A stretch of 64,000 nt of DNA from an uncultured Rhodospirillaceae bacterium. GTDB lineage: Bacteria > Pseudomonadota > Alphaproteobacteria > SP197. Location: positions 4,782-68,781 of the forward strand of contig CALGGB010000095.1 of assembly GCA_937880925.1 (NCBI GenBank). The letters are read 5' to 3'. A model generated the notes under the pieces. The model was not told the origin of the DNA. It was given only the letters and a program-made list of their open reading frames with translations, and made no database searches. How positions within the stretch are numbered: position 1 is the first letter of the stretch; each line of letters starts with the position of its first letter. Shown in pieces: positions 1 to 64,000 of this stretch. The position numbers were made by a program, and so were the translations under genes.

Positions 1-198
1 GATATACAAACATGGAAACCCGACGGCGCGCGCCCATCGCGCGTCTCCCTTCCGCAGCAGTTCTCTCTTATGTATATATCAATTTCTAAACAAATGGAAC
101 CAAGCATATGAGACTCATGGAAGAATCGGGGTCGCTGGTAGTTCGTTTCGAGCGCTTCAGCCCGGTCGCCACGCGGCACGGCGCGGTGGGCTGAAGGC

Positions 199-966
199 GT
201 GGACCTGGCAAGCGTCTGGCCGGGCGCCGTCCTGGCCTGCGTCCTGGGGCTGATCTTCGGCAGTTTCGCCACCATGCTCGCCCATCGCCTGGCGCATGGC
301 GGCGATATCCTGGGCCGGCGTTCGGCCTGTCCCTCGTGCGGTGCGGTGCTGACGGCGCAGGACCTTGTACCGCTCCTGTCCTGGCTTGTTATGCGTGGGC
401 GCTGCCGTCACTGCGCCGCGCCCATCGGCTGGCGTTATCCCGCGACGGAACTGGCCTGTGCGCTCGCCTTCCTGGCTGCGTGGTGGGTCTCGGGCGGGCT
501 GGGCCCGGGCTTTGCCATGCTGGCGGGACTGGCGGTTGCCCTGATTGCCATGAGTGCCGTCGATCTGGAGCAGGGCTGGCTGCCCGATCCTCTGCAGATG
601 GTGGCGGCCCTTCTGGCTCCGGCCTGGCGGCTGACCGGCGATGACCCTTCGGCCGCCGCGCTCGACATGGCGCTGGGCGCGGCCGTTCTGGGTGGCGCCG
701 GGCTCGCCGTGCGCTGGGGCTTTCGCCTGCTGCGCGGCCGCGAGGGCTTCGGACTGGGCGATGTGAAGCTGCTGGCGGTCGCCGGCCTGTGGCTCGGTCT
801 GGCGCCGACGCCGATGTTCCTCGTCCTGGGCGGCGGTGCCGGGGCATTGCTGGCTCTGATCTGGCGCGCCACGGGCCGCGGTGCCGAATTCCCGCTCGGT
901 CCGGCCCTGGCATCGGCGCTTTATCTGCTGTTGATTTTCCCCGCCTTGGGCGGGCTGCTCGCCTAG
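199..966 (+). CDS. Type IV prepilin peptidase (A24 family; TadV/CpaA/PilD-like)
   Basis: Translation has the peptidase A24 pattern, including the N-terminal Cys box CPSCG...CRHC. It is a multi-TM protein. The track start codon is GTG. Confidence 0.75.
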   Translation: MDLASVWPGAVLACVLGLIFGSFATMLAHRLAHGGDILGRRSACPSCGAVLTAQDLVPLLSWLVMRGRCRHCAAPIGWRYPATELACALAFLAAWWVSGGLGPGFAMLAGLAVALIAMSAVDLEQGWLPDPLQMVAALLAPAWRLTGDDPSAAALDMALGAAVLGGAGLAVRWGFRLLRGREGFGLGDVKLLAVAGLWLGLAPTPMFLVLGGGAGALLALIWRATGRGAEFPLGPALASALYLLLIFPALGGLLA

Positions 967-1316
967 ACCTTGGCCTTGGGCTGATCCCAGTCGAAGCCGA
1001 CCAGCATGCAGCCGGTTTCCGTCCGGCTGTTGTGGTGGCTGCCGGGCCTGTAGCTTGTGAAATCACCCTTCTTCAGTACCGTGCCGTCGCTCTCGATCAG
1101 CTCGCCCTCCAGGATCAGGTATTCCTCCATGCAGTCGTGGGTGTGGGGGATGGTGACCGCACCGGGCTCCATGCGCATGACATAGATGCCGCGCTGCGTG
1201 GCGCGGTTGTAGCTCACCTCCAGCACGCTCATGTCCTCCTGCACGGGACCTTCCATGTCGTAGGTCGCAAACGGAGTCTCGTAGATGTTGACGATGGTGC
1301 GGTCGTTTCGGGGCAT
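963..1316 (-). CDS. Cupin domain protein (ChrR-like cupin)
   Basis: 117 aa with cupin motifs (PHTHDCMEEYLILEGEL). Overlaps the preceding gene's stop by 4 bp. Confidence 0.5.
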   Translation of the reverse strand: MPRNDRTIVNIYETPFATYDMEGPVQEDMSVLEVSYNRATQRGIYVMRMEPGAVTIPHTHDCMEEYLILEGELIESDGTVLKKGDFTSYRPGSHHNSRTETGCMLVGFDWDQPKAKV

Positions 1317-1348
1317 GGGCGGGCTCCTTGGTTGACGGAAGGTTGGCC

Positions 1349-2284
1349 TCAGTAGATGGCGGTAACGGTGTAGCCGGCGCCGGCGAAACGCTCCAGCAGG
1401 CCTGCCTCCCCGGTCAGATGGAGTGCGCCCACGGCAATGAACAGGCCGCCGTCGGCCAGCATCGGTTGCAGGCGCGCGAACATGTTGGCGTCGCGCCGGG
1501 TCTTCAGGCGCTCCATGAAACGCGCCACCAGCGCGGCCTCCTGGGAGTCCTCCAGGGCGTCACTGACGCTGAGGATACCGGCCAGATCGCGCTCCAGGTA
1601 GAAGCGCAGCATCAGCTCGAAGGCCAGATCGTTCTCCTCCTTGCTCTCCACCAGGGAGCGCAGCAGGGCGATCTGGTCCTCCTCCGGCAGGTCGTCGAAC
1701 ACCTGGATCTGTTCGGCTGCGGTCTCCAGCCCGCGCAGGTCCTTGCCCGCGCGCGTCGCTTCCTCCTGGAGCAGGGTATCGAGGACGACGCCGCTCGCCA
1801 TCATGGCGCGCATCTGCTCGACCGGCACCGAAAGCAGCACCAGAAGGCCCCAGGGCTTGTAGCGGCGCACCAGGGGCGAGGTCAGGCCATAGGTCCGCGC
1901 TACCGCCACGGTCTGCTGCCAAAGCTCCGCGCCCAACTCCTCCTCAAGGTTGCGCCCGTCGCTGTAGAACATCATGGCCGCCACCGCCTGCTGCTCGGCA
2001 GCGCTGTCGATGACCTCGAAGACAGCGGTGTCGCTGGCCGCCAGGGCCTGGCTTACCGCATCGGGAATGTCCAGAACGCGTGGGTCGGCAATATGCATGG
2101 TGCCGAGCAGATAGCTTGCGCGTCCGCCATCGGGGGGATCCAGGCGCCACAGCAGGCCCTGGTCGAAGCGGCCATCCTGCGCCAGGGCGCCGCCGGCCGC
2201 AGCAAGCAACAGCAAGACACCGGCAAAGCCGCACAATCGGAGCAGGGCAATGGGACGCAGGCGCAGGAAACGGGACATCGGCAT
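1349..2284 (-). CDS. TraB/GumN family protein, secreted
   Basis: N-terminal signal peptide and TraB/GumN-like conserved blocks (GTMHI...; IAVGALHL). 311 aa. Confidence 0.65.
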   Translation of the reverse strand: MPMSRFLRLRPIALLRLCGFAGVLLLLAAAGGALAQDGRFDQGLLWRLDPPDGGRASYLLGTMHIADPRVLDIPDAVSQALAASDTAVFEVIDSAAEQQAVAAMMFYSDGRNLEEELGAELWQQTVAVARTYGLTSPLVRRYKPWGLLVLLSVPVEQMRAMMASGVVLDTLLQEEATRAGKDLRGLETAAEQIQVFDDLPEEDQIALLRSLVESKEENDLAFELMLRFYLERDLAGILSVSDALEDSQEAALVARFMERLKTRRDANMFARLQPMLADGGLFIAVGALHLTGEAGLLERFAGAGYTVTAIY

Positions 2285-2412
2285 GGGGCTCCGGACTTAC
2301 CGCCTCGCCCAGCATGGCCCATCGCGGGGCCGCAGCGAACCCCGAAGGCGCGAAAACGCAACGGCCCCGCACCGTTTCCGATGCGGGGCCGCGTTCCGGA
2401 AGGGGAAGGGCG

Positions 2413-3462
2413 CTAGAAGCCGGCCTTCAATTCTTCCCACATGTTGGAGGCCTTCTCGCGGACCTCGGGGTTCCACTCATCGAAGAAGACGCCCAGCGCC
2501 ATGACCTTGTCGGGGTCCTCGATGCCCAGTTCGACAAGCAGGTCCTGGTTGGCGGTCTCGAAGGACACCTTGTTGACCGATCCGTAGCCGTACTCCTCGA
2601 TCATGAACACGCCGGCCTCGGGCGAGAGCGTGGCGTCGAGATAGGCATAGGCCTCGTCCTCGTCGCCGGGGCCGTCCTTGATCATGATGCTGGAATCGAC
2701 CCAGGTCAGGATGCCTTCCTTGGGGATCATGTAGCCGACGTCGTAGCCCTGCCGCTTGAGCGATGCGTAGGCGTCGTTCCAGGCATAGGCCGCGACGATC
2801 TCGCCGGAGGCCAGCGCCTGCTCCACGTCCGACTGGCTCGACCAGTAGTACCGCAGCAGCGGCCGCTGCTCGACCAGCAACTGGCGGCAGCGATCGAGAT
2901 CGGCATCGCTCATCTGATAGGGGTTCTCGATCCCCAGGATCAGTGCTGCCTCCAGGAACCCGGCATCGACGGAATCACGCTGGGCCAGGCGGCCGCTGTA
3001 CTTCTCGTCCCACAGGATGCCCCAGCTATCGTTGCCGACGTACTCGGGCGCCAGATCCTTGCGGTAGAGCACGGAGGAGTTGCCCCAGGCCAGCGGCGCA
3101 CCCCAGGTCTCGCCCTCGTAGCTGATGCCCGTGATGTCCTTGAGCTGGGGGAAGACGTTCTCCCAGTTCGAAAGGCGCGAGGTGTCGATCTGCTTGGCCA
3201 GGCCCGCATCACGCCAGCGCCCGATCAGATAGCTGGTGGGCTGCACGATGGTCGGGGCGTAGCCTGCGCGGACCTTTTCGATGGCCTCGTCGTTGTCGGC
3301 ATACAGCAGGTAGCCCGGTGCTCCGAACTCGGCATCGAAGCCGGGGCGGAGTTGCTCGACGTCATAACCCGACCAGGTGAAGATCTGGATCGTGGACTCG
3401 GCGGCGGCGCGCTGCGTCACCATCGGCAGCGAAACGGTGGCGATGCCGACCGAGGCCAACAC
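2413..3462 (-). CDS. Polyamine (spermidine/putrescine) ABC transporter periplasmic binding protein, PotD/PotF family. Orphan: no cognate permease adjacent.
   Basis: 349 aa, PotF-like throughout. GTG start directly abuts an in-frame TAG (see findings). Confidence 0.7.
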   Translation of the reverse strand: MLASVGIATVSLPMVTQRAAAESTIQIFTWSGYDVEQLRPGFDAEFGAPGYLLYADNDEAIEKVRAGYAPTIVQPTSYLIGRWRDAGLAKQIDTSRLSNWENVFPQLKDITGISYEGETWGAPLAWGNSSVLYRKDLAPEYVGNDSWGILWDEKYSGRLAQRDSVDAGFLEAALILGIENPYQMSDADLDRCRQLLVEQRPLLRYYWSSQSDVEQALASGEIVAAYAWNDAYASLKRQGYDVGYMIPKEGILTWVDSSIMIKDGPGDEDEAYAYLDATLSPEAGVFMIEEYGYGSVNKVSFETANQDLLVELGIEDPDKVMALGVFFDEWNPEVREKASNMWEELKAGF

Positions 3463-3537
3463 CTAATTCATCTGGCGCCGCGTCATGGTGTGCGCGGCAA
3501 GCCGATCCTTGAACTCGGAAAGTTCCATGCGTTTCAT
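3463..3537 (-). other. 24-codon upstream ORF (MKRMELSEFKDRLAAHTMTRRQMN) with strong SD (GGAGGA). Its TAG stop directly abuts the GTG start of the PotF-like gene. Either a leader peptide or the interrupted N-terminus of the binding protein.
   Basis: Read directly from the sequence. SD is 7 nt upstream of the ATG at 3537. No SD precedes the GTG at 3462. Confidence 0.35.
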
Positions 3538-3665
3538 TTTGTTGTCCTCCCAGGACGTGCCGAATTACCCCGCGGCGCACCAAGGGCGGCAACGCCGCAT
3601 GGGGCAGTTTGCGCCCAATCGTCCTGCCTGCAAAGACCACGATACAGTTGTGGGGATCGGCGGGG

Positions 3666-5039
3666 CTAGCGGTCGCGCCAGGCGAAGGCGAGCCTGAGGG
3701 CCCGCAGGGAGGATGCGGTGCCGCACAGCACCACAATGCCCTTTTCCGACAGCGCCTTGCCTGCCGTCATCAGCCCCGACATCGGCGTGTTGATGAGCGC
3801 TGCCATCGGCTTTGCCGTACCCGCCTGGGCGCCGACCAGGGCCTTGGAATAGCCGCCCTCGGTGGTCGGGCTCCAGGTGAAGTCGCCGCAGAACATCGTG
3901 ATGGCGACGGCAGGATCGTCGGCAAGTGCCGAGAAGAACTCCTGGAAGTCGTCCTCGAAGTTGTTTGCAGTGCCCCAGGCGTCCAGCGGGTTCACCGGCT
4001 CCAGTGCGTGGTGCAGCCGGGCGGCGAAGCGTGCCCGGGTCTTCTCGCCGATCTGCGCGAACGCCACCCCGGCGTCGTGTGCCAGGTCGACCAGCATCTC
4101 GCGCTCGCCGCCGCTGTCGAGCACCACGCCCAGGTCGCCGTCCGCGATCTTGCGCGCGCTGGAAAGCAGGGTCAGCAGATTGCCCATTTCCTCCATGTTG
4201 GCCACGCGCAGCACGCCGTGGCGGGCAAACATCGCCTCGTAGTCGGCATCCCTGCCGGTGTCGGCGTTGGAATGCACGCGGGCAAAGGCCGCCGCGGCGG
4301 GCGTGCGCCCGACCTTCATGGCGACCACGGGGACGCCCTGGGCGAATGCCCTGGCCAGTGCCGTCTCCATGGCGGCTGGGTCGCGCGCCTGTTCCATGAA
4401 CAGGGCGATGGCCCTGGTCGAGGGCATCTCCAGGGCATAGTCGATGTATTCGGCCATGGTCGCACCGATCTCCTGTCCGCAGGAGACGACCAGGTTGCAG
4501 CCGTAACGCCAGTCGTTGAGCCCGATCTCGCTGAACACCGTGCCCGAATGGGTGATGAAGGCGACATTGCCGCCCTCGCGCATCTTGTCGGCGGCGTTGT
4601 AGGTCGTCGCCGGAATGCGCCGGGCCATGTTGAGAAAGCCCATGCCGTTGCCGCCGCACACCGGCATGCCGGCTTCGGCCGCCATGGCCTTCAGGCGGGC
4701 AAGCAGGGCGCGCTCGGGATCGTTGTCGACATAGCAGGTGTCGAAGATGACCGCAGCCCTGATGCCGCGCGCGATGGCGTCTGCCAGCTGGCCTTCGATA
4801 TGGGCGCTGTTGACCCCGATGATGGCGAGGTCCACCGCCTCGGGAATGTCCTGCAGACTGCCGAAGCAGGGCAGGCCGTGGACGGCGTCGTACTTGGGAT
4901 TGACCGCATAGATCGTGCCGCCGAAGGCGCAGGCCTGCAGGCCTTCGACCATGCCGCTGCCGACGCTGCCCGGTCGTTCGGAGGCTCCCACCACGGCGAT
5001 GGAGCGGGGGTTGAGCAGGGGATCAAGGCGATGGCGCAT
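3666..5039 (-). CDS. Acyl-CoA synthetase (NDP/ADP-forming), CoA-binding plus ATP-grasp/ligase-CoA domains
   Basis: 457 aa. N-terminal CoA-binding motif (IAVVGASERPGSVG). Overall similarity to acetate--CoA ligase (ADP-forming) and succinyl-CoA-ligase-like enzymes. Confidence 0.65.
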   Translation of the reverse strand: MRHRLDPLLNPRSIAVVGASERPGSVGSGMVEGLQACAFGGTIYAVNPKYDAVHGLPCFGSLQDIPEAVDLAIIGVNSAHIEGQLADAIARGIRAAVIFDTCYVDNDPERALLARLKAMAAEAGMPVCGGNGMGFLNMARRIPATTYNAADKMREGGNVAFITHSGTVFSEIGLNDWRYGCNLVVSCGQEIGATMAEYIDYALEMPSTRAIALFMEQARDPAAMETALARAFAQGVPVVAMKVGRTPAAAAFARVHSNADTGRDADYEAMFARHGVLRVANMEEMGNLLTLLSSARKIADGDLGVVLDSGGEREMLVDLAHDAGVAFAQIGEKTRARFAARLHHALEPVNPLDAWGTANNFEDDFQEFFSALADDPAVAITMFCGDFTWSPTTEGGYSKALVGAQAGTAKPMAALINTPMSGLMTAGKALSEKGIVVLCGTASSLRALRLAFAWRDR

Positions 5040-5253
5040 CGGCGGAGTTCCTGGTTGGTCTGGTTGCGCTGCGTATCAGGTTCGCACGAGCGGGCAAGCA
5101 CGATCCCTGTTTCCTGTCTCTCTATCTAACGTTTGCTTGACGTACAACAAATTAACTTGCTATCCTGACGACAGAATTGGCGCCCGTGCCGTGCTCGGCC
5201 CAGGCCGCCATCTCTCAGGAACATCAACAGGTTACGCGTTGGAGGAACGGGCC
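5040..5253. promoter_or_regulatory. Divergent intergenic region between the acyl-CoA synthetase (-) and the TetR-Rieske fusion (+). Contains an AT-richer patch TTGCTTGACGTACAACAAATTAACTTGC and SD GGAGGA 7 nt before ATG 5254.
   Basis: Sequence inspection only. Confidence 0.4.
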
Positions 5254-7188
5254 ATGACCGCGAAGGCGGCCGAGAAGAAGGATGTGCGGCGCAAGGATCT
5301 GATCGAGGCCACGATCAGCGCGATCGCGCACAACGGGTTTGCGCGCACGACATTGGCCGATGTCGCCGCAGCCGCGGGTTTGTCGCGCGGCATCGTCAAC
5401 TTCTACTTCGAGAGCAAGGACGATCTCTTCCTGGAGACCCTGCGTTATCTTGCCGAGGAATATGCCGGACTGATCCGCGCCGCGGTCGACGCCGCCGGCA
5501 GCGATCCGGCTGCCCGCGTCGTCGCCTTCATCGACGCCGACCTCAATCCGCGCGTCTGGAATCTCGACCGCATCGCCGCCTGGGTGGCCTTCCTGGCCGA
5601 ATCCAAGAGCCATCCCGACTACCGCGAGATCTGCCGTCGCTACGACGTCGCCTCCGCCGAGGAGCTTTCCAACCAGATCGAGCTGCTCATCCTGCGCTCG
5701 GGCCGCCCGTCCTCGGACGGCGTGGTGATCGCGCGCTGCCTCTCGGCGATGCAGCAGGGCTTCTGGTACGACCTGCTGTTCTACGGCGAATCCTACGATC
5801 ATGCCTTCGTGCGCGGCGCGCTGGTCGACTATCTCGCCCGCGTCATGCCCGAAAGCTTCGATTCCTATCGCCGCGCACCGGCGCAACGCCCGACCCTGTC
5901 GGTCTATACCGCCGGCGGCGCCGACGATGCCCTGCCGCGCGAACTGCCGCTGACCGCCCTGCCGGGCGACCCCCTGCCGGAACCGCCGGCCACCGGTTCG
6001 ACGCTGGCGGGCGGGGTCAAGACCCTGCCGGCCTGGACCTACAAGAACGACGAGTTCTACCAGCTCGAGACCGAGCACATCTTCGACACCCACTGGCAGG
6101 TCGTCTGCCACCTCAACGATGTGAAGAAGGCCGGTGACTACGCCACGCTCGATCTGGCGACGCGCCGCGTGGCCGTGATCCGCGACAAGGCCGGCGACGT
6201 GCGCGCCTTCCACAACGTCTGCCGCCACCGCGCCGCCCGCCTGTGTCCGGGCAAGCACGGCAACCACCGCTTCAACATCGTCTGCCCCTACCACGGCTGG
6301 TCCTACAACTTCGACGGCACCCTGCGCGCCATGTCGGAGGGCCACACCTTCCCCGAGATCGACACCGACAAGTTCGGCCTTTGGGAGATCGACACGGAAA
6401 TCTGGAACGGCTTCGTCTTCGTGCGCCTGAAGAACGACGACGGTCCCAGCGTCGAGCAGATCATGGCGCCCTATGCCGAGGAGCTTGCGCCCTATCGCTT
6501 CGCCGAGATGGAGCCGATCGGCCCCATCTGGACCGGTCCGGTGGTCAACACCGACTGGAAGAACACGATGGACAACTACCTGGAGGGGTATCACATCAAC
6601 CCCGGCCATCCCGGCCTCTTCCGCATGTTCGGCAACAGCTACGTCACCGAGGCCAACGAGCACGGCACGGGCCGCGCCTTCTCGGTGCTGAAGGACGAAC
6701 CCTCCAGCGTCTGGGCGGAGGGTCTCTACATGAAGCTGCTGCCCAGCTTCGACCACCTGCCCGAGGAGCGCCAGCGCGCCTGGGTCTACTACAGCCTGTT
6801 CCCCAACATGGCCTTCGACGTCTATCCCGATCAGGTGACCGTATTCCACGTCATGCCGATCGCGCCGGGCAAGAGCCAGGTCGTCGGCGGCGCCTACGCG
6901 CTGCCCGATGCCCGGCGTGAGGTGAAGGCCTGCCGCTGGCTCTCCAACCGCATCAACCACCAGGTCTGGCTGGAGGACAACGAACTCACCGACCTGGTGC
7001 AGGAAGGCCTGCAGTCGGGGCCTTACACCACGGGTTACTTCTCCGAGAAGGAGGTGTGTCTGGCCCGCTTCCACCAGAACATCCGCGCCCGCCTGCCGGT
7101 CGCCACCCTCGACCGCGTGCCTCACGAAGGCAACGTCGCCGACGTCAACGCCCAGCTTTCAAGGCGCCTCGCCGAAGCGGCGGAGTAG
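5254..7188 (+). CDS. Fusion protein: N-terminal TetR/BetI-type HTH regulator domain (about 200 aa) plus C-terminal Rieske [2Fe-2S] non-heme-iron oxygenase alpha subunit (GbcA/CntA-like)
   Basis: A single uninterrupted 644-codon frame from an SD-preceded ATG. TetR HTH: LADVAAAAGLSRGIVNFYFESKDDLF. Pro-rich linker. Rieske motif CRHRAARLCPGKHGNHRFNIVCPYHGW. Mononuclear-iron region DNYLEGYHINPGHPG. Confidence 0.7.
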   Translation: MTAKAAEKKDVRRKDLIEATISAIAHNGFARTTLADVAAAAGLSRGIVNFYFESKDDLFLETLRYLAEEYAGLIRAAVDAAGSDPAARVVAFIDADLNPRVWNLDRIAAWVAFLAESKSHPDYREICRRYDVASAEELSNQIELLILRSGRPSSDGVVIARCLSAMQQGFWYDLLFYGESYDHAFVRGALVDYLARVMPESFDSYRRAPAQRPTLSVYTAGGADDALPRELPLTALPGDPLPEPPATGSTLAGGVKTLPAWTYKNDEFYQLETEHIFDTHWQVVCHLNDVKKAGDYATLDLATRRVAVIRDKAGDVRAFHNVCRHRAARLCPGKHGNHRFNIVCPYHGWSYNFDGTLRAMSEGHTFPEIDTDKFGLWEIDTEIWNGFVFVRLKNDDGPSVEQIMAPYAEELAPYRFAEMEPIGPIWTGPVVNTDWKNTMDNYLEGYHINPGHPGLFRMFGNSYVTEANEHGTGRAFSVLKDEPSSVWAEGLYMKLLPSFDHLPEERQRAWVYYSLFPNMAFDVYPDQVTVFHVMPIAPGKSQVVGGAYALPDARREVKACRWLSNRINHQVWLEDNELTDLVQEGLQSGPYTTGYFSEKEVCLARFHQNIRARLPVATLDRVPHEGNVADVNAQLSRRLAEAAE

Positions 7189-7215
7189 CGACGCGCCGCT
7201 CCCTTCTTCTCTGCT

Positions 7216-7305
7216 CCTCATTCCCGTGAACGCGGGAATCCAGGGTTGCGCGCTCCAGCGGCTCTTGCGCGCGCTGCCTGGTTTCCCGCGTCCGCAGGGA
7301 TGAGG
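7216..7305. repeat. Composite imperfect inverted repeat: two arms of about 38 bp, about 80% matching. The left arm also contains the perfect hairpin ATTCCCG-TGAACG-CGGGAAT.
   Basis: Left arm 7216-7253 versus the reverse complement of right arm 7267-7305. Lies between the Rieske-fusion stop and the ACAD start. Confidence 0.6.
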
Positions 7306-7399
7306 ACAAGGAGAGCGCGCGCAACGTCCCCTCTCCCTTGCGCGTCCATCCCGTCCGCACCACAGTAACCAGCGACCCCAAGCCTCCCGGAGCCTCCTC

Positions 7400-9718
7400 A
7401 TGCCCTATCCATTGCCCGCCGGCGCCCGCGACTGGCAGCAGAAGATGCGCACGTTCACCGATGAGCGGCTGATCCCCTGGGAGGTCCATGCCGAGATGAA
7501 CGACGGCTTCGTACCCCAGGAGGAGCATGAGGCGATCTTTGCCGCCACGCGCGCCATGGGTCTCTACTTCCCATCGCTACCGCGCGAGGGCGGCGGCGCG
7601 GAACTCACCAAACTGGAGATCGCGGTCATCCAGGAGCAGGTCGGACGCGCCACCAACGGCCTGGGGTTCTGCTACGCCGACCTTTCGCCCTTCCTCTACC
7701 ACACGGCCAACCCGCACCAGATGGCCCGCTACGTGAAGCCGATGCTGCAGGCCGGCAAACGTGTCGCCTACGCCATCACGGAAGAGGGCGCTGGCTCGGA
7801 CGTCGATGCCATCGAGGCGACCGCCACCAGGGACGGTAACGGCTACATCCTCAACGGCGTGAAGCTCCACGTCACCGGCGCCAACCTTTCCGACTGGCTG
7901 GTCTTCCAGGCCAAGCTGGAGGACGGCAGCCACGCGCTGTTTTATGTCGACTCCGGCGCCAAGGGCGTCTCGACCATCCGCACCCCTAAGTACACGCACA
8001 ACTTCCGCGCCCATCACCTGCTGATGAAGTTCGAGAACGTGCATGTCACCGCCGACGACATGATCGACCCCGATGGCGACGCCATCGGCTGGACCTACGA
8101 CTGGTTCCGCCAGGAGCGCATGAAGATCGCCGCGCGCTGCTGCGGCGCCGCCAGCCGCCTGATCGACGAGGCCCTTGCGTTCGCGCAGGAGCGCGTGCAG
8201 TTCGGCACGCCGATCTGGGAGAACCAGGCGGTCCAGTTCCCCATCGCCGACAGCCTCACCGAACTCTGGGCCGGCCGGCTGATGACCTACGACCTGGCCG
8301 CGGCCATGGATGCGAAGGAAGACGTCAAGGTGCTGCACGCCAAGTGCGCCATGGCCAAGCTCTTCTGCTCGGAATTCGCCTGGCGCACCGCCGACCGCGT
8401 CGTCCAGGTCTTCGGCGGCCGCGGCTACATGCGCGAGAACCCGGCCGAGCGTTTCTATCGCGAGCTGCGCGTCGACCGCATCTGGGAGGGCACCAGCGAA
8501 ATCCAGCGCGTCATCATCGCGCATAGTCTGAGGAAGCGCGGCCAGGAAGCCCTGATCGGTGTGCCCGAGACGGAAAAGGCGAAGGCCTGGCACGCCAAGC
8601 TGCGCCCCTTCGTCGAGAAGGAGCTGATCCCATGGGAGCAGCACGCCGAGGACAACGACGGCTTCATTCCCGACGACATCCGCAAGGGCCACATCCAGAA
8701 GGCAAGGGAGATGGGCCTCTGGCTGCCGCTGATCGACAAGGAACACGGCGGCGGCGGTCTCGACACCTCCGAGATCGTCGCGGTCCAGGAGGAGATCGGG
8801 CGTGTCACCAACGGGGTGGGCTGGTGCTACCACGACACCTCGCCCTTCCTGGTCAACACGGCAACGCCCTGGCAGATGGAGCACTACGTGAAGGGCCTGC
8901 TCGATGGCACCCGCCACGAGTGTTACGCCATTACCGAGGAGGGCGCGGGCTCGGACGTCGACGCGATCAAGGCGACCGCGAAGAAAGAGGGCAACGGCTA
9001 TGTGCTCAACGGCCTGAAGTGGCACGTCACCAGCGCCAATCTCGCCGACGTCATCATCTTCCAGGCCAAGCTGGAGGACGGCAGCCATGGCCTGTTCTAT
9101 GTCGACAGCGACGCTGAAGGCATCGAGACCGTGCGCACGCCGGCCTACACCCACACCTATCCCGCGCACCATCCGATCATGAAGTTCACGGATGTGAAGG
9201 TGCCCGCCGATGCCCTGATCGATCCCGAAGGCAGCGGCATCGCGCTCACCCACGAGTGGTTCCGCCAGGAGCGCCTGGGCATCGCCGGACGCTGCTGCGG
9301 CGCGGCTTCGCGGCTCATCGACGAGGCGCTTGCCTTTGCCGAGGAGCGCGTGCAGTTCGGCAAGCCGATCATCGAGAACCAGGCCATCGCCTTCATGCTG
9401 GCCGACAGCCTGACCGAGCTGTGGGCCGGCCGCCTGATGATCCATCGCCTGGCCCAGGCGATCGATGCCGGCGAGGATGTGAAGGTCCAGCACGCCCAGT
9501 GCGCCATGGCCAAGCTCTACTGCTCGGAGATGGCAAACCGGGTCGCCGACCGCGCCGTGCAGATCTTCGGCGGGAGGGGTTACATGCGCGAATACGCCGC
9601 CGAGCGCTTCTATCGCGAGCTGCGCGTCGACCGCATCTGGGAAGGCACCAGCGAGATCCAGCGGATGATCATCGCCCACAGCCTGGCCAAGCGCGGCCAG
9701 GACGAGCTGATCGGTTAG
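7400..9718 (+). CDS. Tandem-duplicated acyl-CoA dehydrogenase (two complete ACAD units in one 772-aa polypeptide)
   Basis: Residues 1-386 and 387-772 are clearly paralogous at roughly 60-65% identity. Each half ends with the ACAD C-terminal block containing the catalytic Glu (IWEGTSEIQR). Confidence 0.8.
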   Translation: MPYPLPAGARDWQQKMRTFTDERLIPWEVHAEMNDGFVPQEEHEAIFAATRAMGLYFPSLPREGGGAELTKLEIAVIQEQVGRATNGLGFCYADLSPFLYHTANPHQMARYVKPMLQAGKRVAYAITEEGAGSDVDAIEATATRDGNGYILNGVKLHVTGANLSDWLVFQAKLEDGSHALFYVDSGAKGVSTIRTPKYTHNFRAHHLLMKFENVHVTADDMIDPDGDAIGWTYDWFRQERMKIAARCCGAASRLIDEALAFAQERVQFGTPIWENQAVQFPIADSLTELWAGRLMTYDLAAAMDAKEDVKVLHAKCAMAKLFCSEFAWRTADRVVQVFGGRGYMRENPAERFYRELRVDRIWEGTSEIQRVIIAHSLRKRGQEALIGVPETEKAKAWHAKLRPFVEKELIPWEQHAEDNDGFIPDDIRKGHIQKAREMGLWLPLIDKEHGGGGLDTSEIVAVQEEIGRVTNGVGWCYHDTSPFLVNTATPWQMEHYVKGLLDGTRHECYAITEEGAGSDVDAIKATAKKEGNGYVLNGLKWHVTSANLADVIIFQAKLEDGSHGLFYVDSDAEGIETVRTPAYTHTYPAHHPIMKFTDVKVPADALIDPEGSGIALTHEWFRQERLGIAGRCCGAASRLIDEALAFAEERVQFGKPIIENQAIAFMLADSLTELWAGRLMIHRLAQAIDAGEDVKVQHAQCAMAKLYCSEMANRVADRAVQIFGGRGYMREYAAERFYRELRVDRIWEGTSEIQRMIIAHSLAKRGQDELIG

Positions 9719-9728
9719 GGCAGGGACC

Positions 9729-10463
9729 GTGGCCGCCAGCCAGCCCAGCGTCATCGGCCATCGCGGCTGTGCCGCCCACGCGCCCGAAAACACGCTGGGC
9801 GGCTTCGGCCGTGCGGCCGAACTGGGTTGCGACTGGGTCGAGTTCGATATCCAGATCTCGCGCGACGGCGTGCCCGTGGTGATGCACGACGCGAACCTGG
9901 AACGCACCACCGGCCTCGACATGCCGGTGCGCTTCCTGGTTGCGCGGCGTATCGCCGAACTTGATGCCGGCTCCTGGTTCGGTCCGGAATGGCGCGACGA
10001 ACGGGTGCCGACGCTCGCCCAGGCGCTCGATGCCTGCGCCGTGCTCGGTCTGATGCCCAATGTCGAGGTAAAATACGATTGCGGAGCCCTGCGCCGTTGC
10101 GCGCGGGCGGTCGCGGCCGTCATTGCTCAGCGCTGGCCGGCGGGCAGGGACCGGCCGCTGGTATCCAGTTTCAGTCTGCGCGCGCTCTACTGGTCGCGCC
10201 TGGCCGGCCCCGAACAGCCTCTGGCACTTCTGATGTGGCAGAAGCCGGTAAAGTTCTGGGGGCTGCATGCCCGCCTGCTGTCCTGCCGCGCGATCCATGT
10301 CGATGCGTCGCTGGCCAGTCAGGCGCTTCTGGACAAGGCACACCGACGTGGCCTGAAGGTCGGTGTCTATACCGTCAACGATGGCGCGCTCGCCGCCGAA
10401 CTGCGGGAACGGGGCGTCGACTACATCTTTTCCGATAAGCCCGAAGAGATGGCAGCCACCTAG
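9729..10463 (+). CDS. Glycerophosphodiester phosphodiesterase (GDPD family)
   Basis: N-terminal VIGHRGCAAHAPENTLGGF...DWVEFDIQISRDGVPVVMHD is the GDPD catalytic signature. 244 aa. Confidence 0.8.
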   Translation: MAASQPSVIGHRGCAAHAPENTLGGFGRAAELGCDWVEFDIQISRDGVPVVMHDANLERTTGLDMPVRFLVARRIAELDAGSWFGPEWRDERVPTLAQALDACAVLGLMPNVEVKYDCGALRRCARAVAAVIAQRWPAGRDRPLVSSFSLRALYWSRLAGPEQPLALLMWQKPVKFWGLHARLLSCRAIHVDASLASQALLDKAHRRGLKVGVYTVNDGALAAELRERGVDYIFSDKPEEMAAT

Positions 10464-10483
10464 GCGTGTAAACCTCTGCTGGC

Positions 10484-12127
10484 TTGTCCGTCCGACGCGG
10501 TCGGGCGATGATCCCGGCCGAGCGCGACCGGCTATTCCAGGACAAGCAAGGCCGATTGGGGGCGACGTTGGCTGTCGGTATTGGCGCGCGTGCGGCAAGG
10601 CCCGTGAAGGGCCTGCGCACGCGTATTCGTTTGATCATTTTGATTGCCGGCGTCTGTGCCGCCGCATGGATCGCAGCAACCACCTATGTCGGCGTCTGGC
10701 GCCTGGACCTGATGATGGACCGCCGCGTCGGCGCGGCAATGCAGGAAGCCCAGGTCATCGCGGGCGTCGGTGCCCAGGCCGTCGTGCGCCGGCTGGATGC
10801 GCTGCGCACCATCCCCGAACTGCTTGCAGATCAGGAGCGCCTGGGCCGCAGGCTGGCGAAGTTCGATGTTTATTCGGCGATGGTGCCCCGGCACCTTTGG
10901 GGCGACCTGCTGCGCCGCGAGGAGATGCTCGATCTCAGCCGGGAGCTGGCGGCGTCGGCGGACAACCTGAACCTGGAAGGCATCTATCTGGTGAGCGACA
11001 AGGGCTTTGTTATCGCCGCCAGCGACGGAACCGAACCGGGGGGGCATCTGGCCTCCAGCTTTTCGGGGCGCGATTACTTCCTCGAAGCCATGTCCGGGGG
11101 AAAGGGCGAAGGTTTCGGCGTCGATCCGGTCAGCGGCGCGCCGATGTTCTTCTTTGCGAACCGTGTCGAGATGACCCCCTTTCACCAGGGCGCGGTGATC
11201 GTCGCCACCTCCTCGGCGCGCATGCTGTTGCCCATCGAGAGGGGATTGGAGACGATCTATCTCAGCGATCGTGGCGGCGTCGTCGTGGTGGCCAGCGAAC
11301 CGGAACTGCTCTACCGCACGGTGAGAGACGGCGCCCTTGACGGCATGGGCGAGGATGCGCTGAAGCTGCGTTACGGCAGGACGCGCTTCGAGCCGGTCGC
11401 GCAGGAATCGCTCGACGTTGAGGCATCCCTGGACGGCGACGACGTTTCGGTCCATGCCGACCTTGCACTGCCGGACGAACAGATGACGCTGCACGTCTGG
11501 GCGCCGCTCCAGGACCTGAACGTGGCGCGGCGCGAAAATCTCAACGCCACCCTGGGGCTGGGTCTGCTTGGCGTGATGCTGACGGTGGTGGTGACCCTGG
11601 CCCTGGTCCAGATCGCCAGCATGCGGGAACGGGCCACGCGCGACGGGCTGACCGGGCTTGCCAACCGGCGCCAGGCCGATGACGTGCTGCCCGAGCTGAT
11701 GGAGCTGGACGACCGCGGCCGTCTCGCCGGCATCGCCGTCGTGTCCTTCGACCTCGATCGTTTCAAGAAGATCAACGATACCTGGGGACACGCGGTCGGC
11801 GATCGCGTGTTGCGGCGCTTCGCCCAGATCCTGATGCGTTCGGCGCGGCGTGCCGATCTGGTGTTCCGCTACGGCGGCGAGGAGTTTCTCGCGGTCCTGG
11901 TTGAACAGGACATCACCGCTGCCACACGGTTCGCGGAACGGGTGCGCGTCGCGACGGCGGCCATCGACGATATGCAGCCGGTGCCACCGGCCACCATCAC
12001 GGTCAGCGCCGGGGCGGTGATGCGCAATCCCGGCGAACCGCTGGACGACGTCATCGCCCGCGCCGACGCACTGCTGTATCGGGCCAAGAACAACGGCCGC
12101 AACCGAGTCGAATCCGACCCGGATTAG
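10484..12127 (+). CDS. Sensor diguanylate cyclase (TM - periplasmic sensor domain - TM - GGDEF)
   Basis: Two hydrophobic segments bracket a periplasmic domain of about 300 aa. C-terminal GGDEF domain with RYGGEEF. Start codon uncertain. Confidence 0.75.
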   Translation: MSVRRGRAMIPAERDRLFQDKQGRLGATLAVGIGARAARPVKGLRTRIRLIILIAGVCAAAWIAATTYVGVWRLDLMMDRRVGAAMQEAQVIAGVGAQAVVRRLDALRTIPELLADQERLGRRLAKFDVYSAMVPRHLWGDLLRREEMLDLSRELAASADNLNLEGIYLVSDKGFVIAASDGTEPGGHLASSFSGRDYFLEAMSGGKGEGFGVDPVSGAPMFFFANRVEMTPFHQGAVIVATSSARMLLPIERGLETIYLSDRGGVVVVASEPELLYRTVRDGALDGMGEDALKLRYGRTRFEPVAQESLDVEASLDGDDVSVHADLALPDEQMTLHVWAPLQDLNVARRENLNATLGLGLLGVMLTVVVTLALVQIASMRERATRDGLTGLANRRQADDVLPELMELDDRGRLAGIAVVSFDLDRFKKINDTWGHAVGDRVLRRFAQILMRSARRADLVFRYGGEEFLAVLVEQDITAATRFAERVRVATAAIDDMQPVPPATITVSAGAVMRNPGEPLDDVIARADALLYRAKNNGRNRVESDPD

Positions 12128-12464
12128 AGCGGCGTATCAGCGACGCTTGCGGCTTGTCGCGGCGCGTTCCGCGGCCCGGTCTGCATCCCGGTTGGAAGGG
12201 GCCGTCAAAGCCGACATGGTCTGGACGAGGCCCAGGAAGGGAAGCGTGAAGTAGTTCATGGCCGTGCGCCTTTCCAAGCGTCAGGGGTTATCCTTCATGC
12301 GATATGGCCGGGTGCGGCGCGGCCTGCAAATGCTGGCTTTGGATGGCTGCCCCGCGCTGCTCGCATGGCCGTCCACGCGAACCCTTTCCTGCTCGGGCGT
12401 TTCGCATTCGCGCGATCCGCTCTAGTCTGGGCGTCCCCTTTCACGAACCATCTGGAGCCGCTCC

Positions 12465-13790
12465 GTGGCCGAAACCTTCGATCTCATTCTGCGCGGCGGG
12501 CAGGTCTTCTCGCCCGGCGGCCTGCTCGAAACCGATGTCGGTGTCCGCGACGGCCGTATCGTGCGCATCGGCCAGATCGCCCCTGAACAAGGCGGCGAGC
12601 TGTTCGACGCCCGGGGACTGACCGTGCTGCCCGGCGTGATCGACACGCAGGTCCACTTCCGTGAGCCCGGCAACGAGCACAAGGAGGATCTGGCGACCGG
12701 TTCGGCCGCCGCCGTGGCGGGCGGTGTCACCGCGGTCTTCGAGATGCCCAACACCAGCCCCTCCACCACCACCGCCGAGGCGATGGAAGACAAGCTCAAG
12801 CGCGCTGCAGGGCGCATGCTCTGCGATCATGCCTTTTTCATCGGTGCTGCCGACAACGCCGATCACCTTGCTGATCTGGAGCGGATGCCCGGCTGCTGCG
12901 GCGTGAAGATCTTCATGGGAAGCTCCACCGGCAGCCTGCTTGTCGAGGACGATGCCGCGCTGGCGAAAATTCTGGCAGCCGGCCGCCGTCGCGTCGCCAT
13001 CCATGCTGAGGACGAGCCTCGCCTGAAGGAGCGCAAGAAGATCGCCGAAGAGAGCGGCGATGTCGCCGACCATCCCAACTGGCGTGATGTCGAATCCGCC
13101 CTGAAGGCGACCCACCGCATCGTTGCTCTCGCGCGCGAGGCCAACCGGCCGATCCACGTCCTCCACATCACCACTGCCGAGGAACTGGAGTTTCTGGCCG
13201 GCGTGAAGGATGTCGCCACCGTGGAGGCGACACCCCAGCATCTGACCATGGCCGCGCCAGATTGCTACACGCGCATGGGCACCCTGGCGCAGATGAACCC
13301 GCCGATCCGTGAGGCGCGCCACCGCGATGCCCTTTGGCAGGCGGTGCGCGAGGGTGTCGTGGATGTGCTGGGTTCCGACCACGCACCCCATACCCGGGAG
13401 GAAAAGGAAAAGCCCTATCCGGCCAGTCCGTCGGGCATGCCCGGCGTGGAGACCATGTTGCCGCTGATGCTGAGCCACGTTTCCAGCGGTCGCTTGTCAC
13501 TGACGCGTGTGGTCGACCTGCTCTGCGCCGGCCCCCAGCGCATCTACAACATCCGCGGCAAGGGTCGCATCGCCCTGGGCTACGACGCCGACTTCACCGT
13601 CGTCGACCTCAAGGCGCGCCGCACCCTGAGCCACGACATGATGCACAGCAAGGTCGGCTGGACGCCCTTCGACGGCCTGAAGGTCCAGGGCTGGCCGATG
13701 GCGACCATCATCCGCGGCGGCTTTGCCATGCGCGACGGCGAACTGGCGCATGAGCCCCAGGGCAAGCCGGTGCGTTTCTGGGATACCTGA
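12465..13790 (+). CDS. pyrC: Dihydroorotase (cyclic amidohydrolase, type I)
   Basis: 441 aa. Motif PGVIDTQVHFREPG...TGSAAAVAGGVTAVFEMPNT. GTG start. Confidence 0.7.
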   Translation: MAETFDLILRGGQVFSPGGLLETDVGVRDGRIVRIGQIAPEQGGELFDARGLTVLPGVIDTQVHFREPGNEHKEDLATGSAAAVAGGVTAVFEMPNTSPSTTTAEAMEDKLKRAAGRMLCDHAFFIGAADNADHLADLERMPGCCGVKIFMGSSTGSLLVEDDAALAKILAAGRRRVAIHAEDEPRLKERKKIAEESGDVADHPNWRDVESALKATHRIVALAREANRPIHVLHITTAEELEFLAGVKDVATVEATPQHLTMAAPDCYTRMGTLAQMNPPIREARHRDALWQAVREGVVDVLGSDHAPHTREEKEKPYPASPSGMPGVETMLPLMLSHVSSGRLSLTRVVDLLCAGPQRIYNIRGKGRIALGYDADFTVVDLKARRTLSHDMMHSKVGWTPFDGLKVQGWPMATIIRGGFAMRDGELAHEPQGKPVRFWDT

Positions 13791-13793
13791 GCC

Positions 13794-14423
13794 TTGGCGG
13801 GAAGCCTGAGGGCGACCTGCGTTGTGTTGGCGCTCTGCACCTTTCTGGGAGCATGTGCGACAGGTACGCCGCCGGGATCACTGGCCTCGTCAAGCTCAGA
13901 CGTTTCGCCGGGATTGTCACAGGCCTCAGGGAACTCGCTGTCGAACGAGCAGGTTTACGGGCGGCTAAACAACTCGCCCCAGGTCCTGGTCGGCCGGACC
14001 GCCCGGCACGACGGCATGTTCTATGTCGTGGTCGCGAGCCAACCCGGACTGGCCGATGTCATGTTGCGGTATCTGCTGGATGATGACGACGCAGCGGCGG
14101 CTGAGGGTTTCGACAGGCTCACGGCGAGCGGCATCGATCTGGACCTTGAGATGGTCTGCATCGGGACGTTTTCTGAGGAACTCACGGAAAGCGGATCGCA
14201 ACAGGGCGTCTTTCGATGTGAGCCCGGGCCCCAGGACATGGTGGGCGTCATGAAGCGTTACGATGGCCAGCCGGACTATGTGCTGGGCAAGTCGGTCTAT
14301 CATGACGACAGCATCGCGGTGATGATTGGCGGCACAAAGACCGAGTTCGGATCGTTCGCGGCCAGAATCCTCCACGACCGCCTGAACGCCGGGCGGCTCA
14401 CCTGGCCGCTGGAGACCTACTAG
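13794..14423 (+). CDS. Hypothetical lipoprotein
   Basis: Signal peptide with lipobox (FLGAC). No recognisable family. Confidence 0.4.
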   Translation: MAGSLRATCVVLALCTFLGACATGTPPGSLASSSSDVSPGLSQASGNSLSNEQVYGRLNNSPQVLVGRTARHDGMFYVVVASQPGLADVMLRYLLDDDDAAAAEGFDRLTASGIDLDLEMVCIGTFSEELTESGSQQGVFRCEPGPQDMVGVMKRYDGQPDYVLGKSVYHDDSIAVMIGGTKTEFGSFAARILHDRLNAGRLTWPLETY

Positions 14424-14429
14424 AGCGCG

Positions 14430-15089
14430 CTACTTCTGCGCACCCGGCGGGATCAGCGTGTCCTTCATGGAGGAGAAATCGACCATGGTGTGCTCGCGGT
14501 AGGCCGGGCGCTCCTTGAGGCGGGCGTACCAGGCTTCCACGTTGGGCAGGCTGGGCCGCGCGATGTCCATCTCGAAGTAGCGGTAGAGCGACATGCCGAG
14601 CGGAATGTCTCCCATGGTCAGTCGGTCGCCGGCGATGAAGCCGCGGCCCTCCAGGTGGGCATCCACCGTGGCGTAGTGGCCGCCAAGGCGCTTGATGGCG
14701 GCTTCGTTGGCGGCCTTGTCGCGGTACTGCTCGGGCGTGCGATAGACGCCGAAGAACACGGCGACCCAGTCGCGCAGCAGGGTGGTCTGCTGCCAGTCCA
14801 TCCACATGTCGGCGATGGCGCGCTGGTTGGGGTCCTCCGGCCACAGGCCGCCGGCATCGTGCTTGGACGCCAGGTGGCGGACCATGGCATTGGATTCCCA
14901 CATTACCAGGTCGCCGTCGATCAGGGTCGGCACCACGCCGTTGGGGTTCAGCTTCACATAGTCGGGCTTGTCCAGGCCGCCGAAGGCGCCGCCCAGGTCG
15001 ACCCGCTCGTGCGCCAGGCCCAGTTCGCCGATGGTCCACATCACCTTCTGCACGTTCGACGAGGTTGCCCGTCCCAGCACCGTCAGCAT
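14430..15089 (-). CDS. Glutathione S-transferase
   Basis: 219 aa from ATG 15089 (MLTVLGRATSSNVQKV...). GST N- and C-terminal domain pattern. The track ORF extends to 15437 but that extension is Arg/Pro-rich junk. Confidence 0.8.
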   Translation of the reverse strand: MLTVLGRATSSNVQKVMWTIGELGLAHERVDLGGAFGGLDKPDYVKLNPNGVVPTLIDGDLVMWESNAMVRHLASKHDAGGLWPEDPNQRAIADMWMDWQQTTLLRDWVAVFFGVYRTPEQYRDKAANEAAIKRLGGHYATVDAHLEGRGFIAGDRLTMGDIPLGMSLYRYFEMDIARPSLPNVEAWYARLKERPAYREHTMVDFSSMKDTLIPPGAQK

Positions 15090-15181
15090 TGCCGATCTCC
15101 CTTGTCGTGTTGACGCCGGCCACGATGGCGTGTCGGCTGATCCCGGTCCAGTCACGTTGCCGCGCGGAGGCGGCCTGCGCC

Positions 15182-16060
15182 ATGTTGATACGTCCGCTTG
15201 ATGACAGTCGCTGCCACCTGGGCGAAGGCCCGCTCTGGGATGTCGGGCAGCAGGCCCTCTACTGGGTCGACAGCCTGGCGCCCGCGCTCTACCGCCACGA
15301 CTGGGCCTCCCGCACGACCCGGCGCTGGGACCTGCCGGGCGCCAGCGTCGGCAGCCTGGCGGTGCGCCGCAGCGGCGGCCTGGTGCTCGCCATGGACCAG
15401 GGCTTCCACGCCTTCGACCCCGAAAGCGGCGCCACAAGCCTGCTCTGCGAACCCTTCGCCGGTCGCGACCTGGTCCGCTTCAATGACGGCAAGGTCGATC
15501 CGGCCGGGCGCTTCCTTTCCGGCGGCATGCACGGCGCGGTGGGCGAGGGCACCGGGCCCGAGCCGGTCTGCGACATGGTGAGCCTGGGAGCAGACGGCAC
15601 GATCACCACCCTGCTGGGCGGCTTTGGCTGTTTCAACGGCCCCTGCTTCAGTCCGGATGGCCGCACGCTCTATGTCGCCGGGCGCGGCGATCTCTTCACC
15701 ATCGAGGCCTTCGCCTACGATCCCGCCAGCGGTGCGCTGGGCGAGGGGAGGGTGCTGATCGACGGCATCGACCCGGACGGCTGTACGGTCGATGCGGAGG
15801 GTTTCCTCTGGTCGGCGCAGTTCGGCGCGGGCGAAGTCCTGCGTATCGCCCCCGACGGCCGCATCGATGCGCGCATCGCCCTGCCGGGCCAGATCACCGC
15901 CAGCGTCATGTTCGGCGGACCCGAACTGGATCTCATGTTCGTCACGACTCTCGGCCGGCCGTTCTGGGGCGTGGAGCCCACGGAGACTGACGCCGGCGCG
16001 GTCTTTGTCGTAGAGGGCAGTGGCTTTCGCGGACTGCCCGAGCACCGCTTCGCAGGTTGA
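15182..16060 (+). CDS. SMP-30/gluconolactonase/LRE-like region protein
   Basis: From ATG 15182 ([20 protein letters not shown]...). Beta-propeller SGL family hallmarks. Confidence 0.7.
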
Positions 16061-16178
16061 GAACCATTCACAATGGCCGATTGACCCCGGCCACAGTGAG
16101 GCCATAATCCCGCTTTGGGGCGACCGGCCCGCGAACACGCAGCAAGCGGCGTCGGATCGGTCTCGATTGGGAGGAACC

Positions 16179-17780
16179 ATGCATTCTCGTCTTTTCACGC
16201 TGGCCGCCGGCGCAGCGCTTACGCTGGTGCTCGCGACGGCACAGGCACAGGCCGATAAGACCCTGGTCTATTGCTCGGAGGGCAGCCCCGAGGGCTTCTA
16301 CCCGGCGCTCTACACCTCGGGCACGACCTTCGATGCCACCTCGCGCACGATCTACAACAAGCTTGTGGAGTTCGAGCGCGGCTCCACGCAGGTCGTGCCG
16401 GGCCTGGCCGAGAGCTGGGAAATCTCCGACGACGGGCTGGAATACACCTTCCATCTCCGCAGCGGGGTCAAGTTCCAGAGCAGCGACAGCTTCACCCCGA
16501 CGCGTGATTTCAACGCCGACGACGTGGTCTTCAGCTTCATGCGCCAGTGGGATCCCGAACACCCCTACCATCTGGTTTCGGGCGGCTCCTACGAGTACTT
16601 CAGCGGCATGGACATGCCCAACATCATCAAGTCGATCGAGAAGGTCGACGACATGACGGTGAAGTTTACGCTCAGCCAGCCCGAGGCGCCGATGATCGCG
16701 AACCTCGCGATGGACTTCGCCTCGATCGTCTCGGCCGAATATGGCCAGGCCATGCTCGATGCCGGCACGCCGGACGCCTTCGACCAGAACCCGATCGGTA
16801 CCGGCCCATTCCAGATGGTGCGCTACGTTCCAGACGAGCGCATCGACTACGTCGCCTTCGACGATTACTGGGCCGGCCGCGCCGCGATCGATCGTCTGGT
16901 CTTCCTGATCACGATCGATGCCACGCAGCGCTACAACAAGCTGCTGGCCGGCGAATGCCACATCATGCCCTATCCCAATCCCGCCGATGTCCAGGCCATG
17001 ATGGACAATCCCGACATCACGGTCATGGAACAGGCGGGCCTCAACGTCGGCTACCTCGCCATGAACGTCGAGCACGCCCCGTTCGACGACGTGCGGGTGC
17101 GCCGCGCCGTCAACATGGCGATCGACCGCGATGCGATCATCGATGCGGTCTATCTGGGTGCAGGCGTCAAGGCCAAGAACCCGATCCCGCCGACGATCTG
17201 GTCCTACAACGACGCGGTCGTGGACTACGAATACGATCCCGAGGCGGCCAAGGCCCTGCTCGACGAGGCCGGTGTCCAGGATCTCAGCGTCACCCTCTGG
17301 GCGATGCCGGTGCAGCGGCCCTACAATCCTAACGCTGCCCGTATGGCCGAACTGATGCAGGCCGATCTTGCCGAGGTCGGCATCACCGCCGAGATCGTCA
17401 CCTACGAATGGGGCGAGTATCTGGAGCGTTCGTCCAAGGGCGAACACGACATGGTCCTGCTCGGCTGGACCGGCGACAACGGCGATCCCGACAACTTCCT
17501 CAACGTTCTTCTGGGTTGTGCGGCGGCCAAGGACGGCCCCAACCGCGCCCGCTGGTGCGACGAGGACTTCGAGGCGCTGATCTCGCAGGCCAAGCAGATC
17601 AGCGATGTCGATCAGCGTACCGATCTCTACGAACAGGCCCAGGTCGTGTTCAAGGATCAGGCCCCCTGGGTGACGATCGCCCATTCGGTGGTCTTCATGC
17701 CCATGACCAACAATGTGCAGAACTATCTGATCGATCCGTTCGGCGGCCACGTGTTCTACGGCGTCGATCTGGCTGAATAA
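16179..17780 (+). CDS. ABC transporter substrate-binding protein, family 5 (DppA/OppA-like peptide/opine type)
   Basis: ATG 16179 preceded by GGGAGGA. Signal peptide plus family-5 SBP similarity over 530 aa. Confidence 0.85.
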
Positions 17781-17855
17781 CGGACCGCGGGGGCGCTCCG
17801 GTATGCGGGCGGCAGGCGCAAGATTGCCTGCCGCCCGCATCGTTTCAGGCATGCC

Positions 17856-18875
17856 ATGCTGAAGTTCTTCTTTCGCCGCGCCAGCCTCGTCATCCCGACT
17901 TTCCTGGGGGTGACGCTGCTGACCTTCGCGCTCGTCCGCCTCGTTCCCGGCGACCCGCTGGAGATGATGGCGGGTGAGCGCGGCCTGACGCCCGAGCGCC
18001 ATGCCGAACTGATGGCCCAGTACGGCTACGACAAGCCCCTGCTGGAACAGTACGGCCTCTATCTCTACGAGCTTGCCGGCGGCGATTTCGGCCGCTCCGT
18101 CGTTACCAAGAAGCCGGTCCTGCAGGAATTCTTCGAGCGCTTCCCCGCGACCGTGGAACTGGCCGTCTGCGCCATGTTTTTTGCCGTCCTCATCGGCCTG
18201 CCCATGGGCATTCTGGCGGCGGTGCGGCGGGGTACCGTGCTCGACTATGCGGTCATGGGCACGGCCGTCACCGGCTTTTCGATGCCGATCTTCTGGTGGG
18301 CGCTGCTGCTGGTCCTGTTCTTCTCGGTCAACCTGGGCTGGACGCCGGTCTCGGGGCGCATCTCCGCGCTCTACTGGGTCGATGCCCGTACCGGCTTCAT
18401 GCTGATCGACAGCCTGCTTTCCGACGAGAAGGGCGCCTTCCGTTCGGCGGTCAGCCATCTCATCCTGCCGGCGGTGGCGCTGGGCACCATCCCGCTGGCG
18501 ATCATCGCGCGCATGACCCGCTCCTCCATGCTCGAGGTCCTGAACGAGGATTATGTGCGCACGGCGCGAGCCAAGGGCCTTTCGCCCTTCCGCGTCGTCA
18601 CCGTGCACGCCCTGCGCAATGCGCTGATCCCCGTCGTCACCGTTGTCGGCCTGGCGACCGGCATCCTGCTCGCGGGCGCCATCCTCACCGAAACCATCTT
18701 CTCCTGGCCGGGCATCGGCAAATGGCTGATCGAGGCCGTACGCCGGCGCGACTATCCCACCGTGCAGGGCGGTGTGCTGCTGGTCGCCACCATCATCATG
18801 CTGGTCAACCTCCTGGTCGACCTGCTCTACGGCGTCATCAACCCGCGCATCCGCCACGCTTCGGAGCGGACATGA
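17856..18875 (+). CDS. ABC transporter permease (DppB-like)
   Basis: 339 aa with 6 TM segments and the binding-protein-dependent permease EAA-region. Confidence 0.85.
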   Translation: MLKFFFRRASLVIPTFLGVTLLTFALVRLVPGDPLEMMAGERGLTPERHAELMAQYGYDKPLLEQYGLYLYELAGGDFGRSVVTKKPVLQEFFERFPATVELAVCAMFFAVLIGLPMGILAAVRRGTVLDYAVMGTAVTGFSMPIFWWALLLVLFFSVNLGWTPVSGRISALYWVDARTGFMLIDSLLSDEKGAFRSAVSHLILPAVALGTIPLAIIARMTRSSMLEVLNEDYVRTARAKGLSPFRVVTVHALRNALIPVVTVVGLATGILLAGAILTETIFSWPGIGKWLIEAVRRRDYPTVQGGVLLVATIIMLVNLLVDLLYGVINPRIRHASERT

Positions 18876-19768
18876 CCGACCGCACCCTCGATACGGCGCC
18901 GTCAAAGCCGCCCCATCCGCTGCAGGACATCTGGGCCGATTTCCGCCGCAACCGCGGCGCCATGGTCGGCCTGGCGCTGATCCTGATCGTCACCTTCCTC
19001 GCGGTCTTTGCCGATGTCGTCGCACCCTACGGCCCGGCCGAGCAGTTTCGCGATGCCTTCCTCTCACCCCCCGCATGGCTGGAGGGCGGCGATCCCCGCT
19101 TCCTGCTCGGCACCGACGATGTCGGCCGCGACATGCTCTCGCGCCTGATCTACGGCGCCCGCCTGTCGCTGCTGATCGGCGTGGTTGTCGTTACCCTGGC
19201 GCTTGCCGCAGGCGTCACCCTGGGCCTGTGCGCCGGTTTCTTCGGCGGCATTGTCGACATCGTCGTGATGCGCCTGATGGACATCATGCTGGCGCTGCCG
19301 GCCCTGCTGCTCGCCATCGTCATCGTCGCCATCCTGGGGCCGGGCCTGATGAACGCCATGGTCGCGGTGACGGTGGTCGTGGTGCCCCACTACGCGCGCC
19401 TGACCCGCGGCGCCGTGCTCTCCGAACTCGGTCGTGACTACGTCACCGCCTCGCGTGTCGCCGGCGCCGGGCCGTTGCGCCTGATGTTCGTCACGGTCCT
19501 CCCCAACTGCCTCGCCCCGCTCATCGTGCAGGCCACACTCGGTTTCTCCGGCGCCATCCTGGACGCTGCAGCGCTTGGCTTCCTGGGCCTGGGCGCGCAG
19601 CCGCCGACACCCGAATGGGGCTCGATGCTGGCCAACGCCCTGCAGTTCATCCAGCGCGCCTGGTGGGTCGTCACCTTCCCGGGGCTGGCGATCCTTGTCA
19701 CGGTGCTTGCCTTCAACCTGATGGGCGACGGCCTGCGCGACGCCCTCGACCCCAAGCTCAAGAGGTAG
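18872..19768 (+). CDS. ABC transporter permease (DppC-like)
   Basis: ATG 18872 overlaps the upstream stop (ATGA). The longer track ORF from 18296 is an out-of-context extension. Confidence 0.85.
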
Positions 19769-19772
19769 CGCG

Positions 19773-20747
19773 ATGCCTCTTGTGGAAATCCGCAACCTCT
19801 CCGTCCGCTTCGGCAGCCTCACCGCCGTCGACGGCATCGACCTGGTGCTGGAGGAGGGCGATGTCCTGGGCATCGTCGGGGAGTCCGGCTCGGGCAAGTC
19901 CGTCACCTCGCTTGCCCTGCTGGGCCTCATCGGCTTCCCCGGCGTCGTCACCGCCGACCGCATGACCTTTGCCGGGCGCGACCTGCTGCACGTCTCGCCG
20001 CGCGAGCGTCGCAGGATCGTCGGCAAGGACATGGCGATGATCTTTCAGGAGCCCATGACCAGCCTCAATCCCTGCTTCACGGTCGGCTTCCAGATCATGG
20101 AGCAACTCCGCGTCCACGAGGGGCTGGACCGGCGTGCCCGGCGTGCCCGCGCCATCGAACTGCTCGATCTCGTCGGCATCCCCGATGCCGCCTCACGCCT
20201 CTCTGCGTTCCCGCACCAGCTTTCGGGCGGCATGAACCAGCGCGTGATGATCGCCATGGCGATCTCCTGCAACCCGCGCCTGCTGATCGCCGACGAGCCG
20301 ACCACGGCGCTCGACGTCACCATCCAGGCGCAGATCCTCGACCTGCTGCTCCAGCTCCAGCGCGAACGCGGCATGACCCTCATCCTCATCACCCACGACA
20401 TGGGCGTGGTCGCCGAAACCGCGCGCCGGGTCGCCGTGATGTATGCCGGGCAGGTGATGGAGGAACGCGCCGCGATCAACCTCTTCACCCGACCGCGTCA
20501 CCCCTACACCGCAGCCCTGCTGGAGGCGCTGCCCGAGCGCGCCCTGGGCAAGGGCCGGCTGCCGGCCATTCCGGGCACCGTGCCCGGCGTCTATGACCGC
20601 CCGCCCGGCTGCCTCTTTGCGCCGCGGTGCCGCCTGGCCGACGATGCCTGCCGCGCCGCCGTGCCGCCGCTGCTCGATGTCGCCGACGGCCGCGTGCGCT
20701 GCATCCGCCCGCTGGACGCCCCCATGCCGGTGGAGAGCGCGCCGTGA
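19773..20747 (+). CDS. ABC transporter ATP-binding protein (DppD-like)
   Basis: Walker A GESGSGKS, signature LSGGMNQR, C-terminal oligopeptide-type extension. Confidence 0.85.
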
Positions 20748-21727
20748 GCGAGAAGCCCATCCTGGTCGCCCGCGATCTCGCCCGTTTCTACACCGTGCGG
20801 CGCGGCGCCTTCCGCAAGCCCGCCACGGTGAAGGCGCTGAACGGCGTCTCCTTCGAGCTCTATCGGGGCCGCACCCTGGCGGTGGTCGGGGAATCAGGCT
20901 GCGGCAAGTCGACGCTCGCCCGGCTTGTCACCATGATCGAGAAACCGACCTCGGGCAGCCTGGAGATCGAGGGCCACGACATCGCCACCGCCGGCAAGCG
21001 CGACGTCGAGGATCTGCGCGAGGAGGTCCAGATCGTCTTCCAGGACCCTTATGGTTCGCTCAATCCGCGCCGCAAGGTCGGCGACATCCTGGGTGAGCCG
21101 CTGGCGATCAACCGCGCCATGAGCCGCACCGAGCGCCGCGAGGCCGCGCGCGCCATGATCGAGAAGGTCGGCCTGCGCCCCGAGCACATCGACCGCTACC
21201 CGCACATGTTCTCGGGCGGCCAGCGCCAGCGCATCGCCGTAGGCCGCGCGCTGATGCTGAACCCGAAGATCGTCGTCGCCGACGAGCCGGTCTCGGCCCT
21301 TGACATCTCGATCCAGGCCCAGGTCTTGAACCTGCTTTCGGACCTGCAGCAGGAATTCCAGCTCGCCTATCTCTTCATCAGCCACGACCTCTCGGTCGTG
21401 CGCCACATCGCCGACGACATCATGGTGATGTACCTGGGCCGTCCGGTGGAGCAGGGCGAGGGTGCGGTCGTTTTCGCCGAGCCGCGCCACCCCTATACGC
21501 GCGCCCTGATGGCCGCCACACCCCGTGTCGATCCGCGCCAGCGCGCCGAGCGCGTCATGCTGAAGGGCGAACTGCCAAGCCCCCTCAATCCCCCCAGCGG
21601 CTGCGCCTTTCACACCCGCTGTCCGTTTGCGACATCGCTGTGCAGCGCCGAGCGCCCCGAACTGCGCCCCGTCGCCGGCCGCCTGGTCGCCTGCCACCAC
21701 GCTGAACATTTAGAAAATAGCAGATAG
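20744..21727 (+). CDS. ABC transporter ATP-binding protein (DppF-like)
   Basis: GTG start overlapping the upstream stop. Walker [10 protein letters not shown], signature FSGGQRQR. Confidence 0.85.
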
Positions 21728-21774
21728 AAAATAGAGAGCTGCGGCCGAAAGGCTCGCACCCCTATTTCCTAACT

Positions 21775-21802
21775 CCTCTTTTCTCTTTTCTCTTTTCTCT
21801 TT
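21775..21802. repeat. Heptanucleotide microsatellite (CTCTTTT)x4 with degenerate flanking copies, inside a roughly 100-bp AT-rich patch
   Basis: Direct read of 21775-21802. Degenerate copies extend to about 21818. Sits in the convergent spacer between dppF-like (+) and the last EctC-like gene (-). Confidence 0.8.
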
Positions 21803-21810
21803 TCTATTTC

Positions 21811-22641
21811 CTAATTTTCCGGCCCCGCCGGCACCGGCCCCGTCGGGGGATAGCTGCCGTCTTCGTCGTGCAGTTCGTTGCCGTGGAGCGGCGGGTTGAA
21901 GATGCTCAGCACATGGGAGTCCTCGGCGATCCGCACATGATGGCGGTCCCTGGGGCCGACGGCGAAGATGCTGCCGGTGCCGATGTCGTGGGTCTTGCCC
22001 GTGGCGTGGTCGGTGACCACGAGCAGGCCATCGAGCACGATGTTGGCCTCCCAGTGGTTCTTGTACCAGAGTGCCATTTCCTGGCCCTTCCGGAAGCGCA
22101 CGTCCGAGAGGGTGAAACCCAGCCCGTCCGGCGCGGTCAGCAGGCGCGCCCAGCGCGGCGAGCCGCCCTCCTTGACCACGACATGGCCGGCGGCCTCGGC
22201 GTCCTTCCAGGTGCGCACGAACATCGCCGGCTGTCCGGGCGGGATCTCGCCGCCGGGCGGATAGCTGCCGTCTGCATCGTGGCTCTCGCCGCCCTGCAGC
22301 GGCGGGTTGAAGACGCTGATGATGCGGAAGCCTTCGCCACCGGCGTTCTCCAGGCGGTGGCGGTCGGTCGGGCCGACGCAGTAGAGCATGCCGGGTTCAA
22401 GCTGCCAGACCTGGCCGGTGGTCAGGTTTTCCAGCGTGCCCGTGCCCTGGCGCACGTAGTTCGCCTCCCAGTGGTTCTTGTACCAGAGGGTCGCGTTGCC
22501 GCCCGGCGCGCCGCGCGCCTCCGAAAGCGAAAAGCCGATGCCGTCGGAGCGGTTGATCATGCGCAGGGCGCTCGACCTGCCCTGGTTGATGGCGATCAGG
22601 CGATCGCCGCTCTCCATCTCCTCGAGCGTGCGGACCAGCAT
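21811..22641 (-). CDS. Didomain ectoine-synthase-like protein (two tandem EctC-type cupin domains), paralog 6 of 6
   Basis: N-terminus MLVRTLEE mirrors EctC MIVRNLEE. Both halves carry WYKNHWEAN, the cupin motif RH[RH][LV], and NPPLxGxExHDxDGSYPP. Confidence 0.8.
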   Translation of the reverse strand: MLVRTLEEMESGDRLIAINQGRSSALRMINRSDGIGFSLSEARGAPGGNATLWYKNHWEANYVRQGTGTLENLTTGQVWQLEPGMLYCVGPTDRHRLENAGGEGFRIISVFNPPLQGGESHDADGSYPPGGEIPPGQPAMFVRTWKDAEAAGHVVVKEGGSPRWARLLTAPDGLGFTLSDVRFRKGQEMALWYKNHWEANIVLDGLLVVTDHATGKTHDIGTGSIFAVGPRDRHHVRIAEDSHVLSIFNPPLHGNELHDEDGSYPPTGPVPAGPEN

Positions 22642-22657
22642 GGTGTTCTCCTCGGTG

Positions 22658-23473
22658 TCAGGTTTGCGGCCCCGGCGGCAGCGGGCCGGTGGGGGGATAG
22701 GCGCCGTCCTCGTCGTGCACCTCGGTGCCCGAAAGCGGCGGGTTGAACAGGCTCACGATGTGGAAGTCGCGCACCGCCTTCAGCGTGTGGCGGTCGTCGG
22801 GCCCCACGGCATACATCATGCCCGGCGTCAGCTTCAGTACCTCGCCGGTGCCGTGGTGGTGCAGTTCGCCCTCGCCGCCGAAGACATAGTTGCCTTCCCA
22901 GTGGTTCTTGTACCAGAGGTTGGCTTCGCTGCCGTCCTGGAAGTGAACGTCCGACCAGGTCAGTCCCAGGCCGTCGGCATCCAGCAGATAGCGCAGCAGT
23001 TGCGAGCCGCCCTTGCTCGTCTTGGCGCGGCCCATGGCCTGCAGGTCCGCCGGGCGATAGACGAACATCGCCTCGTGCCCCGCGGGCGGCGGCGTGGCGC
23101 CGCGGGGATAATTGCCCTCCGCGTCGTGGCTTTCCGTACCGCTCAGCGCCGGGTTGAAGACCCCCAGCACCGTGCATTCGGTGAGGTCCGTGACGCGATG
23201 GTGATCGTTCGGACCGACGCAGTACATGTCGCCCGGCCCAAGTTCCCAGCTCCGCTTCTCGCCCGAAAGCTCCTCCAGCAGGGCGCGGCCGGAGATCATG
23301 TAGCTCGCCTCCCAGTGATGGCGGTACCAGATGGTATGCGGCCCGCCCTTGGGCGCGGTGACCACAGAGATCGAGAAGCCCAGCCCGTCGCCGGCCAGCA
23401 GCAGGCGCTGGGTGTTCGCCCCGCCGTGGGAGATGGCGGTGCCGTTGAGGTCGGTGCGCGTGCGGTGGAACAT
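22658..23473 (-). CDS. Didomain EctC-like cupin protein, paralog 5
   Basis: 271 aa with two EctC-like halves (WYRHHWEAS / WYKNHWEGN; C-terminal NPPLSGTEVHDEDGAYPPTG). Confidence 0.8.
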   Translation of the reverse strand: MFHRTRTDLNGTAISHGGANTQRLLLAGDGLGFSISVVTAPKGGPHTIWYRHHWEASYMISGRALLEELSGEKRSWELGPGDMYCVGPNDHHRVTDLTECTVLGVFNPALSGTESHDAEGNYPRGATPPPAGHEAMFVYRPADLQAMGRAKTSKGGSQLLRYLLDADGLGLTWSDVHFQDGSEANLWYKNHWEGNYVFGGEGELHHHGTGEVLKLTPGMMYAVGPDDRHTLKAVRDFHIVSLFNPPLSGTEVHDEDGAYPPTGPLPPGPQT

Positions 23474-23476
23474 CGC

Positions 23477-24292
23477 TCAGATCCCTCCCGGGCCCGGCGG
23501 CACCGGCCCGGTTGGGGGATAGCCGCCCTTGTCGTCGTGCAGCTCGTCGCCGGCCAGCGGCGGATTGAAGATGCTGACCAGATGCAGGTCGCTGCCCGCC
23601 GTCAGGGTATGGCGATCCTCCGGCCCGACACAGTAGAGCAGGCCGGGCGCCAGAATCAGCGTCTCGCCGGTACCGTGATGGTCGATCGTGCCGCTGCCGG
23701 AAAAGACATAGTTGGCTTCCCAGTGGTTGCGGTACCACAGGTTGGAGACGACGCCGTCCCTGAAATGAACATCCGACCAGGCAAAACCCAGCCCGTCCTC
23801 GGCCAGCAGGTAACGCAGCAGTTCGGCGTTGCCGGAAGCGCTGGTCTTGGCACGGCCCCGCTGCTTCAGATCACCGGGCGTGACGACGAACATGGAAGGC
23901 TGCCCCGCCGGCACGTTGCCGGTGGGCGGATAGGTGCCTTCGCTGTCATGAGTCTCGTCGCCGTTGATCGGCGGGTTGAAGACGCTCATTACCGTCATCG
24001 GCGTCTGCGCGGTGACCCGGTGGCGGTCGGTCGGGCCGACGCAGTACATGTCGCCCGCCGTCAGGTCCCAGGTCCGCCCGCTCGCCACCTCTTCCAGGAG
24101 AAGCTCCCCGGCAATGACGTAGTTGGCCTCCCAGTGGTGCTTGTACCAGAGCTCGTGCGGCCCGCCGGCCGGCCCGGTGACGATCGAGAGCGAAAAGCCC
24201 AGGCCATCGCCTTTCGTCAGGGGCCGCGCCGCGCTCGCCTTTCCGTGGGAGATGGCGACGCCGCGCGCCGTGTCGATGCTGCGATGGAACAT
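23477..24292 (-). CDS. Didomain EctC-like cupin protein, paralog 4
   Basis: 271 aa. Both halves EctC-like (WYKHHWEANYV / WYRNHWEANYV). Confidence 0.8.
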   Translation of the reverse strand: MFHRSIDTARGVAISHGKASAARPLTKGDGLGFSLSIVTGPAGGPHELWYKHHWEANYVIAGELLLEEVASGRTWDLTAGDMYCVGPTDRHRVTAQTPMTVMSVFNPPINGDETHDSEGTYPPTGNVPAGQPSMFVVTPGDLKQRGRAKTSASGNAELLRYLLAEDGLGFAWSDVHFRDGVVSNLWYRNHWEANYVFSGSGTIDHHGTGETLILAPGLLYCVGPEDRHTLTAGSDLHLVSIFNPPLAGDELHDDKGGYPPTGPVPPGPGGI

Positions 24293-24296
24293 GGTG

Positions 24297-25124
24297 TCAG
24301 CTTCCTTTCGGTCCGGGCGGCACGGGGCCGGATGCGGCGAGCGTGCCCTCCGCGTCGTGAATCTCGTCGCCCCGCAGGGGAGGATTGAAGACAGAGATGA
24401 GGTGAAGGTCTTCCTCCGCGTGCATGGCGTGGCGGTCCTTGGGCCCGACGCAGTACATCATGCCCGGCTCCATCACCCAGCTCTCTCCCGTCGTCAGGTC
24501 CTCGACGCGGCCGCGCCCGGAGAGCACCACGTTGGCCTCCCAGTGGTGCTTGTACCAGAGCGTATTGCTGTTCCCCGCAGGCATGTGAACGTCGCTCAGC
24601 GTGATGCCGACATCGTCCTCCTGCGTCAGCATGCGCAGGGTCGTCGCCGAGTCCGCGGCGGCCGAGAGAAGGCGTCCGGCATCGCTCAGTTCCGTCACCG
24701 ATTTGGCGAACATCTTGGGCTGGCCCGCCGGCACCGGCCCGGTCGTGGGATAACTGCCGTCGGCGTCATGCTCCTCCTCGCCCGACAACGCTGGGCAGAA
24801 GACGCTGACGATGTGGCAATCCCCGCTCGCCACCATGCGATGCCTGTCCCGCGGCCCCGCGACATAAAGCAGTCCCGGCTCCAGCCGCCAGGTGCGTCCG
24901 TCGTCGAGGTCGGTAACGGTGCCCGCGCCCGCCACGATGTAGTTGGCTTCCCAGTGATGCTTGTACCACAGCGTGAAATCCATCCCCGGCGCCAGCCGCA
25001 CGTCCGACAGCGAGAACCCCAGCCCGTCATCCTTCGCCAGCATTCGGGTCGAGACAGTCTTGCCCTCGCACAGCACCTTCTGGCGCGGTGTGCCGGTCAG
25101 CTCCTTCAGGGTGCGTGCGAACAT
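24297..25124 (-). CDS. Didomain EctC-like cupin protein, paralog 3
   Basis: 275 aa. Both halves EctC-like (LWYKHHWEAN in each). Confidence 0.8.
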   Translation of the reverse strand: MFARTLKELTGTPRQKVLCEGKTVSTRMLAKDDGLGFSLSDVRLAPGMDFTLWYKHHWEANYIVAGAGTVTDLDDGRTWRLEPGLLYVAGPRDRHRMVASGDCHIVSVFCPALSGEEEHDADGSYPTTGPVPAGQPKMFAKSVTELSDAGRLLSAAADSATTLRMLTQEDDVGITLSDVHMPAGNSNTLWYKHHWEANVVLSGRGRVEDLTTGESWVMEPGMMYCVGPKDRHAMHAEEDLHLISVFNPPLRGDEIHDAEGTLAASGPVPPGPKGS

Positions 25125-25133
25125 GGCGCTCTC

Positions 25134-25946
25134 CTAAACCCAGGCTTCCGGCACGGCTCCGCCCGGTGGATAGCCGCCCAGGTCATCGTAGCGTTCGGTG
25201 CCGACAAGCGGCGGGTTGAAGACGCTGAGCCAACGCACGCCGTTGCTGTTGCTCACACGGTGCTTGTCCTTCGGGCCGATGACGAAGAGGTCGCCGGGTT
25301 CCAGCGCGTGAGTCTTGCCGGTCGCCTTGTCGAGCACTTCGGCCGAACCCTCGACCAGGTAGTTCGCCTCGACATGGTGGCGGTACCACAGGTCGATCCC
25401 GAGGCCCGGCTTGGTCGTGAGGTCCGAGAGCGAAAGGCCGATACCGTCGGCGGCGAGCAGGGGACGGTGGACACCAGAGCTGCCGGTGCTGAGTTCGGTG
25501 CGCACATAGTCGCGCGGGCCGCGCACGAACATCGTCCTTCCGCCGTTGCCCCACCCTTCCGGCAGGGGCCCCGATGTTGCAAAGGCGCCATCCGCGCCCT
25601 TCTCCAGGATCAGGGCGGGCGTGAACATCGAGAAGGTCGTCCACGGCCCCTCGAAGGCGATGCTGTAGCGGTCGTCGGGACCGACGACGTAGAACGAACC
25701 CGGCTCCAGCGGCCATGTCTGCCCGTCCTCGCGCGTGATGCGGCCCGTGCCCTCCAGCACGTAGTTGCCCTTCACATGATGCGGGTAGTTCAGCGGCCCG
25801 GTCTCGATCGGTTCATCGGATTCGACCGTCGCAAGGGCAAAGCCGGTGCCTTCGTCCCGGGTCAGGTAGATCAGCGCGCGGGCGCCGGCGCCAAAGGGGG
25901 TCTCGCGGGCGCTGCCTGCGAGGTCGCGCTTGCGGATCACCAGCAC
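25134..25946 (-). CDS. Didomain EctC-like cupin protein, paralog 2. N-terminal half degenerate.
   Basis: C-terminal half retains WYRHHVEANYLVEG...NPPLVGTERYDDLGGYPPGG. N-terminal half has lost the WYKNHWE and ExHDxDG blocks. Confidence 0.7.
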   Translation of the reverse strand: MLVIRKRDLAGSARETPFGAGARALIYLTRDEGTGFALATVESDEPIETGPLNYPHHVKGNYVLEGTGRITREDGQTWPLEPGSFYVVGPDDRYSIAFEGPWTTFSMFTPALILEKGADGAFATSGPLPEGWGNGGRTMFVRGPRDYVRTELSTGSSGVHRPLLAADGIGLSLSDLTTKPGLGIDLWYRHHVEANYLVEGSAEVLDKATGKTHALEPGDLFVIGPKDKHRVSNSNGVRWLSVFNPPLVGTERYDDLGGYPPGGAVPEAWV

Positions 25947-25998
25947 CCCCGGACCTCCCAGGCTCGTGTTGTCGTCGCCGTCGGTACATGGGTGGCGT

Positions 25999-27174
25999 TC
26001 ATGTTGCCTGCTTTCCGCGCGGGATCAATTTTTCGGCGTCATAGAACGGCAGCGCAACGGTCTCTCCCGGCACGGCGTCGGGGCCGCAGGCGACGTGGCG
26101 ACCGGTCCAGTCGCCCGGGGCATCGAAGCGCGCATAGGCGACATGATGCCCCAGGAACGGCGAGAAAGCCGACGCGGTGATGCGCCCGGCCGGCTTGCCG
26201 TCGACCGCCAGAGTCATGCCGGCGGCGATCTCGGCCTGCGCTTTCAGGCCCACGAGGCGGGGCCGCCGGTCGGCGTCGACCAGTGCCTCGCGGCCGATGA
26301 AGTCTTCCTTGGTCAGGTCGACGAACTGTCCGATGCCCGCGGCAAAGGGTGTCATCGAGGGGTTCATGTCGGTGCCGTTGTCGAGGATGCCGCTTTCGAT
26401 GCGGCGGATGTTCATGCACGACATGGAGGCAAAGCGCATCCCGTGGGGCTTGCCCGCCGCCATCAGGTGGTGCCACAGGGTGGCGTGGTCAGCGGTTTCC
26501 GGCACGTAGATCTCGAAACTCAGCTCCCCGGTCCAGCCGGTGCGGGTGATGAGCAGCGGCTGGCGCGCCATGGTCACCTGCGCGCAGGAGAAGTAGGGGA
26601 AGGGATCGGGCGCGCCGCCGTCGCAGAGGTCGGCGAGCACATCCATGGATTTCGACCCCTGTACCTGGAGCACCCAGTCCTCGGTGTCGACGATCTCGAC
26701 ATCGAAGCCCTTCTGGTGCGCCTTGAGCCAGCCGAAGATCTCGCCGTCGGCCAGCACGTAGCGGAAGTGGTCCTCGGCGAGGCGGATCAGCACGCCGTCC
26801 ATCAGCACGCCGCCGTCATCGTAGCACATCAGACCGTAGCCGCAGCGCCCCACCTTCATTGCCGAGATGCGGCGGGTCATCAGGTGGTCGAGGAATCGCG
26901 CGGCGTCGGGGCCGACGAACTCGATGGCGTGCTCGGGCACGTCGAACAACGTCGCGGCCTTGCGCAGGTTGGCGTATTCGGCCTCCACGTCATCGTCGAG
27001 ATAACCCGGGGACATGTGGCCGCTGTAGACCGAGAAGGATGCGTTGGGCCCGATCCGGTCCTCGTAGAACGGGATGAAGGGAGACGCGCGCAGACGTCCG
27101 AAACGCCAGGGGCGCACGGGCAGGCTGCGGCCTCGGCCGGTACGGGCGGTATGTCCAGTAGCCTGGTTTGTCAT
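25999..27174 (-). CDS. Aminomethyltransferase family protein (GcvT/DmdA-like folate-dependent demethylase)
   Basis: 391 aa with glycine-cleavage T-protein fold similarity. Embedded in the EctC-like operon. Confidence 0.7.
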   Translation of the reverse strand: MTNQATGHTARTGRGRSLPVRPWRFGRLRASPFIPFYEDRIGPNASFSVYSGHMSPGYLDDDVEAEYANLRKAATLFDVPEHAIEFVGPDAARFLDHLMTRRISAMKVGRCGYGLMCYDDGGVLMDGVLIRLAEDHFRYVLADGEIFGWLKAHQKGFDVEIVDTEDWVLQVQGSKSMDVLADLCDGGAPDPFPYFSCAQVTMARQPLLITRTGWTGELSFEIYVPETADHATLWHHLMAAGKPHGMRFASMSCMNIRRIESGILDNGTDMNPSMTPFAAGIGQFVDLTKEDFIGREALVDADRRPRLVGLKAQAEIAAGMTLAVDGKPAGRITASAFSPFLGHHVAYARFDAPGDWTGRHVACGPDAVPGETVALPFYDAEKLIPRGKQAT

Positions 27175-27185
27175 GTCCGCGTCCT

Positions 27186-28025
27186 TCAGCGCCAGGCCGC
27201 GGGGATCTCGCCCGTGGGCGGGTAGGCGCCGTCCGCGTCGTGGGTCTCGCCGCCGACAAGGGGCGGGTTGAAGATGCTCAGGATGTGGATGCCGTCCGTG
27301 TTGGTCACGCGGTGGCGGTCCCTGGGGCCCACGACATAGAGCGTGCCGGGCACCAGCGGCCAGGTCTTGCCGGTCGCCATTTCCATCACCTCGCCGCCGC
27401 CCGAAACCACGAAGTTGGCCTCGACATGGTTCTTGTACCAGAGCTGGCTTGCCCCGCCTGGCTTGGCGCGCAGGTCCGACAGCGTCATGCCGACATCATC
27501 GGCCTTGGTCAGGTAGCGCCTTGCTTCCGCCCGGCCTCCGCCCAACTGCACCACAGGAATGTCGGCGAGTTGCTTCACGAACATCCGCCGGCTGGTCGGG
27601 CTGCCGCCCGCCGGACCCCAGGCCTCAGGAATCTCGCCCGAGGGAGGGTAGCCGCCGAAGTCCTGGTGCTGCTCGTTGCCCTTGATCGGCGGGTTGAACA
27701 GCGAGATTACCTTGACGTCGCCCCGCAGCATGACCTCGTGGCGGTCGGCCGGCCCGACGACATAGAGGGTGCCGGGAGAGGCCGGCCAGCGTTGGTCTGT
27801 ATCCAGGTTGTGAATCTCGCCCACGCCTTCCAGGACCAGATTGACCTCGATGTGGTTGCGGTAATGCAGGGGGAAACCGGAGCTGCCGCCGGGAATTTCC
27901 AGCGTCGAGAAGGAAAAGCCGCAGCCGTCCTCTTCCGCCAGGTAACACATGGCGTGGGCTTTGCCGCCTGCGACCATGCGGTCGCGGCCGGTTCCTGCGA
28001 TATCCGCGATCGATTTCACCAGCAT
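27186..28025 (-). CDS. Didomain EctC-like cupin protein, paralog 1 (first gene of operon)
   Basis: ATG 28025 (MLVKSIADIAG..., with SD GGGAAGGA) is preferred over the track's GTG at 28052. Both halves EctC-like (HYRNHIEVN / WYKNHVEAN; NPPLVGGETHDADGAYPPTG). Confidence 0.75.
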   Translation of the reverse strand: MLVKSIADIAGTGRDRMVAGGKAHAMCYLAEEDGCGFSFSTLEIPGGSSGFPLHYRNHIEVNLVLEGVGEIHNLDTDQRWPASPGTLYVVGPADRHEVMLRGDVKVISLFNPPIKGNEQHQDFGGYPPSGEIPEAWGPAGGSPTSRRMFVKQLADIPVVQLGGGRAEARRYLTKADDVGMTLSDLRAKPGGASQLWYKNHVEANFVVSGGGEVMEMATGKTWPLVPGTLYVVGPRDRHRVTNTDGIHILSIFNPPLVGGETHDADGAYPPTGEIPAAWR

Positions 28026-28150
28026 GGTCACATCCTTCCCTGTCCAGGTCACATGACAGCCTACCTGACAGGCTGCTGCAAGTCGCAGGTGGCCGTGCTA
28101 AATCTTGCCGTCCATGGGGACTATTCCCACAGTACGGAAAGGGCAGGGCG
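28026..28150. promoter_or_regulatory. Divergent promoter/leader region between the EctC-like operon (-) and the cupin/DoeB-like operon (+). Contains the dyad CAGCCT-N7-AGGCTG (28058-28076).
   Basis: Sequence inspection. The dyad lies 33-51 bp upstream of ATG 28025. Confidence 0.4.
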
Positions 28151-28498
28151 ATGGAGCTTCGAAGCCAGGGTGACTACGTGATCGACGGCACGGAAACCGT
28201 TGCCGAGGGTGCCGACATGATGGTCTCCATCCTCACCCTGGGGGCCGGTCAGTCTGTCCCCTGGCACTATCACACCGAGATCACCGACAGCTTTGTCTGT
28301 CTGGAAGGTGAGCTTGTGGTGGAGACGCGGGCGCCGCGCGCGACCCATGTGTTGGCGCCTGGCCAGCGCTGCGCCGTCGGCCCCAGGACCGCCCACCACG
28401 TCCATGGCCGCGACGGCGCGGCCTGCCGCTTCCTGATTATCCAGGGGGTCGGCGTCTATGACTATGTGGCTGCAGGAGGCCAGGCCGGGTCTGCTTGA
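28151..28498 (+). CDS. Cupin domain protein (small, single domain)
   Basis: 115 aa with cupin-2-like motifs (WHYHTEITDSFVCLEGEL...HHVHG). Confidence 0.55.
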   Translation: MELRSQGDYVIDGTETVAEGADMMVSILTLGAGQSVPWHYHTEITDSFVCLEGELVVETRAPRATHVLAPGQRCAVGPRTAHHVHGRDGAACRFLIIQGVGVYDYVAAGGQAGSA

Positions 28499-28549
28499 CT
28501 CCCATCCCCGCGCCTCCGACAAGGTGCCGGGTGATCGCTGGAGTTGCCG

Positions 28550-29689
28550 ATGTCGCACGAGGTCGAGACGATACCGCTGATGGCGCCCGGGCCGGGCACC
28601 AGCCGTGCGCTGACCGTGCATCGCTTCGGCACGCGTGGCCTCGGCCCTAAACTCTATTTCCAGGCGGCGCTGCACGCCGACGAGCTGCCCGGCACCCTGG
28701 TGCTCAATCACCTCATCGGCTGGCTGGCCAAGGCAGATGCACGCGGCGAGGTCATGGCCGACATCACCGTGCTGCCCTATGCCAATCCGGTGGGCCTGGC
28801 CAACCGCATCCACGGCTATCACCTGGGCCGCTACGACCTTGATGGCGACGGCAACTTCAACCGCTGGTATCCGCGCCTCTCCGAAAAGGTCGCCGACAGG
28901 ATCGGCAATCGCCTTGGCGACGATGAAGCCGAGAACCGCGCCATGATCCGCGCCGCCGCGCTGGAGGTGGTGGAGGACTGGCAGGCCGAGGGTGAGGCCA
29001 ACGTGCTGCGCAAGGCGCTGATGGCGCTCTCGGTCGATGCCGACATGATCTTCGACCTGCATTGCCACGGCGCCGCCGTGCAGTATGCCTACTTTCCTGA
29101 AGCGCAGTGGCAGGCCTACGGCGATCTCACTGCTGAACTCGGCTGCCGCGTCGTCCTGTTTTTTCCCACCGACGAGGGTTCGACCTTCGATGCCGTCGCC
29201 AGCGTGCTGATGCACGACCTGGCGGCCCGCTTCCCGGACCGCCCGATCCCGCCGCCGCCCTTCACCACGACCCTGGAGCTGCGCGGCCAGCAGGATGTCG
29301 GCGATGCCCTGGCCGAGGGCGATGCCCGCGCCATCCTGCGCTTCCTGCAGCGCCACGGCATGGTCGCGGGCGATCCCGGCCCGCCGCCCGAGCCCTTGTG
29401 CAAGCCGACGCCGCTGGAAGGTTCCGATACCCTTGTCGCGCCCTGCGCCGGGGTGATCTCCTACCGTGTGCCCCTGGGCGGAACCGTGAAGGCGGGCGAT
29501 GTCGTGGCCGATATCGTCGATCCCGCCGTTGCCGATTTTGCCGCAGCGCGCACGCCGGTCGCCACACGCACCGGCGGCATCGTCTATGGCCGCAACGTCT
29601 CCATGCTGGTGAAGCCCGGCCAGAGCTTTGCGGTGGTTGCGGGCGATCACGCCCTGCCGCCGCCCGAGCTGCCCCTGATCGACCACTGA
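28550..29689 (+). CDS. Succinylglutamate desuccinylase/aspartoacylase (AstE/AspA) family zinc deacylase, DoeB-like, paralog 1 of 3
   Basis: ATG 28550. Zn-ligand context AALHADELPG and DLHCHG. About 380 aa, typical of the family. N-acetyl-DABA deacetylase DoeB belongs to this family (established knowledge). Confidence 0.7.
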   Translation: MSHEVETIPLMAPGPGTSRALTVHRFGTRGLGPKLYFQAALHADELPGTLVLNHLIGWLAKADARGEVMADITVLPYANPVGLANRIHGYHLGRYDLDGDGNFNRWYPRLSEKVADRIGNRLGDDEAENRAMIRAAALEVVEDWQAEGEANVLRKALMALSVDADMIFDLHCHGAAVQYAYFPEAQWQAYGDLTAELGCRVVLFFPTDEGSTFDAVASVLMHDLAARFPDRPIPPPPFTTTLELRGQQDVGDALAEGDARAILRFLQRHGMVAGDPGPPPEPLCKPTPLEGSDTLVAPCAGVISYRVPLGGTVKAGDVVADIVDPAVADFAAARTPVATRTGGIVYGRNVSMLVKPGQSFAVVAGDHALPPPELPLIDH

Positions 29690-29696
29690 GGCGGCC

Positions 29697-30806
29697 GTGA
29701 CCCACGTCACCGAACGTTTCGATCTGCCCACCGCCACTCTGGGTACCGGCCGGCACCTGCTGGTCCATCGCTTCGGCACGGCGGGCGCGCGGCCCAAGGC
29801 CTATCTCCACGCCGGGCTTCATGCCGCGGAGCTGCCCGGCATCGTCGTGCTCGATCATCTGCTCGACCGCCTGAGTGAGGCCGATGCCGCGGGGCAGGTG
29901 ACGGGCGAGATCGTCGTCGTGCCGTTCGCCAATCCCATCGGCCTTGCCCAGCAGGTGCTGATGGAGGCCCAGGGCCGCTACGATCTCGACACCAACCGCA
30001 ACTACAATCGGGGTTTCCCCGATCTGGTCGACGGCGTGCTCGAACGTATCGAGGGCCGCCTGGGCGAAGACGGCGCGGCCAATGTCGCCGTCGTGCGCGC
30101 GGCCATGGCAGAGACGCTCGCCGCCCGGCGCGACAAACGCGAGCCCGAGGTGCTGAAGGCGACGCTGATGCGCCTTTCTTTCGACGCCGACATCGTGCTT
30201 GACCTGCATTCGGCCTGGGAGGCGTTGCTCCACGTTCTGGTCAGCGACAGCAACTGGCCGGATGCAGAGGACCTCACTCGCCAGATGGGGGCCGAGGTCG
30301 TGATGATCGATCGTGGCAACCGCATGATGACCTTCAAGTCCGCCCATGTCCTGGTCTGGAAGGCGGTCGCGGCGGCCTGGCCCGGCCTGCCGGTGCCGCC
30401 CGGCGCGCTCGCCGCCGTGGTCGAGCTGCGCGGTCAGCGCGATGTCGACGACCATCTCACGCGCCCGGATGCCGACGGCCTGTTCCACTTCCTGCAACGG
30501 CGCGGCCTGATCGCCGGCCATCCGGGCCCGCTGCCCGAAGCGCTGTGCCCCGCCCGTTCCAGCAAGGGGTTGTGGCGCCTGTTCGCCGAAACCTTCGGCA
30601 TCCTCGTCTATCACTGCGAGCTGGGCGATCGCGTGCGCGAGGGCGAAACGATCTGCCACATCGTCGACCCCGAGAGCCGCAGGCGCACGCCCGTGCCGGC
30701 GCCCATCGACGGCCTGCTCTACGCCCGCCGCAGCCATCGTTTCACCCGCCAGGGCCAGTACTTCTGCGCTATCGCCGGCGACATGCTGCACGAGACCGCG
30801 CCATGA
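29697..30806 (+). CDS. AstE/AspA family deacylase, DoeB-like, paralog 2
   Basis: GTG start. AGLHAAELPG and LDLHSAWEA motifs. Collinear with paralogs 1 and 3. Confidence 0.7.
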   Translation: MTHVTERFDLPTATLGTGRHLLVHRFGTAGARPKAYLHAGLHAAELPGIVVLDHLLDRLSEADAAGQVTGEIVVVPFANPIGLAQQVLMEAQGRYDLDTNRNYNRGFPDLVDGVLERIEGRLGEDGAANVAVVRAAMAETLAARRDKREPEVLKATLMRLSFDADIVLDLHSAWEALLHVLVSDSNWPDAEDLTRQMGAEVVMIDRGNRMMTFKSAHVLVWKAVAAAWPGLPVPPGALAAVVELRGQRDVDDHLTRPDADGLFHFLQRRGLIAGHPGPLPEALCPARSSKGLWRLFAETFGILVYHCELGDRVREGETICHIVDPESRRRTPVPAPIDGLLYARRSHRFTRQGQYFCAIAGDMLHETAP

Positions 30807-31930
30807 CCCATCGCATCGAGACCATCGCGCTCGATACGCCCTCGCCGGGCACGACGCGCCAGCTGATGGTCCACCGCTTCGGCCGCGGTGAAGGCCCGAA
30901 GGCCTACATCCAGGCTGCGATCCACGCCGGGGAGACACCGGCCCTGCTGGTGGCCCACCACCTGCTCGCTCTGCTCGAGAACGCCGACGTGCCGGGCGAG
31001 GTGGTGCTGGTGCCTTTTGCCAATCCCGTCGGTCTTGGCCAGCGGGTCCATGGCCGGCATCTGGGGCGCTACGACCTCGACAGCGGCGTCAACTTCAACC
31101 GCGACCTTCCGGACCTTTCCGAGGCGGTTGACGCTGCGGTGGGCGAGGGGCTGGGGAGCGACGCACCGATCAACGTCGCCATCGTGCGCGAGGCCATGGC
31201 CGAGGCGCTGGCCGGTCTGCGCATGGCGCGCGAGGGTTCGGTGCTGAAGGCGGCCCTGCTCGGCCTGGCCTGCGATGCCGACATCGTGCTCGACCTGCAC
31301 TGCGCCCAGCGCGCCCTGCTGCATCTTTTCGTCGATGCCGGCCTGTGGACCCAGGCCGCCGAGCTGCATGCCGATCTGGGCTGCGCCGTCACCCTGCTGG
31401 AGAGCGACACCGGCAGCGGCACTGCCTTCGACCACGCCTGCACGGTGGTCTGGCGCACCCTGCAGGCGCGCCACCCGGACAAGGCCATTCCCGACGCCTG
31501 CCTGGCAGCCACCGTGGAGCTGCGCGGCTTCAGCGATGTCGATGAGGACGTCGCAGCGACCGATGCCGAAAACATCCTGCGCTTCCTGCGCCGCAAGGGC
31601 GTGGTGGCGGGCGATGCCGGGCCGCTGCCGGAAGCCGTCGGCGAGGCTTATCCGCTGGAGACCGTGGGTTTTGCCGATGCGCCGGCCACCGGGATCGTCA
31701 CGTTCCGCGTGGCGCTCGGCGATCATGTCCGGCGCGGCGATGTGGTGGCCGAGATCGTCGATCCAGCCGCGCCCAGCGCGGCTGCCGCACGTACCCCCGT
31801 CACCAGCCCCACGGACGGCCTGGTCTATGAACTGGCCGACAGCCGCTTCCTCTGGGCCGGGCAGACCGTGTGCCATGTCGCGGGACGCGAACCCCTGGCG
31901 GATCAGCGCGCCAACCTGCTGGGCGACTAG
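30803..31930 (+). CDS. AstE/AspA family deacylase, DoeB-like, paralog 3
   Basis: ATG 30803 overlaps the upstream stop (ATGA). AAIHAGETPA and LDLHCAQRA motifs. Confidence 0.7.
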   Translation: MTHRIETIALDTPSPGTTRQLMVHRFGRGEGPKAYIQAAIHAGETPALLVAHHLLALLENADVPGEVVLVPFANPVGLGQRVHGRHLGRYDLDSGVNFNRDLPDLSEAVDAAVGEGLGSDAPINVAIVREAMAEALAGLRMAREGSVLKAALLGLACDADIVLDLHCAQRALLHLFVDAGLWTQAAELHADLGCAVTLLESDTGSGTAFDHACTVVWRTLQARHPDKAIPDACLAATVELRGFSDVDEDVAATDAENILRFLRRKGVVAGDAGPLPEAVGEAYPLETVGFADAPATGIVTFRVALGDHVRRGDVVAEIVDPAAPSAAAARTPVTSPTDGLVYELADSRFLWAGQTVCHVAGREPLADQRANLLGD

Positions 31931-32673
31931 GGCAGGGGCAGACCGGGCAGGTGGCGGGCGATCAGCGCTGCGAAGCTGCCATCCTCCCGCATCTGCGCCA
32001 GCGCGGCCTCGACCTCGGCGGCGGCTGCCGGATCGTGGGAGAGCGCCAGCGCAAGGCCATCGTCCTCCACCGCGATTCCCGGTCCCGCGAGCACCACGCC
32101 CTGGCCCAGCGGCGCATTGAGCAGGTCGCGCCACAGGATCAGGCCGTCGCCGAACACGGCATCCACGCTGCCGGTGTGGAGCGAGAGGAACATCTCCTCG
32201 TCATCGGCAAAGCGCTGCAGCCGTTCCAGGGGCAGGTGCGCCTCCAGCCACAGCGCGTGCGGCGTGCCGCGTATGACGCCGATCATCGCGCCGTCGTCCG
32301 CGAGCGGATCGCCCGCCCCCGCCGCATGGGCGAGCACCGCGTGCTGGGCCAGCAGCGGCAGGTAGGGCGAGCTCGCCGCGGTCCCCTGGCTGGCGAGCGT
32401 CACGGTCGAAAGCCCGCCGAAGCCGATGGCATAGCGGCCCTCGCGCAGACCGGAGATCAGATCGCTCCAGTCCGTCGCGACGACCAGGGTACAGCCATCC
32501 TCAAGGCGCGCGCACAGCGTCGCCACCAGATCGGGCTCGAGCCCGCCCAGGTGGCCGTCGTCCTGCACCACCGCTAGCGGCGGCTGTCCGCTGAGGCCGG
32601 CCACCACCACCGGCTCTGCGGCGGCGGGGCGGTCGGCTGCCAGCAGGGCGAGCAGCAGGAGGAGGGTACGCAT
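31927..32673 (-). CDS. Periplasmic solute-binding protein (family 3, polar amino acid type), orphan
   Basis: Signal peptide MRTLLLLLALLAADRPAAA. SBP_bac_3-like length and layout. Its TAG stop overlaps the stop of the convergent gene within CTAG. Confidence 0.5.
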   Translation of the reverse strand: MRTLLLLLALLAADRPAAAEPVVVAGLSGQPPLAVVQDDGHLGGLEPDLVATLCARLEDGCTLVVATDWSDLISGLREGRYAIGFGGLSTVTLASQGTAASSPYLPLLAQHAVLAHAAGAGDPLADDGAMIGVIRGTPHALWLEAHLPLERLQRFADDEEMFLSLHTGSVDAVFGDGLILWRDLLNAPLGQGVVLAGPGIAVEDDGLALALSHDPAAAAEVEAALAQMREDGSFAALIARHLPGLPLP

Positions 32674-32735
32674 CGCCCATTCTAACGCCGCGTCCGTCTC
32701 TGTGCTAAGCCGGTCGGATCAGCGGGGAGGGTGCG

Positions 32736-33482
32736 ATGGCGGCGGTGTACGATTTCACGGGGAAAACGGCGGTGGTGACCGGAGGGGCAAGCGGTATCGG
32801 CCTTGCTTGCGCCCGGCGTCTCCACGAGGCGGGTGCGCGCGTTGTCCTGTGGGACCGTGACGCGGCCGGGCTTGATGCTGCCGTGTCCGGTCTGGGCGAG
32901 GGGGTCGAGGCCATGGCCGTGGACGTCACCGACGAGGCCGCGGTCGCCGCTGCGGCCGATCAGGTGGCAAGCAGCGGCTCGGCGCAGATTCTCGTCAACA
33001 GCGCCGGCATCGGCGGCAGCGGCCAGCCGGTCTGGGAAGTCGACGTCGCGCTCTGGCGGCGCATGATCGAGATCAACCTCACCGGGCAGTTCCTCGTATG
33101 CCGTGCCCTGGCGCCGGGCATGATCGCTTCCCGTTGGGGCCGCATCGTCAACATCGCCTCGGTCGCAGGCAAGGAGGGCAACCCCAACGCCGCGGCCTAC
33201 AGCGCGTCCAAGGCCGGTCTCATCGGCCTCACCAAGTCCCTGGGCAAGGAACTGATCGGCACCGGCGTGCTCGCCAACTGCGTCTGCCCCGCCGTCATCG
33301 AAACCCCGATGATCCATCAGGTGACGCCCGAGCAGATGGTCTACATGACGGCGAAAATACCCATGGGCCGCCTCGGCCAGCCCGACGAGGTCGCCGCCCT
33401 GGTCGCCTGGCTCTCCAGCGAGGACTGCAGCTTCTCGACCGGCGGCGTCTACGACATCTCCGGCGGCCGCGCGACTTACTGA
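32736..33482 (+). CDS. SDR family oxidoreductase
   Basis: TGGASGIG cofactor motif and catalytic YSASKAG. Confidence 0.8.
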   Translation: MAAVYDFTGKTAVVTGGASGIGLACARRLHEAGARVVLWDRDAAGLDAAVSGLGEGVEAMAVDVTDEAAVAAAADQVASSGSAQILVNSAGIGGSGQPVWEVDVALWRRMIEINLTGQFLVCRALAPGMIASRWGRIVNIASVAGKEGNPNAAAYSASKAGLIGLTKSLGKELIGTGVLANCVCPAVIETPMIHQVTPEQMVYMTAKIPMGRLGQPDEVAALVAWLSSEDCSFSTGGVYDISGGRATY

Positions 33483-33505
33483 GGCAGACGGGCGGCGCTA
33501 CGCGC

Positions 33506-34939
33506 CTACACCGGGATCGGCGTGAAGTCGAAGTTGGGGCTGTCTAGGATGGCCCGGCGGCCGCCCAGTTCGGCGATCTTGGCTTCCTGGTCGGCGAAGG
33601 CCTGCGCATTCACCGCGTCGATGTCGCAGATTTCCGACAGCTTCGCCGCGCACATGGCGCGAACGTCTGCGTGCTCGGGGCTTTCGCCCAGATCGATCGC
33701 CTCGTGCGGATCGCTCGCCAGATCGTAGAGCTCGGGCGGGTAGCCCGGATAGGCGTTGTACTTCCAGTCGCCGACGCGGACCATGAACATGGCCGTGATC
33801 GAACCGCCGTCGTGGTACTCGCTGAGCACGCAGCGTCCGTGGCGCGCGCCGTTGGCGATGGCGACGAGATCGCGGCTGGGCAGGGCGCGGTCGCTTTCGG
33901 AGAGACCCAGCCCGCTGGCCTCCAGCACCGTGGCATGAATGTCGACCAGGGAGACCTGCTCGTCCTCCACCCGGTGCCCGCCGGGCACGCCGGGCCCCGC
34001 GACCACCATGGGAATCGCCGCGGATTCCTCGAACATGCAGCACTTGGTCCAGATGCCGTGGTTGCCGACGCAGTCGCCGTGGTCGCTGGTGTAGATGATC
34101 AGGGTGTTTTCCAACTGCCCGCTCGCCTCCAGTGCGGCCAGCACGTGGCCGATCTGGCGGTCGAGGAAGGAGACGAGGCCGAGGTAACTCGCCTTGGCGA
34201 CCAGCCGCGTGTGATCGTCGAAATAGTCGTCGTAGTTCATGTAGGCGCGCATCGCCGCGACCACCGGGTTCTTCGCCATCTCCCCGGGTTTGTTGAGGCG
34301 CGGCGGTTCCAGGCTGTCCAGCGGATAGAGGTCGTAGAACTGCTGGGGCACGATCAGCGGGTAGTGCGGGGAAACGAAGGAAGCATAAAGCGTCCACGGT
34401 TTGTCGAGACCCGGCGCCACCTTGGTCAGCCAGTCCACCATCTCGCGCTGCACCCGCATGTCGTAGCGGTTGTAGTCGCACAGGCCCGGCCCGATCTCCT
34501 CGACGAAATGCGCTGCGGCTCCCCAGGGCGAACCGTCGCGGCCGAGCAGCCCGCGCGTCCAGCCCAGGCCGCCCTTGACGTGGAGCGGCACGATCTCCTC
34601 GTCGAAACCGTTGTCGTCCTCTTCCGAGCGGTAGTGCAGCTTGCCGACCGAGACGCTGCGGCGGCCGCTCTCCTTCAGGCGATGCCCCCAGCCTTCGATG
34701 GAGCCGTCATAGGGCTGGGCGTTGGACCAGCAGCCGGTCTGGTGCACCCAGCGGCCCGTGGCCAGACTGGCGCGCGCGGGCACGCAGATGGGCGAGGGGG
34801 TGTAGGCCCTGGTGAACACCGTGCCGCGCGCGGCAAGCACGTCGAGGTTCGGCGTCTGTGCAATGTCGCTGCCGTAGAAACCAGCCATGTCGCGGGCGTG
34901 TTCGTCGGAGACGATGACGAGAACATTGCAGCCGTCCAT
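33506..34939 (-). CDS. Arylsulfatase (formylglycine-dependent sulfatase)
   Basis: Sulfatase signature C-V-P-A-R (SPICVPARASL) near the N-terminus. 477 aa. Confidence 0.8.
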   Translation of the reverse strand: MDGCNVLVIVSDEHARDMAGFYGSDIAQTPNLDVLAARGTVFTRAYTPSPICVPARASLATGRWVHQTGCWSNAQPYDGSIEGWGHRLKESGRRSVSVGKLHYRSEEDDNGFDEEIVPLHVKGGLGWTRGLLGRDGSPWGAAAHFVEEIGPGLCDYNRYDMRVQREMVDWLTKVAPGLDKPWTLYASFVSPHYPLIVPQQFYDLYPLDSLEPPRLNKPGEMAKNPVVAAMRAYMNYDDYFDDHTRLVAKASYLGLVSFLDRQIGHVLAALEASGQLENTLIIYTSDHGDCVGNHGIWTKCCMFEESAAIPMVVAGPGVPGGHRVEDEQVSLVDIHATVLEASGLGLSESDRALPSRDLVAIANGARHGRCVLSEYHDGGSITAMFMVRVGDWKYNAYPGYPPELYDLASDPHEAIDLGESPEHADVRAMCAAKLSEICDIDAVNAQAFADQEAKIAELGGRRAILDSPNFDFTPIPV

Positions 34940-34950
34940 CGCGTCCTCCT

Positions 34951-35685
34951 TCAGGAGCGGGCACGCAGGGCGTCGCGCACTGCGGTGGCCGGGTCCTCCC
35001 GCTCGCGCAGGTGGCCCGACAGCCGGTGCTCAACGATGCGGAAAATCCACAATACGCCATAGGTGACGGCCAGGTACATGAGGCCGGCGGTGATGTAGAT
35101 CTCGTAGACGTCGAAGGTGCGCGCCACGATCGTGCGCGCCACGCCGGTCAGGTCGAGCAGGGTGATGATCGAGACCAGCGAGGTCGACTGGAAAAGCTGG
35201 ATGACCTCGTTGGAATAGGCAGGCAACGCCAGGCGCAGCGCCTTGGGCAGGATGATGCGCCGGTAGAGCAGCCAGCCCGACATGCCGCAGGCCCGCGCCG
35301 CCTCGACCTCGCCATGGGGCACGGCCTGGATGGCGCCGCGGAAGATCTCGGCGGTGTAGGCCCCGGTGTTGAGCACCAGGGTGAGCAGGGCGCAGAAATA
35401 GGGCTCGCGGAACAGGTGCCAAAGGCCGATCTGCGTCAGTTCCTCGCGGAACTGGCCGCTGCCGTAGTAGATCAGGAAGATCTGCACCAGCAGCGGCGTG
35501 CCGCGGAAGAAGAAGATGAAGGCGATGACCGGGGCACGCACGAAGACGTTGCGCGAAACCCGCATCATGGCCACCGCGACCGCCAGGCAGAAGCCGATCA
35601 GCAGGGCGTAGGCGGTGAGTTCGATCGTCAGCCAGAGGCCGCCGAACATGGCGGGCAGGCTGTCGATGATGACCTGGGTGTCCAT
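34951..35685 (-). CDS. Polar amino acid ABC transporter permease (HisM/EhuD-like)
   Basis: 244 aa, multi-TM, polar-amino-acid permease family layout. Confidence 0.75.
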   Translation of the reverse strand: MDTQVIIDSLPAMFGGLWLTIELTAYALLIGFCLAVAVAMMRVSRNVFVRAPVIAFIFFFRGTPLLVQIFLIYYGSGQFREELTQIGLWHLFREPYFCALLTLVLNTGAYTAEIFRGAIQAVPHGEVEAARACGMSGWLLYRRIILPKALRLALPAYSNEVIQLFQSTSLVSIITLLDLTGVARTIVARTFDVYEIYITAGLMYLAVTYGVLWIFRIVEHRLSGHLREREDPATAVRDALRARS

Positions 35686-35689
35686 GGCG

Positions 35690-36379
35690 TCAGGCCCTCC
35701 TGACGCCGCGGTTGGCCCAGCGTTCGATCTGCTGCTGGCCGACCATGGAGACCGCGGTGATGCCGAGATACATCATCGCCGCGACGAAGAAGAAATCGAA
35801 CGGCAGCTTGGTGACACCCATCGCGATGAAGGACTTGCGCATCAGGTCGTCGAGCTGGATGACCGAGACCAGCGCCGTCGCCTTGATCAGCACCATCCAT
35901 ACGTTGCCGAGACCCGGCAGGGCAAAGCGCCAGATCTGGGGCAGCATGATGCGCCGGAAGGCCAGTCCCCTGGACATGCCGCAGGCATAGGCCGCCTCGA
36001 CCTGGCCCTTGGGCACCGCCAGGAAGGCGCCGCGGAATACCTCGGTGGCAAAGGCGCCGTAGATAAACCCCAGGGTGAGCACCCCGGCGGTGAAGGCATT
36101 GAAGTCGACGCGGATGTCGTGGCCCAGGCGCGCGGCCAGCGCCTGCAGCAGGGTCGGCGTGCCGTAGAACACGATCAGCAGCAGCAGCAGCTCGGGGATG
36201 CCGCGGATCACGGTGGTATAGGTGTTGGCCGCCAGTCTGGCCGCGGGGTTGCGCGCCAGCTTGCCCCAGGCCCCCAGCAGACCCATGACGATCGCCAGCA
36301 GCAGGGCGCAGACACCGACCTCCAGCGTCGTGGCGAGCCCCTCCCAGAGCATCCAGCCATAGCCCTTCAGGTCGAACAT
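35690..36379 (-). CDS. Polar amino acid ABC transporter permease (HisQ/EhuC-like)
   Basis: 229 aa, multi-TM, paralogous to the adjacent permease. Confidence 0.75.
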   Translation of the reverse strand: MFDLKGYGWMLWEGLATTLEVGVCALLLAIVMGLLGAWGKLARNPAARLAANTYTTVIRGIPELLLLLIVFYGTPTLLQALAARLGHDIRVDFNAFTAGVLTLGFIYGAFATEVFRGAFLAVPKGQVEAAYACGMSRGLAFRRIMLPQIWRFALPGLGNVWMVLIKATALVSVIQLDDLMRKSFIAMGVTKLPFDFFFVAAMMYLGITAVSMVGQQQIERWANRGVRRA

Positions 36380-36466
36380 GGGCAGCTCCGCCAGGAAAAC
36401 GAAGGGGGCGCCGCGGCCACCGGGATCTGGTGGCGCACGACGCCCCGGTCACGCATTACGTCAGGC

Positions 36467-37258
36467 TCATTCGCCGTAGACGTTGAAGTCGAAGTACTTG
36501 TCGTTGATCGCCTTGTAGGTGCCATCGGCCAGAATCTGGGCCAGGGCGGCGTTCAGCGCGTCCTTCAGTTCGGTGTCTTCCTGGCGCACGGCGATGCCGG
36601 CACCGTCGCCGAACCACTGCGGATCGGAGTAGTCGGGCCCGACGAAGTTGAAGCCCTGACCCATGTCGGTCTGCAGGAAGCCCTCGTCCAGCGCCACGGA
36701 ATCGGCAAGCACCAGGTCGACGCGGCCGTTGGCCAGATCGAGATTGGCCTCGTCCTGGGTCGCGTAGCTCATCAGGCCGACATCGGGGAAATTGTCCTTG
36801 ATGAAGTTCTCGTGGATCGTCGCGCGCTGCACGCCGACCTTCAGGCCGGACAGGGCGGCGTTGGCGGCAGCCGTGTCGGGCGGGATCTCGGTCATGAAGT
36901 CCTCGGCCGCGATGAACTTGGCCGGCGTGTTGTAGTACTTGTTGGTGAAGGCGACGACCTCGGCGCGCTCTGCCGTGATCGACATCGAGGCGATGATGGC
37001 GTCGTATTTCTTGGCGAGCAGGCCGGGGATGATGCCGTCCCAGTCCTGAACGACGAATTCACAGGTGAAGCCTGCGGCATCGCACAGGGCATTGGCGATA
37101 TCGACGTCGAAGCCCTGCAGGTCGCCGTTCTCGTCGATGTAGTTGAACGGAGGATAGGCGCCCTCCGTGCCGATCAGCACCACGTCCTGGGCCGTTGCCT
37201 GCTGGGCAAAGAGGCCGGAGACGGTGAGTGCCAGTGCGGCAGCGAACATTTTCTTCAT
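36467..37258 (-). CDS. Polar amino acid/opine/ectoine-type ABC transporter periplasmic binding protein (family 3; EhuB/LAO-like)
   Basis: Signal peptide MKKMFAAALALTVSGLFAQQATA plus family-3 SBP pattern. Confidence 0.75.
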   Translation of the reverse strand: MKKMFAAALALTVSGLFAQQATAQDVVLIGTEGAYPPFNYIDENGDLQGFDVDIANALCDAAGFTCEFVVQDWDGIIPGLLAKKYDAIIASMSITAERAEVVAFTNKYYNTPAKFIAAEDFMTEIPPDTAAANAALSGLKVGVQRATIHENFIKDNFPDVGLMSYATQDEANLDLANGRVDLVLADSVALDEGFLQTDMGQGFNFVGPDYSDPQWFGDGAGIAVRQEDTELKDALNAALAQILADGTYKAINDKYFDFNVYGE

Positions 37259-37321
37259 GGTCTTGCTCCCTTGTTGCGAGCCCCGTGCAGGGCTCCCCGC
37301 GTTCGTCGGTGCGGCCGGTCT

Positions 37322-38119
37322 TCAGGCGGTCAGATTGCTCGCCAGGAATTGCCGGAACCGCTCCGATCTGGGGTTGCCGAACATCTCGTCCGGCGGCCCC
37401 TGAACCTCGATCCTGCCTTCGTGCAGGTAGATGACCTCGTTGGAAACCTCGCGCGCAAAGCCGATCTCGTGGGTGACCACGATCATGGTGCGGCCCTCGT
37501 CGGCAAGCTGGCGCATGACACGCAGCACCTCGCCGACCAGTTCGGGATCAAGGGCGCTGGTCGGTTCGTCGAACAGCATCACGTCGGGCTCCATGGCCAG
37601 GGCGCGCGCAATGGCCGCGCGCTGCTGCTGGCCGCCCGAAAGATGGGCCGGGTAGTAGCTCGCCCGGTCGGCAAGGCCGACCTTCTCGAGTGTGGCGTGG
37701 GCAATCTCAAGCGCCTCGGCGCGGGATTTCTTCAGCACATGGATCGGCGCCTCGATGACGTTCTGCAGCACCGTCATGTGGGACCACAGGTTGAACGACT
37801 GGAAGACCATGCCGAGGCGCGAGCGGATGCGGTCGACCTGCTTGCTGTCGGCCGGCACGGTCTCGCCGCGCCGGTTCCTGGTCATCGCGATCAGCTCGCC
37901 GCCGACGCTGACCTCGCCCGCATCGGGTATCTCCAGAAGATTGATGCAGCGCAGGAAGGTGCTCTTGCCCGAGCCGCTGGCGCCCAGCATGGCGATGACA
38001 TCGCCTTCCTGCGCGGTCAGCGATACCCCCTTCAACACTTCCACGGAACCAAACGACTTGTGGACATCCGTTGCCACAAGCGCCGGTTGCCGAGCCACCG
38101 CCTGTGCGGCTGCAGCCAT
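37322..38119 (-). CDS. Polar amino acid ABC transporter ATP-binding protein (HisP/EhuA-like)
   Basis: ATG 38119 (MAAAAQAV...). Walker A GASGSGKST, signature LSGGQQQR, Walker B MLFDEPTSALD. Confidence 0.8.
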   Translation of the reverse strand: MAAAAQAVARQPALVATDVHKSFGSVEVLKGVSLTAQEGDVIAMLGASGSGKSTFLRCINLLEIPDAGEVSVGGELIAMTRNRRGETVPADSKQVDRIRSRLGMVFQSFNLWSHMTVLQNVIEAPIHVLKKSRAEALEIAHATLEKVGLADRASYYPAHLSGGQQQRAAIARALAMEPDVMLFDEPTSALDPELVGEVLRVMRQLADEGRTMIVVTHEIGFAREVSNEVIYLHEGRIEVQGPPDEMFGNPRSERFRQFLASNLTA

Positions 38120-38243
38120 CTTGCGCCCCTCTCGCGGTCGTTTGAACGCGACCGTCTTACCCGGCGCTATACAAGCCGCTTCCGGGGCGCTTGGCAAACG
38201 TCCTGCTCGAGAGATTGAACCGCTGTTCAACCAGGCTGTTCAA

Positions 38244-39479
38244 TCAGGCGATGGAATCCAGCGCCCTGATCAGCCGGTCGACCTCGGCCGCCGTGTTGTA
38301 GTGGACGAAGGAGCAGCGCACGGCGCCGTCCTCGGGATCGATGCCCATGGCCTTCAGCACGCGCGGCGCATAGAAGTCGCCGGCGTTGGCGGCAATGCCG
38401 GCGGCGTCCAGATGGGCCATCACCGCCTGCGAGGACATGCCCTCGACCGTGAAGCTGAAGGTCGGGGCACGGCGGTCGTGATCGGGATCGGTGCGGCCCA
38501 GCAGCTTGATGCGCGGGTTGGAGGCGACGTAGTCGAGGAACCTGCGCGACAGGTTCTCCTCGTGCGTGGCGATCAGCTTGTAGACCTGCCGGATGCGCCC
38601 GTGCAGGTCGTTGGCCGGTTCCTCCAGGTGGTGGGCGGCCAGGGCCTCGAAGTATTCCCCGATGCCGACGCAGCCGGCGGTCAGCTCGTGGTTCGGCGCG
38701 CCGGGGTTCATCTTCAGCGGCAGGTTGTCCTCGCCGTGGAAGTAGAAGTACTGCCCCTTGGCCTTCAGCAGCAGTTCCTTGCGCCCGTACATCACGCCCA
38801 GATGCGGACCGAAGGTCTTGTAGAGGCTGAAGAGGTAGAAATCGACGTCCAGCGCCTTCACGTCGACGCAGCCGTGGGGTGCGTAGGCGACGCCGTCGAC
38901 GCAGACCAGGCCGCCCACGGCATGGACCGCATCGGCGATCTGCTTCACCGGATTGGGACCGCCCACGACGTTGGAGCAGTGGGAGAAACACACCAGCCGC
39001 GTTTTCTCGCTGAGCATGGGTTTCAGCGTCTCCAGCTCCAGCTCGGCGGTCTGCGGATTGACCTGCCATTCGCGCACCGTGATGCCGAATTCCTCCAGGC
39101 GCCGCCAATGGCCGTTGTTGGCCTCGTGGTCGAGGTTGGTGACGATCAGTTCGTCACCCGGCTTGAACCAGCCGCGCACGCCCGCGGCCAGCGCGATGAC
39201 ATTGCGCGTCGTGGAGGGGCCGATAACCACCTCCTCGGGCTCGGCGTTCAGCATGGCGGCCACGGTCCTGTGACCCTGCGCCATGCGCCGGCTCGCCTCG
39301 CGCGCGATGGGCGAGCCTTCGCCGGGCTGCACCTGGCACTCGGTCATGTAGTCCTTCACCCGGTCGATCACCGTATGCGGCACCAGCGAGCCGCCTGCGT
39401 TCTCCATGAACGCCCAACCGTCGTTGAGCGCGGGAAAGAAGGAACGGACGAATGTGAGATCGAGCGGCTTGTCGGCCAT
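38244..39479 (-). CDS. Aminotransferase class V-fold PLP-dependent enzyme
   Basis: 411 aa with class-V fold similarity. Candidate PLP-lysine context FSLYKTFGPH. Confidence 0.65.
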   Translation of the reverse strand: MADKPLDLTFVRSFFPALNDGWAFMENAGGSLVPHTVIDRVKDYMTECQVQPGEGSPIAREASRRMAQGHRTVAAMLNAEPEEVVIGPSTTRNVIALAAGVRGWFKPGDELIVTNLDHEANNGHWRRLEEFGITVREWQVNPQTAELELETLKPMLSEKTRLVCFSHCSNVVGGPNPVKQIADAVHAVGGLVCVDGVAYAPHGCVDVKALDVDFYLFSLYKTFGPHLGVMYGRKELLLKAKGQYFYFHGEDNLPLKMNPGAPNHELTAGCVGIGEYFEALAAHHLEEPANDLHGRIRQVYKLIATHEENLSRRFLDYVASNPRIKLLGRTDPDHDRRAPTFSFTVEGMSSQAVMAHLDAAGIAANAGDFYAPRVLKAMGIDPEDGAVRCSFVHYNTAAEVDRLIRALDSIA

Positions 39480-39541
39480 GGAGCACCCCCTGCTGAAGCG
39501 CTCCGTTGTAGTGGCTGAGGCCGCGCCGTCAATCCATGGCG

Positions 39542-40759
39542 TCAGTCGATGAGGATGCCATCCCAGGGCCAGCGGTAGGTTTCGCCCAGGCCCTTGAGGA
39601 CTGCCGCGGCAATGGCCCCGCCGTTGGTTCCGCCGGTCATCACCACTGCGCCCTGGCCTGTGGCGGGGAAAAACACCATGTAGCCGCTGTACCCTGCGCC
39701 GCTGCCGCTCTTGTGCAATGCCAGACTGCTGCCTTCGCCGGCAAGGGCAAAACCCAGGCCCCAGGGGCCACCGTTCTGGCGCGTCAGCATCTGGCCGGCG
39801 ATCGCGGAGCCGAGCAGATCGCCCCGGCCCGCGTGCGCTTTGCCCAGGGCAATCAGGAATGCGGAAAGATCGGCCGGGGTCGACCAGAGCCCGGTGGCGG
39901 CGCGCGCAGGCCGGTTCATCCAGCCACCGGGGATCGGGTTGCCTCGGCCGTCATGCCCGGGTGCGGCAATGACCGCCAGGGTATCGCCGGCCGGCTGCTC
40001 GAAGCTGCTGGCGGGCATGTCTGCGGGGACCAGGACGCGCGCCCGCGCGAGCTCACCGAAGTCGACGCCCGTCGCGCCCTGCATGGCGACCTCCAGCACG
40101 ACAAAGCCGCTGTCGGATACGGCAAAGGCTGTGCCGGGCGCGCTGATGATCCTGAGCGGTGGCGAATTGGCCGGCGGCGCTCCCGCCAGGATCTGGGCAA
40201 GCGTCGGCAGGGGCGCGCCCTGCGGATAACCCTGAAAGCCGGGCTCTGCGAAGCCCGCGGTCATGCTCATCAGGTTGCGCAGGGTCACGGGGTGGTCGGA
40301 CATGGCAAGGCGCCAGCCATCGACCCACTGGCCGACATCGTCGTCGAGCGTCAGGTAGCCTTCCTCAACCAGGCTGAGAGCGGTGGCTGCGCTGACCGGC
40401 TGGGCCATGGCGCCGGCCTGGAACGGCGTCGTCGGACCGATGCCCTCGCCCCAGCTGCGTGTCCAGGCGAGCGTCCCACCCTCGATCACGGCAAGGCTGA
40501 CCGATGGCACATGCAATTCTTTCATGGCCGCTGCGACGGCGATGTCGCGGGCGGTGTCCTCGCCGGGCAGGGCGAGGCTGACGACGATAGGCTCCAGCGT
40601 CGTGCCGGCGCCGCCGCCCTGGGCCACGGGAAAGGCGCCGTGCTGGCAGGCGCCGGCAAGCAGCAGGACCAGCACCGGCAGCAACGTTCCGGTCAGCCGC
40701 GCGATTGTATGCGGGCGTCCGGCGTTGCGCCCGGATTTGTGAGTGATTCTGAACATCAT
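39542..40759 (-). CDS. Beta-lactamase-fold / serine-hydrolase-like lipoprotein. A canonical SxxK was not evident.
   Basis: Start MMFRITHK... followed by lipobox LLLAGAC. Fold-level similarity to class C beta-lactamase and esterases. Where SxxK is expected the sequence reads GAMAQP. Confidence 0.5.
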   Translation of the reverse strand: MMFRITHKSGRNAGRPHTIARLTGTLLPVLVLLLAGACQHGAFPVAQGGGAGTTLEPIVVSLALPGEDTARDIAVAAAMKELHVPSVSLAVIEGGTLAWTRSWGEGIGPTTPFQAGAMAQPVSAATALSLVEEGYLTLDDDVGQWVDGWRLAMSDHPVTLRNLMSMTAGFAEPGFQGYPQGAPLPTLAQILAGAPPANSPPLRIISAPGTAFAVSDSGFVVLEVAMQGATGVDFGELARARVLVPADMPASSFEQPAGDTLAVIAAPGHDGRGNPIPGGWMNRPARAATGLWSTPADLSAFLIALGKAHAGRGDLLGSAIAGQMLTRQNGGPWGLGFALAGEGSSLALHKSGSGAGYSGYMVFFPATGQGAVVMTGGTNGGAIAAAVLKGLGETYRWPWDGILID

Positions 40760-40787
40760 GCGGGGGTAGCCCGCCCGGCCCGGGCTT

Positions 40788-41627
40788 TCAAAGGCTTTCT
40801 TGCGCCCGGCGGGACTCCAGCACGGCGGCCACGCGGGGGCCGTAGATATGGATGTTCTCGCGGTCGGTGGCGATGCGGTCCGGGCGGCCGTCATAGCTCA
40901 GCACGGCGGTAATGCGGGGGCGGTTGCCCTGGACCTCGCTCACACGGTGCAGGGAATACATGCCGCGGAACACGGTCAGGGTCCCGGCATCGCGTACCGG
41001 GCGCACCACGCCGGGGTGGCGGCCATCGATGGCGGCGGCGACGCCTGCCAGGTTTTCATCGGTTTCGCTGCGGATCGCGGGCACGAATTCGAAGTCGCCA
41101 CCGGCTTCCGGTGCCTGCAGCAGCAGGGTCACGGCGAACTCGCCCTGATCGTAGTGCCAGGGCTGGTGGTGGCCGGAATGCAGATAAATCAGGTTCAGGT
41201 TCTGGAATTCATCGGCCATGGGGTAGAGCGCCTCGTAATCCAGGATCTGCCGGAAGAACTCGGTCAGCGCGCCCCACTGGAACAGCGCGCGGCAGCCGGT
41301 GCCCCCGGGAATCGCATCACCTGCAAGCTGGTGCATGCGGTAGTGCCAGTAGCGCCGCCGCGGGTCGTCCTGCGGCAGTGCCGGATCGTCGAGGGTGAAG
41401 TAGGCATTGCGCCGCCCGTCCTGGCGATAGGCCATGTCCTCCAGGCCCAGCGCTTCCTCACGCATGGCGGCGACCGCCTCTTTCCGCACGAAACCGGTGA
41501 GGTTGCAGCAGCCGTTGGTTTCGAGCTGGGCGCGGCAGGATGCGACCAGCGCCTGGCCTTCAGGCGTATCGAGGCGGTCGACGGGATAACGCTCGAGATC
41601 GACCAGACTGGCGGCGGGCGATGTCAT
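40788..41627 (-). CDS. Putative Fe(II)/2-oxoglutarate-dependent dioxygenase (PhyH-like HxD...H), paralog B
   Basis: WHYD motif (HQPWHYDQGEF) and a distal His (FRGMYSLHRVSE). Real start is probably MTSPAASLVDLERYP at 41627, immediately after the upstream stop. Confidence 0.45.
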   Translation of the reverse strand: MTSPAASLVDLERYPVDRLDTPEGQALVASCRAQLETNGCCNLTGFVRKEAVAAMREEALGLEDMAYRQDGRRNAYFTLDDPALPQDDPRRRYWHYRMHQLAGDAIPGGTGCRALFQWGALTEFFRQILDYEALYPMADEFQNLNLIYLHSGHHQPWHYDQGEFAVTLLLQAPEAGGDFEFVPAIRSETDENLAGVAAAIDGRHPGVVRPVRDAGTLTVFRGMYSLHRVSEVQGNRPRITAVLSYDGRPDRIATDRENIHIYGPRVAAVLESRRAQESL

Positions 41628-42505
41628 GGAGCTTTGGCGGCCTCCCTGCGGCGGCGATAGATCTCGGCCACGCGGGGGCCGTAGATGAATGTATTGCCGC
41701 GCTCGCCGGCTACGCAATCGGGCTTTTCGTCATAGGTCATGATGGCGGTGATGCGCTGGTCCTTGCCTTTCACCGGCGTCACGACGTGAAACGCGTTGCG
41801 GCCGCGGAACAGGGTCAGCGTGCCCGCGCCACGCTCCAGGGTACGAACCTTGCTCATGTCGCCGTCAAAGATGCGGCTGATCGTCTCGTAGTCGGGGTTG
41901 CCGTCCTGGCGCAGTTCGGTGGCGTAGTTGAAATCGCCGCCCTCTTCGCTGGCCTGCAACAGCAGGGTGATGGTGAAGTCGTTGGCGTCGAAGTGCCATG
42001 GCTGCATCTCGCCATCGGCCAGCGCCGTCAGGTTCAGCGCCTGGAATTCGTCGGCCATGCGGTAAAGCGTGTCGCGCCCCTCGACGACGCGGATGAATTC
42101 GGTCAGCGGATCCCATTCGTAGATCGTGCGGATCAGCGCATCGACGGGGATCTGGTCGTAGGCAAGCTGCAGCACGTCGTCGGGCCACTGGCGGCGGCGG
42201 GGATGGCCTTCGGGATACTCGGGCTCATCTTCATGGAAGAAGGCGGTGCGCACCCGCTTCTTCTTCAGGCCGCCCTTGAGCAGGTGTTTGGCTTCTTCAG
42301 CGAGCGCAGGCAGGGCCTCCTGGCGCACGAAACCGTGGAGGTTGGCCGCGCCCTGCTTGGCGTACTGGCGCCTGCAGTCATCGATCAGCGCCTGCCACTG
42401 AGGAGAACCGATCCTGTCGAGGGGATAGCGGTCGAGGTCGATCAGGTCGGCGATGCTGGCTGGCGTGTTCATGCGCGCTCCGTTGGCAAGTGTTTTGACA
42501 AGCAT
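41624..42505 (-). CDS. Putative Fe(II)/2-oxoglutarate-dependent dioxygenase (PhyH-like), paralog A
   Basis: Paralogous to 40788-41627 (LDRYPLDRIGSPQWQAL...; PWHFDANDF...; FRGRNAFHVV). Confidence 0.45.
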   Translation of the reverse strand: MLVKTLANGARMNTPASIADLIDLDRYPLDRIGSPQWQALIDDCRRQYAKQGAANLHGFVRQEALPALAEEAKHLLKGGLKKKRVRTAFFHEDEPEYPEGHPRRRQWPDDVLQLAYDQIPVDALIRTIYEWDPLTEFIRVVEGRDTLYRMADEFQALNLTALADGEMQPWHFDANDFTITLLLQASEEGGDFNYATELRQDGNPDYETISRIFDGDMSKVRTLERGAGTLTLFRGRNAFHVVTPVKGKDQRITAIMTYDEKPDCVAGERGNTFIYGPRVAEIYRRRREAAKAP

Positions 42506-42662
42506 TGCGCAATCTTCTCGCCCGTCAATGAAGCAACGCTGATCTTGCGAACGATTCGCAACATTTTCGGACGCTGTTGCATGCCTGCGTCATCAGCCCT
42601 TGCGCGGCCGTTGGACTTCGCCGCACGCCGTGCAAAGGTTCGCCGCGCGCAGAGGGGGAACC

Positions 42663-43463
42663 ATGGCGGGACGGCTGCAGGACAAGGTGGTGCTGGTGAC
42701 GGGCGCGGGTTCCGTGGGTCCCGGCTGGGGCAACGGCAAGGCCGCCAGCGTGCTTTTCGCCCGCGAGGGGGCGCGGGTCTTCGCCATCGACCGTGACCTT
42801 GCCGCCGCCCGGGTCACCGCCGACCTGATCGCCGGAGAGGGCGGCCGCTGCGCCACCTTCCAGGCCGACGTCACAGACAGCGCTGCGGTCAAGGCCGCCG
42901 TCGATGCCTGCCTTGCCGAATTCGGGCGGCTGGACGTGCTCCACAACAACGCCGGCGGTTCCGCGCCGGGCAATCCGGTGACCATGGAGGAGGAGGTCTG
43001 GGAGGCCCAGATCGCGCTCAACCTCACCAGCGTCTTCCTCACCTGCAAACACGCCGTCCCCGTGATGCAGGCCCAGGGCGGCGGCGCCATCGTCAACGTC
43101 AGCTCGCTCGCGGGCGTGCGTTACTTCGGGCGCGACAACATCGCCTATACCGCGGCCAAGGCGGGGCTCCACAAGTTCACCGAGCAGATCGCCGTGCGCT
43201 ACGCGCCCGAGAACATCCGCGCCAACACGGTGATCGCCGGCCTCATGCACACACCGCTGGTCGAGGCCCGTCTGCTCAAGCAATACGGTGACGGCGACCG
43301 CGAGAAGCTGATCGCCGAACGCAACGCCATGGTCCCCATGGGCCGCATGGGCGATGCCTGGGACGTGGCGCACGCCGCCCTGTTCCTGGCCAGCGACGAG
43401 GCCAAGTATGTGACCGGGGCGCAGCTTCTGGTCGACGGCGGCATCACCGCCAAGTGCAACTGA
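42663..43463 (+). CDS. SDR family oxidoreductase
   Basis: ATG 42663. VTGAGSVGPGWGNG cofactor loop. Catalytic YTAAKAG. Confidence 0.8.
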   Translation: MAGRLQDKVVLVTGAGSVGPGWGNGKAASVLFAREGARVFAIDRDLAAARVTADLIAGEGGRCATFQADVTDSAAVKAAVDACLAEFGRLDVLHNNAGGSAPGNPVTMEEEVWEAQIALNLTSVFLTCKHAVPVMQAQGGGAIVNVSSLAGVRYFGRDNIAYTAAKAGLHKFTEQIAVRYAPENIRANTVIAGLMHTPLVEARLLKQYGDGDREKLIAERNAMVPMGRMGDAWDVAHAALFLASDEAKYVTGAQLLVDGGITAKCN

Positions 43464-43509
43464 ACCCACACCCGGCCAGCGCCGGGTGGTTCCAACAACA
43501 GGAAACGCC

Positions 43510-44043
43510 ATGACCGATGCCGCCGAAGGGCGCCTTTCTCCACTGCCGCCGAGCCAGTGGGACGCTTCGCTCAAGCCCGTTCTCGACGATCTGAAGACCC
43601 CGCTGAACATCCACAACGTCATCGCGCGCCATCCGGCTCTGATGCTGAACTACGTCGATTTCCGCAACCACATCGTCAAGACCAGCAGCCTTTCTGGCCG
43701 TCAGCGCGAACTGCTGGTGCTGCGCACCGCGCACAACACCGGCTCGGAATACGAATGGAGCCACCATGTCGTGCGCTCGCGCGCCATCGGCATGAGTGAA
43801 GAGGAAATCGACCGCGTGCGCCACGGCGCCGGCGCACGGGGCTGGACGGAAGAGGAGGCCCTGCTGCTCAAGGCCGCCGACGACATGTATGCCGACAAGG
43901 AGATCGCCCGGCCGACCTGGGCCGCCATGTGTGCGATCTTCGGCGACCAGCAGCTTCTCGACATCATCTTCACCGTCGGCACCTACTTCATCATGGCGAC
44001 CATCCTGAAGACCGCTGAGGTGCCCGACGAGGAAGAGCACTAG
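43510..44043 (+). CDS. Carboxymuconolactone decarboxylase (AhpD-like) family protein
   Basis: 177 aa with CMD-family pattern (RELLVLRTAHNTGSEYEWSHH). Confidence 0.65.
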   Translation: MTDAAEGRLSPLPPSQWDASLKPVLDDLKTPLNIHNVIARHPALMLNYVDFRNHIVKTSSLSGRQRELLVLRTAHNTGSEYEWSHHVVRSRAIGMSEEEIDRVRHGAGARGWTEEEALLLKAADDMYADKEIARPTWAAMCAIFGDQQLLDIIFTVGTYFIMATILKTAEVPDEEEH

Positions 44044-44050
44044 GCCGGTC

Positions 44051-44824
44051 ATGGTCCCTTCGCGCACCGTCATCGAGGCCGATGGCAGACGTCTGGCTGT
44101 CTCCATGCGGGGGCAGGGGCGCGACGTCGTGCTGATTCCCTCCCACGGTCGCGGCGCCGATGATTTTGATGATCTTGCCGGTCGGCTTGCCGCAGCGGGC
44201 TTCCGCACGATCGCGCTCGATCCCCGTGGCGTGGGAGAGAGCACGGGACCAGAGGGCCCCGTGACGCTGCACGACCTTGCCCACGACGCTGCGCTGGTCA
44301 TCGAGGCGCTCTGCACCGCGCCTGTTGATGTCGTCGGTCATGCCAACGGCCAGCGCATCGCCCGCTGTCTGGCTGCCGACCGGCCCGAGCTGATCGACAG
44401 GCTGGTACTGCTGGCCTGTGGCGGCAAGCTGCCGCTGCCCGATCTGTGGGCGCGCTATGGTGAACTGTACGACCGTAACCTGCCGCTGGCGCAGCGCCTG
44501 GAGGTTCTCTCCTGCCTCTTCTTTGCGCCCGGCGCCGATGCCTCGGTCTGGCTCGACGGCTGGTGGCAGGAGGCCCGCCTGCTGCAGGACCGCGCCAATG
44601 AGGCTGTCGCGCTTGATGCGTGGTGGCGCGGTGGTTCCGCGCCGATGCTGGTGATCCAGGGTGCCGACGACATCGTTGCGCCGCCGGGCAACGGCCATCT
44701 CCTGGCCGCCGAACTGGGGAAGCGTGTCAGCGTGATCGACCTTCCAGGAGTTGGTCATGCCATGCTGCCCGAACAGCCCGAGGAGATTGCCGCAGCAATG
44801 ATCTCGTGGTTGGGTGGGCAATAA
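44051..44824 (+). CDS. Alpha/beta hydrolase
   Basis: 257 aa. Nucleophile elbow GHANG, alpha/beta-hydrolase layout. Confidence 0.6.
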   Translation: MVPSRTVIEADGRRLAVSMRGQGRDVVLIPSHGRGADDFDDLAGRLAAAGFRTIALDPRGVGESTGPEGPVTLHDLAHDAALVIEALCTAPVDVVGHANGQRIARCLAADRPELIDRLVLLACGGKLPLPDLWARYGELYDRNLPLAQRLEVLSCLFFAPGADASVWLDGWWQEARLLQDRANEAVALDAWWRGGSAPMLVIQGADDIVAPPGNGHLLAAELGKRVSVIDLPGVGHAMLPEQPEEIAAAMISWLGGQ

Positions 44825-44894
44825 CGCCGCGACTGCTGGGCGCTGGAGCCGACTCGCGCTAAAGTCCATTCATCTGCTGAAATGGAGTGCCGTC

Positions 44895-45857
44895 ATGCGC
44901 CGCCTGCGCCTTGCCATCCTCGCCATCGCCGTCGCTGGCGGGCTTGTTCTCTCGGGCGCTCCGACACGGGCGGCCCAGGACCTGCTGTTCGGCGGCGGCG
45001 CCGTGACAGGCGTCTATTTCAAGGCGGTGCTCTACGCCTGCAACATCGTCAACAAGGTCTCCGACGGCAAATACAACTGCATCGGCCGCCCCGGCCTGGG
45101 TTCGGTCTTCAACGTCAATGCGGTGAGCCGTGGCCTGCTCGATTTCGGCGTCGTGCAGTCCGATGTGAACTTTCAGGCCTTTACGGGCCAGGGTGAGTGG
45201 GAAAACAAGCCGGTCGAGAACCTGCGCAGCCTGTTCAGTCTGCATTCGGAGACGGTGCTGCTGATCACCCGCGCCGACACGGGCATCAACAGCGTTGACG
45301 ATATCCGCGGCCACGACGTGAACCTGGGCAATCCAGGCTCCGGCGCGCGGGTCAATGCCGAGCAGGTGCTGGCGCTTTACGGCATTGATGTCGAGAAGGA
45401 TATTCGCTCCGGAGGTCTGCAGCAGAACGAGGCCAACCAGGCCCTGATCGATGGCAAGATCGAAGCCTTCTTCTACACCGTCGGCAATCCCGCATTCGCC
45501 ATTGAGGACATCGCCGACGCGGTCGACATCCGCATCATCCCGATCGATTCTGAAGCTGTGCGCGCCTTCGTGGCCGAACGGCCTTACCTGGTGCTGACCG
45601 AGGTTCCGGGCGGCCTCTACCGCGGTGTCGATCAGGGGGTGCCGACCTTCGGCGTCAAGGCGACCGTGGTGACCCGCGCGGAAATGTCCGACGAGGTCGT
45701 CACCGACTTTGTTTCCATGATCTTCGGTAACCTGGATGAGCTTCGCGAAAGTTATCCTGTGTTCGAGAACCTCGAGCCCGCCGAGATGATGCGGGGCCTT
45801 TCGGCGCCGCTCCATCCGGCTGCGCAAGCGTGGTACCAGGCGCAGGGCCTGCTCTAG
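44895..45857 (+). CDS. TRAP transporter solute receptor, TAXI family
   Basis: ATG 44895 (MRRLRLAILAIAVAGG... signal peptide). TAXI-family conserved blocks. Confidence 0.75.
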   Translation: MRRLRLAILAIAVAGGLVLSGAPTRAAQDLLFGGGAVTGVYFKAVLYACNIVNKVSDGKYNCIGRPGLGSVFNVNAVSRGLLDFGVVQSDVNFQAFTGQGEWENKPVENLRSLFSLHSETVLLITRADTGINSVDDIRGHDVNLGNPGSGARVNAEQVLALYGIDVEKDIRSGGLQQNEANQALIDGKIEAFFYTVGNPAFAIEDIADAVDIRIIPIDSEAVRAFVAERPYLVLTEVPGGLYRGVDQGVPTFGVKATVVTRAEMSDEVVTDFVSMIFGNLDELRESYPVFENLEPAEMMRGLSAPLHPAAQAWYQAQGLL

Positions 45858-46753
45858 GGATTCGCGTCGTGGGTCTGGCCGACGCGCCGCCTGTGGACAG
45901 CTTCCGGGTGCCGGTCCCCGGCGGCGAGGTTGCCGCCTACAGCATGGGCAGCGGTCCGGACGTGCTGTTTCTGGTCAACGGGGGGCCGGGCATCGTCAGC
46001 AGCGGCATCCGCGCCGATCATGCCTGGCTGGCCGAGAAGGGCTGGCGCGTCGTCGCCCACGACCAGCTTGGGACCGGGGCATCCGACTGCCCTGACGATC
46101 CTTCCCTGTGGACCATCGCGCGCTACGGCGACGAGATTGAGGCGGTGCGCCGGGCGCTTGGCCTGGGAACCGTCCATCTGCTCGGCCACTCCTGGGGCGG
46201 CTGGCTCTCATGCGACTATGTCTGCCGTTATCCCGGTTCGGTCAAAAGCCTGATCGCAGCCAACACGGGCGCCGACATGGCCTTGCATTTGGCCGAGCTG
46301 CGCCGCCTGATCGGCGCTTTCGGGGTTGAGACCCAGACCATGGTCGATCGGCACGAGGCCACCGGCACGCTGAAGGATGCCGAATACCGCGCCTTCTGCA
46401 CGCTGTTCTACTGCCGCCACCAGAACAGGCGGCCCACCGGAGAACGCCTGCCGGAAGGGATCACCAAACTCAACATGCAGATCCAGATGGCGCTGTGGGG
46501 GCCGGCGGAATTCTCCTGCACCGGCAGCCTGCGCGGCTGGTCGCGGCTTGACGACCTGCGCCGCTTCACATCGCCCTGCCTGGTCTTCAACGGTGTCCAC
46601 GATTACCTCACCATCCGGGAGGGCGCGGAGATCCAAGCCGCGGTGGCCGGCTCGGAAATGACCGTGTTCGCCAACAGCGGCCACATGCCTGCACGGGACG
46701 AGCCGGAGGCCTATCGCACTGTTGTGGAAGGCTTCCTTGAACGGCACCGTTGA
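45830..46753 (+). CDS. Alpha/beta hydrolase, proline iminopeptidase-like
   Basis: Motifs NGGPG and GHSWGG. 307 aa in the track. Start uncertain because of a 28-bp overlap upstream. Confidence 0.65.
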   Translation: MVPGAGPALGIRVVGLADAPPVDSFRVPVPGGEVAAYSMGSGPDVLFLVNGGPGIVSSGIRADHAWLAEKGWRVVAHDQLGTGASDCPDDPSLWTIARYGDEIEAVRRALGLGTVHLLGHSWGGWLSCDYVCRYPGSVKSLIAANTGADMALHLAELRRLIGAFGVETQTMVDRHEATGTLKDAEYRAFCTLFYCRHQNRRPTGERLPEGITKLNMQIQMALWGPAEFSCTGSLRGWSRLDDLRRFTSPCLVFNGVHDYLTIREGAEIQAAVAGSEMTVFANSGHMPARDEPEAYRTVVEGFLERHR

Positions 46754-46855
46754 GCGTTTGGCGGCTTTCATCACGGGGCCAAATCGGTAAGATCGCGCCG
46801 AATCGAGCCGGCGCGGTGCAACGACGTTCGGCCAACAGCGGGAAGGAACGACATC

Positions 46856-47863
46856 ATGCAAAAGGCGGGTTCGCCTTATCTGCTTTTCCTCGGTGATGCC
46901 CAGGACGAGCTCTCGATCAAGGGCTGCACCGGCGTCAAGATCTGGCGGCCCGAGAAGGCCAAGGCGCAGATCCGTCTGGAAGGCTGCACCCAGGACCTCA
47001 AGCTGCCCGATATGACGCCTGCCGAGGCCGCCGCTGCCGGATGCAAGACCATGCTGCTGGGCGTGGCCAACGCCGGCGGCTTCATTCCCGACAACTGGAT
47101 CCCCACGATCCTGCAGGCCCTGGAATCGGGCATGGACGTGATGGCCGGCATGCACAAGCGCATGGCCGACATTCCCCAGCTTGCCGAAGCAGCCAGGAAG
47201 CATGGCCGTACCCTGTTCGACGTGCGCCAGCCCAGCCAGGACTTCAAGGTCGGCAAGGGTTACGAGCGCGCCGGCAAGCGCGTGCTCACCGTGGGCACCG
47301 ACTGCTCGCTGGGCAAGATGTTCACCTCGCTCGCCATCGAGAAGGAGATGAAGGCGCGCGGCATGAACGCCACCTTCCGCGCCACCGGCCAGTCCGGCAT
47401 CTTCATCGCCGGTGAAGGCGTGGCGATCGACGGCGTCATCGCCGATTTCATCGCCGGCGCCACCGAGTGGCTGACGCCCGAGAACACGCCCGATCACTGG
47501 GATGTCGTCGAAGGCCAGGGCTCGCTCTTCCACCCCTCCTTTGCCGGCGTCAGCCTGGGCCTGCTGCACGGCGCCCAGGCCGATGCCCTGATCATGTGCC
47601 ACGAGCCGACCCGTCCGCACATGCGCGGCGTTCCCGGCCGTGCGCTGCCCTCTCTGGAGGAGTGCATCGAGGCCAACGAGCGTTCCGCGCGCCTGACCAA
47701 TCCCGCGGCCAAGGTTGTGGGCTTCGCCATCAACACCTCGGCCATGCCCGAGGACAAGGCCCATGCCTGGATGGAAGAGACCGCCAAGCGCTTCGGCATG
47801 CCCTGCTGCGATCCGCTGCGCGGCGGCGTCGGCCCCATCGTCGACGTTCTGGCCAAGATGTAG
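46856..47863 (+). CDS. DUF1611-family protein (DgcN-like putative N-acetyltransferase of D-glutamate catabolism)
   Basis: 335 aa. Rossmann-like N-terminus typical of DUF1611. Paired with a downstream dipeptide-epimerase-like gene. Confidence 0.6.
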   Translation: MQKAGSPYLLFLGDAQDELSIKGCTGVKIWRPEKAKAQIRLEGCTQDLKLPDMTPAEAAAAGCKTMLLGVANAGGFIPDNWIPTILQALESGMDVMAGMHKRMADIPQLAEAARKHGRTLFDVRQPSQDFKVGKGYERAGKRVLTVGTDCSLGKMFTSLAIEKEMKARGMNATFRATGQSGIFIAGEGVAIDGVIADFIAGATEWLTPENTPDHWDVVEGQGSLFHPSFAGVSLGLLHGAQADALIMCHEPTRPHMRGVPGRALPSLEECIEANERSARLTNPAAKVVGFAINTSAMPEDKAHAWMEETAKRFGMPCCDPLRGGVGPIVDVLAKM

Positions 47864-47896
47864 ACGTGGTGCTCGCCTCGATCGCCCCCACCCCAA

Positions 47897-47998
47897 CCCT
47901 CCCCCTCCTGGGGGGAGGGCAATCCCGTTTGCCGGCAGCGGCCGGTGATGTTTTCACGGCCGCTGCGACAGCGTCCCTTCCCCCCTGGAGGGGGAAGG
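47897..47998. repeat. Three strong hairpins in the 175-bp spacer between the DgcN-like and DgcA-like genes: CCCTCCCCC/GGGGGAGGG (47897-47919), GCAGCGGCCG/CGGCCGCTGC (47935-47966), CCTTCCCCC/GGGGGAAGG (47976-47998)
   Basis: Perfect stems of 9-10 bp, read directly. C-rich and G-rich arms. Confidence 0.7.
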
Positions 47999-48038
47999 AC
48001 AGGATGGGGGGGAACGGCGCAGCCGTTCTTGTGTATTC

Positions 48039-49022
48039 ATGAGCCGTTTGCTCAAGGCCGCCCACGAATCCTGGCCGCTGGCTCAGGTCTTCCGCATCTC
48101 GCGCGGCTCCAAGACGGCCGCCGACGTCATCGTCGTGGAGATCGCCGAGGATGGCCTCACCGGCCGGGGCGAGGCGGTACCCTATCCCCGCTACAACCAG
48201 ACCATCGATTCCAGCCTGGCCGAGATCGCCGCGGTGCGTCGCGCGGTTGAGGAGGGCGCGGCTCGCCACGAGCTTATCACCCTCATGGCCCCCGGCGCGG
48301 CGCGCAACGCGCTGGACTGCGCGCTGTGGGACCTGGAGGCCAAGATGACCGGCACGCCGGTCTGGCAGCTTGCCGGTCTGGAGCAGCCTTCCGACCTTGT
48401 CACCGCCTACACCCTCTCCATCGACACTCCGGAGGCCATGGGTGCGGCGGCCGCAAAAAATGCCGACCGCGCGTTGCTCAAGATCAAGCTCGACGGCGAA
48501 CAGGTGCTGGAGCGTCTGGGCGCGGTGCGCGCGGGTGCGCCGAAGGCGCGGATGGTGGTCGATGCCAACGAGGCCTGGAGTGTCGATCTGCTGCGCGCCA
48601 TCGGCGGCGATCTCGCCGGCCTCGGCGTCGAGATGATCGAGCAGCCCTTGCCGGCTTCCGACGACGCCGGTCTGGCGGGCATCGACTGCCCCGTCATCCT
48701 GTGCGCCGATGAAAGCTGCCACGGCAGCGACACCGTGGCCGAGCTCACCGACCGCTACGGCATGGTCAACATCAAGCTCGACAAGACCGGCGGCCTGACC
48801 GAGGCGCTGGCCCTGCGCGAGGCCGCCATGGCGGCGGGCCTGGAGATCATGGTCGGCTGCATGGTCGGAACGTCGCTGGCCATGGCGCCCGCCATGCTGG
48901 TCGCCCAGAACGCCCGCGTCGTCGATCTCGACGGACCTTTGCTGATGAAGCAGGACCGCGAACCCGGCATCGCCTTCGACGGCAACATCATGCACCCGGC
49001 GCCCCGCGACCTCTGGGGCTGA
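48039..49022 (+). CDS. Enolase-superfamily dipeptide epimerase / N-acylamino acid racemase-like (DgcA-like)
   Basis: 327 aa. Metal-ligand positions in VDANEAW...EQP...DES. Resembles L-Ala-D/L-Glu epimerase. Confidence 0.7.
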   Translation: MSRLLKAAHESWPLAQVFRISRGSKTAADVIVVEIAEDGLTGRGEAVPYPRYNQTIDSSLAEIAAVRRAVEEGAARHELITLMAPGAARNALDCALWDLEAKMTGTPVWQLAGLEQPSDLVTAYTLSIDTPEAMGAAAAKNADRALLKIKLDGEQVLERLGAVRAGAPKARMVVDANEAWSVDLLRAIGGDLAGLGVEMIEQPLPASDDAGLAGIDCPVILCADESCHGSDTVAELTDRYGMVNIKLDKTGGLTEALALREAAMAAGLEIMVGCMVGTSLAMAPAMLVAQNARVVDLDGPLLMKQDREPGIAFDGNIMHPAPRDLWG

Positions 49023-49074
49023 GGCAGAACTCCGCCGCCCTCTCGCGCGGGACCGCCGCCCCACACACCCACCA

Positions 49075-49209
49075 CCGTCATCCCGGACAAGCGCCCGCAG
49101 GGCGCGCCGATCCGGGATCCATGCTGTGGCCGGCCGTGCCGCACCGCCTCACGGCGGCGCCGGTCGCGCTGTCACAGCATGGATCCTCCGCTTTCGCGGA
49201 GGATGACGG
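49075..49209. repeat. Nested palindromic element: outer CCGTCATCC/GGATGACGG, perfect 14-bp IR GGATCCATGCTGTG/CACAGCATGGATCC (49115-49128 and 49173-49186), plus internal hairpins including CCTCCGC-TTTC-GCGGAGG
   Basis: Read directly. Located in the convergent spacer between the DgcA-like gene and tenA. Confidence 0.7.
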
Positions 49210-49384
49210 AGATCGGATAAATAGATGATTTTTTCAGAAACTTGCAGTCAATTGTTGATGTGACACATCATCCCTGACTGTGCTTCCAGCGGATTTTTGC
49301 GAAACAAACCCAATTCGGCCTAACGCCCTGTCGGAACGAGCCGAATCCGATTCTCCGAATCCATTGCTTTAAGTCGATCCTGGG

Positions 49385-50050
49385 CTAGCCCGCGGGCCAG
49401 GCCTCGAGCCGCCAGGAGCTGTCCCAGAACAGATACTCGAGCTGCATCGCCTTGCGGAAGGCGTGGTGCATGCGCGCGCGCACGGCCGGCGTCGCGGCGG
49501 CGGCCAGGCGATCGGTCTCGGCGCGGCCCTGGGCACAGGCCTCGCCGAAACCCTCGGCGGAGTAGGTGGCGATCCAGGCGGCAAAGGGATTGTCCGGCGC
49601 GGCCTGGGCGGCGATCGCCTGGCCGACCTCCCAGTAGACCCACTGGCAGGGCAGCATGGCCGCGATGGTCACCTCCAGCGGCGCGACGGCGCCGCACTCG
49701 GTGAGGAAGCCGGTGTAGGCCAGGCACGTCGGCGTCGGCTCGATCGCCGCGACTTCTTCGGCGGACAGGCCGAATTCCTCGAAGTAACGCTCATGCAGGC
49801 TGCGTTCGGCCCGCATGGTGCCTGCGGCCCAGTCGGCCATGGTGACCATCAGGTCCTCGGTGTCCGCCCGTGCCGAGGCCATGGCATAGACCCGCGCGTA
49901 TGCCTTCAGGTAGTGCGCGTCCTGGACGATGTAGTGCCGGAAGCGTTCACCCGAGAGGGTGCCCGCGGCAAGCTCCTTGTTGAACGGCATCGCGGCGATG
50001 GTCTCGTAGAGGCCGGTATTGGCCTCCCAGGCGTTTCGGCTGAAGGTCAT
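49385..50050 (-). CDS. tenA: TenA/thiaminase II family protein (aminopyrimidine aminohydrolase)
   Basis: 221 aa with TenA pattern (ERFRHYIVQDAHYLKAYARVYA). Confidence 0.7.
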   Translation of the reverse strand: MTFSRNAWEANTGLYETIAAMPFNKELAAGTLSGERFRHYIVQDAHYLKAYARVYAMASARADTEDLMVTMADWAAGTMRAERSLHERYFEEFGLSAEEVAAIEPTPTCLAYTGFLTECGAVAPLEVTIAAMLPCQWVYWEVGQAIAAQAAPDNPFAAWIATYSAEGFGEACAQGRAETDRLAAAATPAVRARMHHAFRKAMQLEYLFWDSSWRLEAWPAG

Positions 50051-50065
50051 CTGCCGCGGCCCCGA

Positions 50066-51154
50066 TCAAAAGCGCTGTCTCTTGTTTCCCGCCTCGATCG
50101 TGTGACCGTCCACATGCGGGATGTAGCCGTCTCCCGTCATCGCGCCCTTGGGCACGGCCTTGGCGTTTGCCGGATCGGGGAAGGGGAAGTGGCAGCTTGC
50201 CCAGTGGCCGGGCGCGACTTCCTCGTACTTGGGCGCGACTTCCAGGCACTTCTTCTGCACGAAGGGGCAGCGGGTGTGGAACTCGCAGCCGCTGGGACGG
50301 CGCATCAGGGAGGGGATTTCGCCCTGCAGCTCCAGCTTGTCGCGGCGCTTGTCGGGGTCGGGCTCGGGCACGGCGGCGAGCAGGCCCAGGGTGTAGGGGT
50401 GGGCCGGGCGCTCGAAGATCTCCTTGGTCGAACCCTGCTCCACGAAGCGGCCCAGATACATGATCGCCAGCTTGTCGGAGACGTGGCGCACCACCGGCAG
50501 GTTGTGCGTGATGATGAGGTAGGACAGGCCCAGCTCGCGCTGCAGCCGGTTCATCAGGTTGAGGATCTCGCCCTGAACCGAAACGTCGAGGCCCGCCGTC
50601 GGTTCGTCGGCGATGATCAGCTTGGGCTCCAGCGCCAGGGCGCGGGCGACGCCGACGCGGCGCGCCTGACCGCCCGATAGCTGGTGCGGGTAGGCGGCCA
50701 TGAAACCCTGGTGCAGGCCGACCAGGTCGAGCAGACGTCGCGCCTCCTCGCCCAGGTTGGCAACGCCCATGTTGTGGATGCGGAAGGGCTCGGTGATGCT
50801 CGCGCGCACGTTCTTGCGCGGCGACAGGCTGGCGACGGGATCCTGGAACATCATCGCGATGTTGCGGCGGATATCGCGGAACTGGCCGTCTTTCAGGCCC
50901 ACAAGCTCCTTGCCGTTGAATTCGATGCTGCCTTCCTGGGCCTTGACCAGGCCGATGATGGCGCGCCCCAGGGTGGTCTTGCCCGAGCCGGACTCGCCGA
51001 CCAGACCGAAGGTCTCGCCGCGGCCCAGGCTGAATGAAACCTTCATCACGGCATCGATGAACGGATCGTCGATGCGCTTGATCAGCGACTTCACCAGGCC
51101 CGCGGTGCGGAACCGGACGCGCAGGTCCTTCACGGTGATGATGTTATCGGCCAT
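50066..51154 (-). CDS. Peptide-type ABC transporter ATP-binding protein (DppF-like)
   Basis: Walker A GESGSGKTT, signature LSGGQARR, C-terminal oligopeptide-type extension. Confidence 0.8.
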   Translation of the reverse strand: MADNIITVKDLRVRFRTAGLVKSLIKRIDDPFIDAVMKVSFSLGRGETFGLVGESGSGKTTLGRAIIGLVKAQEGSIEFNGKELVGLKDGQFRDIRRNIAMMFQDPVASLSPRKNVRASITEPFRIHNMGVANLGEEARRLLDLVGLHQGFMAAYPHQLSGGQARRVGVARALALEPKLIIADEPTAGLDVSVQGEILNLMNRLQRELGLSYLIITHNLPVVRHVSDKLAIMYLGRFVEQGSTKEIFERPAHPYTLGLLAAVPEPDPDKRRDKLELQGEIPSLMRRPSGCEFHTRCPFVQKKCLEVAPKYEEVAPGHWASCHFPFPDPANAKAVPKGAMTGDGYIPHVDGHTIEAGNKRQRF

Positions 51155-52127
51155 CGCGCACCAGGAAGCAGCGGGCGGAATGCTGGTCGCTCACCGCATA
51201 GTGGTCCGGCGGCGATTCGTTGCAGGGCTCATAGCGGTGCGGGCAGCGCGGCGAAAAGATGCAGCCCTTGGGCAGGTCGATGAGGTCCGGCACGCTGCCC
51301 GAGATGGTCGGCAGCTCCTGGCGCGTCTCCTCGATGCGGGCGGGATCGCATTCCAGGAGCATGCGTGTGTAGGGATGCTGGGCGCGGTGGAACAGGTCAT
51401 GGACCTCTCCCTGCTCCACGACCTCGCCGGCGTACATCACGATCACCTCGTCGCACAGCTCGGCGATCAGGCCCAGGTTGTGGCTGACGAAGAGCATGGA
51501 ACACTCGAACTCTTCCCGCAGCTCTTTCATCAGATGGATGATCTGGGCTTCCAGCGTCACGTCCAGCGCGGTGGTCGGTTCGTCGGCGATCAGCAGGGAA
51601 GGGTTCATCATCAGCGCCATGGCGATGCAGATGCGCTGGCGCATGCCGCCGGAGAACTGATGGGGATGGTCGTCCAGACGCCGCACGGCGTCGGGAATGC
51701 CGACCTGGGCGAGCATGTCGGCCGCGCGCTTCCTCTTCTGCGCCATCGGAATCTTCTGGCGGTAGAGGATATCGGTCATCTGGGTGCCGATGGAGATCAC
51801 CGGGTTGAGCGCCGTCATCGGGTCCTGGAAGACCATGGAGATGCGCTGGCCACGCAGGTCGGTGAGCTGGCTGTTGCTCATCTTGAGCACGTCGTCGCCC
51901 TGGAAGATGACCTCCGAGCCGTCCTCGATCACCGCGTTGGGCGCCAGCAGGCGCAGGACGGTGTTGATCAGGGTGGACTTGCCGCAACCGGATTCACCAA
52001 CGATGCCGACGATCTTGTTCCTGGGCACGTTGATGTCGACGTGGCGCAGGGCGCGCACCTTACCGCGTGCCGTGCGGAAGCTGACCGACAGGTCGCGGAC
52101 GTCCAGGACGTGCTCGTTGCCGCTCAT
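51144..52127 (-). CDS. Peptide-type ABC transporter ATP-binding protein (DppD-like)
   Basis: ATG 52127 (MSGNEHVLDVRDLSV...). Walker [10 protein letters not shown], signature FSGGMRQR. The 647-aa track ORF is an out-of-frame extension over the permease. Confidence 0.8.
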   Translation of the reverse strand: MSGNEHVLDVRDLSVSFRTARGKVRALRHVDINVPRNKIVGIVGESGCGKSTLINTVLRLLAPNAVIEDGSEVIFQGDDVLKMSNSQLTDLRGQRISMVFQDPMTALNPVISIGTQMTDILYRQKIPMAQKRKRAADMLAQVGIPDAVRRLDDHPHQFSGGMRQRICIAMALMMNPSLLIADEPTTALDVTLEAQIIHLMKELREEFECSMLFVSHNLGLIAELCDEVIVMYAGEVVEQGEVHDLFHRAQHPYTRMLLECDPARIEETRQELPTISGSVPDLIDLPKGCIFSPRCPHRYEPCNESPPDHYAVSDQHSARCFLVRDGR

Positions 52128-53014
52128 CGGTCTTTTTTCATCTTCGGGTCGAAGACATCGCGCATGGCCTCGCCCAGGAACGTGAAGCCCAGGGTGGTGA
52201 TGATCAGCGGAATGCCGCCCGCGATGACCAGCCAGGGCGTGTTGCGGATGAAGGAATAACCGTCGTTCAGGATCGAACCCCAGGACGGCGTCGGCGGTTT
52301 TACGCCCAGGCCCAGGAACGACAGGCCCGCCTCGATCGTGATGACGACCGGAATGTCCATGCTGGCAAGGATCAGCAGCGGCGCGATCAGGTTGGGCAGC
52401 AGGTGCGAGACCATGACGCGCACCGTGCCGGCGCCCAGCGATCGCTCGGCCAGGATGAACTCCGTGTTCTTCAGCGACAGGGTCGCCGCGCGCGTTATTC
52501 GCGCGTAGCCCGGTACGCTGGTGACGATGACGACGAAGATGATGGTCTCCAGGCTCGGCCCCACCACGGTGATCACCGCCAGGGCGAACATGATGACCGG
52601 GAAGGCGCGCACCGCGTCGAACAGCAGCATCAGCAGATTGTCGAGCCAGCGCGGCCCGTAGCCCGCCAGCATGCCCAGGATCAGCCCCAGGACGAGCGAG
52701 CCGCCGACCGAAACCAGCGCCACGTAAAGCGCGATGCGTCCGCCGTGGAGAATGCGGCTGAAGGTGTCGCGGCCCAGGTTGTCGGTGCCCAGAAGATGCT
52801 CGAAGGAGGGCGGGGCCAGGCGCGCCTTGATGTCGAGCGCCTTGTAGTCGTAGGGCGAGAGTATGTCGGCGCCGGCCGCGGCGAGCACGATCAGCAACAC
52901 CAGGATCAGCCCGAAGCAGCCCAGCGGATCGCGCAGGAGCTGCCAGAGCCAGGAAAACCGTGGTTCGCGCTTGATTGGCGCGCCGGCCTCGGTGGTTTCG
53001 ATCGCGGCTGTCAT
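52124..53014 (-). CDS. Peptide-type ABC transporter permease (DppC-like)
   Basis: ATG 53014 (MTAAIETTEAGAPIKREPRFSWLWQLL...). Permease layout. Confidence 0.8.
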   Translation of the reverse strand: MTAAIETTEAGAPIKREPRFSWLWQLLRDPLGCFGLILVLLIVLAAAGADILSPYDYKALDIKARLAPPSFEHLLGTDNLGRDTFSRILHGGRIALYVALVSVGGSLVLGLILGMLAGYGPRWLDNLLMLLFDAVRAFPVIMFALAVITVVGPSLETIIFVVIVTSVPGYARITRAATLSLKNTEFILAERSLGAGTVRVMVSHLLPNLIAPLLILASMDIPVVITIEAGLSFLGLGVKPPTPSWGSILNDGYSFIRNTPWLVIAGGIPLIITTLGFTFLGEAMRDVFDPKMKKDR

Positions 53015-53016
53015 CG

Positions 53017-53961
53017 CTACAGTCCCTGCCGTACGCGCGGATCGATCCATGCCGCCAGAAGGTCCGAGAGCAGGGTCGAAAGGGCAAACAGCATGGTCGT
53101 CACCAGCACGCCGCCCATGACGATGGGATAGTTCCGGGTGTTGACCGCATCGACCACCATCTTGCCCACGCCCGGCCGGGCAAAGATGATCTCGGCAAAG
53201 ACAGCGCCGGAAATCAGGCCGCCGACACCCACGCCGAGCAGGGCGATGGTCGGCAGAATCGCGAGCTTGAGAGCATAGACATAGGTGATCCGGCGCCGGG
53301 GCAGGCCATAGGCCCGCGCCATGCGGATGTGATTCTCGCCCAGCACTTCCAGCATCGAGGTGCGCACGAAGCGGGCGAGATATCCGACCCAGCCCAGGCC
53401 GACCGCCAGGCCAGGAAGCACCAGGTGCATCGCCTGGTCGCCCAGGTCGCCGTTTTCCCCCGCACCGATGGCAGGGAACCAGCGCAGGTTCACGGCAAAC
53501 AGCAGCAGCGCATAGAGCCCGACGATAAACGATGGAATGGCGATACATCCCACCGACAGCACACCGGTCAGTTTGTCGATCCAGCTGTTGCGGTGGACGG
53601 CCGAGAAACAGCCCAGGGGGATGCCGATCATGATCGACCAGCCCAGGCCGGCAATCGCCAGGGCGATGGTATGGGGAAGCTGCTCGCCGATCATGGTGGA
53701 GACCGGACGGTTCGACCAGACATCGACACCCAGATCGCCGGTCACGACGTTGGTCAGGAAGTTGACGTACTGCACGACAAAGGGCTGATCCAGACCCATC
53801 TTGGCCTTGAATGCTTCGCGCATCTCCGGCGTCGCGCGGGGGCCAAGGGCAATGCCTGCGGGGTCGCCAGGTACCATGTGGATCGCCGCGAGCAACAGAA
53901 GCATCGCGAGACACACGATAAGCACCGCCAGTCCCAGGCGTCGGAACGTGTACAGCAGCAT
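53017..53961 (-). CDS. Peptide-type ABC transporter permease (DppB-like)
   Basis: 314 aa, multi-TM, permease family. Confidence 0.8.
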   Translation of the reverse strand: MLLYTFRRLGLAVLIVCLAMLLLLAAIHMVPGDPAGIALGPRATPEMREAFKAKMGLDQPFVVQYVNFLTNVVTGDLGVDVWSNRPVSTMIGEQLPHTIALAIAGLGWSIMIGIPLGCFSAVHRNSWIDKLTGVLSVGCIAIPSFIVGLYALLLFAVNLRWFPAIGAGENGDLGDQAMHLVLPGLAVGLGWVGYLARFVRTSMLEVLGENHIRMARAYGLPRRRITYVYALKLAILPTIALLGVGVGGLISGAVFAEIIFARPGVGKMVVDAVNTRNYPIVMGGVLVTTMLFALSTLLSDLLAAWIDPRVRQGL

Positions 53962-54053
53962 GATGAACCTATCGGGCGATGGATCGGGTTTTATGTCAAC
54001 CCTTCTGTCGGACGTATGTCCAAGAAGTCGTGGATGATCCCGCTCGCGGAGTG

Positions 54054-54905
54054 TTACTGCGGTGGCGGACCTTCCTGGTTGCGCGGCAGGTCGTCGGTGA
54101 TCGTGAACCAGCCGGCCTTTGATCCGACGTGAACATGATCGCCGGGGCGGATGCCGGGATCATCGTCCAGGCTGCCCATGGGCACTACGGTTATCTGTCG
54201 TTCGGGGTCGCGCCTGGGCATCAGGGAGCCGCAGGTTCGGCAGAAGGTCTGGGCGAAGAAACGCGCCTCGGGAAGCTTGAAGGTGGCGAGGTTCTCCCCG
54301 CCCCTGAGGAACACGACATCGTCGAAGCCGGCAAAGGCGTTGCTGGCGTGCGCCGCCGCCCGGCCGTGCCGGCAGCGCGAGCAGTGGCAGTGGCGTGCCG
54401 TCCTGAAGGGCGCGGTGATCTCAAAGGCAACCGCACCGCACAGGCAGCTTCCGCCGACCTTGCCGTCGGTGCGCGGGGGCGCCACGGGCCGCTCAATGCT
54501 CGGCAGGCCGCTCCCGGCGGGGTAGGCGTCGTGGCGCGGCAGATCAGAGGTCAGGGTGAACCATGGCGCCCGGCTGGCAACGAAGATCTCGGCCTCCGCG
54601 GCCGGTCCCTCCTCATGGCCGCCTGCCGGCACCGACCACTCCGCGCCCTCAGCCCCGGCGAAGGGGACCTTCGCGCCACAGGTGCCGCAGAACGCCCGAG
54701 GCAGGGTGGGCGAGGATGGATAGACAACGATGGCATCCGTGCCCGAGATGAAGCGGAGATCGCCCGGTGCCACGGTCCAGTAGGTGGCGAAGGCCGCGCC
54801 GTGGGCCTTGCGGCACATGCTGCAGTGGCAGTGGCTGGCGCCGTGCGGCTGGCCTGTGATCTCCCAGGTGACGGTGCCGCACAGGCATTGCCCCTTGTTT
54901 GCCAT
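54054..54905 (-). CDS. Tandem GFA (glutathione-dependent formaldehyde-activating / CENP-V-like) domain protein
   Basis: Two GFA-type zinc-Cys modules (CLCGTVTWE...HCHCSMCRK and CLCGAVAFE...HCHCSRCRH), each followed by a CxxCG motif. Confidence 0.7.
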   Translation of the reverse strand: MANKGQCLCGTVTWEITGQPHGASHCHCSMCRKAHGAAFATYWTVAPGDLRFISGTDAIVVYPSSPTLPRAFCGTCGAKVPFAGAEGAEWSVPAGGHEEGPAAEAEIFVASRAPWFTLTSDLPRHDAYPAGSGLPSIERPVAPPRTDGKVGGSCLCGAVAFEITAPFRTARHCHCSRCRHGRAAAHASNAFAGFDDVVFLRGGENLATFKLPEARFFAQTFCRTCGSLMPRRDPERQITVVPMGSLDDDPGIRPGDHVHVGSKAGWFTITDDLPRNQEGPPPQ

Positions 54906-54928
54906 CGCTTGCTCCAGGCGGCTTTCGC

Positions 54929-56971
54929 TCAGTTGAGATCGCGCGGGATCGCCTCGTTCCAGCTCTTGCCATAGACGCGCCGCTCGTTCTCGAAGGCTTC
55001 ACAATCGGCCCAGAACAGCCAGTCGTCCTTCGAGCAGGCAAGCGTCGAGCGGGTTTCACTCCGCACGTCGAACCCATCGGAAGGGCGTCGGAAACGCCAG
55101 GTGATTTCAATCGCAATGCGCGCCGAGGTCGGATCGCCCTCGGTGATGGAGAAGCGCTGTTCGACCCGCGCGCCGACCTCCCAGCCGTCCAGCTTGTTGA
55201 AGCGGTTCATGCCGCCGTCGCTGATGACGGTGACGCAGGCATGGCCGGTGGTGTCGTCGCGTTCGACACGGCGACTGTAGCTGCCGGGAGCAAGCCGCGA
55301 GACGTCGACCGGGCGCGCGCTCTCGGGCGGGCCGAAGGGGCGCAGCTTGCCGTCCTCGTCGCGCGGCTGGCGCGTCGGCAGGGTAAGCGTGCTGGAACCC
55401 GTCGCCATGGTCACGGTGACGGTCTCAGGCGAGGGCCAGAACAAGGGCCACAGGCTGTTGGAGAGCGCCACGCGGATGCGGTTGCCCGCCGGAAACTGCT
55501 GGGCGATGTCGTTGAGCTGGATGCGCACGCGATAGCTTTTGCCCGGTTCCAGCGGCTCCGGATTCTCGTGGCTGTCGCGGTGGGTAAGGTTGAGCACGCC
55601 GTAGGTGACGCGTGTCGAGGCGCCGTCGGGCGCCACACTGGAGAGACGGGCGACGACGAAGGCGTTGGGCTTGTCGGCGCTGACGTCGAGTTCCAGCACC
55701 GGCGCGCCCATGATCTCCAGCGGCGCCTCCAGGGGGGCGGTCTCGAAGACGATGGAGCAGCCGTCGTCCTCGCGCTGATCGGCGGGGCTGTCGGGCACCA
55801 GGCCATAGCCGCACCACTCGCCCTGGCGCAGGCCCATGGTCATGGGCGTGCGGATCAGTGCCGGCGCGCCGTCGACGGCCAGGTCGCCCAGGCGGCCGTC
55901 AGCGTTGAGGTGCAGGGTGCGCGCCTTGATGCTGGGCGAGGGCCAGCTCGCCTCCGCGACCCAGCGGCCCGGCCGCTCGGCGTACCATGTCGCAGGCGCG
56001 ACATGGTCCTGCATCCACACCCGGTATTCCGGCTCGTCCATGATCCCGGTGTCGATGTCCTTCAGCCAGTGGTCCCACCAGCGCAGGGTATCCTGCAGAA
56101 AACCGATGCGCGGGCCGGGTACGGCAAAGTGCGGGTACTTGTGCGCCCAGGGGCCGACCAGACCCTTCTTGGGTCCCTTCAGGCCGGCAAGCAGGCGCGG
56201 CACGGTGTTGGAATAGCCGTCGGCCCAGCCGCCCACCGCATAGACCGCGGCTTCGATGTCGGCATGGTTCTCGATCACCGAGCCGTGCTGCCACATCGCG
56301 TCGCGGCGCTGATGGGGGAGCCACTGCAGCACCCAGGGATCGTTGGCCTTCAGGCGGTCCATCCACAGCTCGCGCCATTTCTCGCCGACCAGCTTCGGGT
56401 CGGGCGGGCGGGTGTTGAGCCCCAGCATGGTGGCGCCCCACGACATGGTGTCGTTGATCATGACGCCGCCCATGTAGTGGATGTCGTCGCTGTAGCGGTC
56501 GTCGGTCGAGGCGATGGTGACGATGGCCTTCAGCTCGGGCGGGCGCCGCGCGGCGACCTGCAGGCCGTTGAAGCCGCCCCAGGAGATGCCGATCATGCCG
56601 CACTTGCCGGTGCACCAGGGCTGGGCGGCGATCCACGCCAGGATCTCCAGCGCATCGTCCTGTTCCTGTTTGAGGTACTCGTCCTCCAGGATGCCGTCGG
56701 ACTCGCCCGAGCCGCGGATGTCGACGCGCACACAGGCATAGCCGTGACCGGCGTAGTAGGGGTGGGTCAGTTCGTCGCGGTCGGCCGTGCCGTCGCGCTT
56801 GCGATAGGGCAGGAACTCGAAGATCGCGGGCACCGGGTCGGTTTCGGCGTCCTCGGGCAGCCAGATGCGGGCGGCCACCTTCACGCCGTCAGACAGGGTG
56901 ATCCAGGCGTTCTCGATCTCGCGCACCTTGCGCGGGTACTGGGTCACCACTTCGATGTCGTCGACGGCCAT
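54929..56971 (-). CDS. CocE/NonD family hydrolase (S15 X-Pro dipeptidyl-peptidase fold)
   Basis: 680 aa. Nucleophile region GISWGG. Family-typical N-terminal alpha/beta domain plus C-terminal beta-sandwich. Confidence 0.75.
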   Translation of the reverse strand: MAVDDIEVVTQYPRKVREIENAWITLSDGVKVAARIWLPEDAETDPVPAIFEFLPYRKRDGTADRDELTHPYYAGHGYACVRVDIRGSGESDGILEDEYLKQEQDDALEILAWIAAQPWCTGKCGMIGISWGGFNGLQVAARRPPELKAIVTIASTDDRYSDDIHYMGGVMINDTMSWGATMLGLNTRPPDPKLVGEKWRELWMDRLKANDPWVLQWLPHQRRDAMWQHGSVIENHADIEAAVYAVGGWADGYSNTVPRLLAGLKGPKKGLVGPWAHKYPHFAVPGPRIGFLQDTLRWWDHWLKDIDTGIMDEPEYRVWMQDHVAPATWYAERPGRWVAEASWPSPSIKARTLHLNADGRLGDLAVDGAPALIRTPMTMGLRQGEWCGYGLVPDSPADQREDDGCSIVFETAPLEAPLEIMGAPVLELDVSADKPNAFVVARLSSVAPDGASTRVTYGVLNLTHRDSHENPEPLEPGKSYRVRIQLNDIAQQFPAGNRIRVALSNSLWPLFWPSPETVTVTMATGSSTLTLPTRQPRDEDGKLRPFGPPESARPVDVSRLAPGSYSRRVERDDTTGHACVTVISDGGMNRFNKLDGWEVGARVEQRFSITEGDPTSARIAIEITWRFRRPSDGFDVRSETRSTLACSKDDWLFWADCEAFENERRVYGKSWNEAIPRDLN

Positions 56972-57058
56972 GTTCGCTTTCCCTGATCTGTGCGGCGCGA
57001 CGCTAGACCTGCCGTGGCGCGGCGGTCAAACGCCGCGGCTGTTTCCAGACCCGCGGCG

Positions 57059-57090
57059 GACAAAAAGAGAGGGACCGGCGAACCGGTCCC
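57059..57090 (-). terminator. Rho-independent terminator (minus strand): GGGACCGG-CGAA-CCGGTCCC followed by TCTCTTTTTGT
   Basis: Perfect 8-bp GC stem plus a T-tract on the minus strand, about 190 nt downstream of the TPR gene stop. Confidence 0.6.
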
Positions 57091-57275
57091 TCAGGCAAGG
57101 CAGGCGGGGTCGGATCGCAGGGACGCGATCCTGGGTTCGCAAGGGCTGCGATCCCGGAGCGGCGCCCTCTGGGAATGTGCGGTGGGCGGTGGCGCCGTCG
57201 GAGCCGACTTTGAGGGGCGCTGGTGACAACGTGATGTCGGCGGGATGACGATTTCGCCGCGGCGGTGGAAGAGAT

Positions 57276-58952
57276 TCAGGCGCCGCGTTCGCCAAAGAGC
57301 AGGGTGACGTTGGTGCGCCGGTTGCCAAAGCCCTGGCGAAAGGCGAAGCGGTCGGAACGGTGGAACATGTTGGAGCCGAAGAGCACGGCCCGATTGGGCC
57401 TGTGCGCCACCGTGACCTGCTCGGCATCACTGAGGAACGCGCCGATGCGCGTCTTCACGTCCGGTGCGTTCTTGCGCAGGTTGATGTCGGTCCAGTCCCA
57501 GTCCAGCGGCTGCTCCTTGGCAAAGAGCACCAGGCCGCCATGATCGGGATCAAGACTGGCGTCCTCCGGCCCGATCCAGAAGTTGAAGGTGACCGCGGCG
57601 TCATCGGTGTGGGCCTCAACGCCGTTGCCCTCCGCGCCGTAGCGATAGACCCACATGTTGTGCAGGTGGCGCCCGCCCAGCACGGTCGGCATCAGCGCCT
57701 GCAACTCCTCCGCGATGCGGTAGAGCAGGCTGCAGGCAAAGCCGTCGGCCATGTAGGAGGTGACGTAGCCTGTCGCGTTGTGGCCAAAGAAGATGGTCGA
57801 TTCCCGGCAGAACCGCTGCAGCGCCTCGTGCGCCTGTGGGGAGAGGAAGCCGTCGATCGCCGTGATGGACGTTGGGCTTGCCAGGAACCCTTCCTCGATC
57901 GCACGCCAGTCGTTCCCGGCGCCGATCGCGGCGCCGCCTTCGATGTCGACATCGGCAAACCGTACCGCGTGTTCGTGCATCCCGGCGATGGCCTGGGCAG
58001 CCTCGCCGTCCAGCACCTGGGGCTTGGCGGGATCGAGCCCTCGTAAATCCAGCTCGGCAGCGCCGGCATCGTAGAAACCCGCGGCATCCTCCCAGCTCGG
58101 TTCAAGCAGCCCCATGCCGATCATGTGGCGAAGCTGCTCGGCCGCATCCACCAGACGTGCCCGGCAGGTGCGCAGGCTGGTTTCTGGTCCTCCCCGCACC
58201 AACGACGGATCGAAGACTCCGGGATCGCTGTGCAGTGGCCCGCGCCGCTCGGCGAACATCGTGTGGAAGGTGGTGTGCGCCTGCGCGTACTGCCGCAGTC
58301 CCAGTTGCGCCGTCCCGATGTTGTTGCGCGCGCTGCGCATGGCGCCGTCGCGTTCCAGTGCGCGCCGGTAGCAGGCGATCGCCGCGTCGAAGCGCTGTTC
58401 GTCCTCCTCGATCGTGCCCTGCAGGAACCAGGCCTCGGCGGGCGGACTGTCCATGGTCAGGACCGGCGCCAGGGTCGCGGCAGCATCGCTGCGTCGCCGG
58501 GCCGCACATTGCAGACGGGCGAGGTTGATGCGCGCGGCGACATGGCCGGGATTGGCTGCAACCGCAGCGGTAAAGGCGTCCTCGGCTTGCCGGGGGGCCT
58601 CGCCCAGGAGCAGGCCCAGGTTGTTCCAGGCATCGGCGAAGTCGGCCTTCAGGCGCACCGCCTGGCGATAGGCATCGATCGCCGCGTCGGTCTGACCGGC
58701 CCGGCTGAGCGCCAGACCATGATTGAAGCGGTAGAGCGGACGTCCCGGCGCTGCCTTCACGGCCTTGCCCAGGTGGTCGAGGGCGTCCCGCGTCCGGTTC
58801 TGTGCGAGCAGCAGCAGGCCGCAGCCGTGGTGGGCGCCGGGGTGGCCGGGAACCTTTGCCAGCACCTTCTCGTAGAGCGCGCGAGCGGCCGTGGCGTTGC
58901 CGGCCTGATGCTGTTGCTGGGCCTGACGGAAGGCGGCCTCGACCGGGTCCAT
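57276..58952 (-). CDS. TPR-repeat protein with C-terminal putative 2OG-Fe(II)-oxygenase-like domain
   Basis: N-terminal TPR repeats. C-terminal HTDD...FNFWI...H arrangement resembling HxD...H. Confidence 0.5.
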   Translation of the reverse strand: MDPVEAAFRQAQQQHQAGNATAARALYEKVLAKVPGHPGAHHGCGLLLLAQNRTRDALDHLGKAVKAAPGRPLYRFNHGLALSRAGQTDAAIDAYRQAVRLKADFADAWNNLGLLLGEAPRQAEDAFTAAVAANPGHVAARINLARLQCAARRRSDAAATLAPVLTMDSPPAEAWFLQGTIEEDEQRFDAAIACYRRALERDGAMRSARNNIGTAQLGLRQYAQAHTTFHTMFAERRGPLHSDPGVFDPSLVRGGPETSLRTCRARLVDAAEQLRHMIGMGLLEPSWEDAAGFYDAGAAELDLRGLDPAKPQVLDGEAAQAIAGMHEHAVRFADVDIEGGAAIGAGNDWRAIEEGFLASPTSITAIDGFLSPQAHEALQRFCRESTIFFGHNATGYVTSYMADGFACSLLYRIAEELQALMPTVLGGRHLHNMWVYRYGAEGNGVEAHTDDAAVTFNFWIGPEDASLDPDHGGLVLFAKEQPLDWDWTDINLRKNAPDVKTRIGAFLSDAEQVTVAHRPNRAVLFGSNMFHRSDRFAFRQGFGNRRTNVTLLFGERGA

Positions 58953-58957
58953 CAGGG

Positions 58958-59857
58958 TTATTCCGCCGCGGCGGCCGGGCGGGCGAGCGCCAGCATGGCC
59001 TGGCCCATGTCGGCGATCAGCGTTTCGATGCAGGCCGCAAGCCCGGCCATGCCCGGGCCGCGCACCAGGGCCTTTTCATCCATGTAGAGCCCCCGGTTCA
59101 TCTCCACCTGCACGGCGTGCAGGCCCACCTCGGGCCGACCGTAGTGTTCGGTGATGAAGCCGCCGGGATAGGGATCGTTGCGCCGCACCGTCAGGCCGCT
59201 GCGGCGCAGGCTGGCGCTGGCGGCCTCGGTCATGGTGCGGTCGCAGGAGGCCCCGAAGCGGTCGCCCAGCACGATGTCGACCCGGGCGCGCGCCGCGCCC
59301 TCGTGGCCGACCGAGGGCATGGAGTGGCAGTCGATCAGGCAGGCCGCGCCGAAGCGTTGCCGGGTTTCCTCCAGCAGTTCGGCCAGGGCCGCGTGGTAGG
59401 GCAGGTAGCAGCGCTCCAGGCGTGCGGCGGCCTCGGCCACGGGCAGTCTGGTGCGGTAGATCTCCGCCCCGCCGGCAACGACACGCGGCACAGTCCCAAG
59501 GCCCGAGCGCACCCGTGGGCTGCGGCTGTTGACCGGGCCGCTCAGCGCACCGTCGAACATGGCGGGATCGAGCTCGAAGGGTTCGCGGTTGACGTCGAGA
59601 TAGGCGCGGGGAAAACGCGCCACCACCAGGGGGCAGCCCAGCTCGGGCGCGCGGGCCACCAGCTCGTCGACAAAGGCATCCTCGGAGCGTCGGATGGCCT
59701 GGGCATCCAGGCGGCTGGCGGAAAGGAAAGCTTCGGGATAGTCGCGCCCGCTATGGGGCGAGGAGACGACCACGGGCAGGCGTTGCCGTTCCGGGCGCCG
59801 GATCACGACCCGGGTGGGGTCGGTGTCGGCTTCGCTGTCGTTTGCGCGCGTCACCAC
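58958..59857 (-). CDS. N-formylglutamate amidohydrolase family protein (HutG-like)
   Basis: 299 aa with family pattern (VVSSPHSGRDYP...DVNREP...IDCHSMPS). Confidence 0.7.
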   Translation of the reverse strand: MVTRANDSEADTDPTRVVIRRPERQRLPVVVSSPHSGRDYPEAFLSASRLDAQAIRRSEDAFVDELVARAPELGCPLVVARFPRAYLDVNREPFELDPAMFDGALSGPVNSRSPRVRSGLGTVPRVVAGGAEIYRTRLPVAEAAARLERCYLPYHAALAELLEETRQRFGAACLIDCHSMPSVGHEGAARARVDIVLGDRFGASCDRTMTEAASASLRRSGLTVRRNDPYPGGFITEHYGRPEVGLHAVQVEMNRGLYMDEKALVRGPGMAGLAACIETLIADMGQAMLALARPAAAAE

Positions 59858-59955
59858 ACCGATTTAGACTAGCCCCATGGTGATGTCATCCCCCGGCTCC
59901 AGGGCCTCCGTGGCCCGTCGGCGGTCCCCTCGGGCAGAGCAGGACTGAGCGGGCG

Positions 59956-60315
59956 ATGGCACGCATCCTTCTTGCAACCCAGGATGACGTGCTGCGCGGC
60001 TACATTTCACGGCAGTTGACCCGCATGGGCCACGGCGTTCTGCCCGTCACCTGCCCGCGCGAGGCGGTCGGGTTGCTGATGCCCGGCGCCTTTGACATCC
60101 TGATCGCCCAGGCCGACATGGACGGGGTCGATGGGCCCGAGTTCGCCCGCCGCGCGGCAGCGGCCGTTCCCGGCCTGCGCATCTTCTTCCTGGAAGGCTT
60201 CCGGGTCCTGCCGCTGAAGGAGGGCGCCCGCACGGTGCTGGCCGACGATACGCTGGAGCCCGCCTTCCATCTCAACCGTCTGGCCCATGTGATCGACAAC
60301 CTGCTGGCTGCGTGA
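59956..60315 (+). CDS. Single-domain response-regulator receiver-like protein
   Basis: 119 aa. CheY-like acidic pocket (ATQDD) and DILIAQADMDGVDG. Atypical spacing, so it may be a degenerate receiver. Confidence 0.4.
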   Translation: MARILLATQDDVLRGYISRQLTRMGHGVLPVTCPREAVGLLMPGAFDILIAQADMDGVDGPEFARRAAAAVPGLRIFFLEGFRVLPLKEGARTVLADDTLEPAFHLNRLAHVIDNLLAA

Positions 60316-60351
60316 TAGGCGGCAAACCCTGATTTCCCGGACGGCGGAACC

Positions 60352-61521
60352 ATGAGCGAGACAAGCCCCTTTGCCCCCATCGACGAGGCGATCCGAGCGA
60401 TCGCCGAAGGCCGGATGCTGGTCGTGGTCGATGATGAATCGCGCGAGAACGAGGGTGATATCGTGATGGCTGCCGACAAGGTGACGCCCGAGGCCGTCGC
60501 CTTTATCGCCATGCATGCCCGCGGCCTGCTCTGCACGCCCATGGAAGGCGAACGGCTGGACGAGCTGGACCTGCCCCAGATGGTCTCCAACAACACCGAA
60601 AGCCACAGCACGGCGTTCACCGTCTCGGTCGACTACCGTTACGGCACCACCACCGGCATCTCGGCCTCGGACCGGGCCAAGACGATCCGGGCGCTGGCGG
60701 GCGACGGCGGCAACCGCGACGTGCGCGGTGGTGATTTCGCCCGGCCGGGCCACATCTTCCCCCTGCGCGCGCGCGAGGGTGGCGTGCTCACGCGTGCGGG
60801 CCACACCGAGGCCGCTGTCGATCTCGCCCGCATGGCAGGCTGTTATCCCGCCGGCGCGATCTGCGAGATCGTCGAGCCCGACGGCACCATGATGCGCCTG
60901 CCGCGGCTGATCGAATTCGCGCGCGAGCACGGCCTGCTGCTGATCTCCATTGCGGACCTCATTGCCCACCGGCGCAGCACCGAGAAGCTGGTCGAACTGG
61001 TCGAGACCGAACCCTTTGCCACGCGCCACGGCATGTTCGAGGCGCGCATCTACCGCAGCCTGATCGACGGCACCGAACACCTGACCCTCGTCCACGGCGA
61101 TCTGCGCAAGGCAAGCGACGTGCTGGTGCGCGTCCACAGCGCCAGCGCGCTTGATGACGTCTTCGGCCCGCTGCGCGGCAACGGCCGCAGCCTGGTTGAC
61201 CTCGCCATCGAACGGATCGCGGGCGAGGGGGCAGGGGTCTTCGTCTATCTGCGCGGTGCGGAAGGCTGGGGACTGGGCCTCAACCGCAAGCGCATCTACG
61301 ACCAGGACGACAAGGAGACCAACCTGCTGACCGGTTCGGACTGGCGCCAGTACGGCACGGGTGCGCAGATTCTCTACGATCTGGGCCTGCGCTCCTTCCG
61401 CATCCTGACCAACAATCCCGCGCATTACCGCGGCATCGAGGGGTATGGCCTGACCATCACGGCCAAGGTTCCCTTCACCGAAGCCGCCGCCACCGAAGCG
61501 GCGCGGGCCGGCGGAGATTGA
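60352..61521 (+). CDS. ribB: 3,4-dihydroxy-2-butanone-4-phosphate synthase fused to a GTP-cyclohydrolase-II-like domain (RibBX type)
   Basis: N-terminal DHBP synthase signature (ENEGDIVMAA...). C-terminal GCHII-like fold lacks the Zn-binding cysteines. Confidence 0.8.
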   Translation: MSETSPFAPIDEAIRAIAEGRMLVVVDDESRENEGDIVMAADKVTPEAVAFIAMHARGLLCTPMEGERLDELDLPQMVSNNTESHSTAFTVSVDYRYGTTTGISASDRAKTIRALAGDGGNRDVRGGDFARPGHIFPLRAREGGVLTRAGHTEAAVDLARMAGCYPAGAICEIVEPDGTMMRLPRLIEFAREHGLLLISIADLIAHRRSTEKLVELVETEPFATRHGMFEARIYRSLIDGTEHLTLVHGDLRKASDVLVRVHSASALDDVFGPLRGNGRSLVDLAIERIAGEGAGVFVYLRGAEGWGLGLNRKRIYDQDDKETNLLTGSDWRQYGTGAQILYDLGLRSFRILTNNPAHYRGIEGYGLTITAKVPFTEAAATEAARAGGD

Positions 61522-61588
61522 GAAGGGGCAAACGCCCCTGTTGCCAAGCGCGTCGAGCTTGGTTATGTACCGGCCTCACCCGAGGGAT

Positions 61589-61663
61589 GGGCGCGTAGCT
61601 CAGCGGGAGAGCACTACGTTGACATCGTAGGGGTCACTGGTTCAATCCCAGTCGTGCCCACCA
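61589..61663 (+). tRNA. tRNA-Val (anticodon GAC), CCA encoded
   Basis: GGGCGCG acceptor stem pairs with CGTGCCC. Anticodon loop TTGACAT. T-arm GGTTCAATCC. 3' ACCA. Confidence 0.9.
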
Positions 61664-61757
61664 TCCTTCTCCTTGAAATCATTGAATAATTTACCCTAGC
61701 CTCTGGGCCTCGCCGCCCGGCGTTTCGTGCCGTGTAAGCGCGATGTAAGCGCGGCGG

Positions 61758-61788
61758 GCAAAAAGAGAGGCGAGCCCGAAAGCTCGCC
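61758..61788 (-). terminator. Terminator-like motif (minus strand): GGCGAGC-TTTCGG-GCTCGCC followed by TCTCTTTTTGC. Near-copy of the motif at 57059-57090.
   Basis: Read directly. No intact minus-strand gene is upstream of it. It lies among IS remnants. Confidence 0.4.
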
Positions 61789-61992
61789 CTTCGGTAACGA
61801 TGTTTCGGCATAGCGCACGCTGGGCCGCTCAACGATCGCCAGTGGACCCCGGCACGCCCAATAGATCATGACCCAAGGGGGAAGCTTGCCGCTGCTATCG
61901 GCAACACAATCGAAGATCGCGGGATCGGTCGCCGCGTCCAGGTTGGGGACATTCGCTGCCGCCAATGCTCGGGCTTCAGCTGGCGTTTCAGC

Positions 61993-62290
61993 TTGCATCC
62001 AACAGTCGAACGTCGAGAGCCCATACTTGTCGATGACCACGCCCGGGAAGCTCTGGCCCTGGTGTTCGACACCTCGATCGGAGGTCGACGCCTGGCCCGG
62101 GAGCTCGACATCCTGATCGCCCGACGCCGCAGGCCCGTGATTTTCGTCAGCGACAACGGTACGGAGATGATCTCGCGCGCCATGCTGGAATGGGCCAACC
62201 GCACCGGAGTGGCGTGGCACTACATCGCACCGGGCAAGCCGATGCAGAACGGGTTTATCGAGAGCTTCAATGCTCGCCTTGCCGCAGTTG
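61993..62290 (+). pseudogene. IS3-family transposase (OrfB integrase-core, rve) C-terminal fragment
   Basis: [85 protein letters not shown] matches the DDE integrase-core C-terminal block (SDNGxEF...PGKPxQNGxIESFN). No N-terminal half and no OrfA. Confidence 0.6.
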
Positions 62291-62651
62291 CCGCAAGCAC
62301 AACGGCACGGCGGTGGTGGCGCTGGCGGGCTACAAGGACGATCAGGTCTCCTGGTCGGGCGACAAACGCCAGATCTACGCCTCCTCGCCAGGTCAGCGGC
62401 GCGCCTTCTGCGGCAAGTGCGGCACGCCGCTGACCTGGGAAGGCGACGGCGGCAAGCTGGGACCAATCTTCGAACTCCACATCTCCACCTTCGACGAACC
62501 GGACCTGCTGGTCCCCACGGCCCACGCCTTCGAGCACGAGCGCATCTCCTGGTTCGACGTCGCCGACAACCTGCCCCGTTACCAGGGGTTCATCGACGGC
62601 AGCGCGCCGCTGCGCCACGGCCCGGTCAAGGACGGCCTGCCCCAGGGCTGA
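62190..62651 (+). pseudogene. GFA-family (CENP-V/GFA) protein, N-terminally truncated remnant
   Basis: C-terminal FCGKCGTPL and CxxCRK blocks are present. The N-terminal CxC module is absent. The 5' part of the ORF overlaps IS3-derived sequence in another frame. Confidence 0.45.
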
Positions 62652-62756
62652 GTCGGCTTCAGACCTCTTCGTTGTTGATTTGCACTGAGAGTTGACCCGG
62701 GATTTTCATCGAGAAGTGACCCGGTTGGAAGATAGTCCCGCGGAGCGGGCTGTTGT

Positions 62757-63578
62757 TCAAGGTGGTGATTTTTCCTTTCGTGTTTTTGGCGCGGCGGAGC
62801 TGGCCCTGAACCGGAAGCTGTCATTGCCGGTCTCGAGGATGTGGCAGTGGTGGGTGAGCCGATCGAGCAGTGCGGTTGTCATCTTGGCATCGCCGAACAC
62901 GCCGGCCCACTCGCTGAAGCTGAGGTTGGTGGTGATGACGACGCTGGTGCGCTCGTAGAGCTTGCTGAGCAGGTGGAAGAGAAGGGCACCACCTGATGGG
63001 CTGAACGGCAGGTAGCCCAGTTCGTCGAGGATGACGAGATCGAGGCGCAGCAGTCGCTCGGCGAGCTGGCCTGCCTTGTTCATGGCCTTTTCCTGTTCCA
63101 GCGCATTGACCAGATCGACGGTGGCGAAGAACCGGACCTTCTTGCGGTGATGCTCGACCGCCTGGACGCCGAGTGCGGAAGCGATGTGGGTCTTGCCGGT
63201 TCCGGGTCCGCCGATCAGCACGATGTTATCGGCGCCATCGATGAACTCGCTGCGGTGCAACTGGCGGACCATGGCTTCGTTGACCTCGCTGGCAGCGAAG
63301 TCGAAGCCGGTCAGGTCCTTGTAGGCCGGGAAGCGGGCGGCCTTGATCTGGTAAGCGATGGACCTGACCTCGCGCTCGGCGACCTCGGCTTTGAGCAGTT
63401 GGGAGAGGATCGGCACAGCCGTATCGAACGCCGGTGCTCCCTGCTCCATGAGGTCGCCGACAGCCTGGGCCATGCCGTACATCTTGAGACCGCGCAGCAT
63501 GACCACGACGGCGGCACTGGCAGGATCATGACGCACGGGCGGCCGCCTTCCTGCGCAGCATGTCGTAGCGTGCGACAT
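62757..63578 (-). CDS. istB: IS21-family helper ATPase IstB
   Basis: Walker [10 protein letters not shown], Walker [11 protein letters not shown], IstB C-terminal block. Likely true start at M 63500 ([10 protein letters not shown]...), overlapping the istA end. Confidence 0.85.
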
Positions 63579-64000
63579 TGGCCTTGGGTTCGCGCCGCAA
63601 GCTCAGCACCTGTGGGGCATCGATAGCGGCGAGGCTGGTCGGCTTGCCGTCGAGCAGCCGGTGGAGGATGTTGAGGGTGTGGGTCTTGGTCGGCACGCCG
63701 GCCTCGAGCGCCAGTTCGACGGCACAGAGCACCGCCTGCTCGTCGTGCTGCAGGACAAGCGCCAGGATCTCCACCATCTCCCGGTCACCACCGGTGCGCT
63801 TGAGCAGATGACCCTGCAACTGCCGGAATGCATCAGGCATCTCAGTGAACGGCGCTCCATTGCGCAGGGCTCCGGGCTTGCGCTGGATCACAGCCAGATA
63901 GTGCCGCCAGTCATAGATCGTGCGCCCTGGCAGGTGATGGGATCGCTCAATAATCCGGCCATGCTCGCACAGGATCTGCCCCTCGGCGGCGATGACGAGC
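63526..64000 (-). CDS. istA: IS21-family transposase IstA, C-terminal part (5' end outside window)
   Basis: The frame is open to the window edge. C-terminal region typical of IstA precedes and overlaps istB. Confidence 0.75.

Follow-up and report, generated by a model that had tools for sequence, protein, structure and literature searches.

Our analysis of a 64,000-nucleotide stretch of DNA from an uncultured Rhodospirillaceae bacterium (the window) identified a minus-strand operon of seven genes in the order E1, gcvT-like, E2, E3, E4, E5 and E6, in which E1 to E6 are the six double ectoine synthase (EctC)-like ORFs reported in a preliminary description of this DNA (Table 1). The six genes lie on one strand, as described, but are not strictly consecutive, since the GcvT-family gene between E1 and E2 had been missed, and the spacers in the operon measure 3–52 bp instead of 3–16 bp. 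The array genes show a coding-type GC3 of 0.85–0.91 and have a Shine-Dalgarno motif before every start. For E1, the ATG at 28025, which has an upstream GGAAGGA Shine-Dalgarno motif, is favoured over the GTG at 28052, and other contigs carry identical 279 amino acid gene calls. At least 18 contigs, drawn from several independent metagenome assemblies, show the same gene arrangement, and the array is therefore not an assembly artefact.

Table 1. Features of the bicupin locus and its surroundings (window coordinates).
Feature	Coordinates	Strand	Support
Peptide ABC importer of DppABCDF type, convergent with the array	16020..21727	+	SBP_bac_5, two permeases, two ATPases with oligo_HPY
E6, double EctC-like bicupin, 276 aa, final operon gene	21811..22641	-	PF06339 E 4.5e-64
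E5, double EctC-like bicupin, 271 aa	22658..23473	-	PF06339 x2, E 3e-60; tree sister of E4
E4, double EctC-like bicupin, 271 aa	23477..24292	-	PF06339 x2, E 4e-64
E3, double EctC-like bicupin, 275 aa, in most widespread clade	24297..25124	-	PF06339 E 1e-69
E2, double EctC-like bicupin, 270 aa, most divergent paralog	25134..25946	-	PF06339 x2, E 1e-38
GcvT-family tetrahydrofolate-dependent aminomethyl/methyl-transferase-like, 391 aa	25999..27174	-	PF01571 E 1e-52 and PF08669
E1, fused double EctC-like bicupin, 279 aa, operon gene 1	27186..28025	-	PF06339 x2, E 4e-58; NF009806 202 bits
Divergent intergenic (promoter) region, bicupin operon / cupin-CphZ-like operon	28026..28150	.	Short direct repeats
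Small single-domain cupin, 115 aa, gene 1 of divergent operon	28151..28498	+	PF07883 Cupin_2, E 1.5e-8
CphZ/AotO-like M14 metallo-amidohydrolase, paralog a	28550..29689	+	PF24827; PDB 8EIN (AbCphZ) E 2e-60, 208 bits
CphZ/AotO-like M14 metallo-amidohydrolase, paralog b	29697..30806	+	PF24827; 35% identity to AbCphZ
CphZ/AotO-like M14 metallo-amidohydrolase, paralog c	30803..31930	+	PF24827; 36% identity to AbCphZ

Each of the six ORFs matches the Pfam profile PF06339 (Ectoine_synth; cut-off 27 bits) in two separate stretches, giving 12 domains with whole-protein E-values from 1e-38 to 1e-69, and each matches the NCBIfam model NF009806 (cut-off 128 bits) in two stretches, at 140–233 bits. These EctC-family matches are far above chance and bear out the 12 EctC domains proposed earlier, whose quoted sequence blocks are visible in the translations. 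The second domain of all six proteins opens with M-F-V/A, a vestigial start codon left by gene fusion, and the fusion may represent the covalent counterpart of the head-to-tail EctC homodimer. The six proteins form part of a distinct fused bicupin subfamily of EctC type (~275 amino acids), with 221 relatives among 185,579 species genomes, mainly uncultured Alphaproteobacteria; cultured carriers include Dongia deserti and Taklimakanibacter lacteus. E3 has 611 homologs at E ≤ 1e-5, the majority of ~275 amino acids; its AlphaFold2 model (pLDDT 95.4, pTM 0.92) contains two cupin barrels, and its best matches in a whole-chain fold search were bicupins, among them the ureidoglycine aminohydrolase family of C-N hydrolases. 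We located no description of fused double-EctC proteins in the searchable literature, in agreement with the earlier view that their multi-copy tandem arrangement was undescribed.

The six paralogs are ancient and diversified, as had been proposed, although their full-length identities range from 33 to 62% and not from 45 to 60%. In a neighbour-joining tree each paralog is nearer to orthologs elsewhere than to its array neighbours, and a five-copy array in a distant marine Rhodospirillaceae MAG (L027) keeps the paralog order (E1/E2-type, E3, E4/E5-type, x, E6), both of which argue for an old array. The pair E4 and E5, at 62% identity, corresponds to its most recent duplication. A 70% identical ortholog of E6 is the terminal gene of the L027 array, and the E6 orthologs in L003 and L016 adjoin pairs of CphZ-like hydrolase genes.

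Active-site residues were surveyed in 404 domains from 202 distinct members of the bicupin family. The Fe triad positions Glu57, Tyr84 and His92 are 96–100% kept in both domains; Arg25, Tyr52 and Phe106 are retained across the family, as is the C-terminal lid of EctC. Within the window array, the metal ligands expected from an EctC assignment are complete in nine of the 12 domains, including both domains of E1 (with Cys in place of Arg25 in the N-domain), but not in either domain of E2 or in the C-domain of E6. In E2, positions 57/84/92 of the N-domain are Lys/Tyr/Tyr (a degenerate site) and Tyr84 of the C-domain is Phe. Since the His92 to Tyr and Tyr84 to Phe substitutions both recur in the L027 ortholog, E2 is a conserved variant and not the result of decay. 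In the E6 C-domain Tyr84 is replaced by Phe, and this is the sole domain with a Trp close to position 21, shifted by two residues.

Trp21 is missing from 403 of the 404 bicupin domains, and Thr40 is gone from 403, with Val or Asn in its place; Asn38 is kept in 85 of the 202 N-domains and in none of the C-domains, where the substitutes are Ser or Cys. In EctC, Trp21 is the cation-pi partner that stabilises the ectoine amidinium; all 437 bona fide EctC proteins carry it and, according to the same authors, it is also conserved in 145 orphan EctC proteins, in some cases shifted by two residues (PMC6344544). Thr40 contacts the alpha-amino group and Asn38 the carboxylate, and in true EctC the Asn38-Thr40 relay both orients the alpha-amino nucleophile and removes its proton (PMC6344544). 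The loss of Trp21 and the replacement of the Asn38/Thr40 pair indicate, at the level of sequence, that the bicupins are not ectoine synthases.

The preliminary description had taken EctC chemistry to be reversible and had suggested that the bicupins open ectoine-type rings or cyclise related N-acyl diamino acids. The literature contradicts the premise: ectoine hydrolysis by EctC is minimal, the reaction being "practically irreversible", and the enzyme hydrolyses only synthetic ring-size analogues, to some extent (PMC6344544). Since canonical EctC so strongly favours ring closure, a hydrolytic direction for the bicupins is an assumption. With Trp21 and Thr40 lost and Asn38 gone from all C-domains, ectoine ring opening is disfavoured, as is ectoine as the substrate. 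The related idea that the bicupins replace the M24-family ectoine hydrolase DoeA/EutD does not hold in general: the annotated window ORFs include no M24 hydrolase, but the bicupin of L090 has two Creatinase_N/Peptidase_M24 genes as neighbours (together with two polysaccharide-deacetylase-family genes, FMO and PhyH). The annotated window ORFs also include no EctA-type GNAT acetyltransferase and no EctB-type class-III aminotransferase, in line with the reported absence of ectA and ectB.

The divergent small cupin and the flanking peptide-type importer described earlier are both present. The intergenic region upstream of E1 carries GGTCACAT twice, with a separation of 21 bp, and two tandem occurrences of AC(A/C)TGACAG(C/G)CT; in this region Rfam gave no match and a sigma-70 consensus scan found zero promoter-like sites. 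A search for a regulator or riboswitch able to name the ligand found none. The small cupin has no NCBIfam match, and a 73% identical ortholog occupies the same divergent position beside the five-copy L027 array.

The next three genes had been described as DoeB-family paralogs. This holds at the superfamily level (AstE/AspA family), but we rejected DoeB orthology: the DoeB model gives 28–32 bits (paralog a, 32) against a cut-off of 402.7, and the proteins are CphZ/AotO-like with changed pockets, CphZ being a cyanophycin dipeptide hydrolase (enzyme data from PMC9974463). Paralog a (ORF opening at TTG 28544; homologs called at 379 amino acids) is 35% identical to AbCphZ and retains the Zn triad, Glu251 and Arg102/Asn112/Arg113, with Asp/Ala at pocket positions 222/223 and His/Val at positions 181/366. 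Paralog b retains the catalytic residues and the carboxylate clamp, with Lys/Ser at 222/223, and paralog c, whose ATG overlaps the paralog b stop codon, has Asp/His. The divergent bicupin/CphZ-like layout recurs within the species, in L083 (a relative at 93% identity) and, at 61–68% identity, in L003 and L016, and paralogs a and b are conserved as a pair in L003, L016, L093, L094 and L095.

The importer also adjoins the array in L083. Its role as a functional part of the bicupin system is uncertain; its SBP_bac_5 protein is near housekeeping DppA (795 bits with the DppA model; cut-off 1005) and the importer is convergent and not co-transcribed with the array.

The GcvT-like gene has the same placement between E1 and E2 in L083. 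In the PDB it scores highest against T. maritima GcvT and the C-terminal domain of TMAO demethylase (~145 bits), and it falls under all NCBIfam equivalog cut-offs (GcvT, DmdA, TMAO demethylase C-terminus); an ortholog elsewhere neighbours Rieske, MR_MLE, DAO and S-methyltransferase genes. Among 66 bicupin loci, 26 have within 5 kb a gene of the GbcA-like Rieske oxygenase, GcvT/DMGDH-like, DAO or OoxA-like kind, a set that includes many closely related MAGs (L005–L018) and amounts to ~6–7 clades of independent observations; the Rieske oxygenase lies within 3 kb at 18 of the 66. Bicupin arrays in L028, L053 and L066 have DHDPS-family, DAO and opine-oxidase-like genes at their flanks, and L086 contains an Amidohydro_2 gene as well as ABC systems for amino acids. 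The CphZ-like pair adjoins an Opp transporter as well as SoxB/D/A in L094, occurs with an Opp transporter in L095 (where a DAO gene is cut at the locus edge) and has a Rieske gene in the array's place in L093. Combined with the Rieske, DMGDH-like and DAO genes that neighbour bicupins elsewhere, the embedded GcvT-like gene points to N-methylated or N-alkylated substrates.

Given that hydrolases, importers and C1/demethylation genes, rather than biosynthetic genes, surround the bicupins, the catabolic part of the earlier proposal is plausible. Most likely, the bicupins are catabolic and act on small N-substituted amino-acid derivatives. Since the residues needed by EctC are gone and genes for the breakdown of small nitrogen compounds lie nearby, they probably constitute a catabolic family of enzymes that is so far undescribed and mislabelled "ectoine synthase" in databases.

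As an overall explanation, to which we give somewhat less than an even chance, the bicupins would be metal-dependent catabolic C-N hydro-lyases of a seven-gene operon with CphZ-like and GcvT-like partners. The substrate would be a small N-substituted amino-acid derivative that is imported; the metal would polarise its carbonyl carbon (amide, lactam or amidine), after which the bond would be opened or transferred. The three CphZ-like hydrolases, each with a different pocket, would cleave products that bear a free carboxylate as well as an N-alpha-acyl group, and the GcvT-like enzyme would hand N-methyl or methylene C1 units to tetrahydrofolate, with the six paralogs serving distinct but related substrates or steps. 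Against this explanation, E2 has no complete metal triad in either domain, the CphZ-like pair and the GcvT-like gene are each also found without bicupins, and 40 of the 66 bicupin loci, in heterogeneous contexts, have none of the above partner genes (Rieske, GcvT/DMGDH-like, DAO, OoxA-like) within 5 kb.

In comparison with known systems, the bicupins resemble EctC in keeping the Lewis-acid metal site, but differ from it in the loss of Trp21 and Thr40 and, for the most part, of Asn38, and the three hydrolases, at 35–36% identity to CphZ, are nearer to this enzyme than to DoeB, with altered specificity pockets.

Our analysis showed that the six minus-strand genes E1 to E6 encode proteins of 270-279 amino acids with two EctC domains per chain (hereafter bicupins), and that together with an embedded GcvT-like gene, which follows E1, they form a seven-gene operon in which every gene is preceded by a Shine-Dalgarno motif. 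A profile search of E1 to E6 with PF06339 (Ectoine_synth) returned two independent stretches per protein (whole-protein E-values of 1e-38 to 1e-69; 132.8-232.8 bits against a cut-off of 27 bits), and the NCBIfam subfamily model NF009806 ("ectoine synthase", cut-off 128 bits) scored 140-233. The preliminary description of this DNA had counted 12 EctC-type domains in six genes, which the PF06339 and NF009806 stretches, two per protein, confirm. The coordinates and strand proposed for the six genes also hold, but the genes are not consecutive, as the GcvT-family gene separates E1 from E2, and the spacers of the operon are 3-52 bp long instead of 3-16 bp. The second domain of all six proteins starts with Met-Phe-Val/Ala, a relic of an ancestral start codon, and therefore each gene is read as a fusion of two ectC-type genes. 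The third-position GC content of the six ORFs is of coding type (0.85-0.91, in a window of ~67% GC). Paralog identity within the array is 33-62%, where about 45-60% had been estimated. An assembly artefact or a recent amplification can be discarded on the basis of this divergence, of the orthologs present in other genomes and of the same gene arrangement, which independent metagenome assemblies show on at least 18 contigs; identical contigs come, for example, from the samples ERZ27058894 and JGI 3300074305. For E3, a confident AlphaFold2 model (pLDDT 95.4, pTM 0.92) predicts two cupin barrels. Because canonical EctC is a head-to-tail homodimer, the fused chain plausibly hard-wires such a dimer as a pseudo-dimer within one polypeptide.

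Features of the array and of its surroundings (window positions)
Feature	Position	Strand	Description
E1	27186-28025	-	double EctC-like bicupin
E2	25134-25946	-	double EctC-like bicupin
E3	24297-25124	-	double EctC-like bicupin
E4	23477-24292	-	double EctC-like bicupin
E5	22658-23473	-	double EctC-like bicupin
E6	21811-22641	-	double EctC-like bicupin
GcvT-family gene, 391 aa	25999-27174	- (operon)	PF01571 E 1e-52, PF08669 E 2e-9
Small cupin	28151-28498	+	divergent from array
CphZ-like paralog a	28550-29689	+	AstE/AspA superfamily
CphZ-like paralog b	29697-30806	+	AstE/AspA superfamily
CphZ-like paralog c	30803-31930	+	AstE/AspA superfamily
Dpp transporter	16020-21727	+	peptide-type ABC importer, convergent with array
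Divergent promoter region	28026-28074		direct repeats
Repeat at ATPase gene end	21711-21735		(TAGAAAA)x3.6, overlapping the end of the ATPase gene
Repeat in Dpp ATPase/E6 convergent gap	21776-21809		(CTCTTTT)x4.9 in tandem, 96% matches
Single long ORF	4915-7188	+	BetI-type TetR repressor (TetR_N, TetR_C_6) and Rieske/Ring_hydroxyl_A oxygenase
Polar-amino-acid-type ABC system	31927-32673, 34951-38230		two SBP_bac_3, two permeases, ATPase
Choline-sulfatase-like gene	33506-34939	-	273 bits, cut-off 433
Second Opp/Dpp-type ABC system	50066-53961	-	
GFA gene	54054-54905	-	glutathione-dependent formaldehyde-activating enzyme
GFA gene	62190-62651	+	glutathione-dependent formaldehyde-activating enzyme
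S15 X-Pro dipeptidyl-peptidase	54929-56971	-	
N-formylglutamate amidohydrolase	58958-59857	-	
tRNA	61589-61660	+	
IS21-type IstB ATPase gene	62757-63578	-	near the right end of the window

To gain insight into the likely chemistry of these proteins, each domain was aligned to two crystallised ectoine synthases (PlEctC and SaEctC; 22-39% identity), and the same positions were surveyed in 202 distinct members of the fused family (404 domains), with residue roles taken from PMC6344544. Family-wide, the iron ligands Glu57, Tyr84 and His92 are each retained in 96-100% of both domains, and Arg25, Tyr52, Phe106 and the C-terminal lid motif are retained as well. Among the 12 window domains, Tyr52 and Phe106 are present in all 12 and Arg25 in 10, while the iron triad, checked domain by domain, is complete in nine and incomplete in three: the N-domain of E2 reads Lys/Tyr/Tyr, and Tyr84 is replaced by Phe in the C-domains of E2 and E6, leaving E2 with no complete triad in either domain. 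Since an E2 ortholog in a distant genome shares both the His92 to Tyr (N-domain) and the Tyr84 to Phe (C-domain) substitutions, E2 is a conserved variant and no decaying copy.

A different pattern was found for Trp21, Asn38 and Thr40, which are completely conserved in 437 EctC proteins from ect clusters, where Trp21 stabilises the activated amide and ectoine by cation-pi interaction, Thr40 touches the alpha-amino group, and Asn38 touches the carboxylate and belongs to the proton relay (PMC6344544). Trp21 has been reported as conserved in 145 described orphan EctC proteins too, in some of them shifted by two residues. In the fused family it is missing from 403/404 domains, and from 11 of the 12 window domains; only the C-domain of E6 has a Trp near this position, shifted by two residues. 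Thr40 is lost in 403/404 domains (Val in C-domains, Asn or Val in N-domains; Val, Leu, Ala or Asn in the window), and Asn38 is lost in all C-domains, where it becomes Ser or Cys, and in 117/202 N-domains (Ser or Ala in the window domains). Cys104 is replaced by Ser in the fused family, and the domains differ in charge (Arg/Lys, Asp/Glu or neutral) at the position two residues ahead of "DRH" in the metal motif.

The distribution of the family was analyzed by scanning one genome per species for 185,579 species, which identified 221 relatives. Nearly all carriers are uncultured Alphaproteobacteria (Stellaceae, Dongiaceae, Rhodospirillaceae and others), "Rokubacteria" and some Gammaproteobacteria, and two are cultured, Dongia deserti SYSU D60009 and Taklimakanibacter lacteus SYSU D60012. 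More than 600 clusters at 90% identity of ~275 amino acids are present in the protein database, the named ones annotated as "ectoine synthase" or "quercetin dioxygenase-like cupin", and in a library of 1.84 billion representatives the whole EctC superfamily accounts for 777, with about a dozen full-length didomain clusters at 50% identity. Most genomes carry one or two copies, arrays of 3-5 are present in four loci (L027, L028, L053 and L066), and the six copies of the window are the largest array among the loci examined. In a neighbour-joining tree, each window paralog is closer to orthologs elsewhere than to its array neighbours, and the five-copy array of L027, from a marine Rhodospirillaceae MAG, is collinear with the window: divergent small cupin (73% identical), E1/E2-type, E3 (55%), E4/E5-type (58%), a degenerate copy, and E6 (70%). 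Based on the tree and this collinearity, the array is an old operon with four or more non-redundant paralogs, and E1/E2 and E4/E5 are the products of later duplications, in agreement with the initial view of an old and diversified array. The degenerate fourth copy of L027 (3695-4339, plus strand), shortened to 214 amino acids, has a double domain that has diverged strongly and lacks the C-terminal lid, and may be a pseudo-enzyme.

Divergently transcribed from the array are three paralogs of the AstE/AspA superfamily (a, b and c). They had been proposed to be of the DoeB family, an assignment that stands at the superfamily level; DoeB identity itself was rejected on the score of the DoeB equivalog model TIGR02994 (32.2, 31.6 and 28.5 bits against a cut-off of 402.7). 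Their nearest characterised relative is AbCphZ (PDB 8EIN/8EIP; E-value 2e-60, 35-36% identity), a hydrolase of the cyanophycin dipeptides beta-Asp-Arg/Lys (Sharon et al., 2023), and this identity is comparable to the 38% between AbCphZ and PaAotO. All three paralogs share with CphZ/AotO the Zn triad His50/Glu53/His179, the catalytic Glu251, and Arg102/Asn112/Arg113 (7/7 residues), the last three forming the clamp for a free C-terminal carboxylate. By contrast, the guanidinium pocket Asp222/Glu223, both residues of which are essential in CphZ, reads Asp/Ala, Lys/Ser and Asp/His in a, b and c, and the Asp-binding pair Asp181/Lys366 reads His/Val, Ala/Ala and Ala/His. Given these changes, the three paralogs are unlikely all to use beta-Asp-Arg; we predict them to be CphZ/AotO-like hydrolases, each with its own specificity, that cleave N-acyl-amino acids or isodipeptides. 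Neither cyanophycin synthetase nor cyanophycinase was seen in the window, and the use of cyanophycin dipeptides was discarded as a full explanation on the pocket residues and the missing cyanophycinase.

The divergent pairing of bicupin and CphZ-like genes is retained in the same species, in a 93%-identical relative (L083) and in two loci at 61-68% identity (L003 and L016). In L083, E6 and the small cupin are missing, and an acetoacetate-decarboxylase-family (ADC) gene (4716-5528, minus strand) lies between E2 and E3 on the opposite strand. The a/b pair of CphZ-like genes also occurs without bicupins in three loci. In L094 it adjoins an Opp-type transporter and SoxB/SoxD/SoxA, and in L095 it is accompanied by an Opp-type transporter, with a DAO gene cut off at the locus edge. 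In L093, otherwise syntenic with the right flank of the window, a Rieske oxygenase (7653-8840) occupies the slot of the array and the small cupin, which could represent a functional replacement or simply a variable slot. CphZ genes elsewhere also associate with peptide or amino-acid ABC importers. The Dpp transporter convergent with the array has a binding protein close to DppA (795 bits to the DppA model, cut-off 1005), and its functional tie to the array is uncertain.

The GcvT-like protein has both the GCV_T folate-binding domain (PF01571) and the C-terminal barrel (PF08669), and falls below every equivalog cut-off (GcvT, 178 vs. 300; DmdA, 161 vs. 410; Tdm, 194 vs. 1100). A 73%-identical ortholog is located among Rieske, MR_MLE, DAO and S-methyltransferase genes. 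For the family as a whole, we surveyed the context of 66 loci with a complete bicupin gene. No neighbour is universal across these 66 loci. The commonest partner is a GbcA-like Rieske oxygenase, found within 3 kb in 18/66 loci, followed by a TauD-family dioxygenase (10/66) and a 2Fe-2S ferredoxin (9/66), and 26/66 have one or more genes of N-dealkylation type (Rieske, GcvT/DMGDH-like, DAO or OoxA-like) within 5 kb. Many of the loci with such partners come from related MAGs, and they correspond to ~6-7 independent clades. In L028, L053 and L066, a DHDPS-family gene is followed by 3-4 bicupins and then by DAO and opine-oxidase-like genes; L090 carries two polysaccharide-deacetylase-family, two Creatinase_N/M24, one FMO and one PhyH gene; L086 has amino-acid ABC systems and an Amidohydro_2 gene; and L089 exemplifies loci without informative neighbours. 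The ect biosynthetic genes are absent from all bicupin loci examined. In the window, the reported absence of ectA and ectB was corroborated, with no GNAT acetyltransferase or class-III aminotransferase among the annotated genes of the 64 kb. The common theme of these contexts is the breakdown of small nitrogenous compounds, through amide-bond hydrolysis, N-dealkylation and C1 handling. The window also carries two GFA genes, with GFA-like genes in eight other loci; these are consistent with formaldehyde-releasing demethylations in this genome region.

We propose, tentatively and at somewhat less than even confidence, that the retained Fe(II)-type Lewis-acid site of the bicupins would polarise the carbon of an amide, lactam or amidine group in an N-substituted amino-acid derivative that the cell imports, and that a C-N bond of this compound would be opened or transferred; that the N-alpha-acyl products would then be cleaved by the CphZ-like enzymes; and that C1 units would be moved to tetrahydrofolate by the GcvT-like enzyme. 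The substrates or steps of the individual paralogs would be related. From the neighbour sets, creatinine-type rings, gamma-glutamyl amides, proline-betaine derivatives, opine lactams and mycosporine-like amino acids were weighed as substrates, with insufficient support for any of them.

A first alternative is that the Fe-cupins are oxygenases, or that they supply the metal component of a demethylase which hands formaldehyde or a methyl group to the GcvT-like protein. This would be analogous to the TMAO demethylase, a fusion of a metal domain with a GcvT-like one, and it agrees with the location of the GcvT-like gene between E1 and E2 and with its match to the C-terminal domain of that enzyme, as good as that to GcvT. 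The frequent Rieske, TauD, PhyH and ferredoxin genes near bicupins, the Rieske oxygenase in the place of the array in L093, the GFA genes for formaldehyde handling (in the window and eight loci) and the dioxygenase activity of many bicupins point in the same direction. However, the Glu/Tyr/His triad with its lid is that of a non-redox, Lewis-acid enzyme, and the GcvT-like gene lies inside the array only in the lineage of the window, the array of L027 being without it. Moreover, in loci with Rieske/Sox enzymes demethylation is already provided for, which makes a different task for the bicupin probable, and we regard a redox role as unlikely.

Slightly less probable still is a biosynthetic role, in which the bicupins would be cyclodehydratases closing N-acyl-diamino-acid-like precursors to ectoine-like solutes or natural-product building blocks. 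The reaction of EctC proceeds essentially only towards ring closure, and the enzyme is promiscuous, cyclising glutamine to ADPC (PMC6344544); the conserved metal site and lid, and the solitary EctC-type genes without an assigned role that are already known, would also fit. Against such a role, no acetyltransferase, DABA aminotransferase or dedicated aspartokinase gene is found in or next to the operon, an ATP-grasp gene is present in L028 only, the neighbours are hydrolases, importers and demethylation/C1 genes, and the amine-activating Thr40 (with Asn38 in most domains) is lost.

The preliminary description had proposed that the bicupins open ectoine, hydroxyectoine or close cyclic amidine rings in place of the M24 hydrolase DoeA/EutD, and that the AstE/AspA paralogs deacylate N-acetyl-diaminobutyrate as DoeB does. 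EctC family membership, the retained Fe site with Tyr52, Arg25 and Phe106, and the common superfamily of DoeB and the AstE/AspA neighbours, two of which keep an Asp222 that fits an N-alpha-acyl basic amino acid, are compatible with this reading, as is the ability of the H. elongata EctC to hydrolyse synthetic analogues in which the ectoine ring is contracted or enlarged (PMC6344544). It was also correctly noted that the window lacks an M24 hydrolase, none being found among its annotated genes. Nevertheless, EctC chemistry is not reversible in the sense assumed, the hydrolysis of ectoine by EctC being minimal (PMC6344544). Opening of an ectoine-type ring is further disfavoured by the loss of Trp21 and Thr40, each in 403/404 domains, and of Asn38 in all C-domains and 117/202 N-domains, and by the deacylases, which score 28-32 bits against the 402.7 of the DoeB model and have CphZ as their nearest characterised relative. 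EutABC, DoeCD, EnuR and an Ehu/Ueh/Tea transporter were likewise not found among the annotated window genes; the sole ectoine-transport hint is a 20-bit EhuB-like match of the binding protein at 31927-32673. Neither the GcvT-like gene inside the operon nor the Rieske/Sox partners have a part in ectoine breakdown, and in L090 two Creatinase_N/M24 genes lie beside a family member, which indicates co-occurrence and not the replacement of the M24 hydrolase that had been suggested. We consider this reading improbable.

Least probable of all is that the paralogs are subunits of a hetero-oligomer in which some, such as E2 and the degenerate L027 copy, would be non-catalytic scaffolds or substrate-binding subunits: the conserved paralog order in distant genomes, the triad-breaking substitutions shared by E2-type proteins of both lineages and the obligate dimer of canonical EctC would suit it, but most genomes have only one or two copies, and metal sites are complete in 9/12 domains.

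Several other features of the window were recorded. The divergent promoter region contains two copies of GGTCACAT, 21 bp apart, and two tandem copies of AC(A/C)TGACAG(C/G)CT; these direct repeats are possible binding sites of a regulator, although no regulator gene is adjacent. An Rfam scan of the whole window at gathering thresholds, covering riboswitches and RNA leaders, returned tRNA only, and a permissive scan of 27900-28700 returned none. Promoter and terminator scans carried no useful signal at 67% GC, with one promoter-like site vs. 0.4 expected and four terminator-like sites vs. 3.6 expected. The single long ORF that joins a TetR repressor to a Rieske oxygenase probably corresponds to two genes; the Rieske part (~6.0-7.2 kb) was not counted as a partner of the array because it is 27-28% identical to the GbcA-like partners elsewhere and lies ~15 kb away. 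Beside the choline-sulfatase-like gene is a polar-amino-acid-type ABC system, followed by Aminotran_5, beta-lactamase-family, two HalD-like, CMD and NMT1_3 genes; L093 shares synteny with a part of this block (SBP_bac_3, Aminotran_5, HalD, CMD and NMT1_3). The second Opp/Dpp-type ABC system, the X-Pro dipeptidyl-peptidase and the N-formylglutamate amidohydrolase suggest further potential for peptide and amide catabolism near the array, and a mobile or variable region may have its border at the IstB gene by the tRNA.

Full-text literature searches, which included fused or tandem EctC, PF06339, and EctC together with Rieske or demethylase, did not turn up any account of fused double-EctC proteins, their Trp21 loss or a multi-paralog operon, as had been anticipated for fused double EctC in multiple copies. 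Solitary EctC-type proteins are already known and unexplained, and the fused double form was undescribed in the literature searched. A wider interpretation, possible but rather doubtful, is that the bicupins are a new enzyme class on the ectoine-synthase fold, whose 4-6 specialised paralogs, possibly in hetero-complexes, would form with the CphZ-like enzymes and a folate C1 enzyme an undescribed catabolic pathway for an environmentally common N-methylated or N-acylated compound derived from amino acids, for example an osmolyte of cyclic or isopeptide type, or some other conjugate that other microbes release. If true, this would at last provide a physiological role for the long-puzzling "orphan EctC" branch, a question to which a conserved multi-paralog operon with defined partners and two cultured carriers offers a tractable entry. 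Paralogs a, b and c extend the recently discovered CphZ family to other specificity pockets, which hints at isopeptide or N-acyl-amino-acid substrates beyond cyanophycin dipeptides. EctC serves as the diagnostic marker of ectoine producers in genomes and metagenomes, and NCBI and JGI label the bicupins as "ectoine synthase"; given the missing essential residues and ect partners, the subfamily is therefore a systematic false positive in ectC-based surveys of ectoine producers.

With regard to known systems, the breakdown of ectoine by DoeA/DoeB (EutD/EutE) could match in its logic, as a ring or amide is opened and an AstE/AspA-superfamily Zn amidohydrolase then removes the acyl group, but the window differs in its lack of an M24 hydrolase, EutABC, EnuR and an ectoine transporter, and its amidohydrolases fail the DoeB model. 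The GcvT-like protein is about equally similar to GcvT and to the folate-binding C-terminal domain of TMAO demethylase. The classical bicupins (ureidoglycine aminohydrolase, quercetin dioxygenase, oxalate decarboxylase and pirin) have the two-barrel architecture predicted for E3: in a Foldseek search of the PDB, the whole-chain matches of the E3 model were bicupins (E-values of 1e-13 to 1e-15), with the best target-normalised TM-scores (0.70-0.74) for the ureidoglycine aminohydrolase-type structures 1SEF, 1SFN and 4E2Q. However, they share only 12-15% sequence identity with E3, have other metal motifs and lack the EctC-type lid.

EctC itself (EC 4.2.1.108; 5ONM/5ONN/5ONO from P. lautus and 5BXX from S. 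alaskensis) shares with E1 to E6 the family PF06339/NF009806, the cupin fold, the Glu57/Tyr84/His92 site, Tyr52, Arg25, Phe106 and the FNPPL...HD..G.YP lid. Whereas EctC is a homodimer of ~130 amino acid subunits encoded in the company of ectA and ectB, the bicupins carry two domains in one ~275 amino acid chain, lack Trp21, have Val or Asn for Thr40, Ser or Cys for Asn38 (C-domain) and Ser for Cys104, are unlinked to ectA, ectB, ectD and ask_ect, and occur as up to six paralogs per operon with hydrolase and C1-enzyme neighbours. Judged by the missing essential residues and the missing ect partners, the bicupins do not appear to be bona fide ectoine synthases. The genes of orphan EctC proteins likewise lie away from ect clusters, and some genomes have several of them; these proteins conserve the metal-binding and most ligand-binding residues, their role being acknowledged as unresolved (Kurz et al., 2010; Widderich et al., 2016; Czech et al., 2018, 2019). 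The described orphans are single-domain and conserve the Trp21 equivalent, whereas the bicupins are fused, lack this Trp in 11/12 window domains and form a conserved multi-paralog operon.

Follow-up and report, generated by a model that had tools for sequence, protein, structure and literature searches.

Background

The closest described systems lie in the AstE/AspA family of zinc amidohydrolases. Its CphZ/AotO branch of cyanophycin dipeptide hydrolases includes Acinetobacter baylyi AbCphZ (PDB 8EIN/8EIP), P. aeruginosa PA0891 and the CDD model cd06250 M14_PaAOTO_like (PMC9974463). In CphZ, D222 and E223 bind the cationic side chain (Arg/Lys) and each is essential for activity; D181 and K366 recognise the aspartyl group, and position 366 may be K, H or R (PMC9974463). 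DoeB/EutE, the N-alpha-acetyl-L-2,4-diaminobutyrate deacetylase (TIGR02994; PDB 6TWM/6TWL), belongs to the same superfamily and catalyses zinc-dependent N-alpha-acyl amino acid hydrolysis; its own pathway links it to an enzyme that opens the ring of a cyclic amidine (PMC5924519). AstE succinylglutamate desuccinylase and aspartoacylase (ASPA) carry the Pfam domain AstE_AspA_cat and an H-x-x-E...H zinc site. Here we describe three tandem genes with that domain and zinc site, named AstE1, AstE2 and AstE3, from an uncultured Rhodospirillaceae bacterium. The window is the whole 64,000-nucleotide stretch of DNA that was analysed.

Gene features and family assignment

28550..29689, + strand: AstE1, predicted CphZ/AotO-like zinc amidohydrolase, 379 aa (PF24827 59.0 bits, E 6e-16)
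29697..30806, + strand: AstE2, predicted CphZ/AotO-like zinc amidohydrolase, 369 aa (PF24827 69.9 bits, E 3e-19)
30803..31930, + strand: AstE3, predicted CphZ/AotO-like zinc amidohydrolase, 375 aa (PF24827 54.2 bits, E 2e-14)

A first-pass annotation had placed three paralogs of the AstE/AspA family at these positions. The open reading frame check and BLASTP bear this out, with pairwise identities of 41-47% across about 366 aa (E 7e-88 to 5e-97), and all three proteins score above the PF24827 (AstE_AspA_cat) gathering score of 25 bits. The genes start at ATG 28550, GTG 29697 and ATG 30803, respectively; the AstE1 start is supported by the database protein P0001, which is 100% identical and also 379 aa long. 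The overlap of start and stop codons that had been described for two genes was recovered for AstE2 and AstE3 alone (ATGA, 30803-30806), AstE1 and AstE2 being separated by a 7-nt spacer without overlap.

The zinc-site contexts H-x-x-E and D-L-H, likewise proposed in the annotation, are invariant in the alignment of the three proteins, as is the catalytic E-L-R-G motif. In paralog numbering, H44/E47, D-L-H173 and E245 are invariant in all three and in every homologue covering these positions. By profile and motif the three proteins are identified as zinc amidohydrolases with a carboxypeptidase-like AstE/AspA fold, in the CphZ/AotO (M14_PaAOTO_like) branch of the family. Their N-termini align without a hydrophobic signal-peptide-like stretch, which suggests that they are cytoplasmic enzymes.

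Relation to CphZ, DoeB and AstE

The closest characterised relative, as judged from sequence comparison, is the beta-Asp-Arg dipeptidase CphZ/AotO. The three paralogs are 34-36% identical to CphZ (E 1e-69 to 1e-74; for AstE2, 36% at E 2e-73), and a search with the single sequence of AstE1 matches PDB 8EIN over the full length at E 2e-60. With the family profile, CphZ 8EIN reaches 371 bits and every other PDB entry at most 134 bits. Second-best PDB relatives are the structural-genomics entries 3FMC and 3LWU (Shewanella 'putative succinylglutamate desuccinylase/aspartoacylase'; 134 and 124 bits), which align over the catalytic domain and are far more distant than CphZ. The proteins are similar to CphZ in length, they align with its large catalytic domain as well as with its small beta domain, and all three keep the zinc ligands (H50/E53/H179 in AbCphZ numbering), the catalytic E251 and the carboxylate clamp (R102/N112/R113).

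The proteins had been labelled DoeB-type in the first-pass annotation, a label that was not borne out. DoeB is their only NCBIfam match and a weak one, with 32.2, 31.6 and 28.5 bits against the TIGR02994 equivalog cut-off of 402.7, and the family profile gives the DoeB structure 6TWM 25 bits versus 371 for CphZ. DoeB, at about 330 aa versus about 375 aa here, is a remote relative, although its reaction is of the type proposed below. DoeA/EutD, DoeC and DoeD were not found among the window genes scanned or the neighbours in related loci. An NCBIfam scan of the three proteins gave no AstE or ASPA model, the E. coli AstE and ASPA structures were not retrieved from the PDB by the family profile at E <= 0.001, and AST pathway genes and Pfam domains were absent from every neighbourhood listed. 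A grouping with AstE in an arginine succinyltransferase context, which the annotation had named as contrary to its reading, was not found.

Substrate pockets

Pocket residues were tabulated for 101 homologues from the fetched loci and the three window proteins; positions were assigned by aligning the sequences, about 35% identical, with a single ligand-bound structure. In AbCphZ numbering the signatures are:

CphZ: D181, S216, D222, E223, K366
AstE1: H181, D216, D222, A223, V366
AstE2: A181, N216, K222, S223, A366 (invariant across all orthologs)
AstE3: A181, T216, D222, H223, H366

The full CphZ signature is present in most singleton homologues, and the catalytic and carboxylate-clamp residues are invariant in the table wherever the sequence covers them. 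Unlike CphZ, none of the three paralogs has the acidic pair D222+E223 intact: it is replaced by D-A in AstE1, K-S in AstE2 and D-H in AstE3. D181 is lost in all three (H, A and A, in gene order), S216 is changed to D, N and T, and K366 to V, A and H, only AstE3 keeping an allowed residue at 366. By this alignment, the residues responsible for the beta-Asp-Arg/Lys specificity of CphZ are replaced in all three proteins.

In a neighbour-joining tree the AstE1, AstE2 and AstE3 clades stand apart from canonical CphZ, and each has its own distinct conserved pocket signature. These signatures are kept across 58-94% identity, which argues for selection for different substrates and not for decay. The diversification that had been claimed for the deacylases is found in the predicted substrate-contacting residues, as clade-specific replacements. 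Also unlike CphZ, the AstE genes have no cyanophycinase, CphA or aot-type context around them, and their arrangement is that of a conserved heterologous pair accompanied by a third copy; the fetched homologues with the canonical signature are single copy, except for one tandem pair in locus L015.

Gene neighbourhood

21811..28025, - strand: divergent operon (context; Pfam Ectoine_synth twice per protein; GCV_T)
27186-28025, 25134-25946, 24297-25124, 23477-24292, 22658-23473 and 21811-22641, - strand: six double-domain EctC-like bicupins
25999-27174, - strand: GcvT-family aminomethyltransferase (GCV_T)
28026..28150, no strand: divergent intergenic region between EctC2_a and the cupin (sequence)
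28151..28498, + strand: small monocupin, 115 aa, with His-rich motifs PWHYH...E and HHVH (Cupin_2, E 1.5e-8)
28495..28523, + strand: promoter-like element TTGAC-N18-GACAAG; overlaps the stop codon of the cupin gene, ends 26 nt upstream of the AstE1 start
31927-32673, - strand: SBP_bac_3 (Pfam; NCBIfam Lys/Arg/Orn-binding-like)
32736-33482, + strand: SDR between SBP_bac_3 and sulfatase (Pfam)
33506-34939, - strand: sulfatase (Pfam); whole AstE3-associated module 31927..34939

The six EctC-like genes reported in the annotation exist as an array, with the correction that each is about 270-279 aa long and fuses two EctC domains. The E57/Y84/H92 metal triad is kept in 9 of the 12 domains. W21 is absent in all 12; N38 is changed to S and T40 to V or L, in each case in 11 of 12. 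An Opp/Dpp-type ABC transporter at 16020-21727 adjoins the array. The recurrent context consists of Rieske/GcvT genes, arrays of EctC-like genes, a class V aminotransferase, a PLP decarboxylase whose closest model is DABA decarboxylase, HalD-like oxygenases and CMD.

The small cupin gene divergent from the array was confirmed by its Cupin_2 match; it had no NCBIfam match, and its weak PDB matches are to quercetin 2,3-dioxygenase domains. Orthologs are present in L003, L007, L008 and L094 and absent in L006, L090 and L091, the monocupin being an optional cluster member.

A GGAAGGA ribosome-binding site precedes the ATG start codon of the divergent EctC-like gene at 28025, and the intergenic region therefore spans 28026-28150, the 125 bp given in the annotation. 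Within it, at 28052-28081, lies the motif CATGACAGC-N5-6-GACAG-N6-GCAA, which is conserved in L006, L007, L090 and L093 and has a variant form in L003 and L008; sigma-70-like sites, Rfam matches and inverted repeats of 8 nt or longer were looked for in the region and not found. The conserved element directly 5' of AstE1 is located downstream of the cupin, outside this region. TTGAC-N18-GACAAG has a single match in the window, both strands searched, and is found upstream of AstE1 in 9 of 10 EctC/Rieske-linked loci, L003 having a variant that differs by one base; the moaA-linked loci L002 and L010-L012 lack it.

Conservation of the locus

AstE1 orthologs of 58-94% identity were found in 12 loci, AstE2 being the next gene in all 12, and the 7-nt spacer is common to the window, L001, L003 and L004. 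A Rieske or GcvT demethylase-like gene adjoins the pair in about half of the 12 loci, and the combination of the pair with Rieske/GcvT and EctC-like genes recurs across AstE1 identities of 67-94%. The linkage of deacylases to EctC-like genes noted in the annotation was found in several independent lineages. The annotation went on to propose that the three deacylases and the six EctC-like genes form a matched set, and here the comparison points the other way: the AstE1-AstE2 pair is fixed, versus 0-6 EctC-like copies beside it per locus. The pair occurs without EctC-like genes in L001/L009, L002 and L010-L012, and double-EctC genes are mostly without any AstE neighbour.

It is only in the lineage of the window (L006, L007, L087-L091, L093) that AstE2 is followed by AstE3. 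AstE3-type genes elsewhere, singleton relatives of 59-62% identity, adjoin SBP_bac_3 and sulfatase genes, not EctC-like genes; the order AstE3-like, SBP_bac_3, sulfatase is seen in three independent contigs (L092, L173 and a JGI contig). In the window the stop codons of the SBP and AstE3 genes overlap (CTAG, 31927-31930). AstE1-AstE2 and AstE3 are not one matched set, and AstE3 appears to derive from a separate module with binding protein and sulfatase that joined the operon only in this lineage.

Alternative explanations

A DoeB/EutE-type role, in which the EctC-like proteins open an ectoine-like cyclic amidine ring and the AstE proteins then deacetylate the N-acetyl-diamino acid as a matched set, is doubtful. 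It would draw on the superfamily and chemistry common to DoeB, on DoeB as the sole weak NCBIfam match, on the EctC-like arrays adjoining AstE1-AstE2 in several lineages, on the recurrent decarboxylase closest to the DABA decarboxylase model, and on the loss of the Asp-recognising D181/K366, which a simple acyl group would fit; EctC can also hydrolyse the cyclic amidines homoectoine, DHMICA and ADPC (PMC5924519). Against this stand the scores (TIGR02994, 28-32 versus 402.7 bits; 6TWM, 25 versus 371 bits for CphZ), the failure to find DoeA/EutD, DoeC and DoeD among the scanned neighbours, the loss of W21 and change of N38 and T40, which are N-gamma-ADABA-binding residues, and the unmatched copy numbers (two AstE versus 0-6 EctC-like genes, with AstE3 in the sulfatase module). 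Another view treats the array as functionally unrelated and its divergence as incidental, the AstE proteins being peptidases that act on di- or isopeptides brought in by the Opp/Dpp-type transporter (16020-21727). That is unlikely. A transporter of this type adjoins the array not only in the window but also in L090 and L091, and one is found within 7 kb in L002; the window otherwise holds many genes for peptide handling (S15 peptidase, a dipeptide-epimerase-like MR_MLE protein, a second Opp system), and several genomes have the AstE pair without EctC-like genes. But Opp genes are not conserved beside the pair in L001, L003, L004 and the JGI 61-kb contig, and it is with Rieske/GcvT and EctC-like genes that the pair recurs at 67-94% AstE1 identity.

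It is quite improbable that the enzymes act in biosynthesis, by removing an N-acyl protecting group or trimming a precursor of an amino-acid-derived metabolite together with HalD-like oxygenases, PLP enzymes and EctC-like cyclases. EctC is natively a biosynthetic cyclase, and HalD/BesD-type oxygenases, the decarboxylase and the class V aminotransferase recur in the island; yet several genes for solute-binding proteins and ABC importers lie in between, there is a sulfatase, none of ligase, acyltransferase, NRPS and exporter is a constant component, and the nearest characterised homologue, CphZ, is catabolic. Hardly credible is that these are ordinary CphZ/AotO isozymes, redundant tandem copies acting on beta-Asp-Arg/Lys from environmental cyanophycin. 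CphZ is indeed the best characterised homologue, every one of its residues for catalysis and carboxylate binding is retained, the surroundings resemble the aot operon in having a Lys/Arg/Orn-type binding protein and polar amino-acid ABC transporters, and the H of AstE3 is among the residues (K, H or R) that CphZ allows at 366. E223 and D181 are nevertheless lost in all three and D222 becomes K in AstE2, D222 and E223 each being essential in CphZ; cyanophycinase and cyanophycin synthetase genes were not found nearby, and the clade-specific signatures hold over 58-94% identity.

Proposed function

Somewhat better than even odds are given, in our judgement, to the explanation as a whole: retooled CphZ-like hydrolases in a catabolic island, with an AstE1-AstE2 pair that AstE3 has joined. 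EctC-like linkage is not obligatory to the pair, which counts against it. So does the chemistry of EctC: its reverse reaction gives mainly N-gamma-acyl products, and the N-gamma isomer in the known ectoine pathway is seemingly no DoeB substrate (PMC5924519). A carboxypeptidase-type site would likewise be expected to need N-alpha-acylation, so that substrate passing directly from the EctC-like to the AstE-like proteins is not self-evident. The catalytic machinery is kept and the pockets differ, which makes N-acyl or isopeptide amino-acid substrates probable. Each enzyme would cleave an amide bond at the alpha-nitrogen of an amino acid whose carboxylate is free, by the CphZ/carboxypeptidase mechanism, with a Zn-polarised carbonyl and Glu-activated water, the acyl group and side chain differing for each. 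AstE1, with acidic D216 and D/E222 and no partner for a zwitterionic acyl group, may accept a basic or diamino acid that is N-alpha-acylated; AstE2, with K222, an acidic or neutral residue; and AstE3, with D222, H223 and H366, a third substrate.

AstE1 and AstE2 would be an old, tightly coupled pair, perhaps sequential enzymes or a heteromer, the latter suggested by gene order only, to which AstE3 would have become attached by the 4-bp overlap in this lineage only. The pair would serve a catabolic island of uncultured aquatic Alphaproteobacteria that also has a demethylase-like gene (Rieske GbcA-like or GcvT-like), variable EctC-like bicupins and amino-acid-modifying enzymes. The three enzymes probably cleave N-acyl or isopeptide amino-acid compounds in a nutrient-breakdown island of an uncultured aquatic bacterium, where their likely role would be to liberate free amino acids and acyl groups from nitrogen-rich compounds that have been imported.

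Gene organization

In this window, which has a G+C content of about 67%, a small cupin gene and the paralogous zinc hydrolase genes AstE1, AstE2 and AstE3 form four consecutive plus-strand genes. These genes are:

28151-28498, plus strand, cupin (115 aa), matching Cupin_2 (Pfam)
28550-29689, plus strand, AstE1 (379 aa), Pfam AstE_AspA_cat above gathering score
29697-30806, plus strand, AstE2 (369 aa), Pfam AstE_AspA_cat above gathering score
30803-31930, plus strand, AstE3 (375 aa), Pfam AstE_AspA_cat above gathering score

The three proteins are pairwise 41-47% identical over about 366 residues (E 7e-88 to 5e-97), and the H-x-x-E, D-L-H and E-L-R-G motifs are invariant across them. A gap of 7 nt lies between AstE1 and AstE2, AstE2 and AstE3 are joined by an ATGA overlap, and the stop codon of AstE3 shares a palindromic CTAG (31927-31930) with that of a convergent minus-strand SBP_bac_3 gene, leaving no intergenic space; no terminator-like structure was found between these two genes. 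At the other end, a divergent EctC-like gene starts at 28025, which delimits an intergenic region at 28026-28150. The first-pass annotation is correct on paralogy, motifs, coordinates, intergenic region and AstE_AspA family membership. Its count of six EctC-like genes also holds, with the refinement that each gene encodes two fused EctC (ectoine synthase) domains and that a GcvT-family gene lies among them:

21811-28025, minus strand, six tandem double-EctC genes (270-279 aa, 39-45% identical to the first copy)
25999-27174, minus strand, GcvT-family aminomethyltransferase, among the double-EctC genes

Family assignment

The three hydrolases had been called DoeB-type, after the N-alpha-acetyl-L-2,4-diaminobutyrate deacetylase of ectoine degradation, and this label had to be dropped. 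The DoeB equivalog model TIGR02994 scored 28-32 bits on AstE1-3 against a cut-off of 402.7, and the top match among all PDB sequences was the cyanophycin-dipeptide (beta-Asp-Arg/Lys) hydrolase CphZ (8EIN/8EIP; full length, E 2e-60). The family profile gave 371 bits on 8EIN/8EIP versus 25 bits on the DoeB structures 6TWM/6TWL, and DoeB identity was rejected on the NCBIfam and PDB profile scores. Neither E. coli AstE nor aspartoacylase was retrieved from the PDB by the same profile at E <= 0.001. An AstE identity within the arginine succinyltransferase (AST) pathway found no support in the NCBIfam scan, the PDB profile search or the neighbourhood lists. AstE1-3 are CphZ/AotO-like proteins, and the full-length match to a solved structure means that their fold is already fixed. 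CphZ was first described in 2023 and presented as a highly specific enzyme subfamily (PMC9974463); literature searches on bicupin EctC proteins and further CphZ-family work returned nothing besides that paper.

Substrate pockets

In CphZ, H50, E53 and H179 are the zinc ligands, E251 is indispensable for catalysis and is presumed to activate the nucleophilic water, and R102, N112 and R113 hold the C-terminal carboxylate (PMC9974463). The Arg/Lys side chain is held by D222 and E223, each of them essential, and the aspartyl part of the substrate is contacted by D181 and K366 (PMC9974463). The three window proteins and 101 homologues from fetched loci were aligned to the CphZ sequence. Catalytic and carboxylate-clamp residues were invariant wherever the sequences cover them, which suggests that AstE1-3 retain the chemistry and still hold a free alpha-carboxylate. 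The remaining pocket positions are as follows.

Pocket residues of CphZ and of the AstE clades (AbCphZ numbering)
CphZ: 181 D, 216 S, 222 D, 223 E, 366 K
AstE1 clade: 181 H, 216 D (T/G in some), 222 D/E, 223 A/T/I/N/D, 366 V
AstE2 clade: 181 A, 216 N, 222 K, 223 S, 366 A (invariant in 12 loci)
AstE3 clade: 181 A, 216 T, 222 D, 223 H, 366 H/Q

A neighbour-joining tree, calculated without bootstrap, set the AstE1, AstE2 and AstE3 clades apart from canonical CphZ. From the alignment, at about 35% identity to the ligand-bound structure, we infer that recognition of both substrate halves has been rebuilt, and differently in each clade. The residues of the second metal site at the CphZ dimer interface (Y62/H315/S330), a candidate signature of an AstE1-AstE2 heterodimer, were too variable to inform.

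A fourth candidate specificity class is a non-canonical CphZ-like clade in which S/M-G replaces D222-E223 and position 366 is mostly R; it occurs in L035, L040, L042, L051, L055, L067, L068, L070, L077 and L081, mostly of Burkholderiales or Betaproteobacteria.

The AstE1-AstE2 pair and the EctC-like genes

The window matches metagenomic contigs of aquatic samples, and the nearest genome match is a metagenome-assembled genome (MAG) labelled Proteobacteria casp40-mb.99 (AstE1 89% identity). Twelve fetched loci, each of an uncultured alphaproteobacterium or an unclassified proteobacterium, carry AstE1 orthologs (58-94% identity), and in every one an AstE2 ortholog comes directly after AstE1; the 7-nt spacer recurs in L001, L003 and L004. 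A Rieske oxygenase adjoins the pair in L001/L009, L003, L004/L005 and L008, its best NCBIfam match being the N-demethylating GbcA, well below cut-off. In the window lineage, the GcvT-family gene within the EctC-like operon takes the place of the Rieske gene. Both occur together with EctC2 (the double-EctC gene), cupin and AstE1-AstE2 in L094 (metagenome contig Ga0055584_100027897), which resembles a halfway stage between loci with Rieske alone and loci with GcvT alone, or may signal that demethylation takes place in two steps.

The first-pass annotation had proposed a matched set of EctC-like and AstE-type enzymes. The number of double-EctC genes beside the fixed pair is zero in L001, L002 and L010-L012, one in L004, and three to six in L003, L007, L008, a JGI contig and the window. 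A metagenome scan with double-EctC proteins returned mostly single genes lacking an AstE neighbour, and also Rieske-plus-EctC pairs without AstE. Given this variable copy number and the AstE-less double-EctC genes, the association is real and recurrent, but modular and not stoichiometrically matched.

In the deeper-branching MAGs L002, L010, L011 and L012 (about 9000-12300), the pair comes immediately after a moaA-like radical-SAM gene, and Rieske and EctC-like genes are absent. L010-L012 have only a distant GcvT-like match about 10 kb upstream of the pair, and L002 is surrounded by transposase and integrase genes.

The E57/Y84/H92 iron triad is kept in nine of the 12 window EctC domains; the N-terminal-half domain of the gene at 25134-25946 has lost two of three metal ligands. 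W21, conserved in known EctC-type proteins, is absent from all 12, N38 is replaced by S in 11 and T40 by V or L in 11. These residues bind N-gamma-ADABA in bona fide EctC (PMC6344544). Judged by their residues, the domains are unlikely to be ectoine synthases. Because EctC can act hydrolytically on cyclic amidines (PMC5924519), a ring-opening role of the bicupins is possible by analogy. The function of 'orphan' EctC-type proteins has been flagged as a question by the ectoine field (PMC5924519, PMC6344544).

The neighbourhoods of singleton double-EctC genes (L110, L128, L159, L162) differed from one another; they include oxygenases, a LysR regulator and hydrolases and gave no common substrate clue. 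In L162 (7868-12159), a lone double-EctC gene is flanked by a dioxygenase of the PhyH family, to which ectoine hydroxylase belongs, by a Rieske oxygenase sharing 72% identity with the cluster type, and by a TauD-family dioxygenase; no AstE-like gene lies within 10 kb.

Control elements

Within the 125-bp region (28026-28150), a sigma-70 consensus scan found no site; its only two matches in 27800-32900 lie elsewhere on the minus strand. Inverted repeats of at least 8 nt were likewise absent, the only pairs being intragenic, and Rfam gave no match at E <= 1 in 27800-32800. The region carries the motif CATGACAGC-N5-6-GACAG-N6-GCAA, conserved beside the first EctC-like gene in related loci. Between cupin and AstE1, the element TTGAC-N18-GACAAG (28495-28523) occurs just once in the window, counting both strands. 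It lies upstream of AstE1 in nine of 10 EctC/Rieske-linked loci, whether cupin is present or missing (as in L006, L090 and L091), and is lacking in L002 and L010-L012. From this conservation, the AstE operon is probably served by a separate promoter-like element that does not lie in the region to which control had been assigned.

AstE3 module and other window genes

An AstE3 gene behind AstE2 is confined to the window lineage (window, L006, L007, L087-L091, L093). Elsewhere, the closest relatives of AstE3 are single genes (59-62% identity) with the same pocket signature where checked, and in three independent contigs they adjoin genes for an SBP_bac_3 binding protein and a sulfatase. The same two genes come after AstE3 in the window (31927-34939); AstE3 thus probably belongs to a separate module that was joined to the AstE1-AstE2 pair.

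Overall, genes for peptide and amino-acid uptake and breakdown abound in the window. Its other genes include:

4915-9718, plus strand, BetI-type TetR regulator, second GbcA-like Rieske and 772-aa protein with two acyl-CoA dehydrogenase units
38244-45857, conserved downstream synteny block (L001 13716-20174)
46856-56971, DUF1611, MR_MLE (dipeptide-epimerase-like), TenA/PqqC-family, second Opp/Dpp-type transporter, S15 X-Pro dipeptidyl-peptidase-family
62757-63578, minus strand, IstB-like IS21 helper ATPase gene, indicating a mobile element near the window end

The first unit resembles a catabolic unit of its own, of betaine- or carnitine-like type; its Rieske (6040-7188) was ruled out as a relocated ortholog, since it shares just 27% identity with the Rieske found beside the cluster in related loci. 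The synteny block encodes a class V aminotransferase that is cysteine-desulfurase-like (TIGR01976 above cut-off) and a PLP decarboxylase whose nearest match is DABA decarboxylase and whose place is taken in the window by a beta-lactamase-fold protein. It also encodes one or two HalD/BesD-like Fe/2OG enzymes, NMT1-like binding proteins and a CMD-family protein. These families point to amino-acid, possibly diamino-acid, modification.

Insights from the AstE operon

AstE1-3 would be cytoplasmic CphZ-type zinc amidohydrolases that hydrolyse an amide formed at the alpha-nitrogen of an amino acid whose carboxylate is free, each with a new specificity. AstE1 and AstE2 would act as a coupled pair in a catabolic island for nitrogen-rich compounds, and AstE3 would serve a sulfatase-linked module. 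Taken whole, we regard this reading of the sequences as reasonably probable.

A more specific route is rather unlikely as a whole. AstE1/AstE2, the Rieske/GcvT demethylase and the bicupins would together break down cyclic-amidine or ectoine-like solutes, possibly N-methylated ones, by a route not described before; the EctC-type enzymes would be hydrolytic, re-tooled CphZ-type enzymes (perhaps an AstE1-AstE2 heterodimer) would replace the canonical hydrolase-deacetylase system DoeA/DoeB, and the bicupin array would cover related substrates. The original model of DoeB enzymes matched to EctC-like genes is unlikely in view of the profile scores and the changing copy number. The recurrence of the pair beside EctC-like genes has to be set against the proposal that the hydrolases act as peptidases on peptides brought in by Opp and have no link to the EctC array, which we hold to be decidedly unlikely. 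A biosynthetic role for AstE1-3 is very unlikely. The complete CphZ signature, present in most singleton homologues of sequenced genomes, is absent from AstE1-3 and their orthologs, and that they are true CphZ isozymes is highly improbable.

For annotation, the labels 'succinylglutamate desuccinylase/aspartoacylase' and 'DoeB-like' are misleading for AstE1-3. The CphZ scaffold appears to have been remodelled on three or more occasions, giving clades with a new pocket conserved in each; two of these clades are locked as a gene pair. The AstE genes lie within a conserved island of uncultured aquatic Alphaproteobacteria that is rich in 'orphan' EctC-type proteins. The substrates of AstE1-3, once known, would help to find those of the EctC-like bicupins, and could reveal dissolved organic nitrogen compounds harvested by these bacteria.

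Follow-up and report, generated by a model that had tools for sequence, protein, structure and literature searches.

The window analyzed here is a 64,000-nt stretch of DNA from an uncultured freshwater alphaproteobacterium, and the features of interest lie at its right end. There, a tRNA-Val(GAC) gene occupies positions 61589 to 61663 on the plus strand (ARAGORN; Rfam tRNA, 65.1 bits, E value of 5.6e-13). The gene is native, since the order ribBA-tRNA-Val is kept in eight relatives. The initial annotation of this DNA held that the sequence turns AT rich immediately 3′ of the tRNA, and we found the same: the linker that directly follows the gene (positions 61664 to 61716) has a G+C content of 35% over positions 61664 to 61700, compared to 66.8% upstream, and the 23-mer quoted in that annotation is 22% G+C. 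The linker is 96% identical in another contig (L115) and is absent from a further contig (L114) and from all relatives. The two closest relatives (L011 and L012) are similar at the DNA level only as far as position 61667, 4 nt past the tRNA; foreign DNA that is absent from the relatives thus starts at the tRNA 3′ end. Different genes lie downstream of the tRNA in all seven relatives with enough downstream sequence. These are ordinary metabolic genes, and att-like repeats (additional copies of the tRNA-Val 3′ end a short way downstream) were seen only in relatives L017 and L018, so the earlier suggestion of an integration hotspot is weakly supported. Rfam matches to sbrA and BASRCII26 scored far below the gathering cut-offs and were dismissed as chance.

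Beyond the linker lies a small gene that was not in the initial annotation and that we refer to as orfX. Its conserved codons run on the minus strand from position 62025 to position 61813 and encode a member of a 75- to 83-aa protein family of unassigned function. The gene belongs to a minus-strand module (positions 61717 to 62025) that recurs in L114 and L115. The longer stretch from 61717 to 62184 is 97% identical in these two contigs, where it sits amid unrelated flanks, and is therefore itself mobile DNA. In L115, the module lies beside a near-identical tRNA-Val gene with a different upstream flank, and in L114 it lies 112 nt after a tRNA-Glu gene; the module is thus found beside tRNA-Val twice and near tRNA-Glu once. 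In both contigs, the piece of IS3-family sequence described below is interrupted by a second IS3-like element (ISSsp2-like).

The copy of orfX in the window is damaged. Its native first ~8 codons are missing, and the stop codon, TAA in L114 and L115, is TAT here (positions 61810 to 61812), so that the frame runs on through a hairpin to position 61696. This intrinsic-terminator-like hairpin (positions 61768 to 61789, minus strand) consists of a 9-bp stem followed by the T-run CTCTTTTTGC. It had been described previously as an orphan; the hairpin is indeed present, but it follows the orfX stop position by 20 nt and is therefore the orfX terminator. In some assemblies, a long minus-strand open reading frame (ORF) is called here, most of which is antisense IS3 sequence, with read-through of this damaged small gene. 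The GC3 of orfX is 0.68, compared to 0.85 to 0.90 in native genes. The family is very rare, with 4 matches among 1.84 billion representative proteins, and a homologue search with orfX (P0241) found nothing beyond the query. Around the distant homologues (L116 to L118), there was neither a tRNA nor an informative Pfam domain. Neither orfX nor the other frames of positions 61664 to 62025 matched Pfam, PHROGs, or NCBIfam; domain searches of the same interval found no integrase, and the interval had no match in plasmids (DNA and tblastn searches) or, by local BLAST, in any of the loci. Module sequences likewise had no exact match in two scans of viral contigs, and there is thus no sign of a prophage.

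The module adjoins an internal fragment of an IS3-family transposase gene (OrfB; 82 codons, positions 62026 to 62273, plus strand), recognized by Pfam (rve, 8e-12; rve_3, 9.6e-10), by NCBIfam (transpos_IS3, positions 238 to 324 of 369, 66.9 bits versus a cut-off of 160), and by DNA similarity. At the DNA level, the fragment is 80.6% identical to nt 678 to 919 of the 1,166-nt coding sequence of an IS3 transposase on a Phenylobacterium zucineum plasmid. No IS3 similarity was found outside positions 62026 to 62273; the piece is therefore internal and includes neither end. Members of the IS3 family have orfA and orfB joined by a programmed frameshift, a complete DDE domain, and terminal inverted repeats. 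Of the DDE triad, the fragment retains the second D and the E; it lacks OrfA, the first D, both inverted repeats, and ~70 aa at the C terminus, which places it outside the family as defined by those features. It is derived from a family member and is a relic, not an element. The initial annotation had read it as a 95-aa C-terminal piece at positions 61993 to 62290; the IS3 origin and the lack of OrfA and of the N terminus hold, whereas the piece proved to be internal and shorter.

Next to this relic is a 5′-truncated GFA-family gene (positions 62280 to 62651, plus strand), corresponding to codons ~31 to 147 of the full-length protein. It scores 45 bits with Pfam PF04828 (cut-off, 24.3), over profile positions 24 to 113 of 115. 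Similarity to full-length GFA homologues of 147 to 160 aa starts at positions 62280 to 62285, and ~30 N-terminal codons are absent. Alignment to a 147-aa homologue indicated that the zinc-binding cysteine set is incomplete, residues 1 to 30 with the CMC and CHC motifs being gone. The remnant has a G+C content of 68.5% and a GC3 of 0.90, compared to 0.85 for ribBA. Orthologue-like, full-length GFA genes are found on the same strand 8 to 9 kb downstream of ribBA in three distant relatives (L024, L027, and L031); the remnant shares 71 to 74% protein identity with them, and RibBA is 69 to 70% identical in the same genomes. On its composition and on comparison with distant relatives only, the GFA remnant looks native; in L011 and L012, the nearest relatives, the 0.2 to 5.8 kb available contain no GFA gene. 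The remnant was also considered as a recent copy of a 283-aa double-GFA gene at ~54.0 to 54.9 kb in the window, and this was rejected at an identity of only 29%. As had been proposed from the first reading, the 5′ end of the gene has been replaced by IS-derived sequence: a 153-codon ORF (positions 62190 to 62651, plus strand) takes its ATG and 30 codons from out-of-frame IS3 sequence and is fused to the remnant. Automatic pipelines annotate a “GFA” gene at these positions, which is probably a hybrid pseudogene.

An IS21-family element of the ISRsp3-like group begins with its inverted repeat at position 62673, 21 bp past the GFA stop codon at position 62651; the IS21 end had been predicted correctly, but at a distance of ~50 bp. 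Its IstB-side part fills positions 62673 to 64000 (minus strand). Extension downstream through identical metagenome contigs, as the initial annotation had suggested, reached the other end at the equivalent of position 65164 and revealed a complete, single element of 2,492 bp. Its inverted repeats are 30 nt long, perfect, and identical at both ends (TGTTGATTTGCACTGAGAGTTGACCCGGGA). The direct repeats, istB, and istA noted earlier are all present. Two 24-nt direct repeats (positions 62677 to 62700 and 62701 to 62724) lie inside the terminal inverted repeat. The istB gene (positions 62757 to 63536, minus strand) is intact and encodes a 259-aa AAA+ helper ATPase (278.3 bits versus the NF038214 cut-off of 200; Pfam IstB_IS21, 4e-75). 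The 3′ part of istA (positions 63526 to 64000, minus strand) scores 322.8 bits against the NF033546 cut-off of 160, and the identical contig L002 carries the full 511-aa IstA transposase intact. Consecutive istA and istB genes, together with inverted repeats that carry direct repeats, make this a member of the IS21 family. Aligned from end to end (positions 1 to 2492), the element is 89% identical to a copy on Sphingobium amiense pSAMIE_3, the nearest copy found here, and 79.5% identical to ISRsp3; with 89% DNA identity to its nearest copy, it is a distinct member of the ISRsp3-like group.

Target-site duplications in the IS21 family are short, 4 to 8 bp (5 bp in vitro). None is present at this element, the flanks of which read ...CTCTTCGT / IS / GCCAGTTG..., and a simple IS21 insertion is thus not demonstrated. 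None of 11 related plasmid copies has a duplication either, so its absence says little for this group. Judged from its intact genes and ends, the element is probably active. A further hint of mobility is that six contigs halt at the IS terminus, ending 0 to 2 nt from the IstB-side end. These endings suggest that, in these communities, the element occurs with different flanks; it is apparently multicopy there, which accounts for the assembly breaks of this lineage at this site.

Directly behind the IS21 element, outside the window and reached via the identical contigs L001, L002, and L107, the G+C content falls to 55.1% (range, 42 to 61%) for ~16.8 kb. The upstream 61.5 kb of core DNA has a G+C content of 66.8%, with a standard deviation of 2.5% in 500-nt windows, only 3 of 122 of which are as low as the highest window of the block. 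The far flank returns to 66 to 73%. The expectation of a compositional shift beyond position 61664 was thus borne out, and the locus does mark a boundary of foreign DNA. The sharp step, however, coincides with the IS21 element and is 1 kb away from the tRNA itself.

The low-G+C block encodes a full aryl-polyene cluster, the predicted product of which is of the membrane pigment, oxidative-stress protection type. Precomputed Pfam families on L107 predict the characteristic aryl-polyene gene set: KS/CLF, two ACPs, ApeI-like, ApeP-like, KR, and LolA-like proteins, glycosyl- and acyltransferases, and a PPTase. Among the members of the array are Ketoacyl-synt_2 (CLF), an acyltransferase, two ACPs, an AMP-ligase/ApeI-like protein, a glycosyltransferase, a thioesterase, and a LolA-like protein, as well as a large unannotated protein, a FAD-dependent halogenase-like enzyme, DUF3261, KS, an ApeP-like dehydratase, KR, KS, and PPTase. 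A metagenome scan with the halogenase-like protein gave only an unrelated match with 35% identity. The far end of the block has no second copy of the IS21 element, no inverted-repeat or IS-end remnant, and no copy of the IS-flank sequence. Past it lies an alpha/beta-hydrolase gene that has no counterpart in any relative's locus, and the empty site is therefore not reconstructable. The downstream integrase or repeat of the tRNA 3′ end that the initial annotation had suggested looking for was not found: no tyrosine or serine recombinase occurs among the called genes and Pfam matches of ~21 kb of extended contig, and the tRNA 3′ end (14 to 45 nt, mismatches allowed) is not repeated in the window, L107, or L113.

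Taken together, the observations support the view that the DNA next to tRNA-Val is the decayed edge of acquired DNA. The features listed in the initial annotation are all present at or near the positions given there, far beyond chance. Its central claim, that a layered scar of insertions and deletions beside a tRNA marks the edge of horizontally acquired DNA, is borne out by the ~16.8 kb of 55% G+C DNA behind the IS21 element, by the end of closest-relative similarity just past the tRNA, and by the recurrence of the tRNA-proximal 0.5 kb amid unrelated flanks. The opposite picture, a complete single IS21 element with an intact target-site duplication in otherwise conserved core genome, and an IS3 fragment that is a functional gene in relatives, fails throughout. 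No target duplication accompanies the single, complete element, the flanks differ in composition, and the IS3 piece is nowhere a working gene. We consider it likely that the region is a multilayer recombination scar that borders a block of ~19 kb of acquired DNA on the left. In this arrangement, native ribBA and tRNA-Val(GAC) are leftmost. They are directly abutted by an ~0.6-kb remnant of mobile DNA, in which orfX and its terminator would have been fused by deletion to the internal IS3-family transposase piece. A second deletion would have cost the native-looking GFA gene its first ~30 codons and joined it to the interior of the IS3 piece. The intact, probably active IS21-family element follows 21 bp farther on, with the low-G+C aryl-polyene cluster (~16.8 kb) immediately behind it and high-G+C DNA thereafter. 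The events probably took place in this order: arrival of the module at the tRNA, IS3-associated deletions, and then the IS21 element with the aryl-polyene block. The present junction with the foreign block would have been made by an IS21-associated event rather than by an integrase, and the remnants (orfX, the IS3 piece, the GFA remnant, and the hybrid ORF) would no longer be functional.

Other explanations share parts of this evidence. The source is metagenomic, contigs L004 and L009 end exactly at the tRNA 3′ end, and several contigs end at the IS terminus, as might be seen if the junctions were chimeras produced by misjoining at repeats. However, at least seven independent assemblies from several projects show 100% identity across the junctions, and every junction, namely, tRNA/module, module/IS3, IS3/GFA, GFA/IS21, and IS21/island, is spanned at 100% identity by independent assemblies that differ in project and assembler (among them L001, L002, L003, L005, L006, L007, L008, L092 to L094, and L097); a chimeric origin is effectively refuted. 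That the remnants still work, the 153-codon hybrid ORF as a shortened GFA-like protein and the extended orfX as a variant, is very improbable. Both are open reading frames, the 153-aa ORF is called in most covering assemblies and the long orfX-containing minus-strand frame in L002, L007, and L008, and the locus is identical across samples. Such identity, though, reflects one clonal lineage and not selection; moreover, the hybrid ORF has lost the CxC and CHC cysteines along with its first ~30 GFA residues and has an out-of-frame IS3 N terminus, and orfX, deprived of its native start region and its stop, now reads through its own terminator hairpin.

The remaining alternatives concern the role of the tRNA. 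The tRNA might be incidental, with the IS21 element having brought or relocated the aryl-polyene block (e.g., through a cointegrate or recombination between IS copies) and the IS3, orfX, and GFA sequences being older junk in a variable intergenic zone. The intact IS21 element lies exactly on the G+C step with no target duplication. Assemblies run from its IstA-side end on into the island but stop, in six samples, at the IstB-side end, as expected if the element and island form a constant unit with multiple partners. But the far end has neither a second IS21 copy nor an inverted-repeat remnant, the missing duplication is the rule in the 11 related copies, the breaks could reflect low coverage (~3x in several samples), and the demonstrably mobile orfX module starts exactly at the tRNA end. 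We regard this account as possible but, on balance, unlikely. A classical integrase-type island in the tRNA-Val 3′ end, reaching from position 61664 to the end of the aryl-polyene block at ~81.9 kb, with the integrase and distal att site lost and GFA as cargo, is more doubtful still. It would fit foreign-looking DNA that begins exactly at the tRNA 3′ end, the L115 module beside a near-identical tRNA-Val with another upstream flank, and the extra tRNA-Val 3′-end copies in L018 and L017, which resemble att scars. Against it are the lack of a called integrase in the ~21 kb examined and of a second tRNA 3′-end copy in the searches above, the native G+C and GC3 of the GFA remnant, the orthologue-like genes near ribBA in relatives, the position of the compositional break, and the placement of the L114 module after tRNA-Glu. 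We give little credence to the idea that an undescribed integrative element, without a recognizable integrase and settling beside tRNA genes, has the orfX module (positions 61717 to 62184 plus the linker) as its conserved end.

With a multilayer scar as the favored reading, the locus offers a cleanly resolved case of a freshwater alphaproteobacterium acquiring an aryl-polyene cluster and of IS elements eroding the edge of the acquisition. It is an ordinary, well-documented type of horizontal gene transfer scar and does not challenge current understanding. It resembles tRNA-associated islands in having foreign DNA from the tRNA 3′ end, IS debris, deviant G+C content, secondary-metabolism cargo, and absence in relatives. 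It differs from them in lacking an integrase and a distal tRNA 3′-end repeat, in its G+C step 1 kb away at the IS21 element, and in the native-looking gene remnant between tRNA and island. The aryl-polyene genes form one operon-like array with the full gene set, as in other Proteobacteria, but lie in a 55% G+C block inside a 67% G+C genome, and the closest homologues of two of the block's proteins are only 58 to 78% identical. The GFA remnant resembles its family (PF04828, glutathione-dependent formaldehyde-activating enzyme-like zinc proteins) in its above-cut-off domain and its 71 to 74% identity to full-length homologues of 147 to 160 aa in related metagenome-assembled genomes; unlike them, it has lost the first ~30 residues with four conserved cysteines and borrows its start codon from IS3-derived sequence. 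The IS3 piece is ~80% identical over 82 aa (242 nt) to the OrfB catalytic core of the P. zucineum HLK1 plasmid transposase and keeps the DNG and ESFN motifs (second D and E), but only ~21% of the transposase coding sequence is left, without OrfA, the frameshift site, the first D, the C terminus, or inverted repeats. The IS21 element, finally, departs from its family in having no 5-bp target duplication, as do the 11 related copies inspected, and shares 89% DNA identity with the nearest copy found here. In size (2,492 bp) and in the overlap of istA with istB, it matches the ISRsp3-like group of sphingomonad and other alphaproteobacterial plasmids. IS21-family ends have the form 5′-TG...CA-3′ and carry terminal inverted repeats with multiple direct repeats (PMC10122671); the element likewise has 5′-TG...CA-3′ ends and 30-nt inverted repeats, each with two direct repeats ~24 nt apart, and the repeats at positions 62677 to 62724 correspond to the R1/R2-type transposase-binding repeats of such ends (PMC10122671).

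The one tRNA called by ARAGORN across the window is tRNA-Val(GAC) on the plus strand (61589-61663), which Rfam confirmed with 65.1 bits and which is preceded by ribBA (60352-61521). G+C content averaged 66.8% over the 61.5 kb upstream of the tRNA (standard deviation of 2.5% in 500-nt windows) compared to 35% in the 37 nt on its 3' side and 22% in a 23-mer singled out by the initial annotation, so the AT-rich turn described there held up. Window positions 50100 to 61500, with oligopeptide ABC transporter genes and genes for a peptidase, a TPR protein, an FGase, and a response regulator, were collinear with the corresponding regions of three distant relatives (L024, L027, and L031) across at least 10 kb upstream of ribBA, which confirms the left side of the tRNA as conserved core.

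Among genomes scanned at one per species, eight alphaproteobacterial MAGs had the gene order ribBA-tRNA-Val(GAC). Similarity between the window and its two closest relatives (L011 and L012; 86 to 90% DNA identity) ended at 61667, four bases beyond the tRNA. Seven relatives had enough sequence downstream for comparison (L012 has only 230 nt past the tRNA), and the content there was different in every one, indicating that the tRNA is a synteny break. The genes found there (amidohydrolases, a TPP enzyme, RimK, a UvrD helicase, an acyl-CoA ligase, an amine oxidase, and a methyltransferase) are ordinary metabolic genes with G+C contents near native levels. The proposed integration hotspot is thus a synteny break, but the relatives, apart from L017 and L018, do not show it to be a busy integration site. 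The 18-mer at the 3' end of tRNA-Val, TCCCAGGTGCGCCCACCA, occurs three times in L018 (RibBA 73% identical) within 3344-3570, at 3344, 3445, and 3549, in ~102-nt tandem units directly after the tRNA, and a single degenerate copy is present in L017 (12610). These copies have the appearance of att-type scars or of a tRNA end duplicated in tandem.

Pfam and NCBIfam confirmed an IS3-type integrase-core fragment farther downstream. It matched a transposase from a Phenylobacterium zucineum plasmid with 80.6% DNA identity (nt 678 to 919 of a 1,166-nt coding sequence) and 80% protein identity over 82 aa. The remnant reported by the initial annotation is therefore real, but its description as a C-terminal piece is not: base-by-base comparison showed that similarity begins abruptly at 62026 and ends at 62273, and these sharp limits make it an internal relic without either end. 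The adjoining GFA-family domain (Pfam PF04828) lacked the first ~23 profile positions and matched full-length homologues only from 62280-62285 onward, the first ~30 codons, including four conserved cysteines, being missing. The open reading frame (62190-62651) starts within IS3 sequence, read out of frame for the first 30 codons, in agreement with the earlier claim of an IS-derived 5' end. Judged from sequence, the GFA remnant has a native look: G+C content is 68.5% and GC3 0.90 (versus 0.85 for ribBA), and three relatives that are more distant have a full-length, same-strand GFA gene 8 to 9 kb downstream of ribBA, with 71 to 74% protein identity to the remnant and a similar RibBA divergence (69 to 70%). 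A 283-aa double-GFA protein encoded 7 kb upstream on the minus strand (~54050-54905) was rejected as the source of the remnant, with only 29% identity.

Between the tRNA and the IS3 relic lies a minus-strand frame that had four matches among 1.84 billion representative proteins scanned in full with HMMER. Three of these were proteins of 75 to 83 aa aligned along most of their length, which indicates that 61664-62025 holds a real small gene, here called orfX. Its GC3 is only 0.68, and antisense IS3 sequence stands in place of its native first ~8 codons. Window positions 61717 to 62184 recurred with 97% identity in two contigs of only 682 to 760 nt from two other metagenomes, but the flanks were unrelated. 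In L115 the neighbor is a tRNA-Val that matches at 74 of 75 nt, and the AT-rich DNA in front of this tRNA does not resemble the ribBA spacer; in L114 a tRNA-Glu(UUC) gene, represented by its 3' half, is followed by 112 unrelated nt. The TAA stop of orfX in both contigs is TAT in the window, so that the frame continues as far as 61696, through a terminator-like hairpin (61768-61789, minus strand only). This hairpin had been regarded as an orphan; instead, it sits 20 nt beyond the stop position. The IS3 piece in both contigs has a 39-nt deletion (window 62076-62114) where, in the window, the two copies of an imperfect 39-nt tandem repeat meet (62053-62091 and 62092-62130). At window-equivalent 62184 it gives way in L114 (1-165) and L115 (1-53) to a second IS3-like element, which interrupts it with its left end, is ISSsp2-like (87% identity), and, in reverse-complement orientation, occupies the right-hand contig ends. 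Since L114 and L115 share the same orfX/IS3 junction, that junction is an old one and the joined pieces move together; the junction between IS3 and GFA (62273-62280) is confined to the lineage of the window.

The IS21-family element said to run off the window (intact IstB and the 3' part of istA, by Pfam and NCBIfam) was recovered in full in an extending contig. It spans 2,492 bp (62673 to window-equivalent 65164), with perfect 30-nt inverted repeats (TGTTGATTTGCACTGAGAGTTGACCCGGGA; TG...CA ends), two internal repeats ~24 nt apart in each end, and IstA (511 aa) and IstB (259 aa) proteins that both exceed the NCBIfam cutoffs. Annotated plasmid copies aligned with it over its full length (89% for Sphingobium amiense pSAMIE_3 and 79.5% for ISRsp3); with the nearest copy found here at 89%, it represents a distinct element within the ISRsp3-like group. 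In vitro, IS21-family insertions are reported to give 5-bp repeats (PMC10122671). Comparison of both flanks revealed no direct repeat at the window element, and none was present beside the conserved TGTTGA...TCAACA ends in any of 11 full-length ISRsp3-like plasmid copies, so its absence here is not informative. Six contigs from other samples stop 0 to 2 nt from the IstB-side terminus, which suggests that in these communities the IS21 adjoins more than one flanking sequence.

Right behind the IstA-side end, G+C falls to 42 to 61% (mean, 55.1%) for ~16.8 kb; the compositional shift that the initial annotation proposed checking beyond the tRNA has its step at the IS21. This 55% G+C block within a 67% G+C genome holds an 18-gene aryl-polyene-type cluster, complete as predicted from its gene content, that is transcribed toward the IS21 (L107 1-16646, window-equivalent ~65165-81900). 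Its genes include those for a chain-length factor, an acyltransferase, two ACPs, an AMP-ligase/ApeI-like protein, a glycosyltransferase, a thioesterase, a LolA-like protein, a 796-aa unannotated protein, a halogenase-like flavoprotein, DUF3261, two ketosynthases, an ApeP-like dehydratase, a ketoreductase, and a phosphopantetheinyl transferase. With the identical lineage set aside, the best homologues of two cluster proteins were 58 to 78% identical, and the named matches came mainly from lower-G+C alpha- and gammaproteobacteria. A 129-aa open reading frame of ~45% G+C between the IS21 end and the phosphopantetheinyl transferase gene (L002 8790-9179, window-equivalent 65212-65601) had no Pfam or NCBIfam match; it begins with a hydrophobic stretch ending in Cys and, by eye, is putatively signal/lipoprotein-like. 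On the far side, reached by a second short contig (L113), G+C recovers to 66 to 73% at a point ~250 bp upstream of the cluster's first gene, where the high-G+C alpha/beta-hydrolase-like gene that borders the cluster opposite the IS21 has its 3' end. The extending contigs showed no integrase, second IS21 copy, IS21 inverted-repeat remnant, or repeat of the tRNA 3' end at this distal border; the integrase and direct repeat that the initial annotation had suggested seeking were thus not found.

Ten metagenome contigs, drawn from several projects, were recovered by an exact RibBA look-up and matched the window at 100% (one of them at 99.98%), so the junctions are not assembly artifacts; a 27.6-kb JGI contig (L002/L107) extends 21 kb past the tRNA. 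Two independent assemblies stop exactly at the tRNA 3' end (61663), and four stop 233 to 361 nt inside the low-G+C island. Strain heterogeneity, collapsed repeats, or low coverage could account for the breaks at 61663, at 62673, and in the island, which were seen among L004, L009, L093-L099, L001, and L092-L094.

From this anatomy, which is directly observed, we infer the order of events. A mobile orfX-bearing segment would have arrived directly 3' of the native tRNA-Val, and an IS3-family element in or beside it would then have been shrunk by deletions, one removing the element's left ~900 bp and the start of orfX and the other removing its right end, the first 90 bp of the native GFA gene, and anything between. 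The ISRsp3-like IS21 now lies 21 bp past the GFA stop, exactly at the compositional step. It may have delivered the aryl-polyene block, e.g., by cointegrate formation or recombination between IS copies. Alternatively, the IS21 may simply have inserted at an already existing border of the block. There is neither a duplication nor a second IS21 copy, but the contig breaks are asymmetric. A single classical integrase island that would account for everything beyond the tRNA is weakened as an explanation by the native look of the GFA remnant and because neither an integrase nor an att repeat was found.

Among known systems, the IS3 and GFA pieces descend from members of their families and survive as relics, whereas the IS21 element is, the uninformative duplication test aside, a full family member whose ends have the repeat architecture described previously (PMC10122671). 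The orfX module, recurring beside tRNA genes, is the sole loose thread with any novelty. The arrangement as a whole departs from tRNA-associated genomic islands in both mechanistic features, integrase and att repeat, but resembles them in position, composition, and cargo, and the locus belongs to a known class of feature, recorded here in an uncultured lineage.
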